DNA of 64,000 nucleotides, taken from the NCBI GenBank assembly GCA_963733815.1, contig CAVTEG010000009.1, forward strand, positions 115,580 to 179,579, in the 5' to 3' direction. This document shows positions 1 through 64,000 of the stretch, one piece after another. The notes under the pieces are model-generated. The model had not been told where the DNA came from. It saw only the letters and a list, made by a program, of their open reading frames with translations, and did not search any database. Both the position numbers and the translations under genes were made by a program. This DNA comes from an uncultured Acidobacteriota bacterium. GTDB taxonomy: Bacteria; Acidobacteriota; Thermoanaerobaculia; UBA5066; Gp7-AA6. Numbering within the stretch: the first letter of the stretch is position 1; the number at the start of each line of letters is the position of its first letter.

Positions 1-139
1 AGGCGCGATCGTCGATTCGGTAGAAGCGGAATCCGGGCGTTGAAAGCTCGACGCCCGTGACGGGCGGCGCACCCGGAGCCGGCGCGAGTGTGGTCGCCGC
101 GCCGGCCGCGCCCGCGAGCAGGATCAGAGCCAGCAGCAT
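1..139 (-). CDS. exported protein, N-terminal fragment (gene runs off left edge)
   Basis: ATG at 139 (minus) with GAGGGA 8 nt upstream. Translation MLLALILLAGAAGAATTLAPAPGAPPVTGVELSTPGFRFYRIDDRA is signal-peptide-like and open to base 1. Below the ORF-track size cut-off. Confidence 0.4.
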   Translation of the reverse strand, partial: MLLALILLAGAAGAATTLAPAPGAPPVTGVELSTPGFRFYRIDDRA

Positions 140-231
140 CGGCAATGTCCCTCGGTCCTGCGAGGACCGGGCTGAAGTCTCCGCCCCGGAAACTGGCCCG
201 TCAAGCCCGGGCCTGCGATAAGTTAGGCGGC

Positions 232-999
232 GTGAAACGCTTGGTGGACCTGACCGTCGACGACCTCGTCGCGCATCCGGTGTGGCGCTACGAGGGAGGT
301 GTGGGTCGGGACGCAATCGTCGTTCCCGCGACAAAGACCACGCTCTCGCGCAGTGACGACGAGATCTTCCTGGCGGGGAGCGACTTCGAGCTCTTCGACA
401 CGACGAAGCACTTCGGGTTCTGCTTTCCGGCCGACGACACGGGCATCGCGTATCTGCAGCCGGTCATCCTGACGCGCTCGGGTCCGGTGAGCTTCTGGTT
501 CGATGAGTCGCCCTCGAAGGAGAAGCTTTCGAAGCAGTGGAGGCTCCTCGGGAAGGACGAGGCCGAGATCTTTCCGGCGACCTTTCGCTGCCGCGTCCTC
601 GTCGACGGCCGGATCATCACGGGCCGAATCACCAGCGTCGAGTCGGCGGAACCCTTGCCGAAGGGAGCTTCGGAAGAACCGCGCCGCGTCGGGATCGGCA
701 CGGGAGAGAAGCGCACGTCCCGGCGGCGTCCTGCCGAGATGGCGGTCGAGTTCACGCAGGACACCCTCTACGGAACGGGTGTGACGAGCGACATCTCGCG
801 GCGCGGCATGTTCGTGCGCACGACACGCACTCCGGGAACCGGCCCGATCGTGCGCCTGACGGTGCACCTGCCGGAAGGACGCAAGCTGTTCCTCACGGGA
901 AAGGTCGTCCGAAGTCAGAGGACGGGCCCCGGGTTCGGACTCCGGCTTTCCGGCGAGTGGCCGAACTTCGAGGATCTCTTCCCGCGGCGGCGGAAGTAG
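232..999 (+). CDS. PilZ domain protein (c-di-GMP receptor family) with uncharacterised N-terminal domain
   Basis: ORF 88..999; likely GTG start at 232. C-terminus RTSRRRPAEMAVEF...GVTSDISRRGMFV...LTGKVV carries the RxxxR and D-x-S-x-x-G PilZ signatures. Confidence 0.6.
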   Translation: MKRLVDLTVDDLVAHPVWRYEGGVGRDAIVVPATKTTLSRSDDEIFLAGSDFELFDTTKHFGFCFPADDTGIAYLQPVILTRSGPVSFWFDESPSKEKLSKQWRLLGKDEAEIFPATFRCRVLVDGRIITGRITSVESAEPLPKGASEEPRRVGIGTGEKRTSRRRPAEMAVEFTQDTLYGTGVTSDISRRGMFVRTTRTPGTGPIVRLTVHLPEGRKLFLTGKVVRSQRTGPGFGLRLSGEWPNFEDLFPRRRK

Positions 1000-1134
1000 C
1001 CTCGCCCGACGGCGTTTCGCGATCTTCTTCGTCGATTCTCTGAGCTTTGCGCGAGCTCGCGCGCATGCAAGTCCACTGCCGGCACTCATGTTGCACGCTT
1101 TTTCCAGCCGCGTCGCCGGGATCGGAATGGGGAA

Positions 1135-1161
1135 TGTCGATCTCGGCCCTCGCCGTTCGTC
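1135..1161 (+). promoter_or_regulatory. ECF-type promoter candidate P1 (TGTCGAT-N14-TTCGTC)
   Basis: TGTCGATCTCGGCCCTCGCCGTTCGTC. Intergenic, 41 nt upstream of the ATG at 1202. Same bipartite motif as at 5750, 7247 and 11650. Confidence 0.55.
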
Positions 1162-1201
1162 AATCCAGTGTGGGGACGATCATCCAACTCGAGGAGGCCA
1201 G

Positions 1202-1582
1202 ATGCTGACTGATGGAAAAGTACACACCATGCTGCCGGTCAAAGACTTGAAGGAGGCCGAGAGGTTCTACGGAGGGATCCTGGGGCTTCGTAAGGTCCAC
1301 GAGGAGAACGGCGGGGCCGTCACCTATGAAAGCGGCGGCGCGACGGTCGTGGTTTACGTCTCCCAGTACGCGGGCACGAACAAGGGCACCGCCGCGTCCT
1401 GGAGCGTGAAGGACGTCGAGAAGGAAGTGAAGGAGCTCAAGGGAAAGGGAGTGTCCTTCGAGCACTACGACGACCTTCCGGAAACGACGCGGAAGGGGGA
1501 TACGCACTTCGCCGGTCCCATGAAGTTGGCCTGGTTCAAGGATCCGACGGGAAACATCCTGGGACTCGAGAGCCGGGCGTAA
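1202..1582 (+). CDS. VOC / glyoxalase-bleomycin resistance family protein
   Basis: ATG 1202 after GAGGAGG. MLPVKDLKEAERFYGGILGL...KLAWFKDPTGNILGL is a typical VOC fold pattern. Confidence 0.75.
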   Translation: MLTDGKVHTMLPVKDLKEAERFYGGILGLRKVHEENGGAVTYESGGATVVVYVSQYAGTNKGTAASWSVKDVEKEVKELKGKGVSFEHYDDLPETTRKGDTHFAGPMKLAWFKDPTGNILGLESRA

Positions 1583-1636
1583 CCCGGACGCTTCGAGCAC
1601 GTTCTCGGAATCTGCAGGAACAAGGAGAGCCGACGT

Positions 1637-2143
1637 ATGTCCGTAAGAAGCCCAAGAAGAAGGACCGCCGCCCTCCGGGACCGGCGCGAGCTCGTCGTCG
1701 AGCGCACGCTCGATGCGCCGCGCGACATCCTTTTTCGCGCCTGGACCGATCCCGCGCTCGTGGCGCGGTGGTGGGGCCCGAGAGGATTCACCAACCCCGT
1801 CTGCGAGATCGACGCGCGAGAGACCGGAGCCATCCGCATCGATATGCGCGGTCCGGACGGCACGATCTATCCGATGGCCGGCGTCTTCGGAGAAATCGTC
1901 GTTCCGGAAAAGCTCGTCTTCCTGAGCGCGGCGCTGAACGATGACGGCCATCCGCTGTTCGAGACCGAGAACGTCGTGAGGTTCGTCGAGCGGCAGGGGA
2001 AGACTTCCGTCCGTATGGTCGTTCGCCTGGCCTGGTGGTGGCCTGAGGCCCCTCCGTATCTGGGCGGGATGGAGGAAGGATGGGAGCAGAGCCTGGAGCG
2101 CCTTGCCCAAGTCGTCGCGGACGCGGATCCGGAGAGAGCGTGA
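1637..2143 (+). CDS. SRPBCC family protein (AHSA1/START-like)
   Basis: ELVVERTLDAPRDILFRAWTDPALVARWWGPRGF...GPDGTIYPMAGVFGEIVVPEKLVF is the Aha1-like SRPBCC pattern. Confidence 0.75.
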   Translation: MSVRSPRRRTAALRDRRELVVERTLDAPRDILFRAWTDPALVARWWGPRGFTNPVCEIDARETGAIRIDMRGPDGTIYPMAGVFGEIVVPEKLVFLSAALNDDGHPLFETENVVRFVERQGKTSVRMVVRLAWWWPEAPPYLGGMEEGWEQSLERLAQVVADADPERA

Positions 2144-2607
2144 AGGCCCGCGAGACGGCGGCTCCTGAGGTTTCCGACAACGAGATCGTCGCCAGCCGGG
2201 CCTTCGAATCGCCGAGGCCTCGGGCCTATCGCGCGTGGATCGATCCGGACAGGGTCGGAAAGTGGTGGGGACCCGCGGGCTTTACGATCACGACGCACGA
2301 GATCGATGTCCGTCCGGGAGGCGTCTGGCGGTTCACCATGCACGGTCCCGACGGCGTCGACTACCAGAACAAGATCCTCTACGTCGAGATTGCGGAGCCC
2401 GACCGCCTGGTCTACGACCACGTCTCGGGTCCGCGCTTCCACGCGGTCGTCACCTTTGGAGACGAGCCGGTCGGCCGGACGCGGGTCACGGTCCGCATGG
2501 TTTTCGAATCGGCCGCCGAGCGCGATCGGGTCGCCGAGAAGTTCCGCGCCGTAGAAGGACTCGGCCAGACGCTGGAGCGGCTCGGCGAGCACGTGGCGCT
2601 GCGGTGA
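2140..2607 (+). CDS. SRPBCC family protein (AHSA1/START-like), tandem paralog
   Basis: GTG 2140 overlaps the upstream TGA (GTGA). IVASRAFESPRPRAYRAWIDPDRVGKWWGPAGF...MHGPDGVDYQNKILYVEIAEPDRLVY. Confidence 0.7.
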   Translation: MKARETAAPEVSDNEIVASRAFESPRPRAYRAWIDPDRVGKWWGPAGFTITTHEIDVRPGGVWRFTMHGPDGVDYQNKILYVEIAEPDRLVYDHVSGPRFHAVVTFGDEPVGRTRVTVRMVFESAAERDRVAEKFRAVEGLGQTLERLGEHVALR

Positions 2608-2635
2608 AGTCTCGCCGGGACCGGCGGCGCCGGAG

Positions 2636-3115
2636 TTACCGCTTCCGGGTGCGAGCCCGAGTGCGCGCGGCCTTCTTCGCGGCCCGGGAACGCGCCGCGG
2701 CGCCGCGCCGCCGAGCGCTCGACCGAGCCTGCCGCGCCAGCGCCACCTTCGAGGCCGCCGACCGGCCTTCCCGTCGAAGCGCCTTTTTCGTGGCGCTCGA
2801 TCTCTTCGGGGAAACCTTGGAAACCCCTCTTTTCCCGCGCGTCCGGTCGCGCGCCGCGGATTTGCGCGTGGTCGCCGAGACCGTTCCCTCCTTCGGGGGT
2901 GGAAGCGCCACTCCCGAGCGGCGCGCCTTGGAGAGTCCGATGGCAATCGCCTGTTTCGTCGACCGGGCGCCGTGCTTGCCCTCTCGCACGTGGTGCATCT
3001 CTTCACGAACGAACTCGCCGGCCTGCGTCGTCGGAGATTTCCCTTCTCTCGCGTCCTCGTTCGCGGCCGCGAGGGCTTCTTCGTCCGTGTCGGGGTGCTT
3101 TTGACGTTCCGCCAT
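2636..3115 (-). CDS. small basic protein (DUF6496-like N-terminus, Lys/Arg/Ala-rich tail)
   Basis: ATG 3115 after GAGGAG. TQAGEFVREEMHHVREGKHGARSTKQAIAIGLSKARRSGV is followed by a histone-H1-like basic tail. The family name is from memory. Confidence 0.55.
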   Translation of the reverse strand: MAERQKHPDTDEEALAAANEDAREGKSPTTQAGEFVREEMHHVREGKHGARSTKQAIAIGLSKARRSGVALPPPKEGTVSATTRKSAARDRTRGKRGVSKVSPKRSSATKKALRREGRSAASKVALARQARSSARRRGAAARSRAAKKAARTRARTRKR

Positions 3116-3264
3116 AGTGTTCTCCTCGAAATCCTGCGGCCGCAAGAAGCTTGCCAGCTTCCGAACAGCGGAACGGCGCCGCACTTCGATCGGTTTGCCC
3201 GGGCCTTCGTAGTACTTTGCGTCGGCTCTGGAATCCCGAGGAGGAAGATGAGACGGGCCCCTCG

Positions 3265-4737
3265 ATGACCAATGTCCCGGATCCCGGCGCGGTCATGGGC
3301 GCGGACGGTGTGCCGGTAGGAGAAGGAGCCGTCGCCGCGTCCGCCGCGATCCCGGCGCCGGCGGCGCCGGGTCGAAAGACGTTCGATCGATCGCTCGTCG
3401 AGGGGCCGATCGGACCGGCCGTATGGAAGATCGCCTGGCCGACGATGCTCCAGAACGTCATCGCGGGCCTCCAGGGGATCATCGACCACGCGATGGTCGG
3501 CCACTTCGTGGGCTACACCGCCAACGCGGCGATCGGCGTCTCGTGGCAGATCGTGATCGTGGTCATCGTGTTCGCGAGCTCGGTGTTCAGCGGGATGGGC
3601 GTGCTCGTGGCGCGGTTCGCGGGCGCGAACCAGCCGCATCGGGTCAACCGGGTCGTCTACCAGTCGTTCCTGACGGCGGCGGGCCTCTCGATCCTCCTCG
3701 GATCGCTCGGTTGGCTCGCTGCGCCGAGCCTTCTCGACCTCGTCAACGCGGCGCCCGCCGTCCGTGCGCAGGCGATGCCGTTTCTGCGGGCGATGCTCGT
3801 CGGAATCCTCGGCATGATGATTTTCTTCATGTTGAGCGGCGCTTTCCGCGCCGCGGGAGACGCGCGCACGCCGCTGCGGCTGGGCCTCCTGATGACCGGG
3901 CTGACGATCGTCTTCAACGTGATCCTGATTCCGATCTACGGCACGCTCGGGGCCGCGCTGGGCACGATCGCGAGCAGCACGATCGTGTCGGCGTACGGCC
4001 TGTGGCGCCTGACCCGCCCGGAGTCGGTGATCCACTTCGAGCCGGGCATGCACAAGGCGCCGGACCTGGCGATCATCCGGGAGCTGTTCCGCTTCGGTCT
4101 TCCCACCGGGGTCCAGGGGATCGCGATGAACGTCGCCGGCGTGCTGCTTCTGCGTTTCATCGGTTCTCTCCCGCAGAGCGCCGCGGCCCAGGCGGCCTTC
4201 GCCGTCGGCTACACGGAGCTCTTCTCGCTGATCACCTGGACGTCGGTCGGCCTGATGGGCGCCACGGCGGCGATCGCCGGCCAGAATCTGGGAGCGGGAC
4301 GGCCCGACCGCGTGATCGAGGGCGTTTGGGTCGCGTCGCGGATCGGTCTGGGCGCGGCGGTGGTCGTCGGCGCGCTGTTCCTGGCGGTGCCGAGGCTCCT
4401 TCTGGCCGTCTTCGGGATGAAGGATCCGGTGGTGCTCGGCCTGGGTGTGCAGCTGCTGCGGTTTCTGTCGCTCTCCGGGCTTTTCATCACCGTGGCCCTG
4501 TGTTTTACGGGCGCTCTGCAGGGCACCGGAGACACGCGGAGCCCGCTCTACATCTCGATCGTGTCGCAGATCGTGGTGCCCCTGGGCCTCTGCGTGCTCC
4601 TCCAGGGGACGCGCGGACTGACGCCGGCCGGCATCTGGACGGCGATCGTTCTGGGCCACATGACGCGGTGCGTGCTCTCGGTGGCCCGGTTCCGGATGCA
4701 GAGGTGGCGGGGGATCGAGGTGGCGATCCCGTCGTGA
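3265..4737 (+). CDS. MATE family efflux transporter
   Basis: ORF 3151..4737; likely ATG at 3265. IAWPTMLQNVIAGLQGIIDHAMVGHFVG and 12 TM-like hydrophobic segments. Confidence 0.8.
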   Translation: MTNVPDPGAVMGADGVPVGEGAVAASAAIPAPAAPGRKTFDRSLVEGPIGPAVWKIAWPTMLQNVIAGLQGIIDHAMVGHFVGYTANAAIGVSWQIVIVVIVFASSVFSGMGVLVARFAGANQPHRVNRVVYQSFLTAAGLSILLGSLGWLAAPSLLDLVNAAPAVRAQAMPFLRAMLVGILGMMIFFMLSGAFRAAGDARTPLRLGLLMTGLTIVFNVILIPIYGTLGAALGTIASSTIVSAYGLWRLTRPESVIHFEPGMHKAPDLAIIRELFRFGLPTGVQGIAMNVAGVLLLRFIGSLPQSAAAQAAFAVGYTELFSLITWTSVGLMGATAAIAGQNLGAGRPDRVIEGVWVASRIGLGAAVVVGALFLAVPRLLLAVFGMKDPVVLGLGVQLLRFLSLSGLFITVALCFTGALQGTGDTRSPLYISIVSQIVVPLGLCVLLQGTRGLTPAGIWTAIVLGHMTRCVLSVARFRMQRWRGIEVAIPS

Positions 4738-4772
4738 TGCGGCGGAAGGGATGATCACGCCTCATCGGCGAC

Positions 4773-4803
4773 TGGTCATGTCATTTCCGGCGTAAGTGGT
4801 CAT
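4773..4803 (+). repeat. direct repeat TGGTCAT-N17-TGGTCAT (copy A of a duplicated upstream segment)
   Basis: TGGTCATGTCATTTCCGGCGTAAGTGGTCATTG. Compare with 7174..7204. Confidence 0.5.
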
Positions 4804-4861
4804 TGCACGCCGCCGCTCTCCAAGAGAGGCTTTCGCGAGCCGGACGCGAAGAGGACGTTCG

Positions 4862-5677
4862 GTGACCGGGCGGCTTTCTCGCCTCGGCCTGGAGTTGCTC
4901 GTGCTTTCTCTCGTGGGTTCGAAGTTGGCATCCGGACAGCAGGGGAACGCAGCCGGTAACACTTGCTGCCCCGTCGTGGAGCTCCGGCAGTACACCCTTC
5001 ACCCGGGGCAGCGCGACGTCCTGATCGATCTGTTCGACCGTGAGTTCGTCGAGACCCAGGAGGCCGAGGGGATGCGAGTCATCGGCCAGTTCCGCGACCT
5101 CGACAACCCGAACCGATTCGTGTGGCTTCGGGGATTCGCCGACATGCCGGGACGCGCGCGATCGCTGGGAGCTTTCTATGGGGGCCCCACGTGGAAAACG
5201 CACAAAAATGCTGCGAACGCGACGATGATCGACTCCGACAACGTCCTGCTGCTCAAGCCGGCGCGGCCGGCATCCGAGTTCTCGGTGGAGAAGCTCCGAC
5301 GTCCTGCGCCCGGCGCGACCCAAGTGCCGAAGACACTCGTGGTCGCCACGATCTACTACCTCGATGCGCCTCCGGATGAAGCCTTCCTGGATTCATTCGA
5401 GCGCGAGGTCCTTCCCGGCTTTCGGTCCGCGGGCGCTTCCATGATCGGTTGGTTCGTGACCGAAAGCAGCCCCAACACGTTTCCTGCGCTTCCCGTTCGA
5501 GAGGGGGAGCACGTGATGGCCTTCTTCTCGTTATTTGGGGACCGGGCGGCGTACGAGAAGTATCTCGGTGTGCTGGAGCGTTCCGGTGGCACGCCGAAGG
5601 CCCTGTCGAGCCGGCTCAAACGCCCTCCCGAGACCCTTCGGCTGTCGCCCACATCCCGCTCGCTTCTTGGGAGTTGA
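4862..5677 (+). CDS. NIPSNAP family protein (two NIPSNAP repeats), signal peptide
   Basis: ORF 4796..5677; GTG 4862 after AGAGGA gives VTGRLSRLGLELLVLSLVGSKLASG. VVELRQYTLHPGQRDVLIDLFDREFVETQEAEGMRVIGQFRDLDNPNRFVWLRGF. Confidence 0.7.
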   Translation: MTGRLSRLGLELLVLSLVGSKLASGQQGNAAGNTCCPVVELRQYTLHPGQRDVLIDLFDREFVETQEAEGMRVIGQFRDLDNPNRFVWLRGFADMPGRARSLGAFYGGPTWKTHKNAANATMIDSDNVLLLKPARPASEFSVEKLRRPAPGATQVPKTLVVATIYYLDAPPDEAFLDSFEREVLPGFRSAGASMIGWFVTESSPNTFPALPVREGEHVMAFFSLFGDRAAYEKYLGVLERSGGTPKALSSRLKRPPETLRLSPTSRSLLGS

Positions 5678-5685
5678 CGCCCGGC

Positions 5686-5728
5686 GGGCGCGCGGGCGCG
5701 CGGGCGCGCGGGCGGGCGGGCGGACGGG
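5686..5728 (+). repeat. G-tract / (GGGCGCGC)x3 low-complexity repeat
   Basis: Seven GGG runs in 43 nt: GGGCGCGCGGGCGCGCGGGCGCGCGGGCGGGCGGGCGGACGGG. Lies between the NIPSNAP stop and promoter candidate P2. Confidence 0.8.
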
Positions 5729-5749
5729 CGGTTATAGGCTCGTTTTCTT

Positions 5750-5776
5750 TGTCGATCCCGCGGCAACCCGTTCGTC
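5750..5776 (+). promoter_or_regulatory. ECF-type promoter candidate P2 (TGTCGAT-N14-TTCGTC)
   Basis: TGTCGATCCCGCGGCAACCCGTTCGTC, 80 nt upstream of the ATG at 5856. Confidence 0.55.
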
Positions 5777-5855
5777 GCCCGGGTAGAGCCAGGGTTCGAA
5801 CCGGTCGAATCCGCCCGGGGCCCGGCTCGGGACGTACAGAAAAGGAGACAGTCCG

Positions 5856-6281
5856 ATGAAAGTCATGGTGTTGATCAAGGCCAACGAGAAGTCCGAGGCC
5901 GGCATCCTGCCGAGCGAGAAGCTCTTCACCGAGATGATGGCCTTCAACGAGAGGCTCGTGAAGGCTGGCGTGATGCTGGCCGGAGAGGGCCTCCACGCGA
6001 GCTCGAAGGGCAAGCGGGTTCGCTTCCACAACGGAAGAGTGACGGTCGTCGACGGCCCCTTCGCGGAAACCAAGGAGCTACTGGCTGGTTTCTGGATGTG
6101 GAACGTGGGCTCCCTGGAGGAAGCGGTCGAGTGGGCCAAGCAGATCCCCAATCCCGACGACGAGACCGACGGCGAGATCGAGATCCGTCCGGTCTTCGAG
6201 GTCGGCGGCTGTGCGGACATTCCCGAAGACATGCGCGAGAAGGAAGAGCGCCTGCGCGCAGAGATCGTCCGAAAGATCTAA
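5856..6281 (+). CDS. YciI-like / DGPF domain protein (paralog 1)
   Basis: RBS AAGGAGA. MKVMVLIKANE...VTVVDGPFAETKELLAGFWMWNVGSLEEAVEWAK...EIEIRPVFE contains the DGPF-x-E-x-KE motif. Confidence 0.8.
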   Translation: MKVMVLIKANEKSEAGILPSEKLFTEMMAFNERLVKAGVMLAGEGLHASSKGKRVRFHNGRVTVVDGPFAETKELLAGFWMWNVGSLEEAVEWAKQIPNPDDETDGEIEIRPVFEVGGCADIPEDMREKEERLRAEIVRKI

Positions 6282-7130
6282 TCGCCGCGACGTTCCGAGA
6301 GCCGGGCCTCGAGGGCGCGCACTCGAGGCTCGAGCTTCGGATCATTGATCCTCCCGGCCTCTTCGGCGAAGGACGCCGTCGTCCCCCGCCAGCGCAGCGC
6401 CTCAACGTCGTCGAAAAGCGGCGCGTCGACTCGGAGGGTCGCGAGATGTTTGAAGAGCAGCGCCGCTTCGCGGCGAGGACCGAGGGCCTCGGGAGGGGAG
6501 TCCTCGAGCCGGCCCCAACGCTCGATGAACCGCGCCGCCGTCTTCGGGCCGATAACCGTCGATGCCCGGATATCCGTCGGCGGCATCTCCGACGAGCGCG
6601 AGGTAGTCCGGGAATCGCACCGGCGTCACGCCGAACTTCGCGCTCACCGCCGTCGGCGTTTCGGATCTTGCCGCTCTTGCGGTCGACCTGCACGACGCGA
6701 TCGCCGACGACGCACTGCGCCAGGTCCTTGTCGGGCGTCCAGATGCAGACCTTCTCGACGCGCGGGTCCTCCGCCGCCAGACGCGCCGCCGAGGCGAGCG
6801 CGTCGTCGGCTTCGAGCTCGACCATCGGCCCACACCGACGACGCCCATGGCGGTCAGCGCGTCCTCGAGCGGATGGAACTGCCTCCAGAGCGCCGGCTCG
6901 ATGCCCTCGCCGGTCTTGTAGCCCGCGCCAGAGGTCGTTGCGAAACGATTCGATGACGTGGTCGGTCGCGACGCCGATGTGCGTCGCTCCGCCCTCCAGC
7001 ATCTGCAGCGACCGTGTGCAGGACGCCGACCACGGCGCCGAACGGCGGGTCCGTCGCCATTGCTGAAGCGCCGGAGCCCGTAGAAGTGGCGGAAGAGCTC
7101 GTACGTGCCGTCGACGAGGTGAACGATCAT
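6278..7130 (-). pseudogene. 5'-3' exonuclease / flap endonuclease (Pol I N-terminal domain family), reading frame broken at least 4 times
   Basis: These conserved pieces lie in three minus-strand frames (ORFs 6402..7130, 5944..7161, 6278..6586): MIVHLVDGTYELFRHFYG (start 7130); GATHIGVATDHVIESFRNDLW; AGYKTGEGIEPALWRQFHPLEDAL; WPMVELEADDALASAARLAAEDPRVEKVCIWTPDKDLAQCVVGDRVVQVDR; KFGVTPVRFPDYLALVGDAADGYPGI; IGPKTAARFIERWGRLED. Confidence 0.75.
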
Positions 7131-7173
7131 GCGCGCGGCCCGACGATATCGGACCGCTCACCGGAGCGCCGAG

Positions 7174-7204
7174 TGGTCACATCGGCTTTCGCGAAAGTGG
7201 TCAT
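7174..7204 (+). repeat. direct repeat TGGTCAC-N17-TGGTCAT (copy B)
   Basis: TGGTCACATCGGCTTTCGCGAAAGTGGTCATTG, 43 nt upstream of P3. Same 24-nt register as 4773..4803. Confidence 0.5.
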
Positions 7205-7246
7205 TGAGCGAAGCTCAAGCCGAAGGAAGTCTTTCTTACGGACCCG

Positions 7247-7273
7247 TGTCGATTTCGGGTCCCGTCATTCGTC
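7247..7273 (+). promoter_or_regulatory. ECF-type promoter candidate P3 (TGTCGAT-N14-TTCGTC)
   Basis: TGTCGATTTCGGGTCCCGTCATTCGTC, 73 nt upstream of the ATG at 7346. Confidence 0.55.
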
Positions 7274-7345
7274 GTCCTGATAGAGGCAGGGATTGGCGGT
7301 GGATCGGAGCCGGCGTCCCCCTCACAAACGAAAGGAGATACGTCG

Positions 7346-7720
7346 ATGCGATTCCTCACGATGGTCAAGTCGAAGGAGCCCTGGGGACAGCCGCCGCAGG
7401 CGCTGATGGACGCCATTGCCAAGCTCGGCGCCGAGTCGTTCCAATCCGGGAAGATGGTCGAGACCGGAGGTCTCGCGCCGAGCGCGTTGGGCGCGAAGGT
7501 CCGGCTGGAAAACGGAAAGGTCACCGTCACCGACGGGCCGTTCTCCGAAGCCAAGGAAGTCATCGGCGGCTACGCGATCTTCGAGCTTCCCTCGAAGAAG
7601 GAAGCGATCGAAGAGACGGTCAAGTTCATGCAGCTCCACAAGGACCACTGGCCGGGCTGGGAGGGCGAGACCGAGGTCCGGCCGATGTTCACGATGCCGG
7701 GCCCCGGCCAGAAGTCCTGA
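7346..7720 (+). CDS. YciI-like / DGPF domain protein (paralog 2)
   Basis: RBS AAGGAGA. MRFLTMVKSKE...KVTVTDGPFSEAKEVIGGYAIFELPSKKEAIEETVKF...ETEVRPMF. Confidence 0.8.
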   Translation: MRFLTMVKSKEPWGQPPQALMDAIAKLGAESFQSGKMVETGGLAPSALGAKVRLENGKVTVTDGPFSEAKEVIGGYAIFELPSKKEAIEETVKFMQLHKDHWPGWEGETEVRPMFTMPGPGQKS

Positions 7721-7742
7721 CGGAGGGGCGGAGGAGGACGCC

Positions 7743-8129
7743 ATGAAGAAGCGAATCTGGGCGGGCCGCGTTCTCAGCGGGTTGGGGGTGGCATTTCTGG
7801 TCTTCGACATCGTCATCAAGTTCACGGGCGCGGCGCCGGTCGTCGAAGCGATGGAGCGGCTGGGATATCCGGTGCGGATGGCGCCGGTAATCGCAATCAT
7901 AGAGATTCCGTGCCTCATCTTCTATCTGATACCCCGCACGTCCGTCCTCGGCGCGCTGCTGTGGACGGCCTTTCTCGGCGGAGCCACGGCGAGCCAGGTT
8001 CGCATCGGCGAGCCGCTCTTCAGCCACATCCTGTTCCCGACCTACGTCGCGCTGTTGCTGTGGGGCGGACTCTGGCTTCGCAACGACCGCCTGCGCGCGC
8101 TCGTTCCCGTGACGCGCCCGCAGGCCTGA
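7743..8129 (+). CDS. DoxX-like integral membrane protein
   Basis: ATG 7743 after GGAGGAGGA. Four hydrophobic segments: MKKRIWAGRVLSGLGVAFLVFDIVIKF...LGALLWTAFLGGATASQVRIGEPLFSHILFPTYVALLLWGGLWLR. Confidence 0.65.
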   Translation: MKKRIWAGRVLSGLGVAFLVFDIVIKFTGAAPVVEAMERLGYPVRMAPVIAIIEIPCLIFYLIPRTSVLGALLWTAFLGGATASQVRIGEPLFSHILFPTYVALLLWGGLWLRNDRLRALVPVTRPQA

Positions 8130-8155
8130 CCCGATATGTCCAAGGAGAACGAACG

Positions 8156-8590
8156 ATGCGATTCATGATGCTGATGATTCCCCGAGGGCTACGAGAAGGC
8201 CGAGCCCGGCGCGATGCCGGATCGCCAAGGCCGTGGAGGCGATGATGAAGTACAACGAGTCGCTGCAGAAGGCCGGGGTGCTGCTGGCGCTCGACGGACT
8301 GCACCCGCCGTCGATGGGCGCGCGGGTCTCTTTCCGCGGAGGAAAGCCCAAGGTCACCGACGGGCCCTTCGCCGAGGCGAAGGAAGTGCTCGGCGGGTAC
8401 TGGATGATCCAGGTGAAGTCGCAAGGAAGAGGCGATCGAGTGGGCCAAGCGCTGCCCGGCCTCCGACAACGAGATGATCGAGATCCGCCAGGTGCAGGAG
8501 ATGGCCGATTTTCCGCCGGACGTGCAGGAGGCGGCGGCGGGATTCAGGGAGCTGCAGGACGCGCCGGACAGCAGGCGCAGCCTGACCTGA
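8156..8590 (+). pseudogene. YciI-like / DGPF domain protein (paralog 3), three +1 frame changes
   Basis: MRFMMLMIPRG is in the frame of ORF 7910. YEKAEPGAMPD is in the frame of ORF 8214. AKAVEAMMKYNESLQKAGVLLALDGLHPPSMGARVSFRGGKPKVTDGPFAEAKEVLGGYWMIQVKS is ORF 8233. KEEAIEWAKRCPASDNEMIEIRQVQEMADFPPDVQEAAAGF... runs to the TGA at 8588. The first shift is at a GGG run near 8186. Confidence 0.75.
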
Positions 8591-8698
8591 GGCGATTCGA
8601 AGCGAGTCGCGATTGGCGCATGACCGCCGATCGCCGGAGACCGTCTTCGCTCTCGTCGGGCGCGTCGAGCGCTCTGACAGATGTTCTGATCGGTAGGC

Positions 8699-9993
8699 GT
8701 GGCGGCTTCCGAGACGCATCGCGCCATCGAGGCAGTCTGGAGGATCGAGTCGGCCCGGTCTGATCGCGGGCCTGGCGCGAATGGTCCGCGACGTGGGCTT
8801 GGCGGAGGATCTGGCGCAGGACGCGCTCGTGGCGGCGCTGGAGCAGTGGCCCGAGACCGGCGTTCCCGACAACCCGGGCGCCTGGCTGATGGCCACCGCG
8901 AAGCACCGGGCGATCGACCTGCTGCGCCGCGACAAGCTCGCTGAAGCGCAAGCACGAGGAGCTCGGCCGCGAAATCGAGGGCCGGCAGGACGCGGCCGTG
9001 GACGACCTGGACGCCGCGATCGACGACGCCGTGGGCGACGATCTGCTGCGGCTGATCTTCATCGCCTGCCATCCGGTGCTCTCGGCCGAGGCGCGCGTGG
9101 CGCTGACACTGCGTCTGCTCGGTGGCCTGACGACCGAGGAGATCGCGCGGGCGTTTCTCGTTCCGGAGCCGACGATCGCTCAGCGCATCGTGCGGGCGAA
9201 GCGCACACTCGCGGATGCGCGCGTTCCCTTCGAGGTGCCGCGCGGCAGCCGAACTGGCGGCGCGCGCTGGCCTCGGTGCTGGAGGTGATCTACCTGATCT
9301 TCAACGAGGGATACACCGCGACCGCCGGCGAGGACTGGATGCGGCCGGCGCTCTGCGAGGACGCGCTTCGCCTCGGCCGCGTCCTGGCGGAGCTCGCTCC
9401 GGACGAGGCGGAGGTCCACGGTCTCGTGGCCCTGATGGAGATCCAGGCTTCGCGCGCGCGCGCGCGCACCGGGGCCTCGGGCGAGCCGATGCTGCTGCTG
9501 GAGCAGGATCGCGCGCGCTGGGACCACGTGCTCATCCGCCGCGGGCTCGCGGCTCTGGAGCGCGCCCAGAGCCATCGGCGGCGAACGCGGTCCGTACGTT
9601 CTGCAGGCCGCGATCGCGGCGTGCCACGCGCGGGCGCGGATCGCGGAGGAGACCGACTGGGCGCGTATCGCCGAGCTTTACGAGGAGCTCTTCCGGGAGG
9701 CTCCGTCTCCCGTCGTGGAGCTCAACCGCGCGGTCGCCGTCGGAATGGCGTCGGGACCGGCCGCCGGCCTCGCGCTCGCCGACCGGCTGGTGTCGGAGCC
9801 CTGGCTGGAGGAGTATCACCTGCTGCCGGCCGTGCGCGGCGAATTCCTCGAGAAGCTCGGCCGCTACGAGGAGGCGCGCGCCGAGTTCGAGCGCGCGGCT
9901 GCGATGACGCGAAACACCCGCGAACGGGAGCTTCTCGCCGGGCGCGCCGCCGCGTGCGCGGGCGGGTCGGCCGGATCCCCGCCGCAGTCCTAG
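8699..9993 (+). pseudogene. ECF sigma factor with long C-terminal extension (COG4941 / ECF42-type), reading frame broken at least 5 times
   Basis: Pieces in order: HRAIEAVWRIESAR (ORF 8699); LIAGLARMVRDVGLAEDLAQDALVAALEQWP...GAWLMATAKHRAIDLLRR (ORF 8781); LLRLIFIACHPVLSAEARVALTLRLLGGLTTEEIARAFLVPEPTIAQRIVRAKRTL (ORF 8998); VLEVIYLIFNEGYTATAGEDWMRPALCEDALRLGRVLAEL... (frame of 8781 again); AIAACHARARIAEETDWARIAELY...HLLPAVRGEFLEKLGRYEEARAEFERA (ORF 9715). Each resolved shift is one extra base. Confidence 0.8.
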
Positions 9994-10032
9994 GTTCTCG
10001 TGAATGCCTGATCGGCGGCGGCTCGAAGGAGA

Positions 10033-11607
10033 GTGTTCGCGGTGACCGAGAATCGGGTGGCAACGCGGCGCGAGTGGATCGGCCTGGGAGTGATTGCGTT
10101 CCCGTGCCTCCTCTACTCGATGGACCTGAGCGTCTTGAACCTGGCCGTTCCGGCCCTGAGCCGGGACCTGCGCCCGAGCGCCTCGCAGCTGCTCTGGATC
10201 ATCGACATCTACGGCTTTCTCGTGGCCGGATCGCTGATCACGATGGGCACGCTGGGCGACCGGATCGGCCGGCGCAGGCTCCTCATGATCGGCGCCGCGG
10301 CGTTCGGGGTCACCTCCGTCATCGCCGCCTTCTCGCGGAGCGCCGAGATGCTGATCGCCGCCCGCGCCCTGCTCGGTCTGGCCGGGGCCACGCTCGCGCC
10401 CTCGACGCTATCGCTCATCCGCAACATGTTCCACGACCCGAGAGAGCGCACCGTCGCGATCTCCGTCTGGATCACCAGCTATTCGGTCGGCGGCGCGATC
10501 GGTCCGCTGCTGGGCGGCGTGATGCTCGAGCACTTCTGGTGGGGCTCGGTGTTCCTGCTGGCGGTCCCGGTGATGGTCCTGCTGCTCGCCGTCGGGCCAA
10601 GACTCCTGCCCGAGTTCCGCGACGAGAGCGCGGGCCGGCTCGACCTGGTGAGCGCGGGGATGTCCCTCTCGAGCGTGCTGCTGGTCATCTACGGCCTGAA
10701 GAAGATCGCCGAGGATGGATGGGCGTTGATGCCAGCAGCGGCGATCGCCGCGGGAATCGCGATCGGCGTCGTGTTCGTGCGAAGACAGCGCGGGCTCGCG
10801 GATCCGCTGATCGATCTCGATCTCTTTCGCTCGCCGGCCATCGCCGGGGCGCTGGTGACCTACACGCTCTCTCTGTTCGTGGCGTTCGCGGCGTGGATCT
10901 TCATCGCCCAGTACCTGCAACTGGTGCTCGGATTGACACCCCTGCAGGCCGGCCTCTGGACCCTGCCCTGGTCTCTCGGATTCGTGGCGGGATCGTTGTG
11001 GACGCCGAAGCTCGTGCGCCGCTATCCGCGGCAGCTCGTCATGGCGGCCGGCATGGTCATGGCCTCCGCCGGATTCGTCGTGTTGACGAGAGTCGGCGCG
11101 AGCTCGGGGCTCGGCGCGATGGTGACGGCGTCGGTCCTCTTCTCAGTGGGTCTGGGTCCCGCGGTCACGCTGGTGACGGACATCGTGCTGGGCGCCGCGC
11201 CTCCGGAGAGGGCGGGAGCTGCCTCGGCGCTCTCCGAGACAAGCGCGGAACTCGGAGGCGCCCTGGGGATCGCGATCCTCGGAAGCGTCGGGGTCGCGGT
11301 CTATCGTGGTGCGATGGCCCTCGCGGTTCCATCCGGCGTTCCGCCGGAGGCCGCAGTGACGGCTCGGAGCACGCTCGGCGGCGCCGTAGCGGCGGCCGCG
11401 AAGCTTCCCGAGGCGGTCGCAGCGCCGCTGCTTTCGTCCGCGCGCGAGGCTTTCACGGTCGGATTCCAGCGCGCGTCGTGGATCAGCGCCGTCGTCTGCG
11501 CCGGGCTTGCCATCCTCGTGTGGCGACTCTTGCCGGAGGAGACGGCCAGCGAGAAATCCGGGGAGCGGTCGGACGAAGAGGCCCGAAAGGCGTCCTCCGG
11601 TACTTAG
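10033..11607 (+). CDS. MFS transporter, DHA2 (14-TMS EmrB/QacA-like) family
   Basis: LNLAVPALSRDLRPSASQLLWIIDIYGFLVAGSLITMGTLGDRIGRRRLLMIGAAAFG...LGLAGATLAPSTLSLI. 524 aa, many TM segments. Confidence 0.8.
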   Translation: MFAVTENRVATRREWIGLGVIAFPCLLYSMDLSVLNLAVPALSRDLRPSASQLLWIIDIYGFLVAGSLITMGTLGDRIGRRRLLMIGAAAFGVTSVIAAFSRSAEMLIAARALLGLAGATLAPSTLSLIRNMFHDPRERTVAISVWITSYSVGGAIGPLLGGVMLEHFWWGSVFLLAVPVMVLLLAVGPRLLPEFRDESAGRLDLVSAGMSLSSVLLVIYGLKKIAEDGWALMPAAAIAAGIAIGVVFVRRQRGLADPLIDLDLFRSPAIAGALVTYTLSLFVAFAAWIFIAQYLQLVLGLTPLQAGLWTLPWSLGFVAGSLWTPKLVRRYPRQLVMAAGMVMASAGFVVLTRVGASSGLGAMVTASVLFSVGLGPAVTLVTDIVLGAAPPERAGAASALSETSAELGGALGIAILGSVGVAVYRGAMALAVPSGVPPEAAVTARSTLGGAVAAAAKLPEAVAAPLLSSAREAFTVGFQRASWISAVVCAGLAILVWRLLPEETASEKSGERSDEEARKASSGT

Positions 11608-11649
11608 AGCCCGACCTCGGGCCGACCGATCGGTTTCCGGCGCCCCGGA

Positions 11650-11676
11650 TGTCGATCCCCGCGTCCGTCGTTCGAC
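11650..11676 (+). promoter_or_regulatory. ECF-type promoter candidate P4 (TGTCGAT-N14-TTCGAC variant)
   Basis: TGTCGATCCCCGCGTCCGTCGTTCGAC. Intergenic, 208 nt upstream of the RND adaptor ATG at 11884. Confidence 0.45.
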
Positions 11677-11836
11677 TCCTTAAGTGGACGTAAAAAAGAT
11701 GGTTGGAAACCGGAACGTCGCGCCGCCGTACGGGTTTGAGGAGACGCGCCGATGTGACACACTCGGAGTCTCTCCGGCCGTCCCCTCGCGGAATCCCGGA
11801 ATCCGAGGGGCGCTTGGCGGCTTATTTAGCGAAATG

Positions 11837-11860
11837 AGGGGTTACCCCTTTTCCCGTTTT
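11837..11860 (+). terminator. terminator/attenuator-like hairpin in the RND operon leader
   Basis: AGGGG-TTA-CCCCT followed by TTTTCCCGTTTT, 24 nt before the ATG at 11884. Confidence 0.4.
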
Positions 11861-11883
11861 CCGGCGTGGGAGGACTTTCGGGC

Positions 11884-13025
11884 ATGAAAAAGCGGATGTT
11901 CCTGATGCTGACCGCGGCGGCCGTCTTCATTACGGCCATCGGCGCGGTCAAGTACGGGCAGATCAAGAAGGGCATGGCTCAGCACGCGGCCTTCAAGATG
12001 CCGCCCGAGGCCGTCACGACCGTGATCGCGAAGCCGGTCGACTGGCCGGCCACGCTGTCCTCGATCGGCTCCGTGGCCGCCGTTCGCGGCGTCGTCGTGA
12101 GCTCGGACCTCCCGGGCATCGTCGAGAAGATCGCGTTCGAGTCTGGGAAAGCGGTCCGCGAAGGCGACCTGCTCGTCCAGCTCGACACACGGCAGGAGCA
12201 GGCGCAGCTGGCGGCCGCGCGGGCGCAGAACGACCTGGCGAAGGTCAGCCTCGACCGCCTCACGGGCCTGCGCCAGAAAGGCATCGCAGCGCCAGGCGGA
12301 GTGCGGACAACGCCGACGCCGTCCGGAAGCAGGCCGAGGCGCGGATCGGCGAGATCCAGGCGACGATCGCGCGCAAGACCATCCGCGCGCCGTTCTCGGG
12401 CGATGCTCGGAATCCGGCAGGTGAACCTCGGCCAGTACCTGCACGAGCGGCAGTCCGATCGTGCCGCTGCAGGCGCTCGACCCGATCTACGTCAACTTCT
12501 CGGTGCCGCAGCAGGAGGCGGCGCTCCTGACGCCCGGCGACACGGTGCGTGTTGCGGCCGAGGGCGCCAAGCGCGAGGCGACGGGCAAGGTCACCGCGGT
12601 CAACTCGGTGATCGACGACGGCACCCGCAACGTCCAGATCCAGGCGACGTTTGCCAATCGCGACGGCAGGCTGAAGCCCGGGCATGTTCGTGACGACGTC
12701 ACGTCGCGCTCGGCACGGCGTCGAAGCGTCATCCCGCTGCCCGCGGCGGCCGATCAACTACGCGCCGTACGGCGATTCGGTCTACGTGGTCGAGACGATG
12801 AAGAGACCCGAAGGGCGAGACCGGACTACAAGGGCGTGCGCCAGCAGTTCGTCAAGCTCGGGCCCCGGCGAGGGCGACCAGGTCGCGGATGCTCTCGGGG
12901 GTCAAGCCCGGCGAGGAGGTCGTCACGTCCGGCGTGTTCAAGCTGCGCCCGGGCGCGGCCGTCCAGGTCAACAATTCGACGACCACCCGTCGAACAATCC
13001 GGCGCCCAAGCCCGAGGACAGCTAG
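11884..13025 (+). pseudogene. efflux RND transporter periplasmic adaptor (membrane fusion protein, HlyD family), about 10 frame changes
   Basis: Intact N-terminal third: MKKRMFLMLTAAAVFITAIGAV...GIVEKIAFESGKAVREGDLLVQLDTRQEQAQLAAARAQ. From about 12290 to 12900 the conserved pieces DNADAVRKQAEARIGEIQATIARKTIRAPFSG, MLGIRQVNLGQYL, PLQALDPIYVNFSVPQQEAALLTPGDTVRV, INYAPYGDSVYVVETMK, GVRQQFVKLGPRRG and VLSGVKPGEEVVTSGVFKLRPGAAVQVNN alternate between all three frames. Confidence 0.75.
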
Positions 13026-13027
13026 AC

Positions 13028-16000
13028 ATGAAGTTCACGGACATCTTCATCCGGCGACCGGTCCTCGCGATCGTCGTCAACCTCGTGATCCTGATCGCCG
13101 GACTGCAGTCGATCCGGTCGCTCTCCGTCCGCCAGTACCCGCGCAGCGACATCGCGGTCGTGACGGTGACGACCGTGTACGTCGGCGCCAACGCGGACCT
13201 CGTGCGCGGCTTCATCACCACGCCGCTCGAGCGCGTCATCGCCAGCGCCGACGGCATCGACTACATGGAGTCGTCGAGCGCGCAGGGCGTTCAGCACGAT
13301 CACCGTCCACCTCAAGCTCAACTACGACACGAACGCCGCGCTCACGCAGATCCAGGCCAAGGTGGCCCAGGTGCGCAACGACCTGCCGCCGGAGGCCGAA
13401 GCCCCGATCATCGAGCTCGCGACGGCGGACACCGAGTTCGCGTCGATGTATCTCGGCTTCTCTTCCGACGAGCTCGACCAGAACCAGATCACCGATTATC
13501 TCGATCCGCGTCGTCCAGCCCAAGCTGTCGGCCGTCTCGGGCGTCCAGCGCGCCGACATTCTCGGCGGCCGCACGTTCGCCATGCGCGTCTGGCTCAAGC
13601 CCGAGAAGATGGCGGCCCTCGGCATCGCGCCCAACGACGTCCGCACCGCGCTTTCCGAGAACAACTATCTCTCGGCCATCGGCCAGACCAAGGGCTCGAT
13701 GACGTCGGTCAACCTGGTGGCCAACACGGACCTGAGGACCGCGCAGGAGTTCCGCCAGCTCGTCGTGAAGGAGAAAGACGGCGTCGTGGTGCGGCTGGGC
13801 GAGATCGCGGACGTCGTCCTCGGCGCCGAGAACTACGACTCCGAAGTCCGGTTCAACGGCCAGACTGCCACTTTCATGGGCATCTGGGTGCTGCCGAACG
13901 CGAACTCGCTCGACGTCATCAAGCGCGTGCGCAGGGAATTGCCGGACATCCAGGCCCAGCTGCCGGCGGGCATGAAGCTCGGCATCCCGTACGATTCGAC
14001 GGAGTACATCCAGGACGCGATCAACGAAGTGCTCTCGACGCTGACCGAGACGCTCTTGATCGTCATCGTCGTCATCTTCCTCTTCCTGGGCTCGTTCCGC
14101 GCCGTGCTTATCCCCATCGTCGCGATCCCGATCTCTCTGATCGGCGCTGTGTTCCTGATGCTCGCGTTCGGCTTTACGATCAACCTGCTGACCCTGCTCG
14201 CGATCGTTCTCTCCGTCGGTCTCGTCGTGGACGACGCGATCGTCATGGTGGAGAACGTGGAGCGGCACCTCGCCCTCGGCGAGAAACCCTTCCCGGCCGC
14301 GATGAAGGCGGCGCGCGAGCTCGTCGGACCGATCATCGCCATGACCATCACGCTGGCGGCGGTGTACGCGCCGATCGGCATCCAGGGAGGTCTGACCGGC
14401 GCTCTGTTCCGCGAGTTTGCCTTCACTCTCGCCGGCGCCGTGATCGTGTCCGGAATCGTGGCCCTGACGCTGTCGCCCATGATGGGCTCGAAACTCCTGA
14501 GAGAGGGCGCCGCCGAGAAGGGCTTCGCGGGCATGATCAATCGCCACTTCGAGCGGGTGCGCCGGCTCTACGGCCGTCTGCTCTCGAGCACGCTGCAGTA
14601 CCGGCCGGTGGTGTTCACGCTCTGGGTCATCGTCGTGGCTTTGATCCCGGTCTTCTACATGTTCTCGGCCAAGGAGCTGGCTCCCGTCGAGGACCAGGCG
14701 GTCGTCTTCGGCGTGATCCAGGCCGCGCCCAACGCGACGCTCGACCAGACGAGCCTCTTCACCGAGGAGGTCTTCAACGTCTACAACGCTTTTCCCGAGA
14801 AGAAGGCCGTCTTCCAGATCACGTCGCCGAGCGGCGGCTTCGGGGGCATGGTGACCAAGCCCTGGAGCGAACGCAAGAAGAGCACCCAGCAGCTCCAGGT
14901 CGAGGCGGCCATGGGAATGACGAAGATTCCCGGCATCCGCGTGATCACCCTAGTGCCGCCGGCTCTCCCGGGAGGCGGCAGCTTCCCGGTCGATTTTGTC
15001 GTCGCGTCGACGGCGGAGCCCGAACGGCTGACCGAGTTCGCCAACCAGCTCGTCGGCAAGGCGTACGCGAGCGGCATTTTCATGTATGCCGACTCGGACC
15101 TGAAGTTCGACCAGCCGCAGGCCGAGATCGTGTTCGACCGCGACAAACTGCGCGCGCAGGGCGTGGATCTGGGCCAGGTCGGCCGCGATCTCTCGACGAT
15201 GCTCGGCGGAAACTATGTGAATCGCTTCTCGATCCAGGGGCGAAGCTACAAGGTCATCCCGCAGGTCAAGCGCGCCGAGCGGCTCACGACGGACCAGCTT
15301 TCCAACATCTACGTCTCGGGCGCCGGCGGAAAGCTCGTGCCGCTCTCGACGTTCGCGACTCTGAAGACCTCGACGCAGCCGCGCGACCTGAAGCGCTTCC
15401 AGCAGTTGAACGCCGTCCGCATCCAGGGCGTTATTCCTCCGGGCGTTCCGCTCGACTCGGCGTTGAAGGTACTCGAGGTCGAGGCGGCGAAGATCCTGCC
15501 GAAGGGCTTCACCGTGGACTATGCCGGCGAGTCGCGGCAGCTGCGCACCGAGGGCAGCAAGTTCCTCTTCACGTTCCTGCTGTCGGCCATCCTGATCTAT
15601 CTGGTGCTCGCCGCCCAGTTCGAGAGTTTCCGCGATCCGTTCATCGTCCTCGCGGGATCCGTGCCGCTCGCGCTCTCCGGCGCTCTGCTGTTCTCGTTCC
15701 TCGGCGTGACGACGCTCAATATCTACAGTCAGGTCGGACTCATCACGCTCGTCGGGCTGATCGCGAAAAACGGAATCCTGATCGTCGAGTTCGCCAACAA
15801 GCTCCAGGAGACCGGCCTGCCGAAGCTCAAGGCGGTCGTCGAGGCGTCCGAGACGCGGCTGCGCCCAATCCTGATGACGACGGCCGCGACCGTCATGGGG
15901 CACATGCCCCTGGTTTTCGCCCGCGGTCCGGGAGCCGGGGCCCGCAACTCGATCGGCTTCATGCTCGTCACCGGCATGATCATCGGCACCACGTTCACTC

Positions 16001-16104
16001 TGTTCGTCGTGCCGTCGATCTACGTGCTCGTGGCCAAGACGCACAAGAAGATCGAGGCGGAAGTCGAGGCCGAGGTGCCGCAGCTCAAGGAAGCCGCGGT
16101 CTAA
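13028..16104 (+). pseudogene. efflux RND transporter permease (HAE1/AcrB-like), two +1 frame changes near the 5' end
   Basis: ATG 13028: MKFTDIFIRRPVLAIVVNLVILIAGLQSI. An extra base near 13292 shifts to STITVHLKLNYDTNAALTQIQAKVAQVRNDLP. An extra base near 13503 shifts to IRVVQPKLSAVSGVQRADILGG. The frame is then uninterrupted to 16104 (ORF 12889..16104) and includes VGLVVDDAIVMVENVERH. Confidence 0.85.
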
Positions 16105-16112
16105 ACCGGGCT

Positions 16113-16400
16113 GTCATCCCGAGCGCTCCTACGCAGTCATCCCGACCGTAGCGAGGGATCCCGAACTCGACCTGCGAGGACGGCGATCAATCCCGGGATC
16201 CCTCGTCGCTCCGCGCCTCGGGATGACAAGCTCGAGCCCGTCATCCCGAGCGCGAGCGAGGGATCCCGTCGTCGGCAGGCTCTGAGCCAACGGACGGCTC
16301 GCCGAGTCCGGGATCCCCGTCGGTTACCGCCGAGCTTCGCTCGGCGTGGGCTACTGCCGTGGGCCTGCCGCTGGTGGCCGGCTTCGCTCCTCGGGATGAC
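16113..16400. repeat. REP family 1 cluster (GTCATCCCGAG...CGAGGGATCC units, both orientations, incl. one about 95-bp long variant)
   Basis: Units at about 16113, 16136, 16195 (inverted), 16240 and 16309-16400 (inverted long form). Fills the convergent intergenic gap between 16104 and 16408. Confidence 0.85.
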
Positions 16401-16407
16401 AGGCGAG

Positions 16408-17085
16408 TCAGTCCCGCGGTACTCGTCCCCGGTCCACTGCCCATGCCGCCACGGCCAGGATGCCGTACAGCGCCAGCGCCTGGACGGCGAAGGCGCGGTC
16501 GCTCGGCGGGTCGGGCATGAGGGGCGTCGCGACGGCGATGAGCGCGAGCGCGGCGGCGAACACGGTCGTGGCGATCCCGTACCCGCGGCTCGTCGGGCGC
16601 CTCGTTTTCCGATAGACCGCGAGGCCGACGGCGAGGACCAGAAGCTCCGCCGCAACGGCGGCGGCCGGGTGATTCCACAACCCCAGGCCGATCTTCGGCG
16701 AAGACGGATCCAGCCCGAGTGGCAGATCGCGCGTGTGCATCGGCACGTCCAGCAGGAAGTGGGAGAAGACCGCTCCCCCGAGGACGCCTGCCGCCATTCG
16801 CCGGTCGCGTGAGCGCAGGTGCCGGGCGGCAGCCAGCGTGACGAGGGCGGTGACTGCCGACCAGAGGAGGGCGCCCAGGAGGCTGTGCGTGTAAGGCATC
16901 CAGTACAGGTCGTAAGGATTGTAGGCCGTGTAGCCGTGGACGATGCGGAGCTTTTCGATACCCAGCAGCACGAACAGGGCGAACAGGATGTCGAGGAGCT
17001 GAACGGCCAGGAACAACACGGCCAGCGAGAGGCGTGGAGCCGGCTTCTTGCCTGCGAAGGACACCCCGTAGTGCCCGACGAACAT
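16408..17085 (-). CDS. integral membrane protein (possibly YdjM-like metal-dependent hydrolase family)
   Basis: ATG 17085 inside ORF 16408..17826. MFVGHYGVSFAG...WMPYTHSLLGALLWS...FSHFLLDVPMHTRDLPL. Multiple TM segments with conserved His/Asp. Confidence 0.55.
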   Translation of the reverse strand: MFVGHYGVSFAGKKPAPRLSLAVLFLAVQLLDILFALFVLLGIEKLRIVHGYTAYNPYDLYWMPYTHSLLGALLWSAVTALVTLAAARHLRSRDRRMAAGVLGGAVFSHFLLDVPMHTRDLPLGLDPSSPKIGLGLWNHPAAAVAAELLVLAVGLAVYRKTRRPTSRGYGIATTVFAAALALIAVATPLMPDPPSDRAFAVQALALYGILAVAAWAVDRGRVPRD

Positions 17086-17169
17086 TTGTCGAAAAGCTAA
17101 TCGCAGTCCTCGCCCGCCTGCAACGAGGAATCGGGTGTAGCGTCCGTCCTGTAAGCAGCGGAACTGATA

Positions 17170-19104
17170 ATGACCAAGCGGCAGTGGATCGTTCTCGTTC
17201 TCCTGACCTTCGGAATCGCGGCGGCGAGCCCACAGCAACCTTCGAAAGTCACGCCGGATCCCCCTAAGGGATCGCCGCGCGAGGCGGAGCTCGCGAAACG
17301 GGCGGCCGAGATCGTCGAGGCCTTCTCCGACGAAGACGCCGTCTTCACCCGGGACGGAAAACGCGTTGTCTTCGTCTCCAACCGTGACGGCCTGCCCCAG
17401 CTCTACATCGCGGACGCCGACCGGCCGGAGGCGCCGCCGACGCGGATCGTCAAGACGACGGAGCGGATCAACGGCGCGTTCCCGCTTCCGGATGGAAAAA
17501 CCCTGATCTTCACGTCGGACCACGGCGCCGACGAGAACTGGTCGGTGTTCACGTGCGGCCTGGACGGAAGCGGCCTCGCGGAGCGGACTCCCGGAACGAA
17601 GATGCAGCGGGGCGTTCCGCTCGTCCCCGACGGCGCGCCGCAGACCGCGTTCTACGGCGCGCGCGTTCAATCGAGCCCGGCCTCGAGCATCTACGAGCTT
17701 TCGCTGGCCCCGGGCTCGAAGGAACGGAGGATCTACGAGGACAAGCTCCCCGGCGGGCTCGCGGACGTCACGCGCGACGGCAAGCAGGCGCTCTGGGTCC
17801 GCTTCCCGAGCGCAAGCGACATGCACCTCGTGCTGGTCGACCTCGCCAACGGCGCCGGGCGCGTGATCTATCCGCCGGAAGGCGGCCCAAAAGTGTCGAT
17901 CGGGAGCGCGTCCTTCTCGGTCGACGGCAAGCGGATCTTCGTCGCGACCGACGCCGGCGGCGAGCAGGGGCTCGTCCTGGCGTTCGACGCGAGCGGCAAG
18001 GAGCTGGCGCGCTACGCGGAGACGCGGTTCCCGGGAGCCGAAGTCGAGTCTCTCGTCGTCTCGAAGAAGGGCGACCGCGTCGGCTTGAGCCTCGGCGCCG
18101 GCAACCGCAACGACGTGCGGATCCTCGATGCGGCGACCCTCAAACCGACGGTGGAGGTGACGATGCCGCTCGGGACCGGCGGAGTCGGCTACTTTTCAGA
18201 AGACGGGAAGCTCCTGACCGCGGGCTGGTCAACGCCGGACGCCCCCGGTTCGATCTATGCGATCGACGTCGCGACTGGCAAGGCGACGCCGTTGCGCAAG
18301 GAGCCGCGGCCGACGCTGGATCGCCTGCCGCCGGTCGACGCCTCGATCATGGAGGTGCCCGCCTTCGACGGGCTGAAGCTGCCGACCAACGTTTATCTTC
18401 CGAAGGCCGGGGGCGCGCAGAAGCGGCCGGTCATCGTCGTGTACCACGGCGGACCCGCCGGGTCCTCACAGATCCGCTGGTCGCCGACGGTGCGGTTTTT
18501 CACGTCGCTCGGCTATGCCGTCGTCGAGCCGAACGTCCGGGGGTCGGGGGGCTTCGGCCGCGCGTTCGAGATGGCCGACAACGGTCCGAAGCGTCTGGAC
18601 GCGTTCAAGGACATCGAGACGACCGCGCGCTGGGCGGCCTCGCAGCCCTGGGCGGACAAGGATCGTATGGTCGTATACGGCGGCAGCTACGGCGGCTACA
18701 CGGTCCTCATCGCTCTCGAGCGCTGGCCGGGGCTCTGGAAGTCGGGGGTGGATCTCTTCGGCGTCGCGAACATGGCGACGTTTCTCCAGTCGACCAGCGG
18801 CGTCATTCGCGAGATCTTCAAGCTCGAGTTCGGGGACCTCGAGAAGGACGGCGCATTCCTCAAGACGATCTCTCCGATCGAGGAGGTCGACAAGATCCAG
18901 GCGCCTCTCTTCGTCTACGCGGGCGCGAACGACCCGCGGGTCCCGCGGCCGGAGTCGGACCAGATCGTCCAAGCTCTCCGCGCGCGGAAGGTTCCCGTCG
19001 AATACATGGTGGCCGAGAACGAGGGCCATTCGCTCTCGCGCAAGGAGAATCAGATCGCGTTCTTCAGCCGCGCGGGAGTGTTTCTCGAGTCCGAGCTGAA
19101 ATAG
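17170..19104 (+). CDS. S9 family peptidase (prolyl oligopeptidase / acylaminoacyl-peptidase-like) with N-terminal beta-propeller
   Basis: Signal peptide MTKRQWIVLVLLTFGIAAA. Propeller repeats (DGKRVVFVSNRDG, DGKTLIFTSDHG). Catalytic VVYGGSYGGYTVL, GANDPRV, ENEGHSL. Confidence 0.85.
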   Translation: MTKRQWIVLVLLTFGIAAASPQQPSKVTPDPPKGSPREAELAKRAAEIVEAFSDEDAVFTRDGKRVVFVSNRDGLPQLYIADADRPEAPPTRIVKTTERINGAFPLPDGKTLIFTSDHGADENWSVFTCGLDGSGLAERTPGTKMQRGVPLVPDGAPQTAFYGARVQSSPASSIYELSLAPGSKERRIYEDKLPGGLADVTRDGKQALWVRFPSASDMHLVLVDLANGAGRVIYPPEGGPKVSIGSASFSVDGKRIFVATDAGGEQGLVLAFDASGKELARYAETRFPGAEVESLVVSKKGDRVGLSLGAGNRNDVRILDAATLKPTVEVTMPLGTGGVGYFSEDGKLLTAGWSTPDAPGSIYAIDVATGKATPLRKEPRPTLDRLPPVDASIMEVPAFDGLKLPTNVYLPKAGGAQKRPVIVVYHGGPAGSSQIRWSPTVRFFTSLGYAVVEPNVRGSGGFGRAFEMADNGPKRLDAFKDIETTARWAASQPWADKDRMVVYGGSYGGYTVLIALERWPGLWKSGVDLFGVANMATFLQSTSGVIREIFKLEFGDLEKDGAFLKTISPIEEVDKIQAPLFVYAGANDPRVPRPESDQIVQALRARKVPVEYMVAENEGHSLSRKENQIAFFSRAGVFLESELK

Positions 19105-19115
19105 CGGGCCGAGCC

Positions 19116-20994
19116 ATGCGACGAGCCCTCCGGCCCCTCCTCGTTTGCGCAGGCCTGGCGACGGCCGCCCTCGCACCCTCCGCCACGAACAAGCCGGTTC
19201 TCCACGGCAAGCACTGGATGGCGATCACCGGCAAGCCGCTGGCGGCCACCGCCGGCGCGATGATCTTCCAGAAGGGCGGCAACGCCGTGGACGCCGCCTG
19301 CGCGATGCTCGCGGCGCGCTGCACGATGTGGGACACGCTGGCCTGGGGCGGCGAGACGCAGGCGCTGATCTACAACCCGAAGACGCGGCAAGGTCATCGG
19401 CATCAACGCGCTCGGCGTCGCGCCGACCGGCGCGACGCCCGAGTTCTTCCACGGCCGAAGGGCATGCCGTATCCGCCGGAGTACGGCCCGCTGGCCGCGG
19501 TGACGCCGGGCACGCCGGGCGGCCTCATGCTCGATGCTGGCCGAGTACGGCAGGCTCTCGCCTCGAAGAGGTGCTGGCGCCGGCGATCGAGATGGCCGAC
19601 GGCTATCCGATCGAGGCCGCAGCTCGCCGACGGCATCGAGCGCGCAGAAGGCGCACGATCAAGCAGTGGCCGTACTCCGCGGCGCGTCTTCCTGCCCCAC
19701 CCGGGCGAGGCCGCGAGGCGCCGCGAGCCGGCGAGATCTTCCGCCAGCCGGACCTGCGCGGCGACGCTGCGCAAGCTGGTCGAGGCGGAGCAGCAGCGCG
19801 CTCGCGGCCGGCAAGAGCCGCAAGGAGGCGATCCACGCGGCCTACGACCGGTTCTACAAGGGCGACATCGCCGCAGGAGTTCGTGCGCGGCGACGCGGGA
19901 GCAGGGCGGGCTGATCACCGCGGAGGACCTGGCGCGACTGGAAGGTCGAAGATCGAGGAGCCGGTGCAGACGACCTACAAGGGCATCGAGGTCTACAAGC
20001 TCGACGTCTGGACGCAGGGCCCGGCGATGCTGCAGGCGCTGAACATGCTCGAGACCGATCGACCTGCAAGGCGATGGGCTACAACAGCGCGCGCTACATC
20101 CACACGCTCTACCAGGCGATGAACCTGGCCTTCGCCGACCGCGACTTCTACTACGGCGATCCCGACTTTCCGCCCGAGGAGCCGCGGCGCGGGCTGCTCT
20201 CGAAGGAGTACGCGAAGGCGCGCGCGCAGAGATCGACTGGGACGAAGAACGACCCCAACGTGAAGCCGGGCGACCCGTATCCGTTCCAGGGCGGCGACGA
20301 ACCCGTTCGCGGATCTGCTCGAGAAGTGGCACAGCCGCGCCGCAGCGGCCGCGAGCCCGACCGCGATCGCGCGAGGCGACGCTCGACGTTCGACGAGGCG
20401 TTCCGCGCCGGCACGACGTCGATCGAGGCCGCCGACGCGAGGGCTGGGTGGTGTCGGTGACGCCGAGCGGCGGCTGGGTGCCGGCGGTGATCGCCGGGCA
20501 CACCGGCATCGGCCTGAGCCAGCGGATGCAGAGCTTCGTGCTCGATCCGGCGCGAGAACCCGTTCAACGTGGTCGAGCCGGGCAAGCGCCCGCGCGTGAC
20601 GCTCACGCCGACGCCTGGCGCTCAAGGACGGCAAGCCCTACCTCGCCTTCGCGGTGCAGGGCGGCGACACCCAGGACCAGAACCTGCTGCAGTTCTTCCT
20701 GAACGTCGTCGAGTTCGGCATGAACGTGCAGGAGGCGGCCGAGGCGCGCCAACATCAACAGCTACCAGATGCGCAGCTCCTTCGGCGACCACGAGTCGCG
20801 GCCCGGGCGCATGACGATGCAGCGACGTCGCGCCGCCGTGGGTGCGCGCCGAGCTGCAGAAGATGGGCTACACAGCTCGAGTTCGAGCCGAGCGACCTCG
20901 GGGCCGATCAACGCCATCTTCTTCGACCGCGAGCACGGCACGATGTGGGGCGGCTCGAGCAACCACGGCGAGGACTACGGCGATCGGCTGGTGA
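19116..20994 (+). pseudogene. ggt: gamma-glutamyltransferase family protein, at least 8 frame changes
   Basis: MRRALRPLLVCAGLATAALA...GKHWMAITGKPLAATAGAMIFQKGGNAVDAACAM. Conserved pieces (GPLAAVTPGTPGGL, YDRFYKGDIA, YKGIEVYKLDVWTQGPAMLQALNMLE, MGYNSARYIHTLYQAMNLAFADRDFYYGDPDF, GTTSIEAAD, SGGWVPAVIAGHTGIGLSQRMQSF, AVQGGDTQDQNLLQFFLNVVEFGMNVQEA, INAIFFDREHGTMWGGSSNHGEDYG) are spread over all three frames. Confidence 0.8.
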
Positions 20995-21891
20995 GCCGGG
21001 TCCCGATTTCGCCGGTTTCGCTGGTTTCGCAGGGCACGGGGGCGGCCAGTCCTCCTCGCCGCCTTGCCGTAGAACGAAAAACTCGCCGGAATCGGGACCC
21101 TTGGTGTCGCGCGAGAACAGCAGGGACTTTCCGCTCGGGGAGAAGATCGCGCCGATCTCGGACCCGTTGACGTTGACGTCGGGCGGGAGCTTCGTGCGCG
21201 TTTGCCACTGGCCCTCCGCGCTCATCTTCGACTCGTAGAGGCCGCCGTCGGCCATGATGATCATGCGTCCTCCGTCGGGCGAGATGAGCGCCTCGTACTC
21301 GTCGCCGGGAGTGTTGATCGCGGGCCCGAGGTTCTCGAGCGCCCACTGTCCGTGACCGTCGGAGCGCGCCCGCCAGATGTCGGTCTTGCCGAGCCCTCCG
21401 GGACGATTCGAGCCGAAGTAGAGCCAGCCCTCCGGGCCGAAGCGCGGGAACCATTCCTGGCCGAAGGAGTTCACGGGCCCGGGCAGGCGCACCGGCGCCC
21501 CCCACGCGCCCGACGGTGTCCGGTCCACGCGGTAGATGTCGAGGTCCTTCTTGTTCTTGATGCCTTCGACCGGACGGCTGGAGATGAAGTAGAGGCTCTT
21601 TCCATCGCCGGTGAAGTACGGATCGGCCTCGACGCCGCCGCCGGCGAAGCTCGGCTCTTCGGGCTTCGACCATCCCGTGGCGCCGCAGTGGCTGACGAGA
21701 ATCCGCCAGCCTTCGAACTTGGGCGAGCTCCTCACGAAATAGAGATCGCCGGTCACCGGGTCGAACGCCGCGTGGGATTCGAATTGCGGGCTCGAGATTC
21801 CCTCCGGCTTCCAGGGCTTCACGTCGGAGGCGAGCGCCGTCGAAGCGACGAGCAGGACGACGGCGGAGCGTGCGACTGTCATGGAGGGCAT
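20908..21891 (-). CDS. TolB-like / PD40 beta-propeller repeat protein, secreted
   Basis: Signal peptide MTVARSAVVLLVASTALA. Repeats FDPVTGDLYFVRS, FTGDGKSLYFISSR, WLYFGSNRPGG, ISPDGGRMIIMADGG, FSPSGKSLLFSRD. The C-terminal 30 codons overlap the ggt 3' end, so the stop is uncertain. Confidence 0.65.
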   Translation of the reverse strand: MPSMTVARSAVVLLVASTALASDVKPWKPEGISSPQFESHAAFDPVTGDLYFVRSSPKFEGWRILVSHCGATGWSKPEEPSFAGGGVEADPYFTGDGKSLYFISSRPVEGIKNKKDLDIYRVDRTPSGAWGAPVRLPGPVNSFGQEWFPRFGPEGWLYFGSNRPGGLGKTDIWRARSDGHGQWALENLGPAINTPGDEYEALISPDGGRMIIMADGGLYESKMSAEGQWQTRTKLPPDVNVNGSEIGAIFSPSGKSLLFSRDTKGPDSGEFFVLRQGGEEDWPPPCPAKPAKPAKSGPGSPADRRSPRRGCSSRPTSCRARGRRRWR

Positions 21892-21932
21892 TCTAGACGC
21901 GAGCGCCGCGGTCGCCGCTTTCGGACGCGGAC

Positions 21933-22625
21933 CTACGTGTTCGAGAAGATGGTTTCCTCGGGCGGGAACGGGGCGTGGAAGCCGGGCTCATTCTCCCGCG
22001 CCAGGGCCAGCAGCTCCCGAACCTCACCTTCGGTGGTCGGCGCGTAGTACTCGTAACAGAGCTCGACGGACTCCAGAGGAGACGGCGTCCAGAGGCAGAC
22101 GACGGTGTCGGCGAGATTGCGAATCTTCTCGATCGCCCGGGCCGACGCCACCGGCACCGCGACGAGAACTTTCGCCGGTTCCCTCGCTCGCAGCGCCAGG
22201 ATCGCGCTGCGCATGGTCGCGCCGGTGAGCATTCCGTCGTTGACCAGCAGGGCCGTCCGATCCCGAACGGAAACCGGCGCAACGCCGCCCAGGTAGTCGC
22301 GCTCGCGCCGGGTCAGGTCGGTCCCTCGCAAACGGGCGGCAAGCGAGGCTTCCGCCGGCGAGAGGCCCTCGCGCCGCAGAGTTTCCAGATCCAGGACTCG
22401 GGTGCCGCCCGAGGACACGAAGCCGACCGTCAGGTCCCGACGATGCGGAACGCGGACCGGCCGCACCAGGAACGGATTCAGCGGAGCGCCGAGAGCGCGG
22501 GCGATCTCGTAGGCCACCGGCACGCCGCCCAGCGGCAAACCGAGCACGACCGGGTCCGAAGCCCGAAGCTGCGGCGCGAGGCGGTCGGCGAGCTGTTTGC
22601 CGGCCTCGCGACGATTCAGGAACAT
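21933..22625 (-). CDS. phosphoribosyltransferase family protein
   Basis: MFLNRREAGKQLADRL...VVLGLPLGGVPVAYEIARALGAPL...ALLVNDGMLTGATMRSAILALR (PRPP-binding loop). Start is at 22625 or 22634. Confidence 0.7.
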   Translation of the reverse strand: MFLNRREAGKQLADRLAPQLRASDPVVLGLPLGGVPVAYEIARALGAPLNPFLVRPVRVPHRRDLTVGFVSSGGTRVLDLETLRREGLSPAEASLAARLRGTDLTRRERDYLGGVAPVSVRDRTALLVNDGMLTGATMRSAILALRAREPAKVLVAVPVASARAIEKIRNLADTVVCLWTPSPLESVELCYEYYAPTTEGEVRELLALARENEPGFHAPFPPEETIFSNT

Positions 22626-22655
22626 CGAGGCCATTTCACGCAAGAAACCTACCAC

Positions 22656-22760
22656 TCAGCGGATGCGGAGCACGATCTTTCCGAGGATGCGACCCTTCTT
22701 GATGCGCTCGTGCGCCCGGGCCGCGTCGGCGAGCCGGTAGGCTGCGAGACCGAGGACCTT
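22656..22760 (-). pseudogene. remnant: C-terminal about 34 codons of an MDR/quinone-oxidoreductase-type dehydrogenase
   Basis: KVLGLAAYRLADAARAHERIKKGRILGKIVLRIR-stop. No upstream domain is present because the neighbouring gene ends at 22787. Confidence 0.45.
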
Positions 22761-22786
22761 ACTTTGTCTCCCATGGTCACCATCCT

Positions 22787-24427
22787 TCACATGTCCTTGA
22801 GGTACTCGTGCACGAACCGCACCGCCATGGCCCCCTCGCCGACGGCTGACGCCACGCGCTTGACGGAGCCGGAGCGCACGTCACCGGCGGCGAACACCCC
22901 CGGGCCGCTGGTTTCCAGCAGGAACGGCGATCTCTTCGCCTTCCAGAGCGGGGACTGCGCCAGCTCCCGCCCGGTGCGCACGAAGTTGTCCTCGTGCTTC
23001 TCGATCTCGGGCGGGAGCCATTCGGTGCCCGGCGTCGCCCCGATGAAGCTGAGGAGCGCCGAGGTATGGCTCGTCCGCGTTTCGCCGCTCTTCCGGTTCA
23101 CGACCTCGACGGCGCCCACCCGAGAGTTGCCCACGATGCGCCGGACCTCCGTGTTCAGAAGAACTTCGATGTTGGGGGTCTGCTCGATCCGCTGGGCGAG
23201 GTAGGCCGACATGTCGCGGTCGAGAGTGTCCCCTCGAACGACGAGATAGACCTTGCGCGTGGTCGTGGCCAGGAAGACGGCGGCCTGCCCGGCGGAGTTG
23301 CCGCCTCCGACCACCACGACGTCCGAGCCCACGCACATCTGCGCCTCGTTGAAGGTCGCGGCGTAGTAGACGCCGGAGCCCTCGAACTGCTCGCAACCCT
23401 CGACGTCGGGATAGCGGGACTGGCCACCCGTCGCGATCGAGACACCGGGCCAAATGGTCTCGCCGCCCTCGAGAGCGACCACCGAATACGCGTCGTCGAA
23501 CGAGAGTCCGGCGACAAGCGTCGGATGGACAGAAGCTCCGAAGGTTCGCCTGGTGCACGGCCCGGTCCGCCATCTCCGCGCCGTGGTGCCGGTGGAAAGC
23601 CGAGGTCATTCTCGATGCGCATGCTGGCGGAGGCCTGGCCTGAGGGCGCCTGGCGCTCCTTCACACCGTCGAGAGTCACTGGACGCTCCATAACCGCGGC
23701 CCCACCCCGCCGGACCGGCGCCCGCGACCGCAAGGTCTAGACGGTGGCTCGACGGCCCTTGATGCCCAGCGCCTCGGCCAGATCGGCGTTCCGAGGGATT
23801 GCGCAACAGAAGCTTGTTGCCCCAGGCCACAACGGGCGTGTCCTTGTCCGTGAGGCCAAAACGCTCGAGCAAAACGGCGACGTCCGGGTCGGTCTCGATG
23901 TCCAGGAACCGGAAGAGAATGCGGTTCCGCGACAAGAAATCCCCGAATGCGAAATGTGTCCTTCGAGTAACGGGACCCGATCACGCGGGCACCCACGAAC
24001 TGGCCCGCCTCGCGGAGCAGCTGCCGGCGGGCGATGAACGCGTGCAGGATGATGTCCCCCAGATCCGGGCACGCATTCAGGAACTGCCTCACGCCATCCG
24101 ACGAGATCGCGTAGACCTCGCAGGCGGTCCTCGCGACGGCGCTCGCCAGCGCGGCACGGCCGGTCAGAATGCCCACCTCGCCTGTGAACTGGCCCGGACG
24201 GTGGATCGTGATGGTCTTGGGCGCGTCGCCGGTCTCATCCAGGATCTCGACCTCCCCGAGATGACGACGTAGAACTTGTAGTTCTTTTCTCCGGTCTGGA
24301 AGAGCTTCTGCTCGGCTGCGTACCTCTCGCGCGCCGCGGACGTGCAGCGCCCGAGCTTGGCGAGGTCGGCCTCGTCGAACGTCGGAAAGGCGACGGACTT
24401 GAGGTCCTGGTCAGTCAGGTTGCGCTC
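22787..24427 (-). pseudogene. cyclic nucleotide-binding domain fused to thioredoxin-disulfide-reductase-like FAD oxidoreductase, at least 5 frame changes
   Basis: C-terminal part is intact (ORF 22787..23482: VVVVGGGNSAGQAAVFLA...GVFAAGDVRSGSVKRVASAVGEGAMAV). Upstream pieces LAVVGAGPAG, GQASASMRIENxLGFP, RILFRFLDIETDPDVAVLLERFGL and the cNMP domain FTGEVGILTGRAALASAVARTACEVYAIS lie in other frames. No clean start codon near 24427. Confidence 0.7.
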
Positions 24428-24521
24428 CTCCCCTTACCGTCGGCGATGGGTGGGTGAGCCCCGGCGGCCCGCCGCCCGCCGTTCGAGACCGGTCGCGCGA
24501 GCCCGCCAACCCGCGAACGAT

Positions 24522-24932
24522 TCATGCGAAGAACCGGATGTCATCGATGTAGCAGAACGACCAGACGCCCTGGGGGCCGAACGCATCCACGATCGGATGG
24601 TCGGTCATCCGGAAATGACGGTCGGCGTGCCGCTGCTTCGAGTTCTCGCAGCAGCCGATGTGCCCGCACGACCGGCACAGGCGAAGTCCCCGCCAGGTGA
24701 ATCTCTGGACCATGCACTCCCCGCAGACGTACATCTCCGGCTCGACGTGGGGGATCTGCATCACGGGCATGTGGGGACACCTGAGCTCGGCTTCTTGGCG
24801 GGAAATCGGCCACCGGACGAGCTCCACGTTTGGGTGCTCACGAGGCGCGGCGAGCAACCAGGTTTCGTGTCCCTCCGGATCTCCCGCCCGGGCACCGGGC
24901 CGGCGGCTGGCCATTGTCTGCCTTGTGATCAT
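24522..24932 (-). CDS. UBP-type zinc-finger domain protein
   Basis: RBS GGGAGGA. Cys/His ligand pattern: YVCGECMVQRFTWRGLRLCRSCGHIGCCENSKQRHADRHFRMTDHPI. Confidence 0.65.
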   Translation of the reverse strand: MITRQTMASRRPGARAGDPEGHETWLLAAPREHPNVELVRWPISRQEAELRCPHMPVMQIPHVEPEMYVCGECMVQRFTWRGLRLCRSCGHIGCCENSKQRHADRHFRMTDHPIVDAFGPQGVWSFCYIDDIRFFA

Positions 24933-25055
24933 GAGGTCCTCCCTTTTCTGGCCTGCGGTAGGTCCGCGCCAATAGCGGCATTGCGACTCTTCGACATGCG
25001 TCCTTCGGCGTAGGCTTCTCCAGGCAGCCCGCGCATCGGGCGGAAGGAGCGGGGA

Positions 25056-25560
25056 ATGACGAACAAAGAGACGTTGCCGCCAGTCGGCGTTCGTTCGCCG
25101 AACGCTGGCGCCAGAATGACCGTCTACAACGCTTCGAGTCCCTTGTGGGCGCGATGCTCACGGTCATCGTGACCTGCGTCGTGATCGTGGCTGTCTATCG
25201 GCGGCCGTGCGGGTCATGGGCGGCCTGGTTCTCGGCATCATCGATCCGCTGAAGCCGGAGGTCGTGCAGACCGTCTTCGGAGAGATCATGACCGTGTTGA
25301 TCGCGCTCGAGCTTCAACCACACCCTCCGCTATTCGGTGGCACGGGACCAGAGCGTGATCCAAACCAAGACGGTGCTGCTCATCGCGATCCTGGCTCTGG
25401 CGCGTCGGTTCATCCTTCTCGACCTCTCTGCGACGGACGGCGTCGAGTTGTTCGGGTTAGGCGGCCCTGACGGTGGCGCTCGGAGGGACCTACTGGCTGA
25501 TGCGGGAGCGGGATGATCAGCCGGAGTGCCGGCGAAGTGAGTCAGAGCGACGATTCGAAG
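25056..25560 (+). pseudogene. PsiE-like (phosphate-starvation-inducible) membrane protein, frame broken; 3' end uncertain
   Basis: ATG 25056 after GGAAGGAG. Pieces RLQRFESLVGAMLTVIVTCVVIVAVY, VMGGLVLGIIDPLKPEVVQTVFGEIMTVLIALE, NHTLRYSVARDQSVIQTKTVLLIAILALARRFILLD and TVALGGTYWLMRER lie in successive frames. Confidence 0.5.
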
Positions 25561-25648
25561 ACAGTTCTCCACAAGTTCCGAACGGGGCGGAAGTCCGAAC
25601 CGCTCGGGTCGTCAAAGAGTTATGCAAAAGACCTGCCGGGCTGGCGGA

Positions 25649-26719
25649 TCATGGCGCCGGCTCGCGGTCTTCGAAAAACACCAGCACGGTTTCCAGAAAC
25701 ATTCGCCGCCCGCGCTCCGGCCGGTCCAGATGGACGTGGTGCGTGGCGTTTGGGATGACAACGACGCGAACGCCTTTCGCGTGGACGAGGTCCTTCGCCA
25801 GGCGTTCCCGATCCTCGGGCCGCGACCAGAAGTCGCGCTCCGAGGCCGTGATCAGGACGTCGGCGCGGATGCGCGACGCATCCCAGAGCGGCCGGCCGAT
25901 CGCGAGCGCGAAGGAATCTTCCATGGCCCCGGACGGGGCGCGAAACGCCGGCGGGTTGTGCGTTCGGCCGGCGGGATCGCTGTCGAGCGCGGCCTCGACA
26001 TAGGCGTCGGCGACTACGGGATCTCGCCAGAGCGACTTGTCCTCAACCGGAATGCTGCGATCCCAGGCGCCGAGCGTCGACGCGGCGGTCGTCCAACGGT
26101 ACGCGCCGAAGGCCTTCGCGTTGAACCGACCGGGATGCTCGGGGTCCTCGAGGTCGGTTCCGTGGCCGAGGAGAGGATGCACCCCGCTTCCGGCGTAGAG
26201 AGTGTTGTGCATGACGAGGTGCCCGACCCGCCCCGGAAAAAGTGCGGCGTAGTTTCCGAGCCAGTGCCCTCCCGTCGCCCAGCCCAGGAGATCGACGCGC
26301 GCAGCGCCGGTGCGTTTCCGGATCCATTCCACGACGGCCGCGACGTCGCGCACGACCTCGCCGGAATGGACGAGGGGCGGGTGGGCCTCGGGCGGCTCCG
26401 ACATCTCGGGCGGCCGGGTCGAGCGTCCGTAGCCCCGCGCGTCCATGACGAACGTGACGTGCCCGGAGGCGGCGAGATCTTCCGCAATCGAGCCTCCGGG
26501 CACTTCCAGGTCGAAGGACGCGACGCCGGGAACCCGCGCTCCGTGCAGGAGCAGCAGCGGCGCGCCCTTCGATGCCGGAGCGGAGCGGCGAACTTCCCGC
26601 ACGTAGAGACGGATGCCGGGGTCGCCGGCGACCATGTGATCGGTCCGGACGATCTGAAGCGAGGGCGCTGGACTCGCGAACGCGAGCGCGGAAATCAGAA
26701 CGAGGCCGAGCGGATCCAT
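25649..26719 (-). CDS. alpha/beta hydrolase fold protein, secreted; nucleophile elbow reads GWATGG
   Basis: Signal peptide MDPLGLVLISALAFA. LLLLHGARVPG, VDLLGWATGGHW, VIPNATHHVHLD. Confidence 0.7.
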   Translation of the reverse strand: MDPLGLVLISALAFASPAPSLQIVRTDHMVAGDPGIRLYVREVRRSAPASKGAPLLLLHGARVPGVASFDLEVPGGSIAEDLAASGHVTFVMDARGYGRSTRPPEMSEPPEAHPPLVHSGEVVRDVAAVVEWIRKRTGAARVDLLGWATGGHWLGNYAALFPGRVGHLVMHNTLYAGSGVHPLLGHGTDLEDPEHPGRFNAKAFGAYRWTTAASTLGAWDRSIPVEDKSLWRDPVVADAYVEAALDSDPAGRTHNPPAFRAPSGAMEDSFALAIGRPLWDASRIRADVLITASERDFWSRPEDRERLAKDLVHAKGVRVVVIPNATHHVHLDRPERGRRMFLETVLVFFEDREPAP

Positions 26720-27092
26720 GCTCGCAAATCTACTCCGGTGCCTTCACGCGAGGCGGCCACCACGATCACCCGCGCGAAATGGATTCTCTTCATGCCGCCC
26801 TTCTATCAGGAAGCGCGGCGTTGTGTCCCGCGCGGGATGTTGAAGATTTTCTTATCCGCCTCCGAGGACTGGCACTGATTTTCGGTGGCGCGGTGCGGGC
26901 TCCGCGCGGCGCAGGACTTCGGAGACCGCGAGGGAATCGCGGATGCCGAAAAGCAGGTCTCGGATCTCGAGCGGCGATCCGCCTCCTGATTTCGTCCGCG
27001 CGTCCGGCCCGTTCGTCCCCCGCGCGCCCGCTTTCCTGAAACCTTCGCAACCGCGATCCGTTGGAGCCTCAGGTTTCCGGAAGGGAGGCGGC

Positions 27093-28187
27093 ATGCGGAG
27101 CGTCGGCGGGCGGCTGGCGGCGGCGGTGGTATGGGGATGGGCGGCGGCCGGAGCCATGGGAGCCGAGTTCCCCGCCGAGAGGATGTTCGACACGGTCGAC
27201 GTCGCCCCCGGCGTCTACGCGTTCGTTTCCCCCGAGACCAACGGTCCGATTCCGAGCGGCAACGTCGTCGCCGTCGTCGGGGACGACGGAGTGCTCGTCG
27301 TGGACTCGGGACGCTTCCCCACGCTCGCGCGGCGCATCGTGGCGGAGATCCGCCGCCGCACGGACAAGCCGGTCCGCTACGTCGTCCACACGCACTGGCA
27401 TCTCGATCACATCGCCGCCGACAACGTGTTCCGCGAGGCGTTCTCCTCGGCGATCTTCGTGGCGCACGAGTTCACGCGGCGCAAGATCGTGGAGAAACAG
27501 ACGCCTTACGTCCGCGACCTCGCGGCGACGGACGAGGGCTACGTGAAGTACCTCGAGGAACGCATCGCGAGCGGGAAGCGGCGGGACGGGTCGCCGCTCT
27601 CGGACGAGGATCGGCGCCGTCTCGCGAGCCAGATCGGCGATCTGAGGCTGGAGATGGCGGAGCTTTCCGGAGCGTCCGTGGTCGCGCCGTCGTTGACGTT
27701 CGAGTCGGGGCTCGATGTGCATCTGGGCCGACGGGACGTTCGCGTGATGTTCCTCGGCAAAGGGAACACGGCCGGCGACACGGTCGTGGTCGTGCCGGAT
27801 GCGCGCGTGGTCGTGACGGGAGACCTGCTCGTCTCACCCGTGCCGTACGGCTACGGCTGTCATCCCGCCGCCTGGATCGAGACACTCGAGCGCCTGACGT
27901 CTCTGGAGGCCACCGCCATCGTCCCGGGCCACGGTCCGGTGCAGCACGACTGGGAGTACGCGAAGAAGGTTTCCGCGCTGCTCAAGGCGCTGCGCGTGCA
28001 GGTGGCGGAAGCCGTCGCGCAGGGCGCCACGCTCGAGCAAGTCCACGAGCGCGTCGATCTCTCGCAGTTCCGGAAGGACTTCGCCGGCGACCGCGCCGAC
28101 CGCGCGGCCGCCTTTGGCGACTACTTCGAGTACTCGGCGGTGGAGCGGGCGTACCAGGAGGCGACGGGCAAGATGGCGGAGGAGTAG
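27093..28187 (+). CDS. MBL-fold metallo-hydrolase, secreted
   Basis: ATG 27093 after GGGAGG. VVHTHWHLDHIAADN (HxHxDH), GNTAGDTVVVVPD, IVPGHGP. Confidence 0.8.
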   Translation: MRSVGGRLAAAVVWGWAAAGAMGAEFPAERMFDTVDVAPGVYAFVSPETNGPIPSGNVVAVVGDDGVLVVDSGRFPTLARRIVAEIRRRTDKPVRYVVHTHWHLDHIAADNVFREAFSSAIFVAHEFTRRKIVEKQTPYVRDLAATDEGYVKYLEERIASGKRRDGSPLSDEDRRRLASQIGDLRLEMAELSGASVVAPSLTFESGLDVHLGRRDVRVMFLGKGNTAGDTVVVVPDARVVVTGDLLVSPVPYGYGCHPAAWIETLERLTSLEATAIVPGHGPVQHDWEYAKKVSALLKALRVQVAEAVAQGATLEQVHERVDLSQFRKDFAGDRADRAAAFGDYFEYSAVERAYQEATGKMAEE

Positions 28188-28207
28188 CCGAGGCTCCGGA
28201 GCGAGCG

Positions 28208-28768
28208 CTACGCCGTTTCCTGTATCCGGGCGGAAGCGCCGCGACCCTTGCGCGCCGCGATCCGCGCGGCGATGCGACGCACGCACTGCGAGAACCGGTC
28301 GATCTCGGAAACCAGGGGATCGTCGCCTCCCTCGGAGGTCAGCTCGAGCGTGTGGCGGTACGCGATGCGCAGCCGCACGTCCGCCCCCAGAGCCGCCCGA
28401 GAGAGGCTCGAGCCGCCGGCGGCCGGAATGGGTCTTTCGCAGAGCACGTGCTTGCCGGCCCGCGCCGCCCGCATCGCGTACTCCACGTGCAGAGCCTCGG
28501 GAAGGACGACGTAGACGATGTCGACCTCGGCGTTGTGCGCGATGCGGTCGTAGGTGTCGAAACCGTAGACCGCCTCGTCCGGGATCCCGTAGCGGCGCGC
28601 CAGCGTCTCCATCGAGGGCGGATCTCCGCCGACGAGGGCGACCGCACGGGATTCCCGACAACGGGAGAACGCGCGAAGGACCTGGGAGAGCGTTAGTGGA
28701 CCGAGGCCCACGAGCGCCCAGCCCACGCGACCTTCGCGGACCGGGCGCTGCGGCTCTCCCTCGTTCAC
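28208..28768 (-). pseudogene. Gfo/Idh/MocA family oxidoreductase, apparently internally deleted (187 codons)
   Basis: GTG 28768 overlaps the upstream stop (GTGA). N-terminal Rossmann part is intact: VGWALVGLGPLTLSQVLRAFSRCRESRAVALVGGD...VDIVYVVLPEALHVEYAMRAARAGKHVLCE. It then joins almost directly to a C-terminal-like piece (PLVSEIDRFSQCV). Confidence 0.5.
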
Positions 28769-29085
28769 CGGGATCCGGCCGGCGCGTTGGCGGGAGGCAT
28801 CGAGCACCGATAGGCCGTGCCTTGCCGCGCGTCGTCGCTGGTGATCAGCAGATAGTTCGCGCCTTTTTCCCGAGCCATGTTCGTCAGGTGCTGCTGCGCC
28901 TCGACGTCCGAAACTTTTTCGTCCGCCTTGATGGTCTCGACCTTGACGTCGTCGATCTTCTGGCAACTCGCCACGACCGACGGGTCTTTCGTCACGGCGA
29001 TCGATTCGAAGCCGTTCTTCGCGCACGCGCCCACCACGAGAGCTGCCGCCATCACACTCAAAAATATCAGGGAATACCGTTTCAT
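28765..29085 (-). CDS. small lipoprotein (DUF4156-like)
   Basis: RBS GGAGGA. Lipobox in MKRYSLIFLSVMAAALVVGAC. ...MAREKGANYLLITSDDARQGTAYRC. Confidence 0.6.
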   Translation of the reverse strand: MKRYSLIFLSVMAAALVVGACAKNGFESIAVTKDPSVVASCQKIDDVKVETIKADEKVSDVEAQQHLTNMAREKGANYLLITSDDARQGTAYRCSMPPANAPAGSR

Positions 29086-29151
29086 TTCCTATGATCCTCC
29101 ACGGGGTATCCCTGCAAGAGCCGCGCCCGTCGCGAAACCGTACAAAACCTG

Positions 29152-29907
29152 CTAACGGAGGAGCCGCGCGATTGCGGTTTCGGCCTCGGAGTGAAGCGTG
29201 GGAGGCGCCCCGTAGAAGGCCTCGGCGGCGCGGCCCTGCCGGTCGAAGAGGAGCAGCGTGGGCACGGCGTTGACGTCGCCGAAGGCCCGCGCGATCTCGG
29301 GCGTTCCCATCGCCCAGAAGAGCGGCAGCTGAAGCTGCCCGGTGAGCTTGCGGACGTCGTTCTCCTGTGACTCGACGGCGAGAGCGAGGATCTCGAGCCC
29401 GTCGCCATGGCGCTTCTTCAGGTCGCCGAGCCAGCCCAGCGTGCCGCGGCAGGGCGGACACCAGGTCGCCCAGAGCTCGACGAGCACGACTTTTCCAAGA
29501 AGATCCTTACCCGCGACGCCGCGGCCGTCGAGTCCCGGGATCGTGACCGCGGGAAACGCGGCGACGGCCGCAGAGGCGCGCGGCGATGCCACCGTCCGCG
29601 CATCCTCTTTGCGGCCCGCGAGGACGAGGCCGATCATCTTGGAGAGGTCATCGTGGAAGCGCCGGTGGGCCTCGGCGCTCTTCAAAGGAGCGTAGCGTCC
29701 GCCCTTCTCCTTCGCGTCCTTTCCGTAGAAGCCGAAATCGTTGGGTGTGGCGACGAGCACGTCGTCGACGAAGATCGCCGGATATCGCGTGACGCCGAAT
29801 CGCTTCGCGAGGGCCGAGTCGCCGTAGTTTTCGGCGACGAAGCGCGCCTGTCCGCCGAACTCGGCCACCGCGCTCTGGGCCAGCAAACTTGCCGGATCGG
29901 AGATGTT
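29152..29907 (-). CDS. tandem thioredoxin-fold region (active-site-less/Sec-type Trx fold + TlpA/ResA-like WCPPC redoxin); probably the C-terminal part of one 29152..31008 product
   Basis: In frame with ORF 29908..31029, separated only by a TGA. No ATG/GTG start, SD or signal peptide of its own. KVVLVELWATWCPPCRGTLGWL...VPTLLLFDRQG. Confidence 0.6.
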   Translation of the reverse strand, partial: NISDPASLLAQSAVAEFGGQARFVAENYGDSALAKRFGVTRYPAIFVDDVLVATPNDFGFYGKDAKEKGGRYAPLKSAEAHRRFHDDLSKMIGLVLAGRKEDARTVASPRASAAVAAFPAVTIPGLDGRGVAGKDLLGKVVLVELWATWCPPCRGTLGWLGDLKKRHGDGLEILALAVESQENDVRKLTGQLQLPLFWAMGTPEIARAFGDVNAVPTLLLFDRQGRAAEAFYGAPPTLHSEAETAIARLLR

Positions 29908-31008
29908 TCACGTGTACGGCCAGCGCACCAGCGTGACCGTGACCCGTGCCGGCGGGCGCGGCGGCACGGGGCGCGCCGGCGAAAGGGCCGCGAAGTACGC
30001 CGGCAGGACCTCCGTAGCGATCGCCGGGGCCCGCTCGAGCGCCGGCTTCCTCTGATCGAGCTCCGCCTGCGCGCTCTCGAGGAAGGTCCGGCCGATCGTG
30101 TGGTCGACGCCCGGCTCGGCGAGAGCGCGGCCGAGCTCCGCGAGCCGCGCGGACAGAGCCTCGGCCGCGACCGGCGCCGATGCCGGCGACAACAGCGCGA
30201 CCGCCTGGACCGTCTGGAGGTACCGCAGCATCGCTCCGTACCGCAGGCCCGCGACGTCGAGCTCGCGCGCCTCCTTCAGCCGGGAGCTGGCCCCGATGAA
30301 ATCCGAGTGGCGATCGATCGAGGCCGGCGGCTGATAGGCGGCGAGCAAGCGCGCCTCGAGCGCGTCGAGCTCGGGAACCAGGGACCGCAGGGGAGGGGAT
30401 TTGCCTTGCGTGTCCTCGGACAGCCGCCGGCACAGCGCGGCGAGCTCCCCCTGGGCGCGCGCCTCGCCGATGTAGAAGAGGCCGGCGTCCGGCATGGTGT
30501 TGCGCGCGTACTCGAGGCTCGTGTCGTAGAAGATCTTGACCTGGGGGAGCGAGGCTTCCCCCGTGGCGCGTACGGCGGCGGGCCGCACCCCGTCGAAAGA
30601 CGCCGCGGCAGGCATCGTGAGGCCCGCGCGGAGAACGCCGCCCATCCGTTCCCGCTCGCGCTCGAACGCCGCTTCGTCCTTGCGCTCGCTTTCGGAGCGC
30701 TCGTCGACGTAGGCCGAAGCGGAGAGCAGCATCCGCGCCGCGGCGAGACGCTGAAGAGCGAAGTTCCGGCGCCCGGCCGCGAGCGCCGCGCGCGCCTCCG
30801 CGAGCGCCGGCCCCGTGGCTTTCTGAACGTTCGCCCAGTCTTCGTCGCTCGACCTGTGCTCCCTCGCGAAACGAGACCAGCGGTCGATCTCCTCCGCGAG
30901 CGGGTCGGCGCGCGTCCCCGGCGAGGCACGCGAGGAGACCTGCGTGCCCAGAGTCGCGGCCGAGATCGCCAGGGCCGCGCCGATGAAGAACGCTCGCCGC
31001 ATGCGCAT
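29908..31008 (-). CDS. secreted helical protein of unknown function ending at an in-frame TGA (29908..29910)
   Basis: ATG 31008: MRMRRAFFIGAALAISAATLG signal peptide. Ala/Leu/Arg-rich helical body. The last residues RVTVTLVRWPYT look like beta-strand 1 of the Trx fold that continues after the TGA. Confidence 0.6.
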   Translation of the reverse strand: MRMRRAFFIGAALAISAATLGTQVSSRASPGTRADPLAEEIDRWSRFAREHRSSDEDWANVQKATGPALAEARAALAAGRRNFALQRLAAARMLLSASAYVDERSESERKDEAAFERERERMGGVLRAGLTMPAAASFDGVRPAAVRATGEASLPQVKIFYDTSLEYARNTMPDAGLFYIGEARAQGELAALCRRLSEDTQGKSPPLRSLVPELDALEARLLAAYQPPASIDRHSDFIGASSRLKEARELDVAGLRYGAMLRYLQTVQAVALLSPASAPVAAEALSARLAELGRALAEPGVDHTIGRTFLESAQAELDQRKPALERAPAIATEVLPAYFAALSPARPVPPRPPARVTVTLVRWPYT

Positions 31009-31130
31009 GACTGCGTGCGACTTAAGCACATCCGCGCCGAGAACGTCCCTCGTCCGCCGGCCGCGGCCGTTCGTCCGCGCCCTGTGGGCGATCGTGTCCG
31101 GGGGGTCTCCGGCGGGCGTAGGATCCCGCG

Positions 31131-31970
31131 GTGCCCCGCCCGGACGCGACGACGCCGGAAAGAGTCGTTCTCGTGACGGGAGCGACGTCGGGAATCGGCC
31201 TGGAGACGGCGCGCGCGCTCGCGCGCGAAGGCGCGCTCGTCATCCTCGGCGCGCGCGACCCGGTGCGCGGACAGGCGGTCGCGGATGAGATCGAGCGAGG
31301 CGGAGGCCGGGCGGAGGTTCTTCCGATCGATCTCGCATCCTTCGCCTCGGTGCGGGAAGCGGCGCGGCGGTTCCTCGAGGCGCACCGGAGGCTCGACGTC
31401 CTCGTCAACAACGCCGGTGTCGCGCTTCGCTCCCGACAGGTCACGGCCGACGATCACGAGCGGACCTGGGAGACCAATTTTCTCGGCGGCTTTCTGCTGA
31501 CGCGCCTGCTGCTGCCGGCGCTGAAGGCGGCGCCGCGGCCCCGCGTGGTCAACGTCAGCTCGGAGGCTCATCGCACGGGGCGGATCGACTGGAGCAATCT
31601 CGAGCTCGAGAAAGGCTACGGCGCCTATCAGGCCTACGCAAACACCAAGCTCGCACAGGTTCTCTTCACGCGAGAGCTCGCGCGGCGCGAGCCCCGTGTG
31701 GGCGTCAACGCGGTCCACCCCGGCACGATCGCCACGAGCATCTGGCGCGAGCTGCCGGCGTGGTTGCGCTGGCTTCCGCGCTTCCTGTTCCCGTCGGCGG
31801 TCAAGGGCGCCGCACCGGTGTTGCGCCTGGCCTCGTCGCCGGATCTCGACGGCGTGACCGGCCGCTACTTCAAGAAGCTCCGCGAGGCTTCTCCCACCTT
31901 TGCCGGCCGCAACGACGCGGATGCGGCCCGGCTCTGGGAGACCGCGTCGAAGGCGACGGGCGCGCCCTGA
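31131..31970 (+). CDS. SDR family oxidoreductase
   Basis: VVLVTGATSGIGLETARAL, LVNNAGV, VNVSSEAH, YQAYANTKLA (TGxxxGxG, NNAG, YxxxK). Confidence 0.85.
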   Translation: MPRPDATTPERVVLVTGATSGIGLETARALAREGALVILGARDPVRGQAVADEIERGGGRAEVLPIDLASFASVREAARRFLEAHRRLDVLVNNAGVALRSRQVTADDHERTWETNFLGGFLLTRLLLPALKAAPRPRVVNVSSEAHRTGRIDWSNLELEKGYGAYQAYANTKLAQVLFTRELARREPRVGVNAVHPGTIATSIWRELPAWLRWLPRFLFPSAVKGAAPVLRLASSPDLDGVTGRYFKKLREASPTFAGRNDADAARLWETASKATGAP

Positions 31971-32059
31971 TCTGCCGCGGTGGCCCGGGTCTTGCTCCAT
32001 GAGGCGCGGAGACGAGGTGCGCCCTGTATGCGGCGCCCCCGCACGAGAAAGGAGGACGC

Positions 32060-32494
32060 ATGGCCGCCGTACCTCGCCGTGCTTCCGAGTTCGTTTACGC
32101 ACTCACGCGGGTCGTCGTGGGCCTGCTCTTCGCCTGCCATGGCGCGCAGAAGCTTTTCGGCGCGCTGGGAGGCGAGCGCGCCGGCGAGCCGCTCATAATC
32201 TTCGCCGGCGTGATCGAGTTCTTCGGCGGACTCCTGATGGCTGTGGGACTGGCGACGCGTGTCGCTGCCTTCCTGTCGTCCGGCGAGATGGCCGTGGCGT
32301 ACTTCAAGGCCCACGCGCCCGGCGGGTTCTGGCCGATCCAGAACAAGGGCGAGCTCGCCATGGTCTACTGCTTCCTCTTCCTTCTGATCGGGACGCTGGG
32401 AGGTGGCCGCTACTCGATCGACGCGCTCATCCGCGCGCGCCGGCCGCCCGAGCACGGCCTCGGCGAAGCGGCGCTGCGCATGGCGAATCGGTAA
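32060..32494 (+). CDS. DoxX family membrane protein
   Basis: RBS AGGAGGA. RVVVGLLFACHGAQKLFG...FAGVIEFFGGLLMAVGLATRVAAFL. Confidence 0.8.
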   Translation: MAAVPRRASEFVYALTRVVVGLLFACHGAQKLFGALGGERAGEPLIIFAGVIEFFGGLLMAVGLATRVAAFLSSGEMAVAYFKAHAPGGFWPIQNKGELAMVYCFLFLLIGTLGGGRYSIDALIRARRPPEHGLGEAALRMANR

Positions 32495-32552
32495 CACGTC
32501 GCCTTCGCTTGCGAGGAGACCTGCGCCTCCATCGCGGCGACTCACCAGCGTC

Positions 32553-32957
32553 TCACCATCCGGCGCACCGGGCCGCGGCTCGCGGAACACGCTCGACCGC
32601 GGCCCTGGTCTCCTCGCTGCGCTCCGGCTCCCGCGGCGCGAACCTCTTCCCCCCCTTCGGTCGGGAGACTATTCGCGCCGCGAGGTTCTCGCGCCAGGCT
32701 CCCGGCAGGAACATGCGAAACGTCGAAGACGGCATGTGCGTCGCGAGGTTGACCACGGCGTCCTGGCCGGAGACGGCGCGGGCCACCGCGTGGGGATCGA
32801 ACAGGTCGAGGTCCACGGCGGCCGCTCCGGCGCGTTCGAGGGCGGCCCGCTTCTCGGGGGTCCGCGCCGCGGCCGCGACGAGGTGACCCGCCGCGGCCAG
32901 CAGCGGAACGACGCGGCGCCCGACGACGCCGCTGGCGCCGGTGACCAGAACTCGCAA
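32553..32957 (-). pseudogene. NAD(P)-binding (NmrA/epimerase-like) protein, truncated to the N-terminal about 100 residues
   Basis: TTG 32957 after GGAAGGAA. LRVLVTGASGVVGRRVVPLLAAAGHLVAAAARTPEKRAALERAGAAAVDLDLFD...VVNLATHMP...PGAWREN. Family-like sequence is then lost and a stop occurs after 135 codons. Confidence 0.45.
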
Positions 32958-32980
32958 GGTTCCTTCCCGATATCTCCTCG

Positions 32981-33403
32981 TTATTCCAGCTTCGCGTCCA
33001 TCGTGATGCGGGCTTTCAGGAGTCGGGAGATGGGGCAGTTCTTCTCGGCGGACTCGGCGGCCTGCCGGAAAGCGTCGCTCGAAGCTCCCGGGACCTTTCC
33101 GACGAGCTCGAGATGCGACTCGGTAATGGTCCAGCCGGCGCCGTCCTTGTCGAGCGAAACCGTCGCCGTCGTGCGCAGGCTCTCGGCGACCAGGTTGGCT
33201 TTCCCGAGCTCGGCGGAAAGCGCCATCGTGAAGCACCCGGCGTGAGCGGCCGCGACCAGCTCTTCGGGGTTGGTTCCCTTTCCGTCTTCGAAGCGGGTCG
33301 TGAACGAATAGGGGGTTTCCTGGAGAATTCCGCTGTCGGTCGAAAGCGATCCCTTGCCCGTCTTCAGGTCCCCGCGCCATTGCGCCGTTGCTCGCCGCTT
33401 CAT
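32981..33403 (-). CDS. osmC: OsmC family peroxiredoxin
   Basis: ATG 33403 after AGGAGG. KRRATAQWRGDLKTGKGSLSTDSG...GTNPEELVAAAHAGCFTMAL...AEKNCPISRLL. Confidence 0.85.
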   Translation of the reverse strand: MKRRATAQWRGDLKTGKGSLSTDSGILQETPYSFTTRFEDGKGTNPEELVAAAHAGCFTMALSAELGKANLVAESLRTTATVSLDKDGAGWTITESHLELVGKVPGASSDAFRQAAESAEKNCPISRLLKARITMDAKLE

Positions 33404-33463
33404 CGCCGTCCTCCTGTCTGGAAGCCTTTCATTCAAGAATCGCGCCGGGACGTTTCGTCACGG

Positions 33464-33493
33464 TTGACGCCGCGGATTCGGCGTCGATAGATT
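33464..33493 (+). promoter_or_regulatory. sigma-70-like promoter candidate (TTGACG-N18-TAGATT)
   Basis: Lies in the divergent osmC / carbonic-anhydrase intergenic region, about 180 nt upstream of the ATG at 33673. Confidence 0.3.
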
Positions 33494-33672
33494 CATCCGC
33501 GTGAACCGTCGTCTGGTTCTCGCCCGTGGCGGCCGTCGCTGTTGCTGTAGCGGCGTCGCGGCGGAGCGCACGTAACCCGGCCGCGCCCGGCGGGTTCCGC
33601 TCCGATCCGCGACGGCGTCCCGGCACATTGGTGTCACTCGAATCGAAACACCGAATCCGGAAAGGACGATTC

Positions 33673-34332
33673 ATGAGCAAGATTCTCAAGGAAGTTCTGG
33701 CCGCCAACGACCGGTACGCCGCCGACTTCGGCGAGCGCGCGGGGCTGGCCATGCCGCCCGCGCGCAAGTTCGCGATCCTGACCTGCATGGACGCGCGACT
33801 GGACCCGGCCAAGTTCGCCGGGTTGTCCGAGGGCGACGCGCACGTCATCCGCAACGCCGGCGGCCGTGCGAGCGACGACGCGATTCGATCGCTCGTCATC
33901 TCCTACAAGCTGCTGGGAACTCGGGAGTGGTTCGTCATCCACCACACCGGGTGCGGCATGGAAACATTCAAGGACGACGACATCCGCCGGCTGCTCGCGA
34001 GCAGCCTGAAGACGGCGAGCCTCGGCTCGGACGGCTGGAAGGATCCCGGAGGCGGCGAAGGGTCGGTCGAGGCCGACTTCGTGGACTGGCTGACGATCGG
34101 GAATCGGGAGATGAGCGTCGAAGCCGACGTCCAGCGCATCCGGAGCCATCCGCTGGTCCCGCGGGACATTCCGATTCACGGGTTTCTCTTCGACGTGAAG
34201 ACCGGCAAGTTGAATCCGGTGGAGACCGGCGACAAGCGTCGTCCGCCAGCTGCGGCCCCCAGGCCCTCGGGCTATTCGGCGCGCAGGGCCGCCGCGGGGT
34301 CGATCCGGGCCGCGCGCCGCGCGGGAACGTAG
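33673..34332 (+). CDS. beta-class carbonic anhydrase-like protein
   Basis: ATG 33673 after [38 protein letters not shown] (CxDxR...HxxC zinc ligands). The last 35 codons or so run antisense through the permease remnant, so the stop may be displaced. Confidence 0.75.
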
Positions 34333-34587
34333 CTCGCGATCAGCGCGATCGCGAGCAGTCCCGCGGCCACGGCGGCGTAGGTCCGACGCTCCCGGTCTCC
34401 GCGGTCCAGACGATGCCGGGGATCGTCTCGCAACGAGGGCCTCGTTGCCGAGCTCGCGGCGTGCGGCCGTCTCGGCGGCCTCGGGCGCTTCGCCGCGGGC
34501 CACGCGATCGGCCGCCGCCATGCGGACGTGCGCCCGGATCTCTTCGTCGAGCTCGTGTTCGCGCCGCCTCCGGAAAAAGTCGAGCAT
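34272..34587 (-). pseudogene. collapsed remnant of an ADOP/FtsX-type permease (N-terminal prefix joined to C-terminal tail)
   Basis: MLDFFRRRREHELDEEIRAHVRMAAADRVARGEAPEAAETAARRELGNEALV (prefix-domain pattern, ORF 33634..34587). After one frame change: [35 protein letters not shown]-stop (ORF 34272..34595). The end matches the intact paralog's ...[21 protein letters not shown] at 38969. Confidence 0.65.
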
Positions 34588-34854
34588 GGAGACATCCTAC
34601 AGCCATGGATGCAGACAGCCTACATCCTTGAAGGGATACGCCGACATGGCCTCGAGGTTTCGCACCCGTTGACGCGCGGCCCTTCGCGGGCGTAGCCTTT
34701 TCCTCGCGCCGCACTCCGGCCGTCACCCGCCCGATCCGACCCCTCTTCGGATCCTCGGCGCGGGGAAAAGGGGGATGTCCCCGGAGATGGGTTGGTTTGT
34801 CTTTGACCGCGGCTGGCGCGGAGAGGGGACGCGGCAACCGCCGTCGAGGACGAC

Positions 34855-35424
34855 ATGCCGACCAACCTGAAAAAACTGGTTCGGGCCCGGATGGGGAAGA
34901 CCGGGGAAAGCTATGCCACGGCGCTGCGTTACGTGCGCCGGCGCGCCGCGAGGCTTCGACCCGTGGAATCTCCGTCGAACGCTCCGGTCCGTTGCGCCCG
35001 CATTCGGTATCGCGACGCCGTCCGCCGCGACCCGGCGATCGACGCCTACGTGCGCTCGGTCGAGTCCCCGCTCGGTGCCACGCTCGCGCGGCTCGTCTCT
35101 CTCATCCGCTCGTCCGTGTCGGGGCACGACGAAGTGCTGTTTCGGGGCGCGCCTTCCTTCTGCCTCCAGGGCGAGCCGTTCTGCTACCTCGTCGGTTATC
35201 CCAAACACGTGAAGCTGGGCTTCTGCGACGGAGCCTCGCTGTCGGATCCGGCCGGATTGCTCCGGGGCAAGGGCAAGTACATGCGGCACGTCCCGCTCGC
35301 GCCCGGAGAGACCTTTCCGGGGGCCGCGATCGCGCACCTCGTCGCGCAGTCGGCACGCCGCGTGCGCGCGCGCCAGAAAGAAGACCCGCACGGTGCCGGG
35401 GAGGTGCGCGATGCGCGCAAGTAG
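34855..35424 (+). CDS. DUF1801 (YdhG-like) domain protein
   Basis: DPAIDAYVRSVESPLGATLARLVSLIRSSV...GAPSFCLQGEPFCYLVGYPKHVKLGF. Confidence 0.6.
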   Translation: MPTNLKKLVRARMGKTGESYATALRYVRRRAARLRPVESPSNAPVRCARIRYRDAVRRDPAIDAYVRSVESPLGATLARLVSLIRSSVSGHDEVLFRGAPSFCLQGEPFCYLVGYPKHVKLGFCDGASLSDPAGLLRGKGKYMRHVPLAPGETFPGAAIAHLVAQSARRVRARQKEDPHGAGEVRDARK

Positions 35425-36363
35425 GACACGGGCCCGTCTTCCGCTGGAGGGCCGGGTCGCGCTGGTGGCCGGCGCGACGCGCGGGGCCGGCCGCGGAATC
35501 GCCTGCATGCTGGGCGAAGCCGGCGCCACGGTCTATTGCTCGGGCCGGAGCACGCGCGGGAATCCGCCGCGCGAGGGCCCCTATGCGGGCCGTCCCGAAA
35601 CGATCGAGGAGACCGCGGAGATGGTGACGGCGCGTGGAGGCGTCGGAATCGCCACGCGCACGGACCATCTCGTGATCGAAGAAGTGCGGGAGCTCGTCGA
35701 CAGTATCCGGCGCGAGCAGGGTCGGCTCGACCTCCTGGTCAACGACATCTCCGAAGGTGTCCTCCACGACTGGAAGCCATTCTGGAAGGTCTCGCTCGAG
35801 AAGGGATTCCGAGCGCTCCGGCAGGGAGTGCAGTCGCACATCGTCACCAGCCACTGCGCCGCGCCCCTGATGATCGAGAACAGGGGCGGCCTGATCGTGG
35901 AGATCACCGACGGCGACTCTCTCGGTTACCGCACGACGCTGTTCTACGACCTCGTCAAGATCAACGTGAACCGCCTCGCCTTCGCGATGGCCAACGAGCT
36001 CGCGAAGTACGGCGTGGCGGCGGTCGCCGTCACGCCGGGATTCATGCGCACCGAGATGATCCTGGACCGCTTCGGCGTCACCGAGGCGAACTGGAAAGAC
36101 GGCGTGAAGAAGGACCAGCACTTCGCGCAGTCCGAGACGCCGTTCTTCGTGGGACGCGCGGTCGCGGCGCTGGCCGCGGATCCGAGAGTCATGGCAAAGT
36201 CGGGGGTGTGTTCGCGTCCTGGACGCTGTCGGACGAGTACGGCTTTACCGACGTCGACGGCGCTCGGCCGCACTGGGGCAAGTACGCGGCCGGACGCTTC
36301 GACGAGATGCTCGCGTCGAAAGTCCCGTTCGACTGGACGCTGGTGCGGAAGGCGGACACCTAG
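35411..36363 (+). pseudogene. SDR family oxidoreductase, one frame change at a G5 run (36202..36206)
   Basis: GRVALVAGATRGAGRGIACMLGEAGATVYCSGR...LLVNDI...YDLVKINVNRLAFAMANEL. The C-terminus GVFASWTLSDEYGFTDVDGARPHWGKY...TLVRKADT continues in the frame of ORF 35536..36363. Confidence 0.75.
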
Positions 36364-36366
36364 AGC

Positions 36367-36478
36367 GTCATCGCGAATCGAGTCCGGGATCCCTCGTCGC
36401 TGCGCTCCTCGGGATGACGTCTCAAGCCCGTCATCCCGAGCGCAGCGAGGGATCCCGTGATCGGTCAGCCGCACTGAC
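36367..36478. repeat. REP family 1 units forming a long inverted repeat
   Basis: GGGATCCCTCGTCGCTGCGCTCCTCGGGATGAC (36386..36418) faces GTCATCCCGAGCGCAGCGAGGGATCCC (36430..36456). Also GTCAG-CCGCA-CTGAC at 36464..36478. Confidence 0.85.
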
Positions 36479-36517
36479 AGCAGAACCTTCGTGGCTTCCC
36501 TGCGTCCTAGGAAGCGA

Positions 36518-38969
36518 ATGGACGTGTTTCTCCAGGACGTGCGCTACGCATTGCGGGGCCTGCGCCGGGCCCCGGGTTTCGCCGCGGCCGCGATCCTGAC
36601 GCTGGCTCTGGGAATCGGCGCCACGACCGCGATCTTCTCGGTCATGCGGGCCGTCCTCTTCTCGCCCTTGCCGTACGCCGAGCCCGAGCGCCGCGTCATG
36701 ATCTGGAGCCGCTGGAAGGACTTCGACAAGACCTGGGTCGCCAACGGCGAGATCGTGGACTACCGGAAGGCGTCCACGACGCTCGAGAAGATCACGATGT
36801 GGGATCTCGACGAAGCCAACCTGACGGGCAGCGGATCCGAGCCGGTGCGCGTCGGCGTGGGCGCCGTGGAGGCGCAGACCTTCGAGACTCTGGGGTCCGG
36901 CCCGATCCTGGGACGCACGTTCACCGCCGAGGAGGATCGGCCGGGCGGACCTCCCGTCGCGGTTCTGGGATACGGCCTGTGGCAGAACCGCTACGGGGGC
37001 AATCCGGGCGTCGTCGGCGAATCCATCGAGCTCGACGGAGTGGCGCGGCGCGTGGTCGGTGTCATGCCGCGCGGCTTCGCGCTTCCGACCGACTACACGG
37101 TGTCTTCGTCCTCGCCGACGCAGCTGTGGATTCCTCTCCAGACGGACCCGAAGGACCTCTCGCACGGCAGCCACGGCTATTACGGCGCGGCCACGCTCAC
37201 GCGCGGCGCGACGGCGGCGAAGGCCACGCTGGAGTTGAAGACGATCACGGCGAACTGGACCCGGGACGGTCTGTATCCGCGCGAGATGCGGTTCGAGGCC
37301 TTCGCGGTTCCTCTCGAAGATGAAATCCGTGGCACCGCCCGTAAGGCGCTGGGGCTGGTCTTCGGCGCCGTGGGCTTCCTCCTGCTGATGGCCTGCGGCA
37401 ACGTCGCGAACCTTCTCCTTGCCCGGTCGGAGGGCCGGCAGCGCGAGATTTCGGTGAGGGCCGCGATCGGCGCCGGCCAGGCGCGCCTGACGCGGCAGCT
37501 CCTGACGGAGAGCTTCGTCCTCGCCGCCTGCGGGGCGGTTGCAGGCGTGGGCCTCGCATGGGCCGGCGTCCGCGCGATCGCTGCTCGCGGCGCGGCGGGT
37601 CTTCCGGCGCTCGCCCCGATCCGCATCGAGCCGGGCATTCTTCTCTTCGCCGGAGGCCTCTCCATCCTGACCACGTTTCTCTTCGGACTGGGGCCGGCGC
37701 TCCAGATGCTTCGCCTGAACCTCTCTCAGTCTCTCCGCGAGGATGCCCGCGGCTCCTCGGCCGGACTGCGCCGCCAGAGCCTCCGAGGCGTGCTCGCCAG
37801 CGTGCAGATGGGCCTGGCCCTCGTCCTCCTGCTCGGAGCGGGCCTGCTGCTTCGCAGTCTCGGTGCGCTGCTGCGTGTCGACCTGGGCTTCGAGCCGAGC
37901 CACGTCGTGACGCTGCAACTCCGCCCGCCGGAGGCCGGCTACGCGAAGCCCGACGCCGTGGTGGCTCTGTATCGGACGCTTCTCGAGCGCGTCCGCGGGC
38001 TGCCGGGAGTGAAGTCCGCCGGAATCGTCCGCTCGCTGCCTCTGGCGGCGTCGATCGGGGACTGGGGGCTCGACGTCGAGGGTTTCGTCGAGACGCCCGG
38101 GCACAACGCCAAGGGAGACTGGCAAGTCGTCTCGGACGGGGCGCTCGAGGCGCTGGGCGAGCGTGTGCTCCGCGGGCGGCCCTTCGCCGAATCGGACACC
38201 GCGACGTCGCAGCCGGTGGCGCTGGTCAACGAGACGTTCGCGCAGATCTACTGGCCCGGGCAGGACCCCATCGGCCGACGCATCCGCATGGGCTCCGCCG
38301 ACGACAAACGCCCGTGGATGACGGTCGTGGGCCTGGTTCGCAACGTGCGGCACAATGGGATCACCGAGATCATCAAGGAGAAGTTCTACGTGCCGCACTC
38401 GCAGTTCGCCCTGCAGACGGGCGGGGCGCCGCGCAACATGACGCTGATCGTGCGCGCCGACGGCGATCCGCTCTCGCTCGTGGGTCCGGTGCGGTCCGAG
38501 GTCCGGCGGCTCGATCCGAATCTGCCGCTGGCCAACGTCCGCACCATGACGCAGGTCGTCGACGCCTCCCTCGCGACCCCGAGGCTGACGTCGTCCCTGA
38601 TCTCTCTCTTCGCGGCCGTCGCGCTCGTCCTGGCGGCAGTCGGCGTGTCGGGTGTCCTGGCGTACCTGGTCAGCCGCAGGCGCCGGGAGATCGGCATTCG
38701 CCTGGCCCTCGGCGCCTCTCGCGCCAACGTCCTGAACCTGATCCTCCGGCGGGGGCTCCTGACGGCGGGTACCGGAATCGTGGCCGGGCTCCTCGCCGCC
38801 CTTCTTCTCGCGCCTGATGGAGGGCCTTCTCTACGGGGTGCCGGCCCGCGATCCCGCGACCTTCGCCGGCGCGGCGCTGCTCCTGCTGGCCGTGGCGCTC
38901 GCGGCCAGCGCCGTTCCCGCCCTGCGCGCGTCTCGCGTGGATCCCCTCGAAGCCCTTCGCGCGGAGTAG
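36518..38969 (+). pseudogene. ADOP-type duplicated FtsX/MacB-like ABC permease, single extra base at 38810
   Basis: MDVFLQDVRYALRGLRRAPGFAAAAILTLALGIGATTAIFSV...; 770 codons uninterrupted. The last 52 codons ([52 protein letters not shown]) are in the +1 frame. Confidence 0.85.
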
Positions 38970-39071
38970 GCCCTCAAGGATCCTCGAGACTTCTTTCGCG
39001 GGCGCGAGTCGTCTCCCTGGACCAGCGGATCGCCCGCTTCCGCAAGACTTCTTGGGAGAGGGTCAACAAGC

Positions 39072-39163
39072 GACTTCCCCTCCCATGTCGGTCGGCCCGC
39101 AAAGCGGGCCGCTAAGAAAGACTTCCCCTCCCACGTCGGTCGGCCGCGAAGCGGCCGCTCAAA
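39072..39163 (+). repeat. REP family 2, two tandem copies (GACTTCCCCTCCCAYGTCGGTCGGCC..GCGGGCCGCT)
   Basis: Copies at 39072..39116 and 39120..39163. Each carries a GGCC(C)GC-loop-GC(G)GGCC hairpin. Inverted copies are at 55872 and 61932. Confidence 0.8.
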
Positions 39164-39533
39164 AGGAGGCGCGGGCGGTTTGACCCGCCCGCGCTGAGGG
39201 AAGAAGTCCGTGTACCCTGGCGGAACCGGACTTTGGAGCCTTTTTCAAAGTGGCCGCGAAATCACCGCGTTCACATCTAAAGACGAAATCGCGGCGAAAG
39301 AGTTTCGGGCTCGGGTTCTCTTTCGCTCCTCATTTTCTCGGGTGGGACGCGCGGACAGGCCGCCCGCGCGACGTGACCCGCGGTCGCAAAAAAATCTGTG
39401 GCGCTCGAATCATGGCGGCGGTATAAGTCGATCAAGAGCGCGGGACCGCGCCCGCGAGAGAAACCGGCGCTCGCCGGATCGAGGTGAACACACTGGTCTG
39501 CTGTTTCGAGGCCCGGTCGGAAGTTTGAGCGTG

Positions 39534-39562
39534 GGGCGCCGAAGGCGCCCGTTTCTGTTTTT
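39534..39562 (+). terminator. intrinsic-terminator-like hairpin 35 nt upstream of the next start codon
   Basis: GGGCGCC-GAA-GGCGCCC followed by GTTTCTGTTTTT. No + strand CDS in the preceding 560 nt. Confidence 0.5.
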
Positions 39563-39596
39563 GCCGGCAACGGCATTGGGTGGAACGGAGTCGCGT

Positions 39597-40058
39597 ATGA
39601 AGCTGACGATCGCGGGCGAGACCTCGCTGCGGAACGGCCGACGGTTCGTACAGGCCGCCGGACTGATCTTCTACGGACTGGCCGCGCAGGGCCTTCTGAC
39701 GGCGGCGGTCGGTTGGTATCTCTTCTTCGACACGGAGAGCAGCGCCGACCTGCTGCTGCCGGCGACGGGAGCAATTCTCGCCGTCTGCTACGCCTTCGTG
39801 GGCTACCACCTGCGCCGTCACCGCCTGGGGGCGCGCAATTTCGCGTTCGCCTTCGCCGGAATCAGTCTGTTCGCATTCCCGGTCGGGACGATCCTGGGAG
39901 CCGTGATCGTCCTGTGCCTCGACCGCGGAAACCGGGCCGGTGTCTTTCCACGACAACGCCCTCCGGTGCCCGCGGTTCCCGCCGTGGCGGCCGAGGAAGG
40001 CGCGCCGACCCGGCCTTTCGAGCCCGATCTGGCGCTCCCGAGCGAACAGGCCGGCTGA
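39597..40058 (+). CDS. membrane protein, unknown function
   Basis: ATG 39597 inside ORF 39210..40058. Four hydrophobic segments (AAGLIFYGLAAQGLLTAAVGWYLFF, ATGAILAVCYAFVGY, FAFAFAGISLFAFPVGTILGAVIVLCL). Confidence 0.5.
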   Translation: MKLTIAGETSLRNGRRFVQAAGLIFYGLAAQGLLTAAVGWYLFFDTESSADLLLPATGAILAVCYAFVGYHLRRHRLGARNFAFAFAGISLFAFPVGTILGAVIVLCLDRGNRAGVFPRQRPPVPAVPAVAAEEGAPTRPFEPDLALPSEQAG

Positions 40059-40112
40059 CGCTTCCATAAGCACAGGCACAAGCTCGAGCGCCGCCTGGAT
40101 TAGGATTCGGGC

Positions 40113-40739
40113 GTGCCGCTTCTCTCGACCGTCCGGGTCCCGGGCGAGCCCCCGGGGTCGACGGCCGCCGATCCGACGGCCATCCGGTCCTTCTCGATCG
40201 GACGGACCGCGGTGACCAACCGGGACTACGCCGAGTTCCTCTCCAGCGGGAGGGCCGTGCGGCCGCCGTGGTGGGACGACCCGGCCTTCTGCGGACCCCA
40301 GCAGCCCGTCGTCGGCGTGACGTGGCGCGAAGCCGCGGACTTCGCCGCATGGCTTTCCGAGCGCGACGGCGGGCGCTGGCGCCTGCCGACTGAGACGGAG
40401 TGGGAGCTCGCGATGTGCGGCGGGCTGGTCTCCCCGAAGACCGCGTGGGGCGACGAGATTCCGGCGGGGGAGATTCCGGAGGGCCCCATCTCGGGTCCGT
40501 GGGACGTGGCCCGCGGCACGCCCAACGGCTACGGCGTCTGCGATCCCGGCACCATCGTCCACGAGTGGTGTCTCGACCGCCGCGAGCCGGTCCGGCCCGG
40601 TGCTCCCGCGCGGATGGTCAGCCGCGGCGGATCCTGGCGGCATCGCGTCCGGTGGTCGCCGCCGTCGGCCTCGAGCAGCCTGCCGCCCGACTATCGCTAC
40701 TCCGACTACGGATTTCGCGTTCTGCGAGAAGGGGAATGA
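40113..40739 (+). CDS. formylglycine-generating-enzyme (SUMF1/FGE-sulfatase) domain protein
   Basis: [68 protein letters not shown]. Confidence 0.75.
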
Positions 40740-40830
40740 CGACCACCGGAGGCAGACACCCGGCAGTCGGCGACGCCGGGCCGGACGCGTTCCGCGTCCG
40801 CCCGACGGCAATGACGGAGAGGAGGCCCGC

Positions 40831-41166
40831 GTGCTCAATCGCGCTTTCCTGACCACGGCCCAGGAGCTCCCGGGATATCGGATCGTCCGCAACCTCGGCG
40901 TCGTGCGCGGAATCGTGGTGCGCTCGCGAAGCATCGTCGGGACGATCGGCGCCGGAATCCAGAGTCTCTTTGGCGGCAACATCACGCTCTGGACCGAGAT
41001 GTGCGAGCGCGCGCGGCAGGAGGCCTTCGACCTGATGGCGCGGCACGCCGAGGAGATGGGAGCGAACGCCGTCGTGGTCGTGCGCTACGACGCCAACGAG
41101 GTTTCTGCCGGTGTGACGGAGGTCCTCGCGTACGGGTCGGCCTGCGTTGTGGAAACGCAGCGTTAG
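40831..41166 (+). CDS. YbjQ (UPF0145) family protein
   Basis: GTG 40831 after [90 protein letters not shown]. Confidence 0.8.
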
Positions 41167-41175
41167 GAGGGCGCG

Positions 41176-41469
41176 ATGAAGGGAATCTCGATCTGGGTCC
41201 TGGCTGGCGCTCTGCTGGGGATCGCGGCCGCCTCGGTCATCGTGCCGCCGATGCTGTCCTGGTACAACGAGGCGGGCTATCTCTCCAATGCCGGGCAGCC
41301 GGCGGCGATGGTGAACCTCCCCGACGTCGTGCGCTATTCGACGGCGCGTCTGATCCGCGGACAGGCGATCGGGGCGGCGATCGGCGCCGTCGTGTTCCTC
41401 GCGCTCGGCATTGCTCTGGGGAGAAAGCGCCGGCAGCGCACGGCCTCGGCGACGGCGGCCGCGCCGTAG
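41176..41469 (+). CDS. small membrane protein, unknown function
   Basis: Two TM segments (ISIWVLAGALLGIAAASVIV, AIGAAIGAVVFLALGIALG) and a basic tail. Confidence 0.5.
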   Translation: MKGISIWVLAGALLGIAAASVIVPPMLSWYNEAGYLSNAGQPAAMVNLPDVVRYSTARLIRGQAIGAAIGAVVFLALGIALGRKRRQRTASATAAAP

Positions 41470-41482
41470 CACCCTCGAAACC

Positions 41483-41512
41483 AAAAAAAAGCCGGCGGTG
41501 GAGACCGCCGGC
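41483..41512. terminator. GC hairpin flanked by A8: canonical intrinsic terminator when read on the minus strand
   Basis: AAAAAAAA-GCCGGCGG-TGGAGA-CCGCCGGC, 14 nt after the + strand stop at 41469. The U-tract exists only for minus-strand transcripts. Confidence 0.55.
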
Positions 41513-41714
41513 ACAGGAGGAGACGACGACGGAGGTGACCGCAATCCAGTCGTCGCGATGTCGGCCGCATCGACGCTTCGGCCGGCGGGGGCAGGTTAGG
41601 ATTCGAAGAGTGGGTCGCGGCGAAAATTCATCGGACGCTCAGAAACGCTGAGGAGCCACGAACCTGGCGCCAATCGCTCGAACGGACTATCTCGTCGACG
41701 GTCCCGAGGACGCG

Positions 41715-42311
41715 GTGGCCACGATCGCGCTGGCGCACGGCGCCGGAGCGCCGATGGATACGCCCTTCATGAACCGCATCGCGGCCGGGCTCGCGGCCCG
41801 CGGGTTCCGTGTCGTCCGATTCGAGTTTCCGTACATGGCGAAGCGGCGCGAGGGGGGCAAGCGGGGTGCGCCCGATCGACCGCCCGTGCTGCTCGAGCGC
41901 TGGAAGGACGTCGTCGCGTCGCTGGGCGGCGGCGGAAGCCTCGTCGTGGGCGGCAAGTCCCTGGGTGGGCGGATCGCCAGCATGATCGCCGACGAGGTGG
42001 GCGCCCGCGGTCTCGTCTGCTTCGGGTATCCGTTCCATCCTCCCGGCGACGCCTCGCGCCTTCGCACCGCGCACCTGGAGACCCTCGCTACACCGGCGCT
42101 GATCCTCCAGGGAACCCGCGACGCGTTCGGCAACCGCGAGGACGTCGCCGGCTACCGGTTGTCGCCCGCGATCCGGGTCCACTGGCTCGAAGGCGGCGAT
42201 CACTCGTTCAAGCCTCCGGCGGGCTCGGGACGGACCGAGAAGCAGAACCTCGAAGAGGCGATCGGCACCGCGGCGGAGTTCATCGGCGGCCTGTTCGGGA
42301 CTTCCGGCTGA
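41715..42311 (+). CDS. alpha/beta hydrolase (KANL3/Tex30-like, dienelactone-hydrolase-type)
   Basis: ATIALAHGAGAPMDTPFM, FEFPYM, LVVGGKSLGGRIASM, ALILQGTRDAFG, GGDHSF. The true start may be about 15 codons upstream; the frame is open from 41652. Confidence 0.7.
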   Translation: MATIALAHGAGAPMDTPFMNRIAAGLAARGFRVVRFEFPYMAKRREGGKRGAPDRPPVLLERWKDVVASLGGGGSLVVGGKSLGGRIASMIADEVGARGLVCFGYPFHPPGDASRLRTAHLETLATPALILQGTRDAFGNREDVAGYRLSPAIRVHWLEGGDHSFKPPAGSGRTEKQNLEEAIGTAAEFIGGLFGTSG

Positions 42312-42369
42312 ATCAACTGCAACCCGCGGAGGGAAGAGCGGGTTCTAGTCCCGAAGGAGGGACTGCGGC

Positions 42370-43116
42370 GTGAAGACGGTCGCCACTGCATCTCGCACCG
42401 CCGCCGGACCGAGCATCCGCGATCGGGTCGCGGCGCGAGACTGGCCGAGCGCGTCCGAACGGCTCGACCGGAACGGCTGGACGATTCTGGAAGGATTTCT
42501 GACGGCAGGCGAGTGCGCCGCCATGATCGATCTCTACGGCGAGGACTCGCGCTTTCGCAGCCGCGTGGAGATGGCGCGGCACGGCTTTGGAAGCGGCGAG
42601 TACAAGTACTTCGCCTACCCGCTGCCCGAGATCGTCGCGGAACTGCGCGCGGCCCTCTATCCGCGCCTGGCGCCGATTGCGAACCGCTGGAGCGAGGCGA
42701 TGCGCAACGCGGCGCGATATCCAGGCACGCTCGACGAGTACCTCGAGCAGTGTCACGCGGCGGGGCAGCCGCGGCCGACGCCCCTGTTGCTGCGATACGG
42801 CCCCGGAGACTACAACCGGCTCCACCAGGATCTGTACGGCGACCACCTGTTCCCGATCCAGGTCGCGATCCTCCTTTCGCAGCCGCAGGAAGATTTCGCG
42901 GGCGGCGAGTTCGTGTTGACCGAGCAGAGGCCACGCACTCAGTCGCGCGCCATGGTCGTACCCTTGCGCCGCGGCGACGCCGTCGCCTTCGCGGTCAACG
43001 ACCGGCCGGTCGACGGGCGGCGCGGACACTTTCGCGTCAAGATGCGCCACGGCGTGAGCGAGCTGCGCTCCGGCGAGCGCTACACCCTGGGCGTCATCTT
43101 TCACGACGCGAAGTGA
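42370..43116 (+). CDS. 2OG-Fe(II) oxygenase family protein
   Basis: YGPGDYNRLHQDLYG...FAGGEFVL...VKMRHGVSELRSGERYTLGVIFHDA (HxD...H facial triad pattern). Confidence 0.7.
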   Translation: MKTVATASRTAAGPSIRDRVAARDWPSASERLDRNGWTILEGFLTAGECAAMIDLYGEDSRFRSRVEMARHGFGSGEYKYFAYPLPEIVAELRAALYPRLAPIANRWSEAMRNAARYPGTLDEYLEQCHAAGQPRPTPLLLRYGPGDYNRLHQDLYGDHLFPIQVAILLSQPQEDFAGGEFVLTEQRPRTQSRAMVVPLRRGDAVAFAVNDRPVDGRRGHFRVKMRHGVSELRSGERYTLGVIFHDAK

Positions 43117-44273
43117 AGATCCGCGCCTTCTTCCCCGAAGCTCCCGAGGACGCTCTCGCGGATCTGCGCGAGCGGCTGGCGAGGACACGCTGGCCGGACG
43201 CGGGCGAGGACGCGGACTGGAGCCGGGGGACGCCTCTGCCGATTCTTCGGGAGCTGGCCGAGCACTGGCGCACGCGGTTCGACTGGAGGCAGGTCGAGTC
43301 GAAGATCCGGTCGTTCCCGAACTTCGTTGCGGCCGTGGACGGCTTCGAGATTCACTTCCTTCATCTGCGCGGAGAAGGGCCCGCGCCGTTTCCCCTCGTC
43401 GTGACGCACGGCTGGCCGGGATCGTTTCTCGAGATGCTGGAGGTCGCCCCGCGGCTCGCGAGGCCGTCGTCGGTGGGCGGGGATGCGGCCAGCGCCTTTG
43501 ACGTGATCGTGCCGTCGCTTCCGGGGTACGGGTATTCGGAGCGGCCGCGGACGCGTGGAATGCACACGCGAAGAATCGCAGAGCTGTGGGGACGTCTGAT
43601 GTCCGGTCTCGGATACGAGCGCTTCGGCGCGCAGGGCGGAGACTGGGGCGCGACGATCTCGACGCGTCTGGCGATGCTCTTTCCCGATCGGGTCGCCGGC
43701 ATTCACCTCAATTACATCCCCGGCTCCTACGCGCCGCAGACGGGCCCGGGGACGCGGGCGCTGTCGCCCGGCGAAGAGAAGTTCCTGGCGGATCGCGGGC
43801 GCTGGCTCGAGGAGGAGGGCGCTTACGGCCACCTGCAGGCGACGCGCCCTCGCACGCTCGCCTACGGTCTGAACGATTCTCCGGTCGGGCTCCTCGCCTG
43901 GATCCTCGAGAAGTTTCGCAACTGGAGCGACTGCGGCGGCGACGTCCTCTCCCGCTTTTCGGCCGACACGCTGCTCAGCAACGTCACTCTTTACTGGCTG
44001 ACGGGCACGATCGGATCCTCCGCCGCGCTGTACGCCGAGGCCGGTGCCGTGCCGCTGCGATTCGGACCCGGCGAACGCGTGCCCGTGCCGTGCGGCGTGG
44101 CGCGCTTTCCGAAGGAGGAACCGATGCCGCCGCGCGACTGGGTCGAACGCGTCTACGACGTCGTCCGCTGGACCGAGATGCCTCGCGGTGGCCACTTCGC
44201 CGCGATGGAGGAGCCGGCACTGCTGGCGGATGACGTGCGCGAGTTCTTCCGGCCGCTACGCTCTCGCCGCTAG
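43113..44273 (+). CDS. epoxide hydrolase (microsomal EH N-terminal domain type)
   Basis: GTG 43113 overlaps the upstream TGA. LADLRERLARTRWPD, FPNFVAAVDGFEIHFLHLRGEG, PLVVTHGWPGSFLEM, GAQGGDWGA, GGHFAAMEEP. Confidence 0.85.
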   Translation: MKIRAFFPEAPEDALADLRERLARTRWPDAGEDADWSRGTPLPILRELAEHWRTRFDWRQVESKIRSFPNFVAAVDGFEIHFLHLRGEGPAPFPLVVTHGWPGSFLEMLEVAPRLARPSSVGGDAASAFDVIVPSLPGYGYSERPRTRGMHTRRIAELWGRLMSGLGYERFGAQGGDWGATISTRLAMLFPDRVAGIHLNYIPGSYAPQTGPGTRALSPGEEKFLADRGRWLEEEGAYGHLQATRPRTLAYGLNDSPVGLLAWILEKFRNWSDCGGDVLSRFSADTLLSNVTLYWLTGTIGSSAALYAEAGAVPLRFGPGERVPVPCGVARFPKEEPMPPRDWVERVYDVVRWTEMPRGGHFAAMEEPALLADDVREFFRPLRSRR

Positions 44274-45329
44274 GAGAGGCTTCGCAAGCGGCCGAACCAG
44301 AAACGCGAGAAGGCTTCCCGCCGGACATTTCGCCGTGAGGAGACGCAGGCGCCGGATCTGTTCCCAGGTCAGCGCGCCGCCCGCCAGGAGCCAGAGTCCG
44401 TCGGCGAATCGGAGGGTACCGGCGGAGAGGTCCACGAGTGCGACCAGGAAGTTCGTCCCGGCGAGCACCAGCAGGATCGCGGCGGTGATCTTTCCCCACC
44501 GTACGGGCTCGAAGCCGAACCGTCGCGTCAGCGTTTCCTGCTCCGCCGGAGACAAGAGGGCCAGCAAGGGCTCCAGCATGCGAAATCGATCCGATGCGTC
44601 GCGGTCGCGCTCTTCCGGGGAAGCGGATCGGCCGGGGGACTTGGCCTTGGGCTCACGCGCTTCTCGCCATGCCGCGTAACAGACGACGACGGGGAAGGAT
44701 CCCATCGGCTCTCCCATCGCCATCGCGCTTCCGAGGCGCAGAGCCGATTCGCCGAAGAGATAGAGCGCGATGAAATACGGAGGCGCCAACCAGACCGGGA
44801 AGCCGAGCCCCGTGCCCGGTCCGCCGAACATGCCAAGCAGACGATCGAGGAGACCGAGGAATCCGATGACGGCGAGCGGCAGCGCCGACGCGACCGTCAT
44901 CGCGATCGCGGGCGCGCCGAACTCGCTCTCCATGTCCTTCTGGACGTTGCCGGGCAGGAATCCCGCGAGCGGCGCGAGGAGGATCGAGGCCCGGCGCCTG
45001 CGGACGCGCGACGCGAGATCGTTTCTCGTCGCCGACCGGCCGCGCTCGCTCTCGGCGTCGTAGCGTTCGAGCCGCCGGATGGCGTGGCCTTCTTCCCATG
45101 GCGCGAGCACGTAGCGCATCCCTCCCTCCGGCAGAGGCTGCGCGCGCCGGACTTCGAAGATCTGCCCGTTCCACTCCACGGCGGTGCCCGGGTACTCGGC
45201 GGTCGTGAGCGTCTTCTCACGGCGCGGCGTCCATGAGGGCTTCGAAACCGGACAGAGGAGGGCCGCCCCCCCGCCCGGTCCCCGCTCGACGCGGTCCTCC
45301 CCGAACGCGGGCAGAAGCGTTTCGGTCAT
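44256..45329 (-). CDS. membrane protein, unknown function
   Basis: ATG 45329 inside ORF 44256..45851. Soluble N-terminal domain (EYPGTAVEWNGQIFEVRRAQPL) followed by about 6 TM segments. Confidence 0.5.
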   Translation of the reverse strand: MTETLLPAFGEDRVERGPGGGAALLCPVSKPSWTPRREKTLTTAEYPGTAVEWNGQIFEVRRAQPLPEGGMRYVLAPWEEGHAIRRLERYDAESERGRSATRNDLASRVRRRRASILLAPLAGFLPGNVQKDMESEFGAPAIAMTVASALPLAVIGFLGLLDRLLGMFGGPGTGLGFPVWLAPPYFIALYLFGESALRLGSAMAMGEPMGSFPVVVCYAAWREAREPKAKSPGRSASPEERDRDASDRFRMLEPLLALLSPAEQETLTRRFGFEPVRWGKITAAILLVLAGTNFLVALVDLSAGTLRFADGLWLLAGGALTWEQIRRLRLLTAKCPAGSLLAFLVRPLAKPLLAARA

Positions 45330-45393
45330 GGACTGCGAAAAGCTTAACGCCGGCGGGAGTGCGCGCGGCCCTGGTTGGGTGTAGCGTTGGAGC

Positions 45394-45651
45394 GTGGCTC
45401 GCGGCTGGGGTAAGAGCGAAGAAGACCTCGGCGCGGAGAAAGAACACGCGCGCGAGGCCAGTGAAAAAGCCGCGGCGCGCCCCTCGCGCGCGCACGCCGA
45501 AGAGGCCGCCCGCCGACGCGGCCTGGAGCTCTCGCTCGCGCGCGTCGAGGACCTGCTCGCGAAGACCGAGAACCCGGCGCGCCGGCGCGCGCTCGAGGCG
45601 GCCCGGGCCGAGCTGACCGAGCGTCTGGAGCCTCGCTCGAAGCAACCGTGA
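45394..45651 (+). CDS. small charged coiled-coil-like protein, hypothetical
   Basis: High-GC3 frame. The stop overlaps the xth GTG (GTGA). No recognised family. Confidence 0.3.
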   Translation: MARGWGKSEEDLGAEKEHAREASEKAAARPSRAHAEEAARRRGLELSLARVEDLLAKTENPARRRALEAARAELTERLEPRSKQP

Positions 45652-46389
45652 AAGTCGCGACCTGGAACGTCAACGGGATCCGCGCCCGGGAGGCCCAGGT
45701 GCGCGACTGGCTGGCGTCCGAGCGGCCCGACGTCGTGTGCCTGCAGGAGATCAAGGCCAAGCCCGAGCAGATTCCGGAGCTCCTTTTCGAGTCGGAAGGC
45801 TACTGGTGCTACTGGCACGGCGCCGGGGGCTATTCCGGCGTGGCGCTGCACTCCTCACGGCGGCTCTGCGAAGCGCGGCCGGTCTTCGGGCACCCCGCGT
45901 TCGATCTCGAGACCCGCATCGTGACGGCGGACGTCGCCGATCTGACGCTCGCGTCCGTGTACGTCCCAACGGCGGCAAGGACTACGCGGCGAAGATGCGT
46001 TCCTCGAAGCCTGGAGGAGCTGGGCCGGCGAGCTCCGCAGGCGGCGGCGCCGCCTCGATCCTCTGCGGCGACCTCAACGTCGCGCGCACCGACCGCGACG
46101 TCCACCCCAAGGAGCGCAAGCCCGACGTCATCGGCCAGCTCCCGGACGAGCGCGCGCTCATCGAGCGGCTCATCGGCGCCGGGCTGGTGGACGTCGGCCG
46201 GGCACTCGATCCGGACAACGACGGCCTGTTCACGTGGTGGGCGCCCTGGCGCAACCTGCGCCAGCGCAACATCGGCTGGCGGCTCGACTACGTCCTGGCC
46301 AGCGCCGCTCGCTGAAGGCCGCTGAGTGCGTCGTCCGCTCCGAGGTCGGGACGAGCGATCACGCGCCCGTCGTGGCGACCTTCGGATAG
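45648..46389 (+). pseudogene. xth: exodeoxyribonuclease III, at least 3 frame changes in the 3' half
   Basis: MKVATWNVNGIRAREAQVRDWLASERPDVVCLQEIKA...YSGVALHS (ORF 45648). NGGKDYAAKM...ILCGDLNVARTDRDVHPKE...FTWWAPWRNLRQRNIGWRLDYVLAS (ORF 45737). C-terminal VRSEVGTSDHAPVVATFG-stop at 46389 is in a third frame. Confidence 0.85.
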
Positions 46390-46436
46390 GATCTCCCGAT
46401 CTTTCCCCGGAGCGGTTGACGGGAGGTCGACGACCG

Positions 46437-48278
46437 ATGCGAACGAGACGGATTTCTTTCGGCGTGCTGCTGCTGTCGGGCCTTCTCCCGGTGGCCGCGA
46501 GCGGTGCGGAGTCGAGCGCGCGGATCGAGCGAGTCGAGAAAGGCCTGCGTCCGCCCGTTCTCGTGGAGGGGGACGCGACCTGGACGCTCGACGAGCGACT
46601 CAAGAAGTTCGCCGTGCCGGGGTTGAGCATCGCGGTCATCCAGGACGGCCGGATCGTCTGGGCGAAGGGCTACGGCCTGGCCGACGTCGATGCGAACAAG
46701 CCCGTGACGGCGGCGACGCTCTTCCAGGCTGGCTCGATCAGCAAGCCGGTCGCGGCGATGGGTGCGCTCACCCTCGTCGAGGACGGGAAGCTCTCGCTCG
46801 ATCACGACATCAACGCGTCGCTCAAGAGTTGGAAAGTTCCCGGCAACGCCTTCACGCAGAAGACACCGTTGACGCTGGAGGAGCTGCTGTCGCATACCGC
46901 CGGCCTGACGGTCCACGGCTTCCCCGGCTACGCCGCGGGCGCTCCGGTTCCCACGGTCGTGCAGGTCCTCGATGGGACGCCGCCGGCGAACACGGCGCCC
47001 GTCCGCGTGGACATGGCTCCCGGGACGCAATATCGCTATTCCGGCGGCGGATACACGATCGCGCAGCTCGCGATGACCGACGTGACGGGAGAGGCGTTCC
47101 CGAAGTTCATGGCGGAAGAGGTCTTGCGCCCCGTCGGCATGACGGCGAGCACCTACGAGCAGCCGCTTCCGGAGGCGCGCGTGCCCGAAGCCGCGGCCGG
47201 GTACCGCGACGGCGGCAAGCCCGTCGAGGGCAAGCGGCACGTCTATCCCGAGATGGCGGCGGCCGGACTCTGGACGACGCCGTCGGACCTTGCGCGATTC
47301 GCGATCGCCATGCAGAAGATGCTCCGCGGCGAGAAGGGCCCGCTCTCGAAGACGATGGCGCAGAACATGGTGACGCCGCGCAGAGACGGATACGGCCTCG
47401 GCTTCGCGATCGAGGACAAAGGTGGAACGACGTATTTCACCCACGGCGGCGCCGACGAGGGGTTCCAGGCGCTCCTTTACGCGAGCGTCGACAGGGGCTA
47501 CGGGGCGGCGATCATGACCAACTCGGACGCGGGGTTTCGGGTGATGCCGGAAGTCCTGCGCGCGATCGCGGCCGAGTACAACTGGGAGGGCTTTCAGAAG
47601 GAGCCGGTCGTGCTCGCGAAGCTGTCGCCCGAAGAGCTCGCGCGCTTTGGCGGTCGCTACAAGCTCGACTCGGACACGCTCTTCGTCGTCACGCCGCAGG
47701 GCGCCGGCCTCGAAGTGAAGGAGACGCTCGGCCCGAGCTTCACGCTTCTTCCGGTTTCGCGGGACGCGTTCGTCCGAAGGGACGAAGAGACCCGGTACGC
47801 GTTCGGCCGGCGGGCGGACGGCGGCGCGGAACTCCGCATCGACGGCGAGAAGCTACAGACCGCGCCGCGGGTGGACAAGAACGCGCGGGTGCCGTCGGAG
47901 GACCTCGAGGCCGGCCACGTCGACGAGGCTCTCGCGGGGTACAGGAAGCTGAAGGCGGCGAACCCGTCGGACCCCATGGTGGCCGAAACCCGGTTCAACG
48001 GGATCGGCTATGGACTTCTGCAGCGAGGGGAGACCGCGAAAGCCATCGCCGTCTTTCGCCTCAACACCGAGCTCTATCCCGAGTCCGCGAACACGTACGA
48101 CAGTCTCGCGGAAGCGACGGAGGCGAGCGGCGACAAGACCGGCGCCGTGGCGCTGTACAAGAAGGCCCTCGAGGTCGCGGGTCAGGGCAAAGGGTCCGCG
48201 ACGGCGGGCGCCGGGTCCAACGAGAGCGTGCAGGCGCACGCCCGGGTGCGGCTCGAGGCCCTCGGCGCTCAGCCCTGA
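46437..48278 (+). CDS. serine hydrolase of the beta-lactamase/PBP4* family with C-terminal TPR-like domain, secreted
   Basis: Signal peptide MRTRRISFGVLLLSGLLPVAASG. FQAGSISKPVAAMG (SxxK), LLSHTAGL, FTHGGADEG. The C-terminus has TPR-like helices. Confidence 0.8.
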   Translation: MRTRRISFGVLLLSGLLPVAASGAESSARIERVEKGLRPPVLVEGDATWTLDERLKKFAVPGLSIAVIQDGRIVWAKGYGLADVDANKPVTAATLFQAGSISKPVAAMGALTLVEDGKLSLDHDINASLKSWKVPGNAFTQKTPLTLEELLSHTAGLTVHGFPGYAAGAPVPTVVQVLDGTPPANTAPVRVDMAPGTQYRYSGGGYTIAQLAMTDVTGEAFPKFMAEEVLRPVGMTASTYEQPLPEARVPEAAAGYRDGGKPVEGKRHVYPEMAAAGLWTTPSDLARFAIAMQKMLRGEKGPLSKTMAQNMVTPRRDGYGLGFAIEDKGGTTYFTHGGADEGFQALLYASVDRGYGAAIMTNSDAGFRVMPEVLRAIAAEYNWEGFQKEPVVLAKLSPEELARFGGRYKLDSDTLFVVTPQGAGLEVKETLGPSFTLLPVSRDAFVRRDEETRYAFGRRADGGAELRIDGEKLQTAPRVDKNARVPSEDLEAGHVDEALAGYRKLKAANPSDPMVAETRFNGIGYGLLQRGETAKAIAVFRLNTELYPESANTYDSLAEATEASGDKTGAVALYKKALEVAGQGKGSATAGAGSNESVQAHARVRLEALGAQP

Positions 48279-48306
48279 CGAGGGTTATCGGACTTTCGGA
48301 GGTGCG

Positions 48307-49596
<1,290 letters not shown>

Positions 49597-49631
49597 CCGG
49601 CCCGGCCCCGAACGGCGGAGCTCATGAAGCC

Positions 49632-49943
49632 GTCATCCCGAGGAGCGAGCCGACCACCAAAGGCAGACCCGCGTCAGTAGGCAACGCCGAGCGAAGCTCG
49701 GCGGTAACCGACGAGGGATCCCGGACTCGATATGCAATGCCGTCGTCCGGAGCCTGCCGAGTGCAGGATCCCTCGTCTCGCTCGGGATGACGCCTCAGCC
49801 GTCATCCCGAGGAGCGGAGCGACGAGGGATCCCGGACTCGATCGCCACCATCTCATTTCGATTGCGGATCCCTCGCTGCGCTCGGGATGACTCCTCAAGC
49901 CGTCATCCCGAGGGCGGAGCCCGAGGGATCCCGAGCTCGATCG
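49632..49943. repeat. REP family 1 cluster, five units in alternating orientation incl. the about 95-bp long variant
   Basis: Long unit 49632..49727 is about 85 % identical by eye to the reverse complement of 16309..16400. Short units at about 49765 (inverted), 49801, 49866 (inverted) and 49902. Confidence 0.85.
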
Positions 49944-49964
49944 CTCAAGGGCTAAGATCCCCGT

Positions 49965-50912
49965 GTGATTCCGATCGAGGCCATCCGCGCCGCCGACGAG
50001 CGGACCCGGGGCAAGGTGCACCGCACGCCGCTGCTGTCGGCCTCGTCGCTCGGAGCGCGCGCCGGAGTTCGCCTCTCGCTCAAGTGCGAGAGCTTCCAGA
50101 AGACCGGTTCGTTCAAGGCGCGGGGCGCGTTGAACAAGGTCTTGTCGCTGTCGGACGAGGACCGCGCGCGGGGCCTCGTCACGGTCTCCGCGGGCAACCA
50201 CGCGGGGGCTGTGGCCTGGGCGGCGGGGATCGCGGGCTGCGCGGCGGTCGTCGTGATGCCCGACGGCGCGCCCCGTTCCAAGATCGAGGCGGTCCGCTCC
50301 TACGGCGCCGAGATCGTGTTCCACGCCGACCGGGCCACGCTCTTCGATCGCTTGAACGAGGTGCGCGAGGCCCGCGGCCTGACCTTCGTGCATCCGTTCG
50401 ACGATCCGACGGTTCTCGCCGGCGCGGGCACAGCGGGTCTCGAGATCGTGGCCGACATGCCCGACGTCCAGACGGTCGTCGTTCCGGTCGGGGGAGGCGG
50501 GCTCCTCGGCGGCGTCGCGTCGGCCGTCAAACAGCTGAAGCCGTCGGCCCGCGTCGTCGCGGTCGAGCTCGCCGCGGGACCGGGTCTCGCTCCCGCCCTC
50601 GCCGCGGGCAAGCCGATCCCCGTCCAGCGTCCGGAGACGCTCGCCGACGGCATGACGCCTCCGTTCGTCGGCGCGTTGCCGCTGGAGATCGCGCGGGAGG
50701 CTGTGGACGAAATCGTCACGGTGACGGAAGACGAGATCCGGGAGGCGATGCGGCTACTCATGACGCGCGCCAAGCTCGTCGTCGAGGGCGCCGGCGCGGC
50801 GGCCACCGCCGCGGTCCTCGCCGGAAAGACCGGAGCCGCGGAGGGAGCGCTGGTCGTCGCGCTCGTCTCGGGAGGGAACATCGACCTGGCGAGGCTCGCG
50901 GAGATCGCTTAG
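49965..50912 (+). CDS. threonine/serine dehydratase (PLP-dependent, short form)
   Basis: HRTPLLSASSL, KCESFQKTGSFKARGALN (PLP-Lys), VSAGNHAGAVAWAA, VPVGGGGLLGG. Confidence 0.85.
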   Translation: MIPIEAIRAADERTRGKVHRTPLLSASSLGARAGVRLSLKCESFQKTGSFKARGALNKVLSLSDEDRARGLVTVSAGNHAGAVAWAAGIAGCAAVVVMPDGAPRSKIEAVRSYGAEIVFHADRATLFDRLNEVREARGLTFVHPFDDPTVLAGAGTAGLEIVADMPDVQTVVVPVGGGGLLGGVASAVKQLKPSARVVAVELAAGPGLAPALAAGKPIPVQRPETLADGMTPPFVGALPLEIAREAVDEIVTVTEDEIREAMRLLMTRAKLVVEGAGAAATAAVLAGKTGAAEGALVVALVSGGNIDLARLAEIA

Positions 50913-53104
50913 GGCCCGAACTTCACCTCAAACTCGACCTCCTCCATAGACCCTCCGTTGAGATGAAACGAGCCCATGAAGCCGTAGTTCTGATGTTCGG
51001 CGATCGTGGCCTCGGACGCTCCCTGGCCGAGGAACAAGTCGTAGTCGCCGGGAGAGATTCCGACGACCGAAAGTACCCCGTCGCCTCCGCTGGTCCAAGG
51101 CATCCCGTACTGGCCGAACTGGTTGTATAGGACTTGCCTGGGGATCACCTGTCCGTTCCAGCGGAGAAGAACCCACTGGTCCTGGAGTGGTTCGGACTCG
51201 GGAGGTGGAGACTTCATCTTGACCTTGACCGCGGCGTAATCACCGCTGCAGCCGAGTTGCGCACTATCTGCGTCGGCCGCGACATCGGAGACTAGAAGCG
51301 GACAGCCATAGCCCGTTGCAAACAGCCGGGTCGGTCCCGATGGGGACCGGGGGACCGAGAAGTGTCCCTGGAGATCGGTGGTTGCATCTCCCTGTCGAAT
51401 AGGGACGCCGCTCGCCAACCTGTACGATGCGACGAGGACGTTGGGAACGGGCGCTCCGCCTGGCGTGAGGACGTCCCCTTCGATCGAGTCCAGACGCTGC
51501 ATCACGAGGGTCACGGGGGCGGGCTCGGCATCTTCGCTGAACGGGGGCAGGTCGAGATCGTCGCTGGTCTTGTACCCCTTCTTGCTCGCCTTGAGCTGGA
51601 TCAGGCCTTCGCCCTCGATTGAGTACTCGAAGTGACCTTCCGCGTCGGAGGTGTTACGGCGGTGCTCCGTCGCGCCCCCGGCCGTCTGAGAGAGTGTCAC
51701 ACGGGCGCCCTCGACGGGCGTACCGTCTTGATCTACGACGGTGCCTTTGATCTGAGAGTCTTTGAGGTTGAAATCAACCGCGGCGCCGTCGACGTCAACG
51801 TCAACGGATCTGTCGGCTGCCGAGACGGCACCGCCGCCAGGCATCACTTCGAAAGAGTAGCGGCCGGCGCTGAAGACCTGGCCCTTGTAGTTGCCAGTAT
51901 CATCCGTGACCGCCTTCATTGGTGCCGGGAACGTCGTGCGGCCGCTGCCATTGGGAAGGTCTTCTTCGCGGGCGGCGATCACAGTGGCGCCAGGTAGCGC
52001 CTTGTGCCCACGCTCGACCTTCCCCGTGATGCGGATTTGCTTGAGGGCAACGTCTTCGTGAATTGTGGAACCCTCAGCAATGACCACCCAGGAGTCGAGG
52101 CCCGCCCCTCCTTCTGAAGGCGTGACTCGGAAGAGATAGGCCCCTTCCTTCGCGGGAGTCGTGCGGCATTCGCCCTTCTTGTCGACGACGCCTGAGAAGA
52201 AGACGTCCGGATCCGGTACGAGTCCTTTGCCCTTTCGAGAAGCTCTTGTCGACAGGAGAAGGCATTGCGCCCCCTTTGCCGGGGCTCCATCCAAGGTCAC
52301 CTTCGCTTCTACAGAGCCACCGCGGTCGAAGGTCATCTCACGAAACAGGAAGGTCCCCTTGGGTGAGCCGACTCCATGATCCGTCGTCTCTAGGACTCCA
52401 GCGGCCCGCCCTCGGATGTTTACGAAGGGAGGGGACAGAGGTCCGAAGACGGCGACGCCGTCCTGTTCGGAGACACCTTTCATGATCTGCAATGGATCGC
52501 CGCCGGAGGCAGTACCGAGTAACTCGAGATCCGCCTTCAGGGGTTTTTTCTCATCTCGAGAAACGCAGCGAACAACCAGCGACCAGCCATGTCCGCGGCG
52601 GTAGCTGATCGGGTAACGCTTTCCAGGCTGAGGTGACAAAAGGTGAAGGTCCGGGGCCGCCTCCGGAGCTTCGAGCGCGAGGACTGAAGGGCGTGAGGGA
52701 ACCTTTACCTCTGCGCCGACGCCGGGGATCTGGGCGTCGGGACGTCCAAACGACCCGTTGCGGTAATAAATCGAGGCGCGCAGTTTGCCGTCGGGCGGCG
52801 CGTTTTCGATGGCTATCGTCGCCTTGCGCGGAACGCGAATCGAGGCTGCCGCGGTCGCGGGAGTGAACTCCACGGGTCCGTGATCCGGCCCCTCCGCCGT
52901 CGCGCTATCGAAGGCTTCGAAGCCCTCCGGTACCCTCCAGGGCGCCGCATCGCGGCACTGCGTGTCTACCCCTTTCGTGAAGCAGATTCGGAGTGGAGCG
53001 GTGATCGAAAGACCTCGGTCATCCACCACTTTGATCGCGGCTGCCGCGCAGAGAGCGGTCCAGGTTAGAAACGTTGCGACGACGAGGAATACCCGAGGGC
53101 GCAT
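50909..53104 (-). CDS. large secreted protein with several carboxypeptidase-regulatory-like (CarboxypepD_reg / Ig-like) domains
   Basis: RBS GGGGAGGAG. Signal peptide MRPRVFLVVATFLTWTALCAAA. Repeated pattern IKGTVVDQDGTPVEGARVTL...TSDAEGHFEY, ITGKVERGHKALPGATVIA...TDDTGNYKG, IEGDVLTPGGAPVPNVLVA...TTDLQGHFSV. GC is lower than the surroundings. Confidence 0.65.
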   Translation of the reverse strand: MRPRVFLVVATFLTWTALCAAAAIKVVDDRGLSITAPLRICFTKGVDTQCRDAAPWRVPEGFEAFDSATAEGPDHGPVEFTPATAAASIRVPRKATIAIENAPPDGKLRASIYYRNGSFGRPDAQIPGVGAEVKVPSRPSVLALEAPEAAPDLHLLSPQPGKRYPISYRRGHGWSLVVRCVSRDEKKPLKADLELLGTASGGDPLQIMKGVSEQDGVAVFGPLSPPFVNIRGRAAGVLETTDHGVGSPKGTFLFREMTFDRGGSVEAKVTLDGAPAKGAQCLLLSTRASRKGKGLVPDPDVFFSGVVDKKGECRTTPAKEGAYLFRVTPSEGGAGLDSWVVIAEGSTIHEDVALKQIRITGKVERGHKALPGATVIAAREEDLPNGSGRTTFPAPMKAVTDDTGNYKGQVFSAGRYSFEVMPGGGAVSAADRSVDVDVDGAAVDFNLKDSQIKGTVVDQDGTPVEGARVTLSQTAGGATEHRRNTSDAEGHFEYSIEGEGLIQLKASKKGYKTSDDLDLPPFSEDAEPAPVTLVMQRLDSIEGDVLTPGGAPVPNVLVASYRLASGVPIRQGDATTDLQGHFSVPRSPSGPTRLFATGYGCPLLVSDVAADADSAQLGCSGDYAAVKVKMKSPPPESEPLQDQWVLLRWNGQVIPRQVLYNQFGQYGMPWTSGGDGVLSVVGISPGDYDLFLGQGASEATIAEHQNYGFMGSFHLNGGSMEEVEFEVKFGP

Positions 53105-53215
53105 GGGCTCCTCCCCTTTAGGTCTTCGACTGGCCGCGCACTATCCTAGACGTTTGCGGCCGGCAAGGTACCCCAGTGGGCTTCGCGACCGCGCTGCGCG
53201 CTAGGGGGACAGACC

Positions 53216-53575
53216 TTAGGTTCGCGCCATCCGCGTCGCCCGGTACTTCTGCGTGGCATAGCCGACGATCGCGCCGACGATCGCGCCCGGCAGCATGATC
53301 TCGAAGTAGTAATGCTGGCCGTTGGCGGCGGGCATCGCGGCCACGAGGTAGGCGAGCAGGAGACCGACACCGAGACCGAAGACGATCCCGAGCGGCAGGG
53401 AATTGACCTTGTTCGCGAAGAATCCGATCGCGAGGCCGGCGATCAGGCCCTTGACCGTCGAGCCGACGACGATCATCAGCATCTGGTCGCGCACCTCGGG
53501 CGTGAACCAGGCCGTCAATCCGTCGAAGATCCCGAGGATTCCGCCCAGCAGCAGTCCGAATACCGGTTTGGCCAT
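53216..53575 (-). CDS. small Gly-rich four-TM membrane protein
   Basis: ATG 53575 after AGGAGGG. MAKPVFGLLLGGILGIFDGL...GLIAGLAIGFFANKV...GIVFGLGVGLLLAYLVAA...LPGAIVGAIVGYA. Confidence 0.55.
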   Translation of the reverse strand: MAKPVFGLLLGGILGIFDGLTAWFTPEVRDQMLMIVVGSTVKGLIAGLAIGFFANKVNSLPLGIVFGLGVGLLLAYLVAAMPAANGQHYYFEIMLPGAIVGAIVGYATQKYRATRMART

Positions 53576-53624
53576 CGTCCCTCCTGTCATATCTATTCAA
53601 CGTCCGCCCGAGATCCTTTACGGA

Positions 53625-54659
53625 TCAGCGCCGCGAAAAGATCAGCAGCAGCGATCGCATCACGATGTAGGCGGCGATCAGGAGGATCGCCGTGCGGTAG
53701 CGCCCGAAGAAACGGGCCGCTTTTTCCCAGACGCTCTCCCGGTAGGCGGTCACCGGTTCCCCGTCGAGGTGCTTCGCGACGTCCGCGGCGAAGTCCTGGG
53801 CCGAGGCGTAGCGCGAAGCCGGGTCGACGGCCATGGCCTTGGCCGCGATGGCGGCGAGCGGCCGGGGCGTCGATGGCGCCCGTTCGTTCGCGGGCGGCGG
53901 AGACGACGCCGAAGCGCCGCGCATGCGGGCCAGGGCCGCGTCTCCTTCGAACGGAGGATGCAGTGTCAGAAGAAAGTAGAGGATCGCCCCGAGCGCGTAC
54001 ACGTCGCTCGCGACTCCCACGCGGTCGGCGACACCCTCGGCCTGCTCCGGCGCCATGTAGCCGAGCGTGCCCAGGACCGTGCCTTCGGCGGTCGCCGCGG
54101 GGCTCGCGGGTTCGCCGTCGCGAGGCGCACCTTCTTCGGGCAGCTCCAGGATCTTCGCGATGCCCCAGTCCAGGACCAGGACCTCGCCGTAGCTCCCGAC
54201 CATGACGTTCTCGGGCTTCAAATCCCGATGCAGCACCCCGTGCGCGTGCGCGAAGGCGACCGTCTCGCAGACACGCTGGAACACGCGGAGGCGCTCGGGA
54301 AGGGACGCCTGCACGGCCAACTCGTCGAGCCGGCGCCCGTCCACTCGCTTCATCGCGTAGAACATCCGGCCGTCGGGCAGCGTGCCCGCATCGTGCACGG
54401 GCACGATCCCGGGGTGCTCGAGGCGGGCGATGATCCGCGCCTCGCGCAGCGTCCGCGCCGCGATCTCGGGATTCGCGGCTCCGGGACCGACGACCTTGAG
54501 CGCGACCTTGCGGCCGAGAACCCGGTCCTCCGCGAGGTAGACCGTCCCCATCCCGCCCGAGCCGAGCTCCTCGAGGACGCGGTACTTGGTGTCGCCCAGG
54601 TCAGGCCACTCCGCGACGCGGCGCAGGTGGGCCACGGTCTCGTCGGAGAGCCACCTCAT
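53625..54659 (-). CDS. Ser/Thr protein kinase, C-terminally membrane-anchored
   Basis: The ATG overlaps the upstream TGA (ATGA). LGSGGMGTVYLA, VALKVV, HRDLKPENVMV, DWGIAK, GTLGYMAPEQ. Single C-terminal TM segment RTAILLIAAYIVMRSLLLIF. Confidence 0.85.
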   Translation of the reverse strand: MRWLSDETVAHLRRVAEWPDLGDTKYRVLEELGSGGMGTVYLAEDRVLGRKVALKVVGPGAANPEIAARTLREARIIARLEHPGIVPVHDAGTLPDGRMFYAMKRVDGRRLDELAVQASLPERLRVFQRVCETVAFAHAHGVLHRDLKPENVMVGSYGEVLVLDWGIAKILELPEEGAPRDGEPASPAATAEGTVLGTLGYMAPEQAEGVADRVGVASDVYALGAILYFLLTLHPPFEGDAALARMRGASASSPPPANERAPSTPRPLAAIAAKAMAVDPASRYASAQDFAADVAKHLDGEPVTAYRESVWEKAARFFGRYRTAILLIAAYIVMRSLLLIFSRR

Positions 54660-55408
54660 CGGTGGACTCCGAGCAGGCTGCGCGCTTCGTCGCGGAACTC
54701 CCGGTCGCTGGTCGTGATCTCCCGCAGCTTCTCGAGCACGATGCGGCGGAATTCGCGCCGCGCGAACGCAAGGAAGTTGGTCACCTGGGTGGCGGGGATT
54801 CCGAACTCGTCGGCGAGCCGTTCGTACGTGAGCTTCTCGTCGGGGTCCCGGTCGAGCTCGTAACGCTCGAACAGGAGGTAGGGCAGGTCCTTCCCGCGCA
54901 GCGCGCACTCTTCCCGCAGCTTGTCGACGGCGAGGGCAAAGAGGCTGCGGACCCACTCGGCGTGGAAGTACTGCTCCATCGTCAGGTGCTCGGGCGGCTC
55001 CTTCATCGCGAGCTCTCCCTCGGCGCCCTCGAAATCCAGCGGAAGGAGTGCCGAGCCCGGCGAGCGCTTCGCGCGGGCCGCGGCTTTCTTCTCGTTGGCG
55101 ACGAAGCGGTCGAGGCAGACGCGAAGGTACGTCCGGAAGCTTCCCTTGCCCGGATCGTACCCGGCGAAGAACTCCTTCTCGATCGCGCGGGTGAAGAAGC
55201 CCTGCGTCAGGTCCTTCGCGTCCTCGTTGGATTCGCCGAAGCGGGCGCGCAGGTACTTGTACACGGGTTTCCAGTACGTCTCGACGAGAGTTGCGAATCC
55301 GCTCTCGCGCTCGACGAGGTCCTCGCTCTGCGCCGCGAGAACGGCCGATCGCCGCGTGGCGGGGAACCGCTCCCCGCCCGGACCGCCGATGTCGGTGTCG
55401 GGAGGCAT
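54656..55408 (-). CDS. ECF-like sigma-70 family sigma factor translationally coupled to a Ser/Thr kinase
   Basis: 250 aa. N-terminal FPATRRSAVLAA. Region-2-like YWKPVYKYLRARFGESNEDAKDLTQGFF. Region-4-like LTYERLADEFGIPATQVTNFLAFARREFRRIV. Confidence 0.7.
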   Translation of the reverse strand: MPPDTDIGGPGGERFPATRRSAVLAAQSEDLVERESGFATLVETYWKPVYKYLRARFGESNEDAKDLTQGFFTRAIEKEFFAGYDPGKGSFRTYLRVCLDRFVANEKKAAARAKRSPGSALLPLDFEGAEGELAMKEPPEHLTMEQYFHAEWVRSLFALAVDKLREECALRGKDLPYLLFERYELDRDPDEKLTYERLADEFGIPATQVTNFLAFARREFRRIVLEKLREITTSDREFRDEARSLLGVHR

Positions 55409-55428
55409 GCTCGGTATATGGTAAGAGG

Positions 55429-55851
55429 GTGACGTCCGACGCGACAGCGGTTGCCGCCGCCAACGTGGCGTTTTACAGGGCCCTGGAGGCCCGGGACGTG
55501 GAGACCATGGGGGAAATCTGGCTCCACGACGAGTCCTCCAGCTGCGTCCACCCCGGCTGGCACCGCCTGGACGGCTGGGAGGAAATCGAGCGGTCCTGGG
55601 AGAACATCTTCTCGAACTCGCGCCCCTGGAGCGTCATTTGCGAAGACGTGCGCATCGCGGTGGCCGGGGACCTCGCCTGGGTCACGTGCGTCGAGGTCAT
55701 CACGCCGTTCGGCGGCAACGGGACCGCGGACGCGGCGCGGATGCAGGCCACGAATCTTTTCGGACGCGTGGACGGAGAGTGGCGGCTGGTTCACCACCAT
55801 GCCTCGCCGTCGCCGACCGAAGACTCCGAAGAAGACGAAACGGTCAATTGA
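55429..55851 (+). CDS. SnoaL-like / NTF2 family (DUF4440-like) protein
   Basis: GTG 55429 after AAGAGGG. AAANVAFYRALEARDVETMGEIW...HPGW...WLVHHHAS. Confidence 0.65.
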   Translation: MTSDATAVAAANVAFYRALEARDVETMGEIWLHDESSSCVHPGWHRLDGWEEIERSWENIFSNSRPWSVICEDVRIAVAGDLAWVTCVEVITPFGGNGTADAARMQATNLFGRVDGEWRLVHHHASPSPTEDSEEDETVN

Positions 55852-55871
55852 CGCGCGGAGGCGCTGCGCGG

Positions 55872-55942
55872 CTCAGACTCTGAGCGGCCCGCTGCGCGGG
55901 CCGACCGACCGGAGAGGGGAAGTCGCTCGAGACCCCTCTCCC
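55872..55942 (-). repeat. REP family 2 copy (inverted orientation) plus GGAGAGGGG/CCCCTCTCC hairpin
   Basis: The reverse complement reads GCGACTTCCCCTCTCCGGTCGGTCGGCCCGCGCAGCGGGCCGCTCAGAG. Compare with 39072..39116. Confidence 0.8.
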
Positions 55943-55972
55943 CTTGCATGACTGTGGTCTGATTCAGGTCCT

Positions 55973-56941
55973 ATGAAGGCCGTTCGCGTCCACTCGCCCG
56001 GAGGTCCCGAGGCCCTCGTCGTCGAGGACATCCCCGAACCGACTCCGAAGGCCGGCGAGGTGCTGGTCCGTGTCGAGGCGGCCGGCGTCAACTTCATCGA
56101 CATCTACCACCGTACGGGCCTCTACAAAGTCGGACTGCCCACGACTCTGGGGCGGGAAGGCGCCGGCACGGTCGAGCGCTGTCGGGCCGGACGTCGCGGA
56201 CTTTCGCCCGGCGACCGCGTGGCGTGGGCGATGGAGCCGGGGTCTTATGCCGAGAAGGCCGTCGTTCCCGCGGCGCGGCTCGTGAAGATTCCCGACGGAG
56301 TGCCAACGCGTGTCGCGGCGGCGGCGATGCTGCAGGGAATGACGGCGCACTACCTCGCCTGCTCGACGTACCCGCTGAAGTCTGGAGACACGTGCCTCGT
56401 CCACGCCGCGGCCGGCGGCGTGGGGCTGCTCTTGACCCAGATCGCGAAGATGCGCGGCGCGCGTGTGCTCGGCACGGTCTCGACGGCCGCGAAGGCCGCG
56501 CTTTCGAAGGGAGCGGGAGCCGACGCCACGATCGACTACACGAAGCAGGACTTCGAGGTGGAGGTCAAGCGCCTGACTTCCGGCCGGGGAGTGGAGGTCG
56601 TGTACGACTCGGTCGGCAAGACGACGTTCGAGAAGAGTCTCGCGAGCCTGTTGCCTCGGGGCATGCTGGCTCTCTTCGGGCAGTCGAGTGGCCCGGTTCC
56701 GCCGGTCGACCCGCAGGTCCTCTCCCAGCGCGGCTCGCTGTATCTGACCCGGCCGACCCTGGCCCACTACATCGCCACGCGAGAAGAGCTGCTGTGGCGC
56801 GCGGAGGAAGTGCTGGGATGGATTCGCGACAAGCGCCTCAGGGTACGGATCGACCGGGAGTTCCCGCTCTCCGAGGCCGCGGATGCGCACCGCGCTCTGG
56901 AATCCCGAGCCACCTCCGGCAAAGTGTTGCTGGTCACGTAG
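55973..56941 (+). CDS. NADPH:quinone oxidoreductase (MDR/zeta-crystallin family)
   Basis: GEVLVRVEAAGVNFIDIYHRTGLY, LVHAAAGGVGLLLTQIAK, PLSEAADAHRALESRATSGKVLL. A local out-of-frame patch at 56177..56209 is restored by a second indel. Confidence 0.85.
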   Translation: MKAVRVHSPGGPEALVVEDIPEPTPKAGEVLVRVEAAGVNFIDIYHRTGLYKVGLPTTLGREGAGTVERCRAGRRGLSPGDRVAWAMEPGSYAEKAVVPAARLVKIPDGVPTRVAAAAMLQGMTAHYLACSTYPLKSGDTCLVHAAAGGVGLLLTQIAKMRGARVLGTVSTAAKAALSKGAGADATIDYTKQDFEVEVKRLTSGRGVEVVYDSVGKTTFEKSLASLLPRGMLALFGQSSGPVPPVDPQVLSQRGSLYLTRPTLAHYIATREELLWRAEEVLGWIRDKRLRVRIDREFPLSEAADAHRALESRATSGKVLLVT

Positions 56942-57013
56942 CCGGTTCGCTCCGGCTGTGAAATGATCACTCCACGCATCGCACGCCTCTGACTCTTTCG
57001 AGGAGGAGGAATC

Positions 57014-57877
57014 GTGATCCTCGTGACGGGCGCAACGGGCAAGGTCGGCAGCGAAGTGGTCCGTCAACTGGCGTCGGAAAGCGTTCCGGTCCGCGCGTTC
57101 GTGCGCGATCCGGCGCGGGCGTCGAGTGTGCGTCTTCCCGGCGTGGACGTCGCGGTGGGAGACTTCGCGCGGCCCGAAACTCTGGACCGCGCGCTCTCGG
57201 GCGTGAATCGCGTCTTCCTGCTTTCGCCGGCGGACCCGGAGCAGGTCACGCTCCAGGGCAACGTCGTCCAGGCCTGCAAGCGGGCCGGCGTCGCGCGCGT
57301 CGTCAAGATTTCCGTGGCGGGAGGGCCCGATGCGGCCACGCAGATCGGGCGCTGGCACTGGACCACCGAGAAACAGATCGAAGCCTCCGGCCTGGGTTTC
57401 ACGATGCTCCGGCCCACGCTCTACATGCAGCAGACGCTGTCGTTCGCGGCGTCCGTGGCCAGGACCGGCAGCTTCTCGGCGCCGATGGGAACGGGCGAAG
57501 TCGCGATGGTGGACACGCGCGACGTCGCGGCGGTGGCCGTCCGCGCGCTGACCGAGGACGGGCACGACCACAAGATCTACGACGTGACCGGGGCCGAGGC
57601 GCTGTCCTTCGACGCCGTGGCCGACGCGATCTCGGAAGCGATCGGCCGCAAGGTGTCCTACGTCCACGTTCCGCCCGAATACGCCAAGAAACAGATGCTC
57701 GGGGTAGGCGTACCGCGCTGGCTGGTGGACGACATGCTCGTGCTCTTCGCCTCCTTCCGGGAGGGCTACGGCGCCGCGGTGTCCGACGCGGTGCAGAGCG
57801 TGACGGGCCGGCGTCCGAGGTCCTTCCCGCAGTTCGCCCGCGACCATGCCCGCGCCTTCCTCGAGGGAAAGGCGTGA
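57014..57877 (+). CDS. NmrA-like / atypical SDR NAD(P)H-binding protein
   Basis: MILVTGATGKVGSEVVRQL, VFLLSP, MLRPTLYMQ. Confidence 0.8.
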   Translation: MILVTGATGKVGSEVVRQLASESVPVRAFVRDPARASSVRLPGVDVAVGDFARPETLDRALSGVNRVFLLSPADPEQVTLQGNVVQACKRAGVARVVKISVAGGPDAATQIGRWHWTTEKQIEASGLGFTMLRPTLYMQQTLSFAASVARTGSFSAPMGTGEVAMVDTRDVAAVAVRALTEDGHDHKIYDVTGAEALSFDAVADAISEAIGRKVSYVHVPPEYAKKQMLGVGVPRWLVDDMLVLFASFREGYGAAVSDAVQSVTGRRPRSFPQFARDHARAFLEGKA

Positions 57878-58066
57878 TCGCCGCCGCCGCCGTCCTCGCT
57901 CTGCCGTCGTTCGCTCCTCCCGAACCGCCCCGACCGCCGTTCCGCGCTCCCGTCCACATCGCGATGGGATCGACGCGCCAGCCGGTCGGCCTCGGTCGCC
58001 GCCACCGCCTAGTTCGCGGCTTCGCTCGGCTCCGATAGGATTCAGGCCTTCGGAAGGGAGGCTGCG

Positions 58067-58516
58067 ATGTCCGCTCGAATTCCGCCGACCTACGACGACG
58101 CGGTCCTGGTGCTGCGGCTCTTCGAGCTGCGCCGGGAAGAGAAGCTGCGGGCCGCGCGCGAGTGGTTCCGCACGGCGTTCTTTCCCCGATCCTTCGACGA
58201 AGTACGGACGGTGACGAGCACGAACGGTCCGGAGAACACGTCTTATCGCATGGTCACCGGCTACTGGGACATGTCCTGCTCGTTCGTGGCGCACGGCGTG
58301 CTCCATCCGGACCTCTTCTTCGAGTCGGGCGGAGAAGCGCTCTTTGTGTGGGCGAAGCTCTCGCCGTTCATCGAGGACCTCCGGCGCGATCAGCAGAACC
58401 CGAGAATCCTCGCCAACGTCGAGAAGGCGATCGCGATGGCGCCCGGGGCGGCCGAGAGGGTCGCCGGAATTCGCGGGCGGCTCGACGCGATGCGGGAGCG
58501 CTACAGCCGCAGGTAA
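58067..58516 (+). CDS. hypothetical protein
   Basis: RBS GGGAGG, clean 149-codon ORF with high GC3. No family recognised. Confidence 0.5.
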   Translation: MSARIPPTYDDAVLVLRLFELRREEKLRAAREWFRTAFFPRSFDEVRTVTSTNGPENTSYRMVTGYWDMSCSFVAHGVLHPDLFFESGGEALFVWAKLSPFIEDLRRDQQNPRILANVEKAIAMAPGAAERVAGIRGRLDAMRERYSRR

Positions 58517-58532
58517 AGGTCGCTCGCGGGTC

Positions 58533-59027
58533 TCAGAATCCGAGGTCGCTCAAGCCCGGGTGTGCGTCGGGCCGGCGTCCGAGCGGCCAGTGATACTTGC
58601 GGTCCGCTTCCTTGATCGGAAGGTCGTTGATGCTGGCCAGCCGCAGGCGCATGTAACCGCGTTCGTCGAACTCCCAGTTCTCGTTTCCGTAGGAGCGGAA
58701 CCAGCTTCCCGAGTCGTCGTGCCACTCGTACGCGAACCGCACGGCGATGCGGTTGTCCGCGAACGTCCAGAGCTCCTTGATGAGCCGGTAATCCAGTTCC
58801 TTCGTCCACTTGCGTTTCAGAAACGCCACGATTTCCGCCCGGCCATTCAGGAACTCCGAGCGGTTCCTCCAGCGCGAGTCCGGCGAGTAGGCCAGCGAGA
58901 CCTTCTCGGGGTCGTGCGTGTTCCAGGCGTCCTCGGCCAGGCGCACTTTCTGGACGGCCGTTTCGCGCGTGAACGGGGGCAGGGGGGGCCGCGGCGCTTC
59001 GGGGGATCCAGCGGACAAATCTTTCAT
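58533..59027 (-). CDS. DUF1348 family (NTF2-like) protein
   Basis: ATG 59027 after [34 protein letters not shown]...[35 protein letters not shown]...[13 protein letters not shown]...HWPLGRRPD. Confidence 0.75.
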
Positions 59028-59085
59028 GATGGGCTCCTTCGTCATTCGTTCTTCCGGCAATCCATGCAACGGACGCGCCGGCCGA

Positions 59086-60435
59086 TCATCGAGCGGCTTG
59101 CCGAGCCTCGCCGAGGATTTCCCGGATCCGGGGTTCCCACTCCCGGTGCTCGGGCTTCATGAGGACCGACCGCAGGCAGGTCACGCGCTCGGCGTCGAGC
59201 CCGAAGAAGCGTCCGGGAAGCTCCGCCAGGGCCAGGTGCAGATGCCGCTTCGCGGCCTCCGCGAAAACGCGACGGGCGCAGGCGGAGGACTCGGCGGGAG
59301 ACCCTCCGCGGACGGCCCAGACGACGATGTCGAGCTCGGGCGCGAAGACCGGCGTCCAGCGGGAGTCGGTCGCGAGGCCCGCGTAAAGCGCCAGGGCGGC
59401 ATCTCGCGAACGCCTCGAGACCGCGCGCGAACGTTCCGCCCGTGTCGAGCGGCAGCAGCCGCTGCGTCGCCCAGAGCGCGACGGCCGAAGCGCCCGGCGC
59501 GCGAGCACTCGAGGCTGATCTCGCCGAGGTGGAGCTCGTGCCGAGCTGAAGTACGTGTACGGCGAGTCGTGCTTGTAGAACCGCCCGACCGCGGGATCGC
59601 GGAAGAGCACGCAGCCGCAGCCGTACGGCTGGAGTCCGTGTTTGTGGGGATCGATCACGATCGAGTCGGCCTCGCCGATCCCGTCGAAGGCGCGACGGGC
59701 CGGTGCCGCGAGGTTGCCGGCGAGGGTGAAGTATCCGCCGTACGCGGCGTCCGCGTGCATGCGCGCGCCGTGACGGCGAGCCAGGGCCAGGATCTCCGGC
59801 AGCGGATCCACCGAGCCGGTTGCGGTCGTTCCCATCGTGGCGACGACCGTACCGACGTCGCCGCGCGACAGCCGCGCGGCCAGCACATCGAGGTCCATGC
59901 GGCCCAGCCGATCGCACTCCACGGACTCGAACGGAATGCCGAGGACGGCCGCTGATGCGCGAGTGCGTGTAGTGCGCCTGCGAGGACGCCACGACCACCG
60001 CGCCGGGACGGAGCTCGTCGTCCGACCCACAGCGCTTCGAGATTGGCCATGGTGCCGCCGCCGCAGAGATGCCCGAGGTGCGTCTCCCAGCCGAACATCG
60101 CGGCGCAGCGCCGCGACCGCCTCGCGCTCCATCGCCGAGCTCGCGCGCCCGCCGTCGAGCGCGTGATTGTTGGGATTGATCCACATCGATAGGGCGTAGG
60201 CGAGCCGGGCCACGGGATGGGGAGGCTTGAGCATCTGGCCCGCGTAGAGCGGGTGGAAGTAGGGAAAGTTGTCGTGGAGGCGCGCCGCCGCCTCGCCGAG
60301 GATGCGGCGGATCTCGTCGGCGTCCGCGGAGCGCGAATCGAGGGACGGAAGCCCGGCGAATCCCTCGGCGAGGCGCTCGACCGCGGCGCGAAGCTGCGCG
60401 GCGGACTCTTCCGCGTCGAGTTCGGCGCCGCTCAT
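59086..60435 (-). pseudogene. pyridoxal-dependent (group II) decarboxylase family protein, several frame changes
   Basis: MSGAELD...FHPLYAGQMLKPPHPVARLAYALSMWINPNNHALDGGRASSAMEREAV. MFGWETHLGHLCGGGTMANLEALWV (ORF 59655..60098). VATMGTTATGSVDPLPEILALARRHGARMHADAAYGGYF...SIVIDPHKHGLQPYGCGCVLF (PLP-Lys). The C-terminus is in the frame of ORF 59086..60861. Confidence 0.75.
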
Positions 60436-60968
60436 GCCGGCGGCGCCGCGAACGCCGCCCGAACGTCGGCGCGCCGCAGGACGTAGATCGTTCCGCCGAA
60501 AAGGATGAGCCCGACGATGCCGATCACGGCGGCGGCGGCGAAGCCGGCCAATCGGGCCTTCGCGGCTTCGCCCGCGCTCGCCTCTCGAGCCAATGCGACG
60601 GTCCCCGCGGCGACGAAGCCGGAAGTCGCCAGTGTCGCCAGGACTCCGAGGTACGCCACGGCGAGCATCGCCGTTCGCGCCCAGGGCTTCATCTGCAGCA
60701 GCGACCAGGCGACGCAGGCGACCGACGTCGCGACGACGATCTGGAGACCGAAGATGAGCGGCGCGTGGCGCAGCGTCCATTCCAGGCCGAACTCGCGCAC
60801 CGCCTTCATGGCCTCGACCGGGACAAACGGGATTCCCTGATCGAGCCCGCTGAAGCGCCACACGAAGCAGCCCCAGAGTCCGTTAGCGGCCCGGATCAAG
60901 GCGACGACGAGCCAGGTCCATCCGATGACCGTCACCGCACGGGGGCGCTGTGAGGCGGGCGCTTCCAT
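60432..60968 (-). CDS. membrane protein, unknown function (stop overlaps decarboxylase ATG)
   Basis: ATG 60968 inside ORF 60432..61586. Five or six TM segments (VIGWTWLVVALIRAANGLWGCFVW, LIFGLQIVVATSVACVAWSLL, ...). ATGA overlap at 60432..60435. Confidence 0.5.
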   Translation of the reverse strand: MEAPASQRPRAVTVIGWTWLVVALIRAANGLWGCFVWRFSGLDQGIPFVPVEAMKAVREFGLEWTLRHAPLIFGLQIVVATSVACVAWSLLQMKPWARTAMLAVAYLGVLATLATSGFVAAGTVALAREASAGEAAKARLAGFAAAAVIGIVGLILFGGTIYVLRRADVRAAFAAPPA

Positions 60969-61053
60969 GGTACTCGCCCCGGAATCATATGGCGGCGAGC
61001 CGCCGGGAACCTTGCGCGGCGCGCGGGTTCTCATCTTCCGGAGGATTCGGAGG

Positions 61054-61953
61054 ATGGACCGTTCCCGTCTGCCGCTGCGTCTGACGGTCGCGGCCGCTAT
61101 CGTGGTGGCCGTGATCGCCAGCCTCGTCGTGGCCAGCCGCGCGCATCGCATGGAGAGTGAAGCCGTCGACGAGGCGGCCGCGCGCCTGACCGCGCTCGCC
61201 GTCCGCGAGGCGCGGCCCCGGGCGACCGGTGTGGCGGGCGAAGCGCTGGCCGCGATGTTCGAAGCGGATCGGCTCGTCCGGACCGCGGCGCTGTCGATCG
61301 AAGTCGCTTCGTATCCGGATGCCGCCGAGAAGGCGGTGGCGATCGCGCAGGCGCAGGGAGGGTATCTCGCCGATTCGCGCGTCTCCCGGGATGCGAGCGG
61401 CCGGCAGAGGGGCACGCTCACCGTGCGCGTTCCCGCCGGCCGCTTCGACGCGGCGTTTCGCGAGCTCAAGGCGCTCGGCCGCGTCGAGGCCGCGAATGTG
61501 GAGACGCGCGACGTGACGAAGGAATACGCGGACCTTTCGGCGCGGGTGGCCGCTAAACGCGAAGCGCGGCAGCGGCTGACCAACATTCTGCGGACCCGAA
61601 CCGCGGATCTCGCCGATCTCGTCTCCGCGGAGAAGGAGCTTTCGCGCCTGATCGAAGAAATCGAACAGCTCGAGGGTCAGCGGATCTACTACGAGCGTCG
61701 GACGGCGCTGTCGACGATCCTCGTGGACCTGGCCGAGCCGGCGGCCTTCCTTCGCGACGGCGCGCTCGCGCCTCTCTTGAGGGCGCTGCGGGATGCGCTC
61801 CCGCTCCTGGCCGGCTCGGCGGCGGCAATGGTCTATACCGCGGCGGCGGCGCTGCCCTGGGCGATCGCCGCTCTCGTGATCTGGAGGATGCGTCGAAAGA
61901 CCGTTTCGCGGCTCGGACTCTCAGCGGCCCGCTTCGCGGGCCAACCGAAATGA
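61054..61953 (+). CDS. DUF4349 domain protein (N- and C-terminal TM, coiled-coil core)
   Basis: ATG 61054 after GGAGGA. ALSIEVASYPDAAEKAVAIAQAQGGYLADS...TLTVRVPAGRFDAAFRELKALGRVEAANVETRDVTKEYADLSARVAAKREARQRL. The last 8 codons and the stop lie inside REP family 2 copy 61932..61986. Confidence 0.7.
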   Translation: MDRSRLPLRLTVAAAIVVAVIASLVVASRAHRMESEAVDEAAARLTALAVREARPRATGVAGEALAAMFEADRLVRTAALSIEVASYPDAAEKAVAIAQAQGGYLADSRVSRDASGRQRGTLTVRVPAGRFDAAFRELKALGRVEAANVETRDVTKEYADLSARVAAKREARQRLTNILRTRTADLADLVSAEKELSRLIEEIEQLEGQRIYYERRTALSTILVDLAEPAAFLRDGALAPLLRALRDALPLLAGSAAAMVYTAAAALPWAIAALVIWRMRRKTVSRLGLSAARFAGQPK

Positions 61954-61986
61954 GAGGGGAAGTCGCTTCAAGAACTCTCTCCCCCA
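61932..61986 (-). repeat. REP family 2 copy (inverted orientation)
   Basis: The reverse complement reads GCGACTTCCCCTCTCATTTCGGTTGGCCCGCGAAGCGGGCCGCTGAGAGTCCGAG. Confidence 0.8.
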
Positions 61987-61990
61987 AAAG

Positions 61991-64000
<2,010 letters not shown>

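Follow-up and report, generated by a model that had tools for sequence, protein, structure and literature searches.

Four candidate promoters of an ECF42-type sigma factor at a DGPF and efflux gene locus of an acidobacterium

Genes of the locus

The locus lies in a 64-kb stretch of DNA from a soil acidobacterium (the window), and all of its genes discussed here are on the + strand. The first operon (1202–2607) consists, by Pfam, of a VOC/glyoxalase gene (1202–1582) and two SRPBCC/AHSA1 genes (1637–2143 and about 2140–2607), a gene order that matches two comparison loci (L001 and L167). A solitary DGPF/YCII gene (paralog 1, 5856–6281) encodes a protein of 141 aa with the motif VVDGPF (Pfam YCII, E = 6e-21). 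Further along, Pfam assigned a second DGPF paralog (7346–7720), for which an exact-protein look-up returned no record, a DoxX_2 gene (7743–8129) encoding a small membrane protein, and a third DGPF paralog (8153–8590). The sigma factor gene follows at 8699–9993, and 40 nt past it begins a DHA2-type MFS efflux transporter gene (10033–11607; Pfam MFS_1), whose matches to the NCBIfam QepA/LfrA-like models were under the cut-offs and which is placed likewise in locus L083 and on the P0003 contig. At 11884–16104 are an RND periplasmic adaptor and an AcrB-type pump, with Pfam matches (Biotin_lipoyl_2, HlyD_D23, ACR_tran) split across two frames and an NCBIfam RND_mfp match.

The sigma factor reads as a full protein of 429–431 aa only via five +1 frame changes. 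Its frames contain Sigma70_r2 and Sigma70_r4_2, as does the intact orthologue P0002, and the NCBIfam sigma70-ECF model was matched above its cut-off. Region 4 is followed by some 250 further residues that match DUF6596 (E = 6e-36); a TPR repeat is seen weakly, as TPR_2 at residues 378–401 of P0002, under the Pfam cut-off. The DGPF motif occurs in three YCII genes near the sigma gene (at 5856, 7346 and 8153), and L001 and most of 80 ECF42 loci show the same sigma–DGPF arrangement. No anti-sigma Pfam match was found among the neighbouring DGPF, DoxX_2 and MFS genes, which is not proof that such a factor is absent. This combination of domains, orthologue features and adjoining DGPF/YCII genes supports the sequence-only reading, which had called the sigma factor ECF42-type.

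Four promoter-like sites and their conservation

A pattern search found TGTCGAT-N14-TTCGWC four times in the window, at 1135, 5750, 7247 and 11650, always on the + strand and always in intergenic DNA as judged from the Pfam gene calls. The expected count was 0.03, and none of 100 shuffled sequences reached four matches. The relaxed form TGTCGA-N17-CGWC gave the identical four sites only (0.95 expected), and other spacers (N14–16 and N18–20) gave background-like matches. Only the two hexamer blocks are common to the copies, their spacers and flanks being variable; 14 of the 27 positions are invariant (1–7, 10, 20, 22–25 and 27), one fewer than the 15 first counted. Start codons lie 41, 80, 73 and 208 nt past the motif ends, in that order. 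Positions, strand, distances and downstream genes thus agree with the sequence-only reading, which had placed the sites before the VOC and two SRPBCC genes, DGPF paralog 1, the DGPF2-DoxX-DGPF3-sigma group and the RND operon.

For a wider comparison we used 80 genome ECF42 loci from many phyla and 80 metagenome loci. Across the genome loci the strict motif had 47 occurrences on the strand of the sigma gene and a single one on the opposite strand (0.2 expected), mostly 24–120 nt 5' of DGPF genes, and 58 of 101 DGPF genes had it within 260 nt upstream. A scoring matrix built from the ECF42-locus genomes, with the window left out of training, gave the four window sites 26–38 bits, whilst the next-best position in the 64 kb scored 4.7 bits. 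In the -35 element of the window sites, as of most of the 80 loci, A stands at the sixth position with a conserved T after it, and the family promoter extends past the -35/-10 pair as CGWC-GT-N4-GTAGAG.

P1 (1135–1161, +; 28.4 bits) has the -35 element TGTCGAT and the -10 element TTCGTC, lies 41 nt 5' of the VOC gene and has a predicted transcription start near 1170. It is kept, with a differing spacer, before VOC orthologues in loci L167–L171 (L167, L168/L169 and L171), and in L163–L166 and L170 the VOC gene is co-operonic with a DGPF gene behind the motif. P2 (5750–5776, +; 30.4 bits), 80 nt 5' of DGPF paralog 1, is identical at 27 of 27 positions in L001, carries the downstream extension as G(C)....GTAGAG, and is predicted to start transcription near 5785. 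P3 (7247–7273, +), 73 nt 5' of DGPF2, has the top score in the window (38.1 bits), carries the extension as GT....ATAGAG, is kept in L001 at 6313, and has a predicted start near 7282. We found no terminator-like site between P3 and the sigma gene, and P3 probably provides autoregulation of the sigma operon; the MFS transporter is possibly the last gene of its transcript. P4 (11650–11676, +; 25.9 bits), with the -10 element TTCGAC, lies 208 nt 5' of the RND adaptor gene, with a predicted start at about 11683–11686. Its -35 and -10 elements are invariant before the three closest adaptor orthologues (L083, L088 and L093) while the spacer drifts; with six more distant loci, 9 of 68 RND adaptor loci have the motif upstream, where about 0.1 would be expected. 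The motif is therefore kept at orthologues of all four sites, and the refuting observation named in the sequence-only reading, its absence from orthologous loci, does not apply. Two features count against the ECF42-promoter reading: the P4 leader is unusually long (207 nt), and P1 and P4 do not have the GT....GTAGAG extension present at most family sites.

RNA evidence came from four soil metatranscriptome runs, with 3% of sampled words in each, and start positions are not resolvable from it. A contig of a relative starts at 5789, 4 nt past the predicted start of P2, and is weakly consistent with that prediction; a second RNA-run contig, also from relatives, runs across the promoter. An Rfam scan of positions 1–13000 gave no match. 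A structured leader was considered for P2-type promoters, where GAGCC.GGG...CCCGGCTC looks hairpin-like, and was rejected: RNAalifold gave no consensus structure, and a hand-drawn two-helix model showed no covariation above shuffled sequences, with 75% of its cells paired and 75% of theirs. The sequence conservation of the leader after P2-type promoters stands despite this.

Sigma dependence and alternative readings

The predicted ECF42 promoter reportedly has TGTCGA at -35 and CGTC or CGAC at -10, an account attributed to Staron and colleagues (2009) and to Liu, Pinto and Mascher (2018). Among the closest known counterparts is Sinorhizobium meliloti RpoE10 (SMc01150, ECF42), whose TGTCGG-N17-CGTC promoters were found by RpoE10 overexpression and mapping of transcription start sites, and stand before SMc01149-SMc01148, SMb20475-SMb20474 and SMc01151 (Lang et al. 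2018, PMC6180224). Counted by hand, the spacer is 17 nt in all three published sequences, and two of the three have TTCGTC, so the ECF geometry TGTCGA-N17-CG(T/A)C proposed from the sequence equals that of mapped promoters. The S. meliloti sigma gene likewise lies downstream of a YCII/DGPF gene, its regulon is small and mostly local, and RpoE10 controls glyoxalase-like proteins and proteins that bind hydrophobic ligands (PMC6180224), two types also encoded by the P1 operon. The systems differ in that the -35 element is TGTCGG there, while TGTCGA plus a conserved T is found here, and in that the window has three DGPF paralogs, a DoxX_2 gene within the operon of the sigma factor and, ahead of an RND operon, a fourth promoter. 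Moreover, the S. meliloti operon of DGPF and sigma genes was unresponsive when RpoE10 was overexpressed, whereas here P3 is the strongest match and autoregulation is predicted from its sequence.

In Streptomyces venezuelae, three ECF42 sigma factors are named (SVEN_0747, SVEN_4377 and SVEN_7131; PMC8999054), with DGPF genes as targets. According to papers citing Liu, Pinto and Mascher (2018), they have a C-terminal TPR-containing extension of ~200 residues, required for activity, no anti-sigma factor, conserved DGPF synteny and a small local regulon. The window's factor resembles them, with a TPR part that is weakly seen and no recognisable anti-sigma neighbour; the present case differs in its acidobacterial host and in a target set that includes an RND operon. 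ECF42 sigma factors are also described as acting locally, on regulons of small size (PMC7776599). The ECF41 group, for example S. meliloti RpoE9 (promoter TGTCACA...CGTC), shares a GTC-containing -35 element, a CGTC -10 element, a fused C-terminal regulatory domain and a local target; it has no anti-sigma factor, and at the present locus no recognisable one lies nearby. However, the ECF41 extension is SnoaL/NTF2-like rather than DUF6596/TPR, its -35 element is GTCACA rather than GTCGAT, and the gene next to it codes for a carboxymuconolactone decarboxylase or an oxidoreductase instead of a DGPF protein.

Sigma architecture, published promoters, and family-wide and orthologue conservation together support the proposal that the sites form the promoter set of the neighbouring sigma factor. 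We give a probability of about 0.88 to the reading, made from sequence comparison, that all four are read by RNA polymerase with the ECF42-group sigma encoded at 8699–9993. Region 4 of the sigma would contact the -35 element TGTCGAT and region 2 the -10 element (T)TCG(T/A)C, 17 nt past TGTCGA, with transcription starting about 9 nt past the -10 element. P3 would drive DGPF2-DoxX-DGPF3-sigma, and perhaps the MFS pump too; since this is the sigma factor's own operon, positive autoregulation is proposed. P2 would drive the solitary DGPF gene, P1 the VOC and two SRPBCC genes, and P4 the RND efflux operon, so that together they would constitute a local and compact regulon, its members being small enzymes, ligand-binding proteins and efflux functions. 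Sigma dependence at this locus, the start positions, the operon extents and an intact sigma gene in the living cell are what we infer.

The sigma gene as written in the assembly encodes no functional sigma, and the sites might be genuine ECF42-type promoters next to a true pseudogene, either decaying orphans or read by an ECF42 paralog elsewhere. The five frame changes in the sigma gene and three in DGPF3, as assembled, speak for this, as do the ECF42 paralogs common in other bacteria, such as the three named in S. venezuelae (PMC8999054). The lesions themselves point the other way. The sigma gene has single-base insertions at 8752, 8944, 9246, 9267 and 9565, and DGPF3, read in three frames, has three +1 changes, as single-base insertions relative to L001 at 8189, 8224 and 8421. 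Over an exonuclease gene, DGPF3 and the sigma gene, all 14 lesions are single-base insertions, with no deletions, stop codons or other decay, and the stitched sigma protein aligns over 100% of its length with the intact orthologues P0001 and P0002 at 91% identity, a pattern unlike natural gene decay. The RND adaptor and pump are frame-shifted as well (at least one frame change each in this assembly), and all four promoters are perfectly preserved. In the depth table the insertions cluster where segments are common to many soil organisms, which fits mis-polishing of a metagenome assembly; the DNA runs contained relatives only, at no more than 10% of words. The apparent breakage of the sigma gene is therefore probably an artefact of assembly, and the interruptions in the sigma, DGPF3, exonuclease and RND genes are most likely consensus errors; we consider a true pseudogene unlikely.

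Less probable still is that the motif is no promoter at all and instead an operator for a dimeric transcription factor, an imperfect inverted repeat GTCGA-N15-TCGAC. With a -10 element of CGAC the two arms are indeed reverse complements, and reverse-strand matrix scores at the same places are slightly over background. Conservation, however, is asymmetric between the halves: the left-hand T1, T3 and T7 are not mirrored on the right, A or T occurs at position 26, and nothing on the left corresponds to G28/T29. The orientation to the downstream gene is near-constant (65 same, 3 opposite), the distances to start codons are promoter-like, and in S. meliloti the same motif precedes mapped transcription starts and responds to RpoE10 (PMC6180224). 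Asymmetry and strand bias led us to reject the inverted-repeat reading. A chance cluster of four matches, or a mobile or repeat element present in four copies, has a negligible probability: the one point in favour is that CG-rich words are common at a high G+C content, and the idea is refuted for practical purposes by the shuffles, the matrix scores and the 80-locus conservation, the hexamer blocks being conserved across phyla while the spacers and flanks of the copies differ.

Implications for ECF42 systems

With the four sites taken as ECF42-dependent promoters, the locus is a clear but ordinary case of a known system, distinguished mainly by a drug-efflux pump operon among its targets. ECF42 is among the most widespread groups of ECF sigma factors, and we know of no inducing signal for it, nor of an established role for its DGPF partner proteins; Tettmann and colleagues (2014) are said to have made a link to efflux in Pseudomonas putida. 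In soil Acidobacteria and beyond, ECF42-type promoters recurrently precede, besides DGPF genes, those for VOC (glyoxalase/bleomycin-resistance-like) enzymes, SRPBCC ligand-binding proteins, DoxX membrane proteins, alpha/beta hydrolases and RND pumps, and they stand before RND adaptors at this locus and at least nine metagenomic adaptor loci. Their recurrence before RND adaptor and VOC genes on unrelated contigs suggests a role in detoxification and export.

A bolder reading, which we offer tentatively and regard as doubtful, is that ECF42/DGPF is devoted to countering a hydrophobic toxic compound or antibiotic, and that the G/T and GTAGAG after the -10 element are specific to this sigma group. 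The G/T directly past the -10 element is invariant and GTAGAG lies at the start site, conserved across phyla; if the reading is true, they would be an extra recognition element or an element of the initial transcript. The response would then combine detoxification with export, and the locus, a clean four-promoter regulon directly testable with reporters, may reveal the purpose of the ECF42/DGPF system.

Occurrence of the motif in the window

An earlier, sequence-only reading had claimed four copies of TGTCGAT-N14-TTCGWC, and a pattern search of the window recovered exactly these, at 1135 (P1), 5750 (P2), 7247 (P3) and 11650 (P4), all on the + strand and against an expectation of 0.03. The relaxed pattern, TGTCGA-N17-CGWC, returned the same four sites and no others. 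When the spacer was varied from 14 to 20 nt, the four sites appeared at N17 only, each other spacing giving between one and four unrelated, background-like matches. The aligned copies share 14 invariant positions (1–7, 10, 20, 22–25 and 27), rather than the 15 originally counted. No sigma-70-like promoter was found in 900–12100.

Since the window is 68% G+C, its genes were called by third-position G+C content and Pfam. P1 follows a PilZ gene (88–999) and precedes a VOC/glyoxalase gene (1202–1582), two AHSA1/SRPBCC genes (1637–2143 and about 2140–2607), a MATE transporter gene (3151–4737) and a NIPSNAP gene (4796–5677). P2 precedes the DGPF/YCII gene DGPF1 (5856–6281), which adjoins a 5'-3' exonuclease gene on the minus strand (about 6278–7130). 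After P3 come its paralog DGPF2 (7346–7720), DoxX_2 (7743–8129), a third paralog, DGPF3 (8153–8590), and the ECF sigma factor gene (8699–9993), with no terminator-like site found between P3 and the sigma gene. A DHA2-type MFS pump gene (10033–11607) separates these from P4, which precedes genes for an RND adaptor (from 11884) and an AcrB-type pump (to 16104). All four sites thus lie between genes, as had been proposed, and the gap from the motif end to the following + strand start codon is 40, 79, 72 and 207 nt, the earlier distances being correct.

Two genes of L001, a syntenic metagenome contig, are absent from the window: a DoxX gene between MATE and NIPSNAP (L001 3518–3955; window about 4868) and a DUF1428 gene between the sigma factor and the MFS pump (L001 9145–9507; window about 9998). 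These are clean, gene-sized differences among close relatives.

Conservation across ECF42 loci and at each site

Eighty loci, each encoding a close relative of the window sigma factor, were fetched from Acidobacteriota, Gemmatimonadota, Myxococcota, Actinomycetota, Paenibacillus, Proteobacteria, Chloroflexota and other groups. The strict motif had 47 occurrences on the sigma strand against a single one on the opposite strand (0.2 expected); 41 of the 80 loci carried the strict form and 57 the relaxed form. A motif lay at most 260 nt upstream of 58 of the 101 DGPF genes in these loci, and most of the DGPF genes without one were second genes of operons. Further direct targets elsewhere include three more glyoxalase genes, DoxX, DoxX_2, alpha/beta hydrolases, DUF998 and DUF1801. 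The family consensus is TGTCGAT-yyCG-...-CyCG-TTCG(A/T)C-GT-N4-GTAGAG, and an A/T-rich tract frequently lies ahead of it. Its extension past the -10 element, CGWC-G-T-N4-G-T-A-G-A-G at positions +1 to +12, was derived from 65 sites in L002–L082, with G28 present in 62 and T35 in 56; it is found in P2 (5777–5788) and P3 (7274–7285) and is missing from P1 and P4. A scoring matrix trained on family sites, with the window and L001 left out, gave 38.1 bits for P3, 30.4 for P2, 28.4 for P1 and 25.9 for P4, while no other position on either strand of the 64 kb exceeded 4.7 bits.

Overexpression of RpoE10, the ECF42 sigma factor of Sinorhizobium meliloti, induces SMc01149-SMc01148 and SMb20475-SMb20474, which encode glyoxalase-like and hydrophobic-ligand-binding proteins (PMC6180224), the same kinds of genes as those downstream of P1. 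The mapped RpoE10 promoters read TGTCGG-N17-CGTC, as does a motif upstream of the YCII gene SMc01151; TTCGTC is present in two of the three sites, and transcription starts 9 nt after CGTC (PMC6180224). Their geometry is identical to that of the window motif.

The sequence-only reading had named orthologous loci without the motif as a refuting observation; the motif is kept at orthologues of all four sites. L001 has both P2 and P3, its P2 being identical at 27 of 27 positions. For P4, the comparison covered 80 metagenomic loci, each with a gene for a relative of the RND adaptor. The motif lies 152–206 nt upstream in all three closest (L093, 92%; L088, 79%; L083, 76%), with invariant -35 and -10 blocks and a drifting spacer, and the gene order in L083 is DGPF-sigma-MFS-motif-adaptor. 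Six more distant adaptor loci, on contigs without a sigma gene, have the motif 18–121 nt upstream, giving 9 of the 68 loci with enough upstream DNA (about 0.1 expected). L083 and L093 keep the 207-nt RND operon leader (11677–11883) with hardly any change, but L088 has a shorter, unrelated one in its place.

At P1, VOC orthologues in L168/L169 and L171 (79–80% identity) have TGTCGATTTCGGCGCC(G/C)GCCGTTCGAC at 55 or 32 nt upstream of their start codons. The motif in L163 and L170 is followed by a DGPF gene and then a VOC gene, while in L164–L166 a VOC gene stands behind a one-mismatch variant. About 40 nt upstream of P1, at 1081–1095 (+) within TGCAAGTCCACTGCCGGCACTCATGTTGCAC, lies a sigma-54-type -24/-12 element, GGCAC-N5-TTGCA, the sole match in the window (0.11 expected). 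Upstream of the VOC orthologues in L167, L168 and L171, the conserved blocks are the ECF42 motif and this element only, so the VOC operon may have tandem sigma-54 and ECF42 promoters.

Leaders after P2-type promoters, compared using window 5783–5830 and the DGPF leaders of L001, L004, L024, L025, L030, L036 and L048, are alike across phyla (GAGCC.GGGTTC...CCGG.CGAG...CCCGGCTC.CAAC). They had no Rfam match and no covariation support, either by RNAalifold or in a hand-drawn two-helix model. In metatranscriptome data, one relative's contig begins at 5789 and another spans the promoter.

The sigma factor and its frame changes

In the window sigma gene, Pfam places region 2, region 4 and DUF6596 in different frames, and in a three-frame read sigma changes frame (+1) five times and DGPF3 three times. 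Along its entire length, the stitched sigma protein shares 91% identity with two intact 429-residue orthologues, P0001 and P0002, which contain Sigma70_r2, Sigma70_r4_2 and DUF6596; P0002 also has a weak TPR_2 match near its C-terminus. With this set of domains, DGPF neighbours and no recognisable anti-sigma gene, the sigma factor fits published descriptions of group ECF42 (PMC6180224, PMC8999054, PMC7826278).

L001 is syntenic with window 1600–10000 and all its genes are intact. Aligned with it, the window has 14 single-base insertions (6552–7055, 8189–8421 and 8752–9565), divided among the exonuclease gene (six), DGPF3 (three) and sigma (five), with no single-base deletions or stop codons in these three genes. 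Homopolymer-run extension by itself explains none of the 14. The inserted letters are also missing from soil-metagenome contigs of relatives, the clusters coincide with segments common to many community members (very high summed depth), and the RND adaptor and pump genes likewise change frame, at about 12290–13500. This pattern suggests that the insertions are probably consensus/assembly or polishing errors of a metagenome-derived assembly, not gene decay, and 'pseudogene' calls in this genome therefore call for caution. That the local sigma factor is a true pseudogene, the sites being read by another paralog, is possible with low probability.

A probable compact ECF42 regulon

The motif could also be taken for an operator, as GTCGA...TCGAC is partly an inverted repeat; however, this is contradicted by its asymmetric conservation, a 65-to-3 strand bias and the published sigma-dependent starts. 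Chance is excluded, none of 100 dinucleotide-preserving shuffles having given four strict matches. The reading of the four sites as ECF42 promoters is supported by the published RpoE10 geometry and by family-wide and site-by-site conservation.

The best-supported reading is a compact ECF42 regulon with four promoters. The literature describes ECF42 sigma factors as acting locally, on small regulons (PMC7776599). P3 would drive DGPF2-DoxX-DGPF3-sigma, with positive autoregulation, and possibly also the MFS pump gene. P2 would drive the solitary DGPF gene, P1 the VOC and SRPBCC genes, and P4 the RND pump. By analogy with the mapped S. meliloti starts, transcription is predicted to begin near 1170, 5785, 7282 and 11685. 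In the family extension, the same analogy places the start at the A of GTAGAG.

The ECF42 promoter system itself is already known, and the window locus adds one more case. Two points are of modest added value: promoters of ECF42 type are found repeatedly upstream of RND efflux and VOC genes, and the promoter consensus reaches downstream of the -10 element.

Follow-up and report, generated by a model that had tools for sequence, protein, structure and literature searches.

The minus strand of the window (the whole 64-kb stretch of DNA analysed here) very probably carries, from 31008 to 29152, a single gene for an exported multidomain selenoprotein that would be decoded with selenocysteine by means of a SECIS hairpin and may serve as a periplasmic redox relay. 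The in-frame TGA of this gene is almost certainly a selenocysteine codon. The two reading frames that it separates form one gene, the UGA is conserved and paired with cysteine orthologues, and the SECIS hairpin is under selection. Structure models place the selenocysteine at the catalytic position of a thioredoxin fold, and we infer export of the product, a relay between its redox domains and the type of substrate.

The open reading frame starts at ATG 31008 (or GTG 31029) and runs on the minus strand to the TGA at 29910..29908, past which the frame stays open for 251 codons up to a TAG at 29154..29152. Read-through gives the product ...VTVTLVRWPYT[TGA]NISDPASLLAQS... The reading frames, the TGA and the hairpin match the first-pass annotation in coordinates and sequence, and the WCPPC motif named there is present. 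The features of the gene are as follows.

29152..31008, minus strand: complete gene of the predicted selenoprotein, 618 codons plus TAG, in which residue 367 is the TGA
30931..31008, minus strand: predicted Sec-type signal peptide MRMRRAFFIGAALAISAATLGTQVSS, read from the sequence, with an approximate cleavage site
29974..30912, minus strand: all-alpha N-terminal domain in the AlphaFold model, about residues 33-345 (about 310 residues), function unassigned
29614..29946, minus strand: small domain modelled with a thioredoxin/glutaredoxin fold (about residues 355-465), containing W-P-Y-T-U-N-I-S and the cis-Pro loop R-Y-P
29908..29910, minus strand: UGA codon, almost certainly selenocysteine (residue 367); TGA is conserved in orthologues and is TGC in the uninterrupted ones
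29880..29895, minus strand: SECIS hairpin CCGGCA-AGUU-UGCUGG at +15..+30, recognised by conservation, covariation and frozen codons
29170..29559, minus strand: TlpA/ResA-like C-terminal thioredoxin domain from Pfam and Foldseek, with W-C-P-P-C at 29463..29449

The gene is a member of a large family, most of it acidobacterial, whose genes are split in two by public annotation. At 50% identity the family forms at least 420 clusters, and it is present in 122 GTDB species representatives. Its members are annotated as a "hypothetical protein" of about 365 aa followed by a "TlpA family disulfide reductase" of 244 aa, and database entries give the downstream halves as TlpA proteins of 244 aa in their own right. 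Upstream halves ended exactly at WP[YF]T in 118 of the 120 best protein matches and in 120 of 150 cluster representatives. Among 82 gene copies, taken from 80 species-level genomes and the window, the codon at this column was TGA in every one, and TAA, TAG or a sense codon was never seen; the protein sequence was conserved on both sides of the TGA, and the flanking motif was invariant. Uninterrupted orthologues (P0007, P0008 and P0337; 599 to 743 aa) had TGC, encoding cysteine, at the aligned codon. Such cysteine forms were rare (about 1 to 2% of matches) and aligned end to end with the joined product, as would be expected from the earlier proposal that the two reading frames are one gene. Three other candidates for read-through forms (P0359, P0362 and P0380) were rejected as frameshifted miscalls. 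N-termini equivalent to the predicted signal peptide were present in P0007, P0050 and P0074.

The hairpin begins 12 nt downstream of the UGA and occupies +15..+30, counted from the U of the UGA. In the window it consists of a 6-bp stem plus the closing pair A21:U24, which leaves G22 and U23 exposed. The stem was 100% paired in 80 sequences. Of 79 distinct sequences, 45 had G:C at positions 21 and 24 and 34 had A:U (A:U in 35 of 80 rows), and none was unpaired there; the two positions switched between A:U and G:C at least nine independent times without intermediates. G22 and U23 were invariant, and the pair at R17:U28 was either G.U or A-U. The codons of the hairpin are also atypical, as the first-pass annotation had claimed. 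GCA, which makes up 3.5% of alanine codons in these genes, was present in the hairpin in 80 of 80 sequences, and other rare codons, GGT (5.7%), AGT (2.6%), TTG (3.9%) and CCA (3.1%), were over-used there, with GCA, GGT/AGT and TTG frozen in the TGA forms. In the cysteine forms, loop G22 or U23 was lost in three of three, and the preferred codons GCG and AGC were restored in two of three. The SECIS-like hairpin proposed earlier is thus conserved, covaries and is dismantled precisely in the cysteine forms.

On a single sequence the hairpin is mildly unusual, and the comparative evidence lifts it far above chance. Only one of the 1,119 TGA triplets of the window, that at 29908..29910, precedes a 6-bp hairpin with an NGUN tetraloop, and the pattern TGA-N15-GCARGTYTGC was not found in the window or the locus flanks beyond the 82 family copies. 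The fold of the 76 nt around the UGA gave an uninformative z of 0.31 against shuffled sequences. An Rfam scan of 29700..30100 returned no SECIS match, only a chance lncRNA match (E = 5.4). An extension of the hairpin by a lower CUC/GAG helix across an internal loop, which had been suggested on first reading, was rejected, as it was paired in 74% of cells and broken in 30 of 79 sequences. Other TGAs of the window with coding-like flanks were only antisense shadows of high-GC genes.

The hairpin resembles the experimentally defined SECIS of Escherichia coli fdhF, which likewise lies inside the coding region just 3' of the UGA. The core GCAGGUCUGC at +18..+27 (GCA-RGU-YUG-C in the family) corresponds to the fdhF apex GCA-GGU-CUG-C, read from NC_000913.3; the two agree in sequence and lie equally far from the UGA. 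In both, the loop G and U are exposed and positions 21 and 24 are complementary. In contrast to fdhF, the family hairpin has no bulged U at +17, its lower stem (C15-G30, C16-G29 and R17-U28) is fully paired, about 43% of the family have A21:U24 (AGU UUG) in place of G21:C24, and a conserved lower helix is absent.

Acidobacteria are documented users of selenocysteine (PMC1794560, PMC12013277). Searches with E. coli SelA, SelB and SelD (tblastn) and with ARAGORN found no selA, selB, selD or tRNA-Sec in the 64 kb of the window or in the flanks of 80 related loci (about 1.3 Mb). On one related contig (L008), a family member lies 8 kb from an fdhF-like (fdhA) gene whose TGA is aligned to U140 of FdhH; this formate dehydrogenase gene has the same GGU at +21..+23. 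A "tRNA-Lys" reported by ARAGORN in the window was considered as a suppressor and rejected, as its structure was poor and Rfam did not support it. As had been noted before, TGA serves as a normal stop codon in the window and terminates the Pfam-supported genes for an alpha/beta hydrolase and two SDR proteins. An analysis of neighbouring genes found no synteny and thus no conserved neighbourhood that would support a substrate. The genes that recur next to the family are paralogues common in Acidobacteria, namely MacB/FtsX permeases, MBL hydrolases, TPR kinases and an S15 peptidase.

That the TGA is the true stop of a helical protein, and that a TlpA reductase starts independently at a TTG seven codons further on, is highly improbable. 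Gene callers and PGAP annotate the orthologues in this way, a TTG start at 29886 is among the listed open reading frames, and other genes of the window do end at TGA. However, the supposed start lacks a Shine-Dalgarno sequence, and 45 of 80 orthologues have CTG in its place. The seven codons that separate this annotated start from the TGA vary at third positions only, which indicates purifying selection at the protein level. Furthermore, a stop that is TGA in 82 of 82 copies and never TAA or TAG, cysteine orthologues that are single polypeptides, and a thioredoxin fold whose b1 strand lies upstream of the stop all speak for a joined product; the downstream piece has no signal peptide, yet TlpA domains work in the periplasm. 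A pseudogene or an assembly error, in which a nonsense mutation or a miscalled base has interrupted a formerly cysteine-containing gene, is hardly credible. A single TGC-to-TGA change would give the same picture in one sequence, but the TGA recurs in 81 other independently assembled genes with 47 to 98% protein identity, and purifying selection persists on both halves. The concern over the base call raised by the first-pass annotation could therefore be dismissed, because 81 independent assemblies show the same TGA. Orthologues consisting of two genes with stops elsewhere, which that annotation had named as evidence against a selenoprotein, were looked for and not found, the copies being either TGA forms or rare single polypeptides with cysteine; every such test that was run favoured a selenoprotein.

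Recoding of the UGA to an amino acid other than selenocysteine is also unlikely, either as cysteine by a system like selC*/selB* or as cysteine or tryptophan by an allo-tRNA opal suppressor or near-cognate read-through. According to Mukai et al. (PMC5389517), Deltaproteobacteria have a selC* tRNA(Cys) together with a second SelB, and Acidobacteria have allo-tRNAs that might serve in nonsense suppression. The pairing of cysteine with TGA alone cannot tell insertion of selenocysteine from that of cysteine. Nevertheless, selC*/selB* were reported from other phyla and not from Acidobacteria (PMC5389517), the SelB-binding apex of fdhF is reproduced in the hairpin at equal spacing, and a family-carrying contig has an fdhA of the selenocysteine type with GGU at +21..+23. 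If the product had cysteine, whose codon TGC is one mutation away, one would not expect over 99% of lineages to retain a costly UGA and hairpin.

The selenoprotein predicted from the joined frame has three domains behind its signal peptide. The N-terminal domain has 12 to 13 helices, mostly with pLDDT above 90 (AlphaFold model m0bf4a2c04ef3), and no conserved cysteine; it had no matches in Pfam, NCBIfam or PDB sequences. Among the best 50 Foldseek matches in the PDB there was none to the helical domain or to the selenocysteine domain, all being matches to the TlpA domain. The C-terminal domain was recognised by Pfam as Redoxin (4.8e-11), Thioredoxin_8 (1.2e-8) and AhpC-TSA, and its WCPPC motif is invariant. 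Foldseek aligned this domain to ResA, DsbE and TlpA structures (E of about 1e-5; target TM, 0.5 to 0.7). Named NCBIfam models scored below their cut-offs (ResA, 48 bits versus 170; TlpA, 43 versus 230; DsbE, 25 versus 123), and the sequence thus places the domain in the TlpA/ResA/DsbE superfamily only, outside the named NCBIfam subfamilies.

The domain that would carry the selenocysteine was modelled by AlphaFold, from two separate alignments for the N-terminal and C-terminal fragments, as b1-a1-b2-a2-b3-b4-a3, with Cys/Sec between b1 and a1; two models gave the same topology. In P0007 numbering the elements are b1 359-365, C370, a1 375-385, b2 391-397, a2 402-407, P413, b3 414-417, b4 420-423 and a3 448-466. 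Confidence in this region was moderate, with pLDDT below 50 for residues 366-373, the active-site loop. An alignment to E. coli TrxA by hhalign was weak (E = 0.05) and set the selenocysteine on C32, the serine on C35 and the proline on P76. The first-pass annotation had put the TGA on the N-terminal catalytic cysteine, 43 residues before the cis-Pro; the model topology and the weak hhalign register (E = 0.05) agree with that placement, and U367 to P410 is indeed 43 residues. The family motif is WPYT-U-N-[LIV]-S-D-P. Pfam gave only sub-threshold matches for this domain (Thioredoxin_3, E = 0.18; HyaE, 0.21; DUF1525), and a PDB profile search gave only non-significant ones (PDI and BdbD, E = 0.2 to 0.3). 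The AlphaFold model and the weak hhalign match together give moderate confidence that this is a thioredoxin fold.

These results suggest how the protein may be made and may act. A ribosome arriving at UGA codon 367 would meet, 12 nt on, a hairpin that exposes G-U atop a G/C-rich stem and could recruit SelB with Sec-tRNA(Sec); selenocysteine would be inserted, and translation would continue to the TAG at 29152. The predicted product would consist of a signal peptide, a new all-helical domain, a thioredoxin-fold domain with U-x-x-S and a TlpA-like domain with C-P-P-C. Selenocysteine would be the nucleophile of the small thioredoxin-fold domain, its selenol attacking an oxidised substrate (such as a disulfide, sulfenate or peroxide-type compound) that the helical domain probably holds. 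Because position +3 is serine, the motif of the thioredoxin-fold domain could not itself resolve the selenenylsulfide or selenenic acid so formed, and the fused TlpA-like CPPC pair would do so instead. That pair might be re-reduced by a membrane electron donor of the DsbD/CcdA type. It is possible in this way that the protein functions as a periplasmic redox relay.

Fused periplasmic redox relays are known, such as Neisseria PilB, in which a TlpA-like domain is fused to MsrA and MsrB, and peroxiredoxin-glutaredoxin hybrids. Like these, the family joins a CxxC domain to a domain with a single nucleophile, which the CxxC domain is thought to recycle. In contrast, the catalytic domain of the family would be a minimal thioredoxin fold with selenocysteine rather than an Msr or Prx domain, and a helical domain of 310 residues is added. 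The thioredoxin-fold enzymes glutathione peroxidase (UxxT), selenocysteine-containing arsenate reductase (UxxS) and monothiol glutaredoxins (CxxS) also have selenocysteine or cysteine at the N-terminus of a1 and a hydroxyl residue at +3, and their likeness therefore points to a chemistry that needs an external resolving thiol. The family has no significant sequence similarity to these proteins and differs from them in motif and domain context. Known exported selenoproteins with TlpA or redoxin domains are, like the family, of the thiol-disulfide oxidoreductase type. They differ in that their selenocysteine is inside the CxxC of the TlpA domain, whereas the TlpA domain of the family keeps CPPC and the selenocysteine is in the upstream U-x-x-S domain. 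The NCBIfam model NF041054 scored 25 bits, against a cut-off of 300, with the C-terminal domain only.

We lean slightly towards the view that this is an undescribed, nearly obligate selenoprotein family (Sec:Cys of about 100:1), maybe among the commonest in soil and sediment Acidobacteriota, with its selenocysteine in a cryptic thioredoxin-fold domain between a new-fold domain and a TlpA domain. NCBIfam 20.0 (June 2026) has no model covering residues 1-480. Table 1 of PMC13188914 (May 2026) lists 119 families; compared by description only, none combines a helical domain, a UxxS thioredoxin-fold domain and a CxxC TlpA domain; nor, again by description only, do the deep-Sep and BSepDB papers add a matching family. 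Selenoprotein screens may have missed the family because its cysteine homologues are so rare and its carriers uncultured. Deep-Sep (PMC12013277) asks for two cysteine homologues within the ten best matches, and a rule of that type would fail for this family because the cysteine forms are so rare; screens based on Sec/Cys homology thus have a blind spot.

Hundreds of database entries share one error, the "hypothetical protein" and the "TlpA family disulfide reductase" being parts of a single selenoprotein. For SelB recognition, the family offers a clean natural data set, with an invariant G22-U23, at least nine switches of the 21:24 pair and decay of the hairpin when UGA becomes UGC. The helical domain has no known relative, and the combination of U-x-x-S with C-P-P-C offers a design for a selenol-thiol relay that can be put to the test. 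If the family is indeed undescribed, its SECIS core, identical to that of fdhF, might allow direct expression in E. coli, and a phylum dominant in soil would routinely need selenium for the redox chemistry of its envelope. The finding enlarges the selenoproteome of the Acidobacteriota, which are abundant in soil and poorly cultured, and points to selenium-dependent redox chemistry in their cell envelope.

The upstream open reading frame and its continuation lie in a single frame on the minus strand and are divided by one TGA; the coordinates and the joined translation in the first-pass annotation were correct. The following features were read from the sequence.

31008 (ATG; alternative GTG at 31029) to TGA 29910..29908, minus strand: upstream open reading frame
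251 further codons in the same frame to TAG 29154..29152, minus strand: downstream continuation
29895..29880 (+15..+30 from the U of UGA), minus strand: hairpin CCGGCA-AGUU-UGCUGG

The read-through product contains ...PPARVTVTLVRWPYT-[TGA]-NISDPASLLAQSAVAEFGG...RYPAIFVDD... and, further on, ...ELWATWCPPC.... As had been proposed, TGA is an ordinary stop elsewhere in the window: Pfam-supported neighbors (an alpha/beta hydrolase and two SDR genes) end on it, and therefore the code is not globally changed. The analysis shows that 31008..29152 of the minus strand is one gene, and the suggestion that the joined frames encode a selenoprotein is supported overall.

A protein search with residues 1 to 479, with Cys placed at the TGA position, returned 868 relatives. 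Among the best 120 of these, 118 were proteins of ∼365 residues that terminated exactly at ...VTLVRWP[YF]T, and the other two, P0007 (621 amino acids; WPYTCNLSDP) and P0008 (743 amino acids; WPYSCNLSDP), were uninterrupted and aligned end to end with the joined protein. HMMER was run exhaustively against 1.84 billion cluster representatives and yielded 420 clusters at E ≤ 1e-30, with the same end residue in 120 of the 150 representatives listed; P0337 (WPYTCSLSDP), also found there, is a third uninterrupted form and is more divergent. Single-polypeptide orthologues with Cys at the TGA column thus exist, and Cys was shown to be the only alternative residue at this position. A search with the downstream half retrieved 244-amino-acid proteins that start at LLAQS or MLAQS and are named "TlpA disulfide reductase family protein" or "thiol-disulfide isomerase." Because upstream proteins end at one residue and the downstream halves are separate entries, public annotation consistently cuts the family in two at a single codon.

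One genome from each GTDB species was scanned; this gave 122 relatives, and the analysis used the best 80 loci. Most were from Acidobacteriota (Thermoanaerobaculia, Vicinamibacteria, and Holophagales), and a few were from bins labeled Planctomycetota, Eisenbacteria, Verrucomicrobiia, Acidimicrobiia, or Myxococcota. The aligned codon was TGA in all 80 loci and in 82 of 82 copies when the window and a second, tandem copy in locus L053 were included, with no TAA, TAG, or sense codon among the 82. The TGA-bearing genes share just 47 to 98% protein identity (median, 60%). A base-call error or a pseudogene, either of which might place a stop within a single gene, is therefore excluded. In the seven-codon stretch that separates the TGA from the annotated downstream start, positions 1 and 2 of the codons were invariant while third positions varied, and the supposed start codon was CTG in 45 of 80 sequences, which indicates that this stretch is translated within the upstream frame. 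The tandem copies (L053:148-150 and L053:1934-1936, on one contig) each have their own TGA and SECIS, and in the P0344 open reading frame the C-terminal half (thioredoxin-like plus TlpA) runs straight into another N-terminal helical domain; these arrangements suggest that fused multimodule versions occur in some genomes.

On its own, the hairpin argues only weakly for a SECIS element, as the single-sequence 76-nt fold was no better than shuffles (z = 0.31). No Rfam model matched the element. Among the 1,119 TGA triplets in the window, however, that of the family gene alone precedes a 6-bp stem capped by an NGUN tetraloop. The six stem pairs (C15-G30, C16-G29, R17-U28, G18-C27, C19-G26, and A20-U25) form in 80 of 80 aligned sequences, from which RNAalifold predicts the same hairpin. 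Position 17 is solely G or A, giving G·U or A-U with the invariant U28, despite a preference for CCG and CCC among Pro codons in the family genes. Positions 21 and 24 are G plus C in 45 and A plus U in 34 of 79 distinct sequences (35 of 80 rows), with no mismatch or wobble among the 79, and this double change has occurred at least nine times on a neighbor-joining tree; G22 and U23 are invariant in the 80 sequences. Codons of the element are rare in the same genes (GCA, 3.5% of Ala; GGT, 5.7% of Gly; AGT, 2.6% of Ser; TTG, 3.9% of Leu; CCA, 3.1% of Pro), and GCA occupies its hairpin site in 80 of 80 sequences, as does the third-position T of GGT/AGT. Positions +18 to +27 past the Sec codon of Escherichia coli fdhF (NC_000913.3) read GCAGGTCTGC, and the family consensus shares these ten bases and their distance from UGA. 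The SECIS-like hairpin noticed in the first pass thus stands in its stem and covarying loop positions; the lower CUC/GAG helix, considered as part of the element, was broken in 30 of 79 sequences and is not conserved.

The Cys forms are the decisive control for the hairpin. L084 reads GCA GCT CTG CTG ACA and has lost both G22 and the closing G30, L085 reads GCG AGC CTG and has lost U23 with preferred codons restored, and the hairpin is gone from L086, the locus of P0337 (CCC GCG AGC CTG CTT). The element therefore persists only in genes with UGA at this codon. The data show recoding of the UGA by a SelB-binding type of SECIS.

No SelA, SelB, SelD, or tRNA-Sec was found in the 64-kb window or in about 1.3 Mb of flanks of related loci. 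Support of an indirect kind comes from one related contig, L008, which carries an fdhF-like formate dehydrogenase gene (19940-21817), 8 kb from its family member, with an in-frame TGA (20177-20179) that falls on U140 of E. coli FdhH in the alignment (CNRT*HAPSVAGL) and with GGU at +21 to +23, as in the family element. This contig is binned as Planctomycetota, although the family copy on it is a typical one for the acidobacterial set. Likewise, Sec use is on record for Acidobacteria, with three selenoprotein families (PMC1794560), and Occallatibacter riparius is among Sec-utilizing test genomes (PMC12013277). Insertion of Cys rather than Sec at the UGA is a formal rival, in that tRNA(Cys) species resembling tRNA-Sec exist, as do acidobacterial allo-tRNAs, some of about 92 nt (PMC5389517). 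However, Cys insertion at UGA was described in other phyla (PMC5389517), and it leaves the retention of UGA and the hairpin unexplained, TGC being one step away. Recoding of the UGA to Sec is considered very probable. ARAGORN also reported a 92-nt "tRNA-Lys(CUU)" at 61743-61834 (plus strand), in which the acceptor stem is mismatched and a long arm is odd; the Rfam tRNA model had no match there at E ≤ 0.1, and a false positive in GC-rich DNA is the probable explanation of the call.

Pfam and NCBIfam recognize solely the C-terminal TlpA/redoxin domain (residues 484 to 613 of 618) and match neither the region surrounding the TGA nor the first 360 residues. Two AlphaFold models of P0007, which agree in secondary structure, have the following features.

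38-345: all-helical domain (pLDDT mostly above 90 with the N-terminal alignment)
after the helical domain: Pro-rich linker
359-365, 370, 375-385, 391-397, 402-407: middle domain, b1, Cys, a1, b2, and a2
413, 414-417, 420-423, 448-466: middle domain, Pro, b3, b4, and a3
about 490 to 620: TlpA-like domain

The modeled topology of the middle domain is that of a minimal thioredoxin/glutaredoxin fold, with low confidence in the active-site loop (residues 366 to 373). In hhalign, its profile matched E. coli TrxA weakly (E = 0.05) with the cis-Pro loops aligned, in a register that pairs Sec with C32, Ser with C35, and Trp with W28, exactly as proposed from the sequence for an N-terminal catalytic Cys. 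Other matches were sub-threshold in Pfam (Thioredoxin_3, HyaE, and DUF1525) or at E = 0.2 to 0.3 in a PDB profile search (PDI and BdbD). The helical domain had no sequence relative in Pfam, NCBIfam, or PDB, and all 50 Foldseek matches listed were to the TlpA domain and are therefore silent on it. The single Cys of the helical domain is not conserved; conservation of redox residues is limited to U367, C517, and C520.

There was no conserved gene neighborhood among related loci. Near the window's gene are three members of oxidative-stress or redox-associated families, the first two within 3 kb, in an arrangement not conserved in related loci.

32060-32494, plus strand: DoxX
32981-33436, minus strand: OsmC-like
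31131-31970, divergently transcribed: SDR

A 106-amino-acid open reading frame with a lipoprotein-type signal (lipobox VGAC; 28765-29085, minus strand) lies 66 nt downstream of the selenoprotein gene; it had no Pfam match and is not beside the family in other genomes. P0337, the most divergent Cys form (L086:1-7800; GCA_018268315.1), is flanked on one side by an exbB-exbD-tonB-TonB-receptor cluster and on the other by genes for cytochrome c maturation (ccmC-like [PF01578] and ccmB). These surroundings, absent beside the TGA forms, are the only hint of functional context.

The models place Sec at the predicted nucleophile position of a thioredoxin fold, and a periplasmic-type redox relay is proposed tentatively, as a possibility that may well prove incorrect. 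After export via the signal peptide, the selenol would attack an oxidized target bound by the helical domain. The adduct, which could not be resolved within its own motif because position +3 is Ser, would be resolved by the fused TlpA-like CPPC pair, itself recharged by a membrane DsbD/CcdA-type donor. PilB and Prx-Grx hybrids are fused redox relays, which such a design would resemble.

NCBIfam 20.0 (June 2026) has no model covering residues 1 to 480, and NF041054, for TlpA-type selenoproteins with WAxxUGC, scored 25 bits against a cutoff of 300 in the C-terminal domain only, where CPPC is kept. In Table 1 of PMC13188914, a May 2026 inventory that covers 119 families of prokaryotic selenoproteins, UxxS occurs only in rhodanese, arsenate reductase, and a Prx-like family, and Sec of TlpA-type families is always inside the TlpA motif, whereas here that motif retains both Cys. 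Deep-Sep added no family of this kind (PMC12013277), and the text of BSepDB, which compiles only previously reported families, has no matching term (PMC13326102). The family is absent from the lists checked, from which it is set apart by descriptions, with a small risk of overlap with their representatives. Sec/Cys homology screens plausibly missed it because Cys forms are extremely rare, at about 1 to 2% of protein matches. Decoding follows the known bacterial mechanism, and the family is a new one among the thioredoxin-fold bacterial selenoproteins, widespread and uniformly misannotated.
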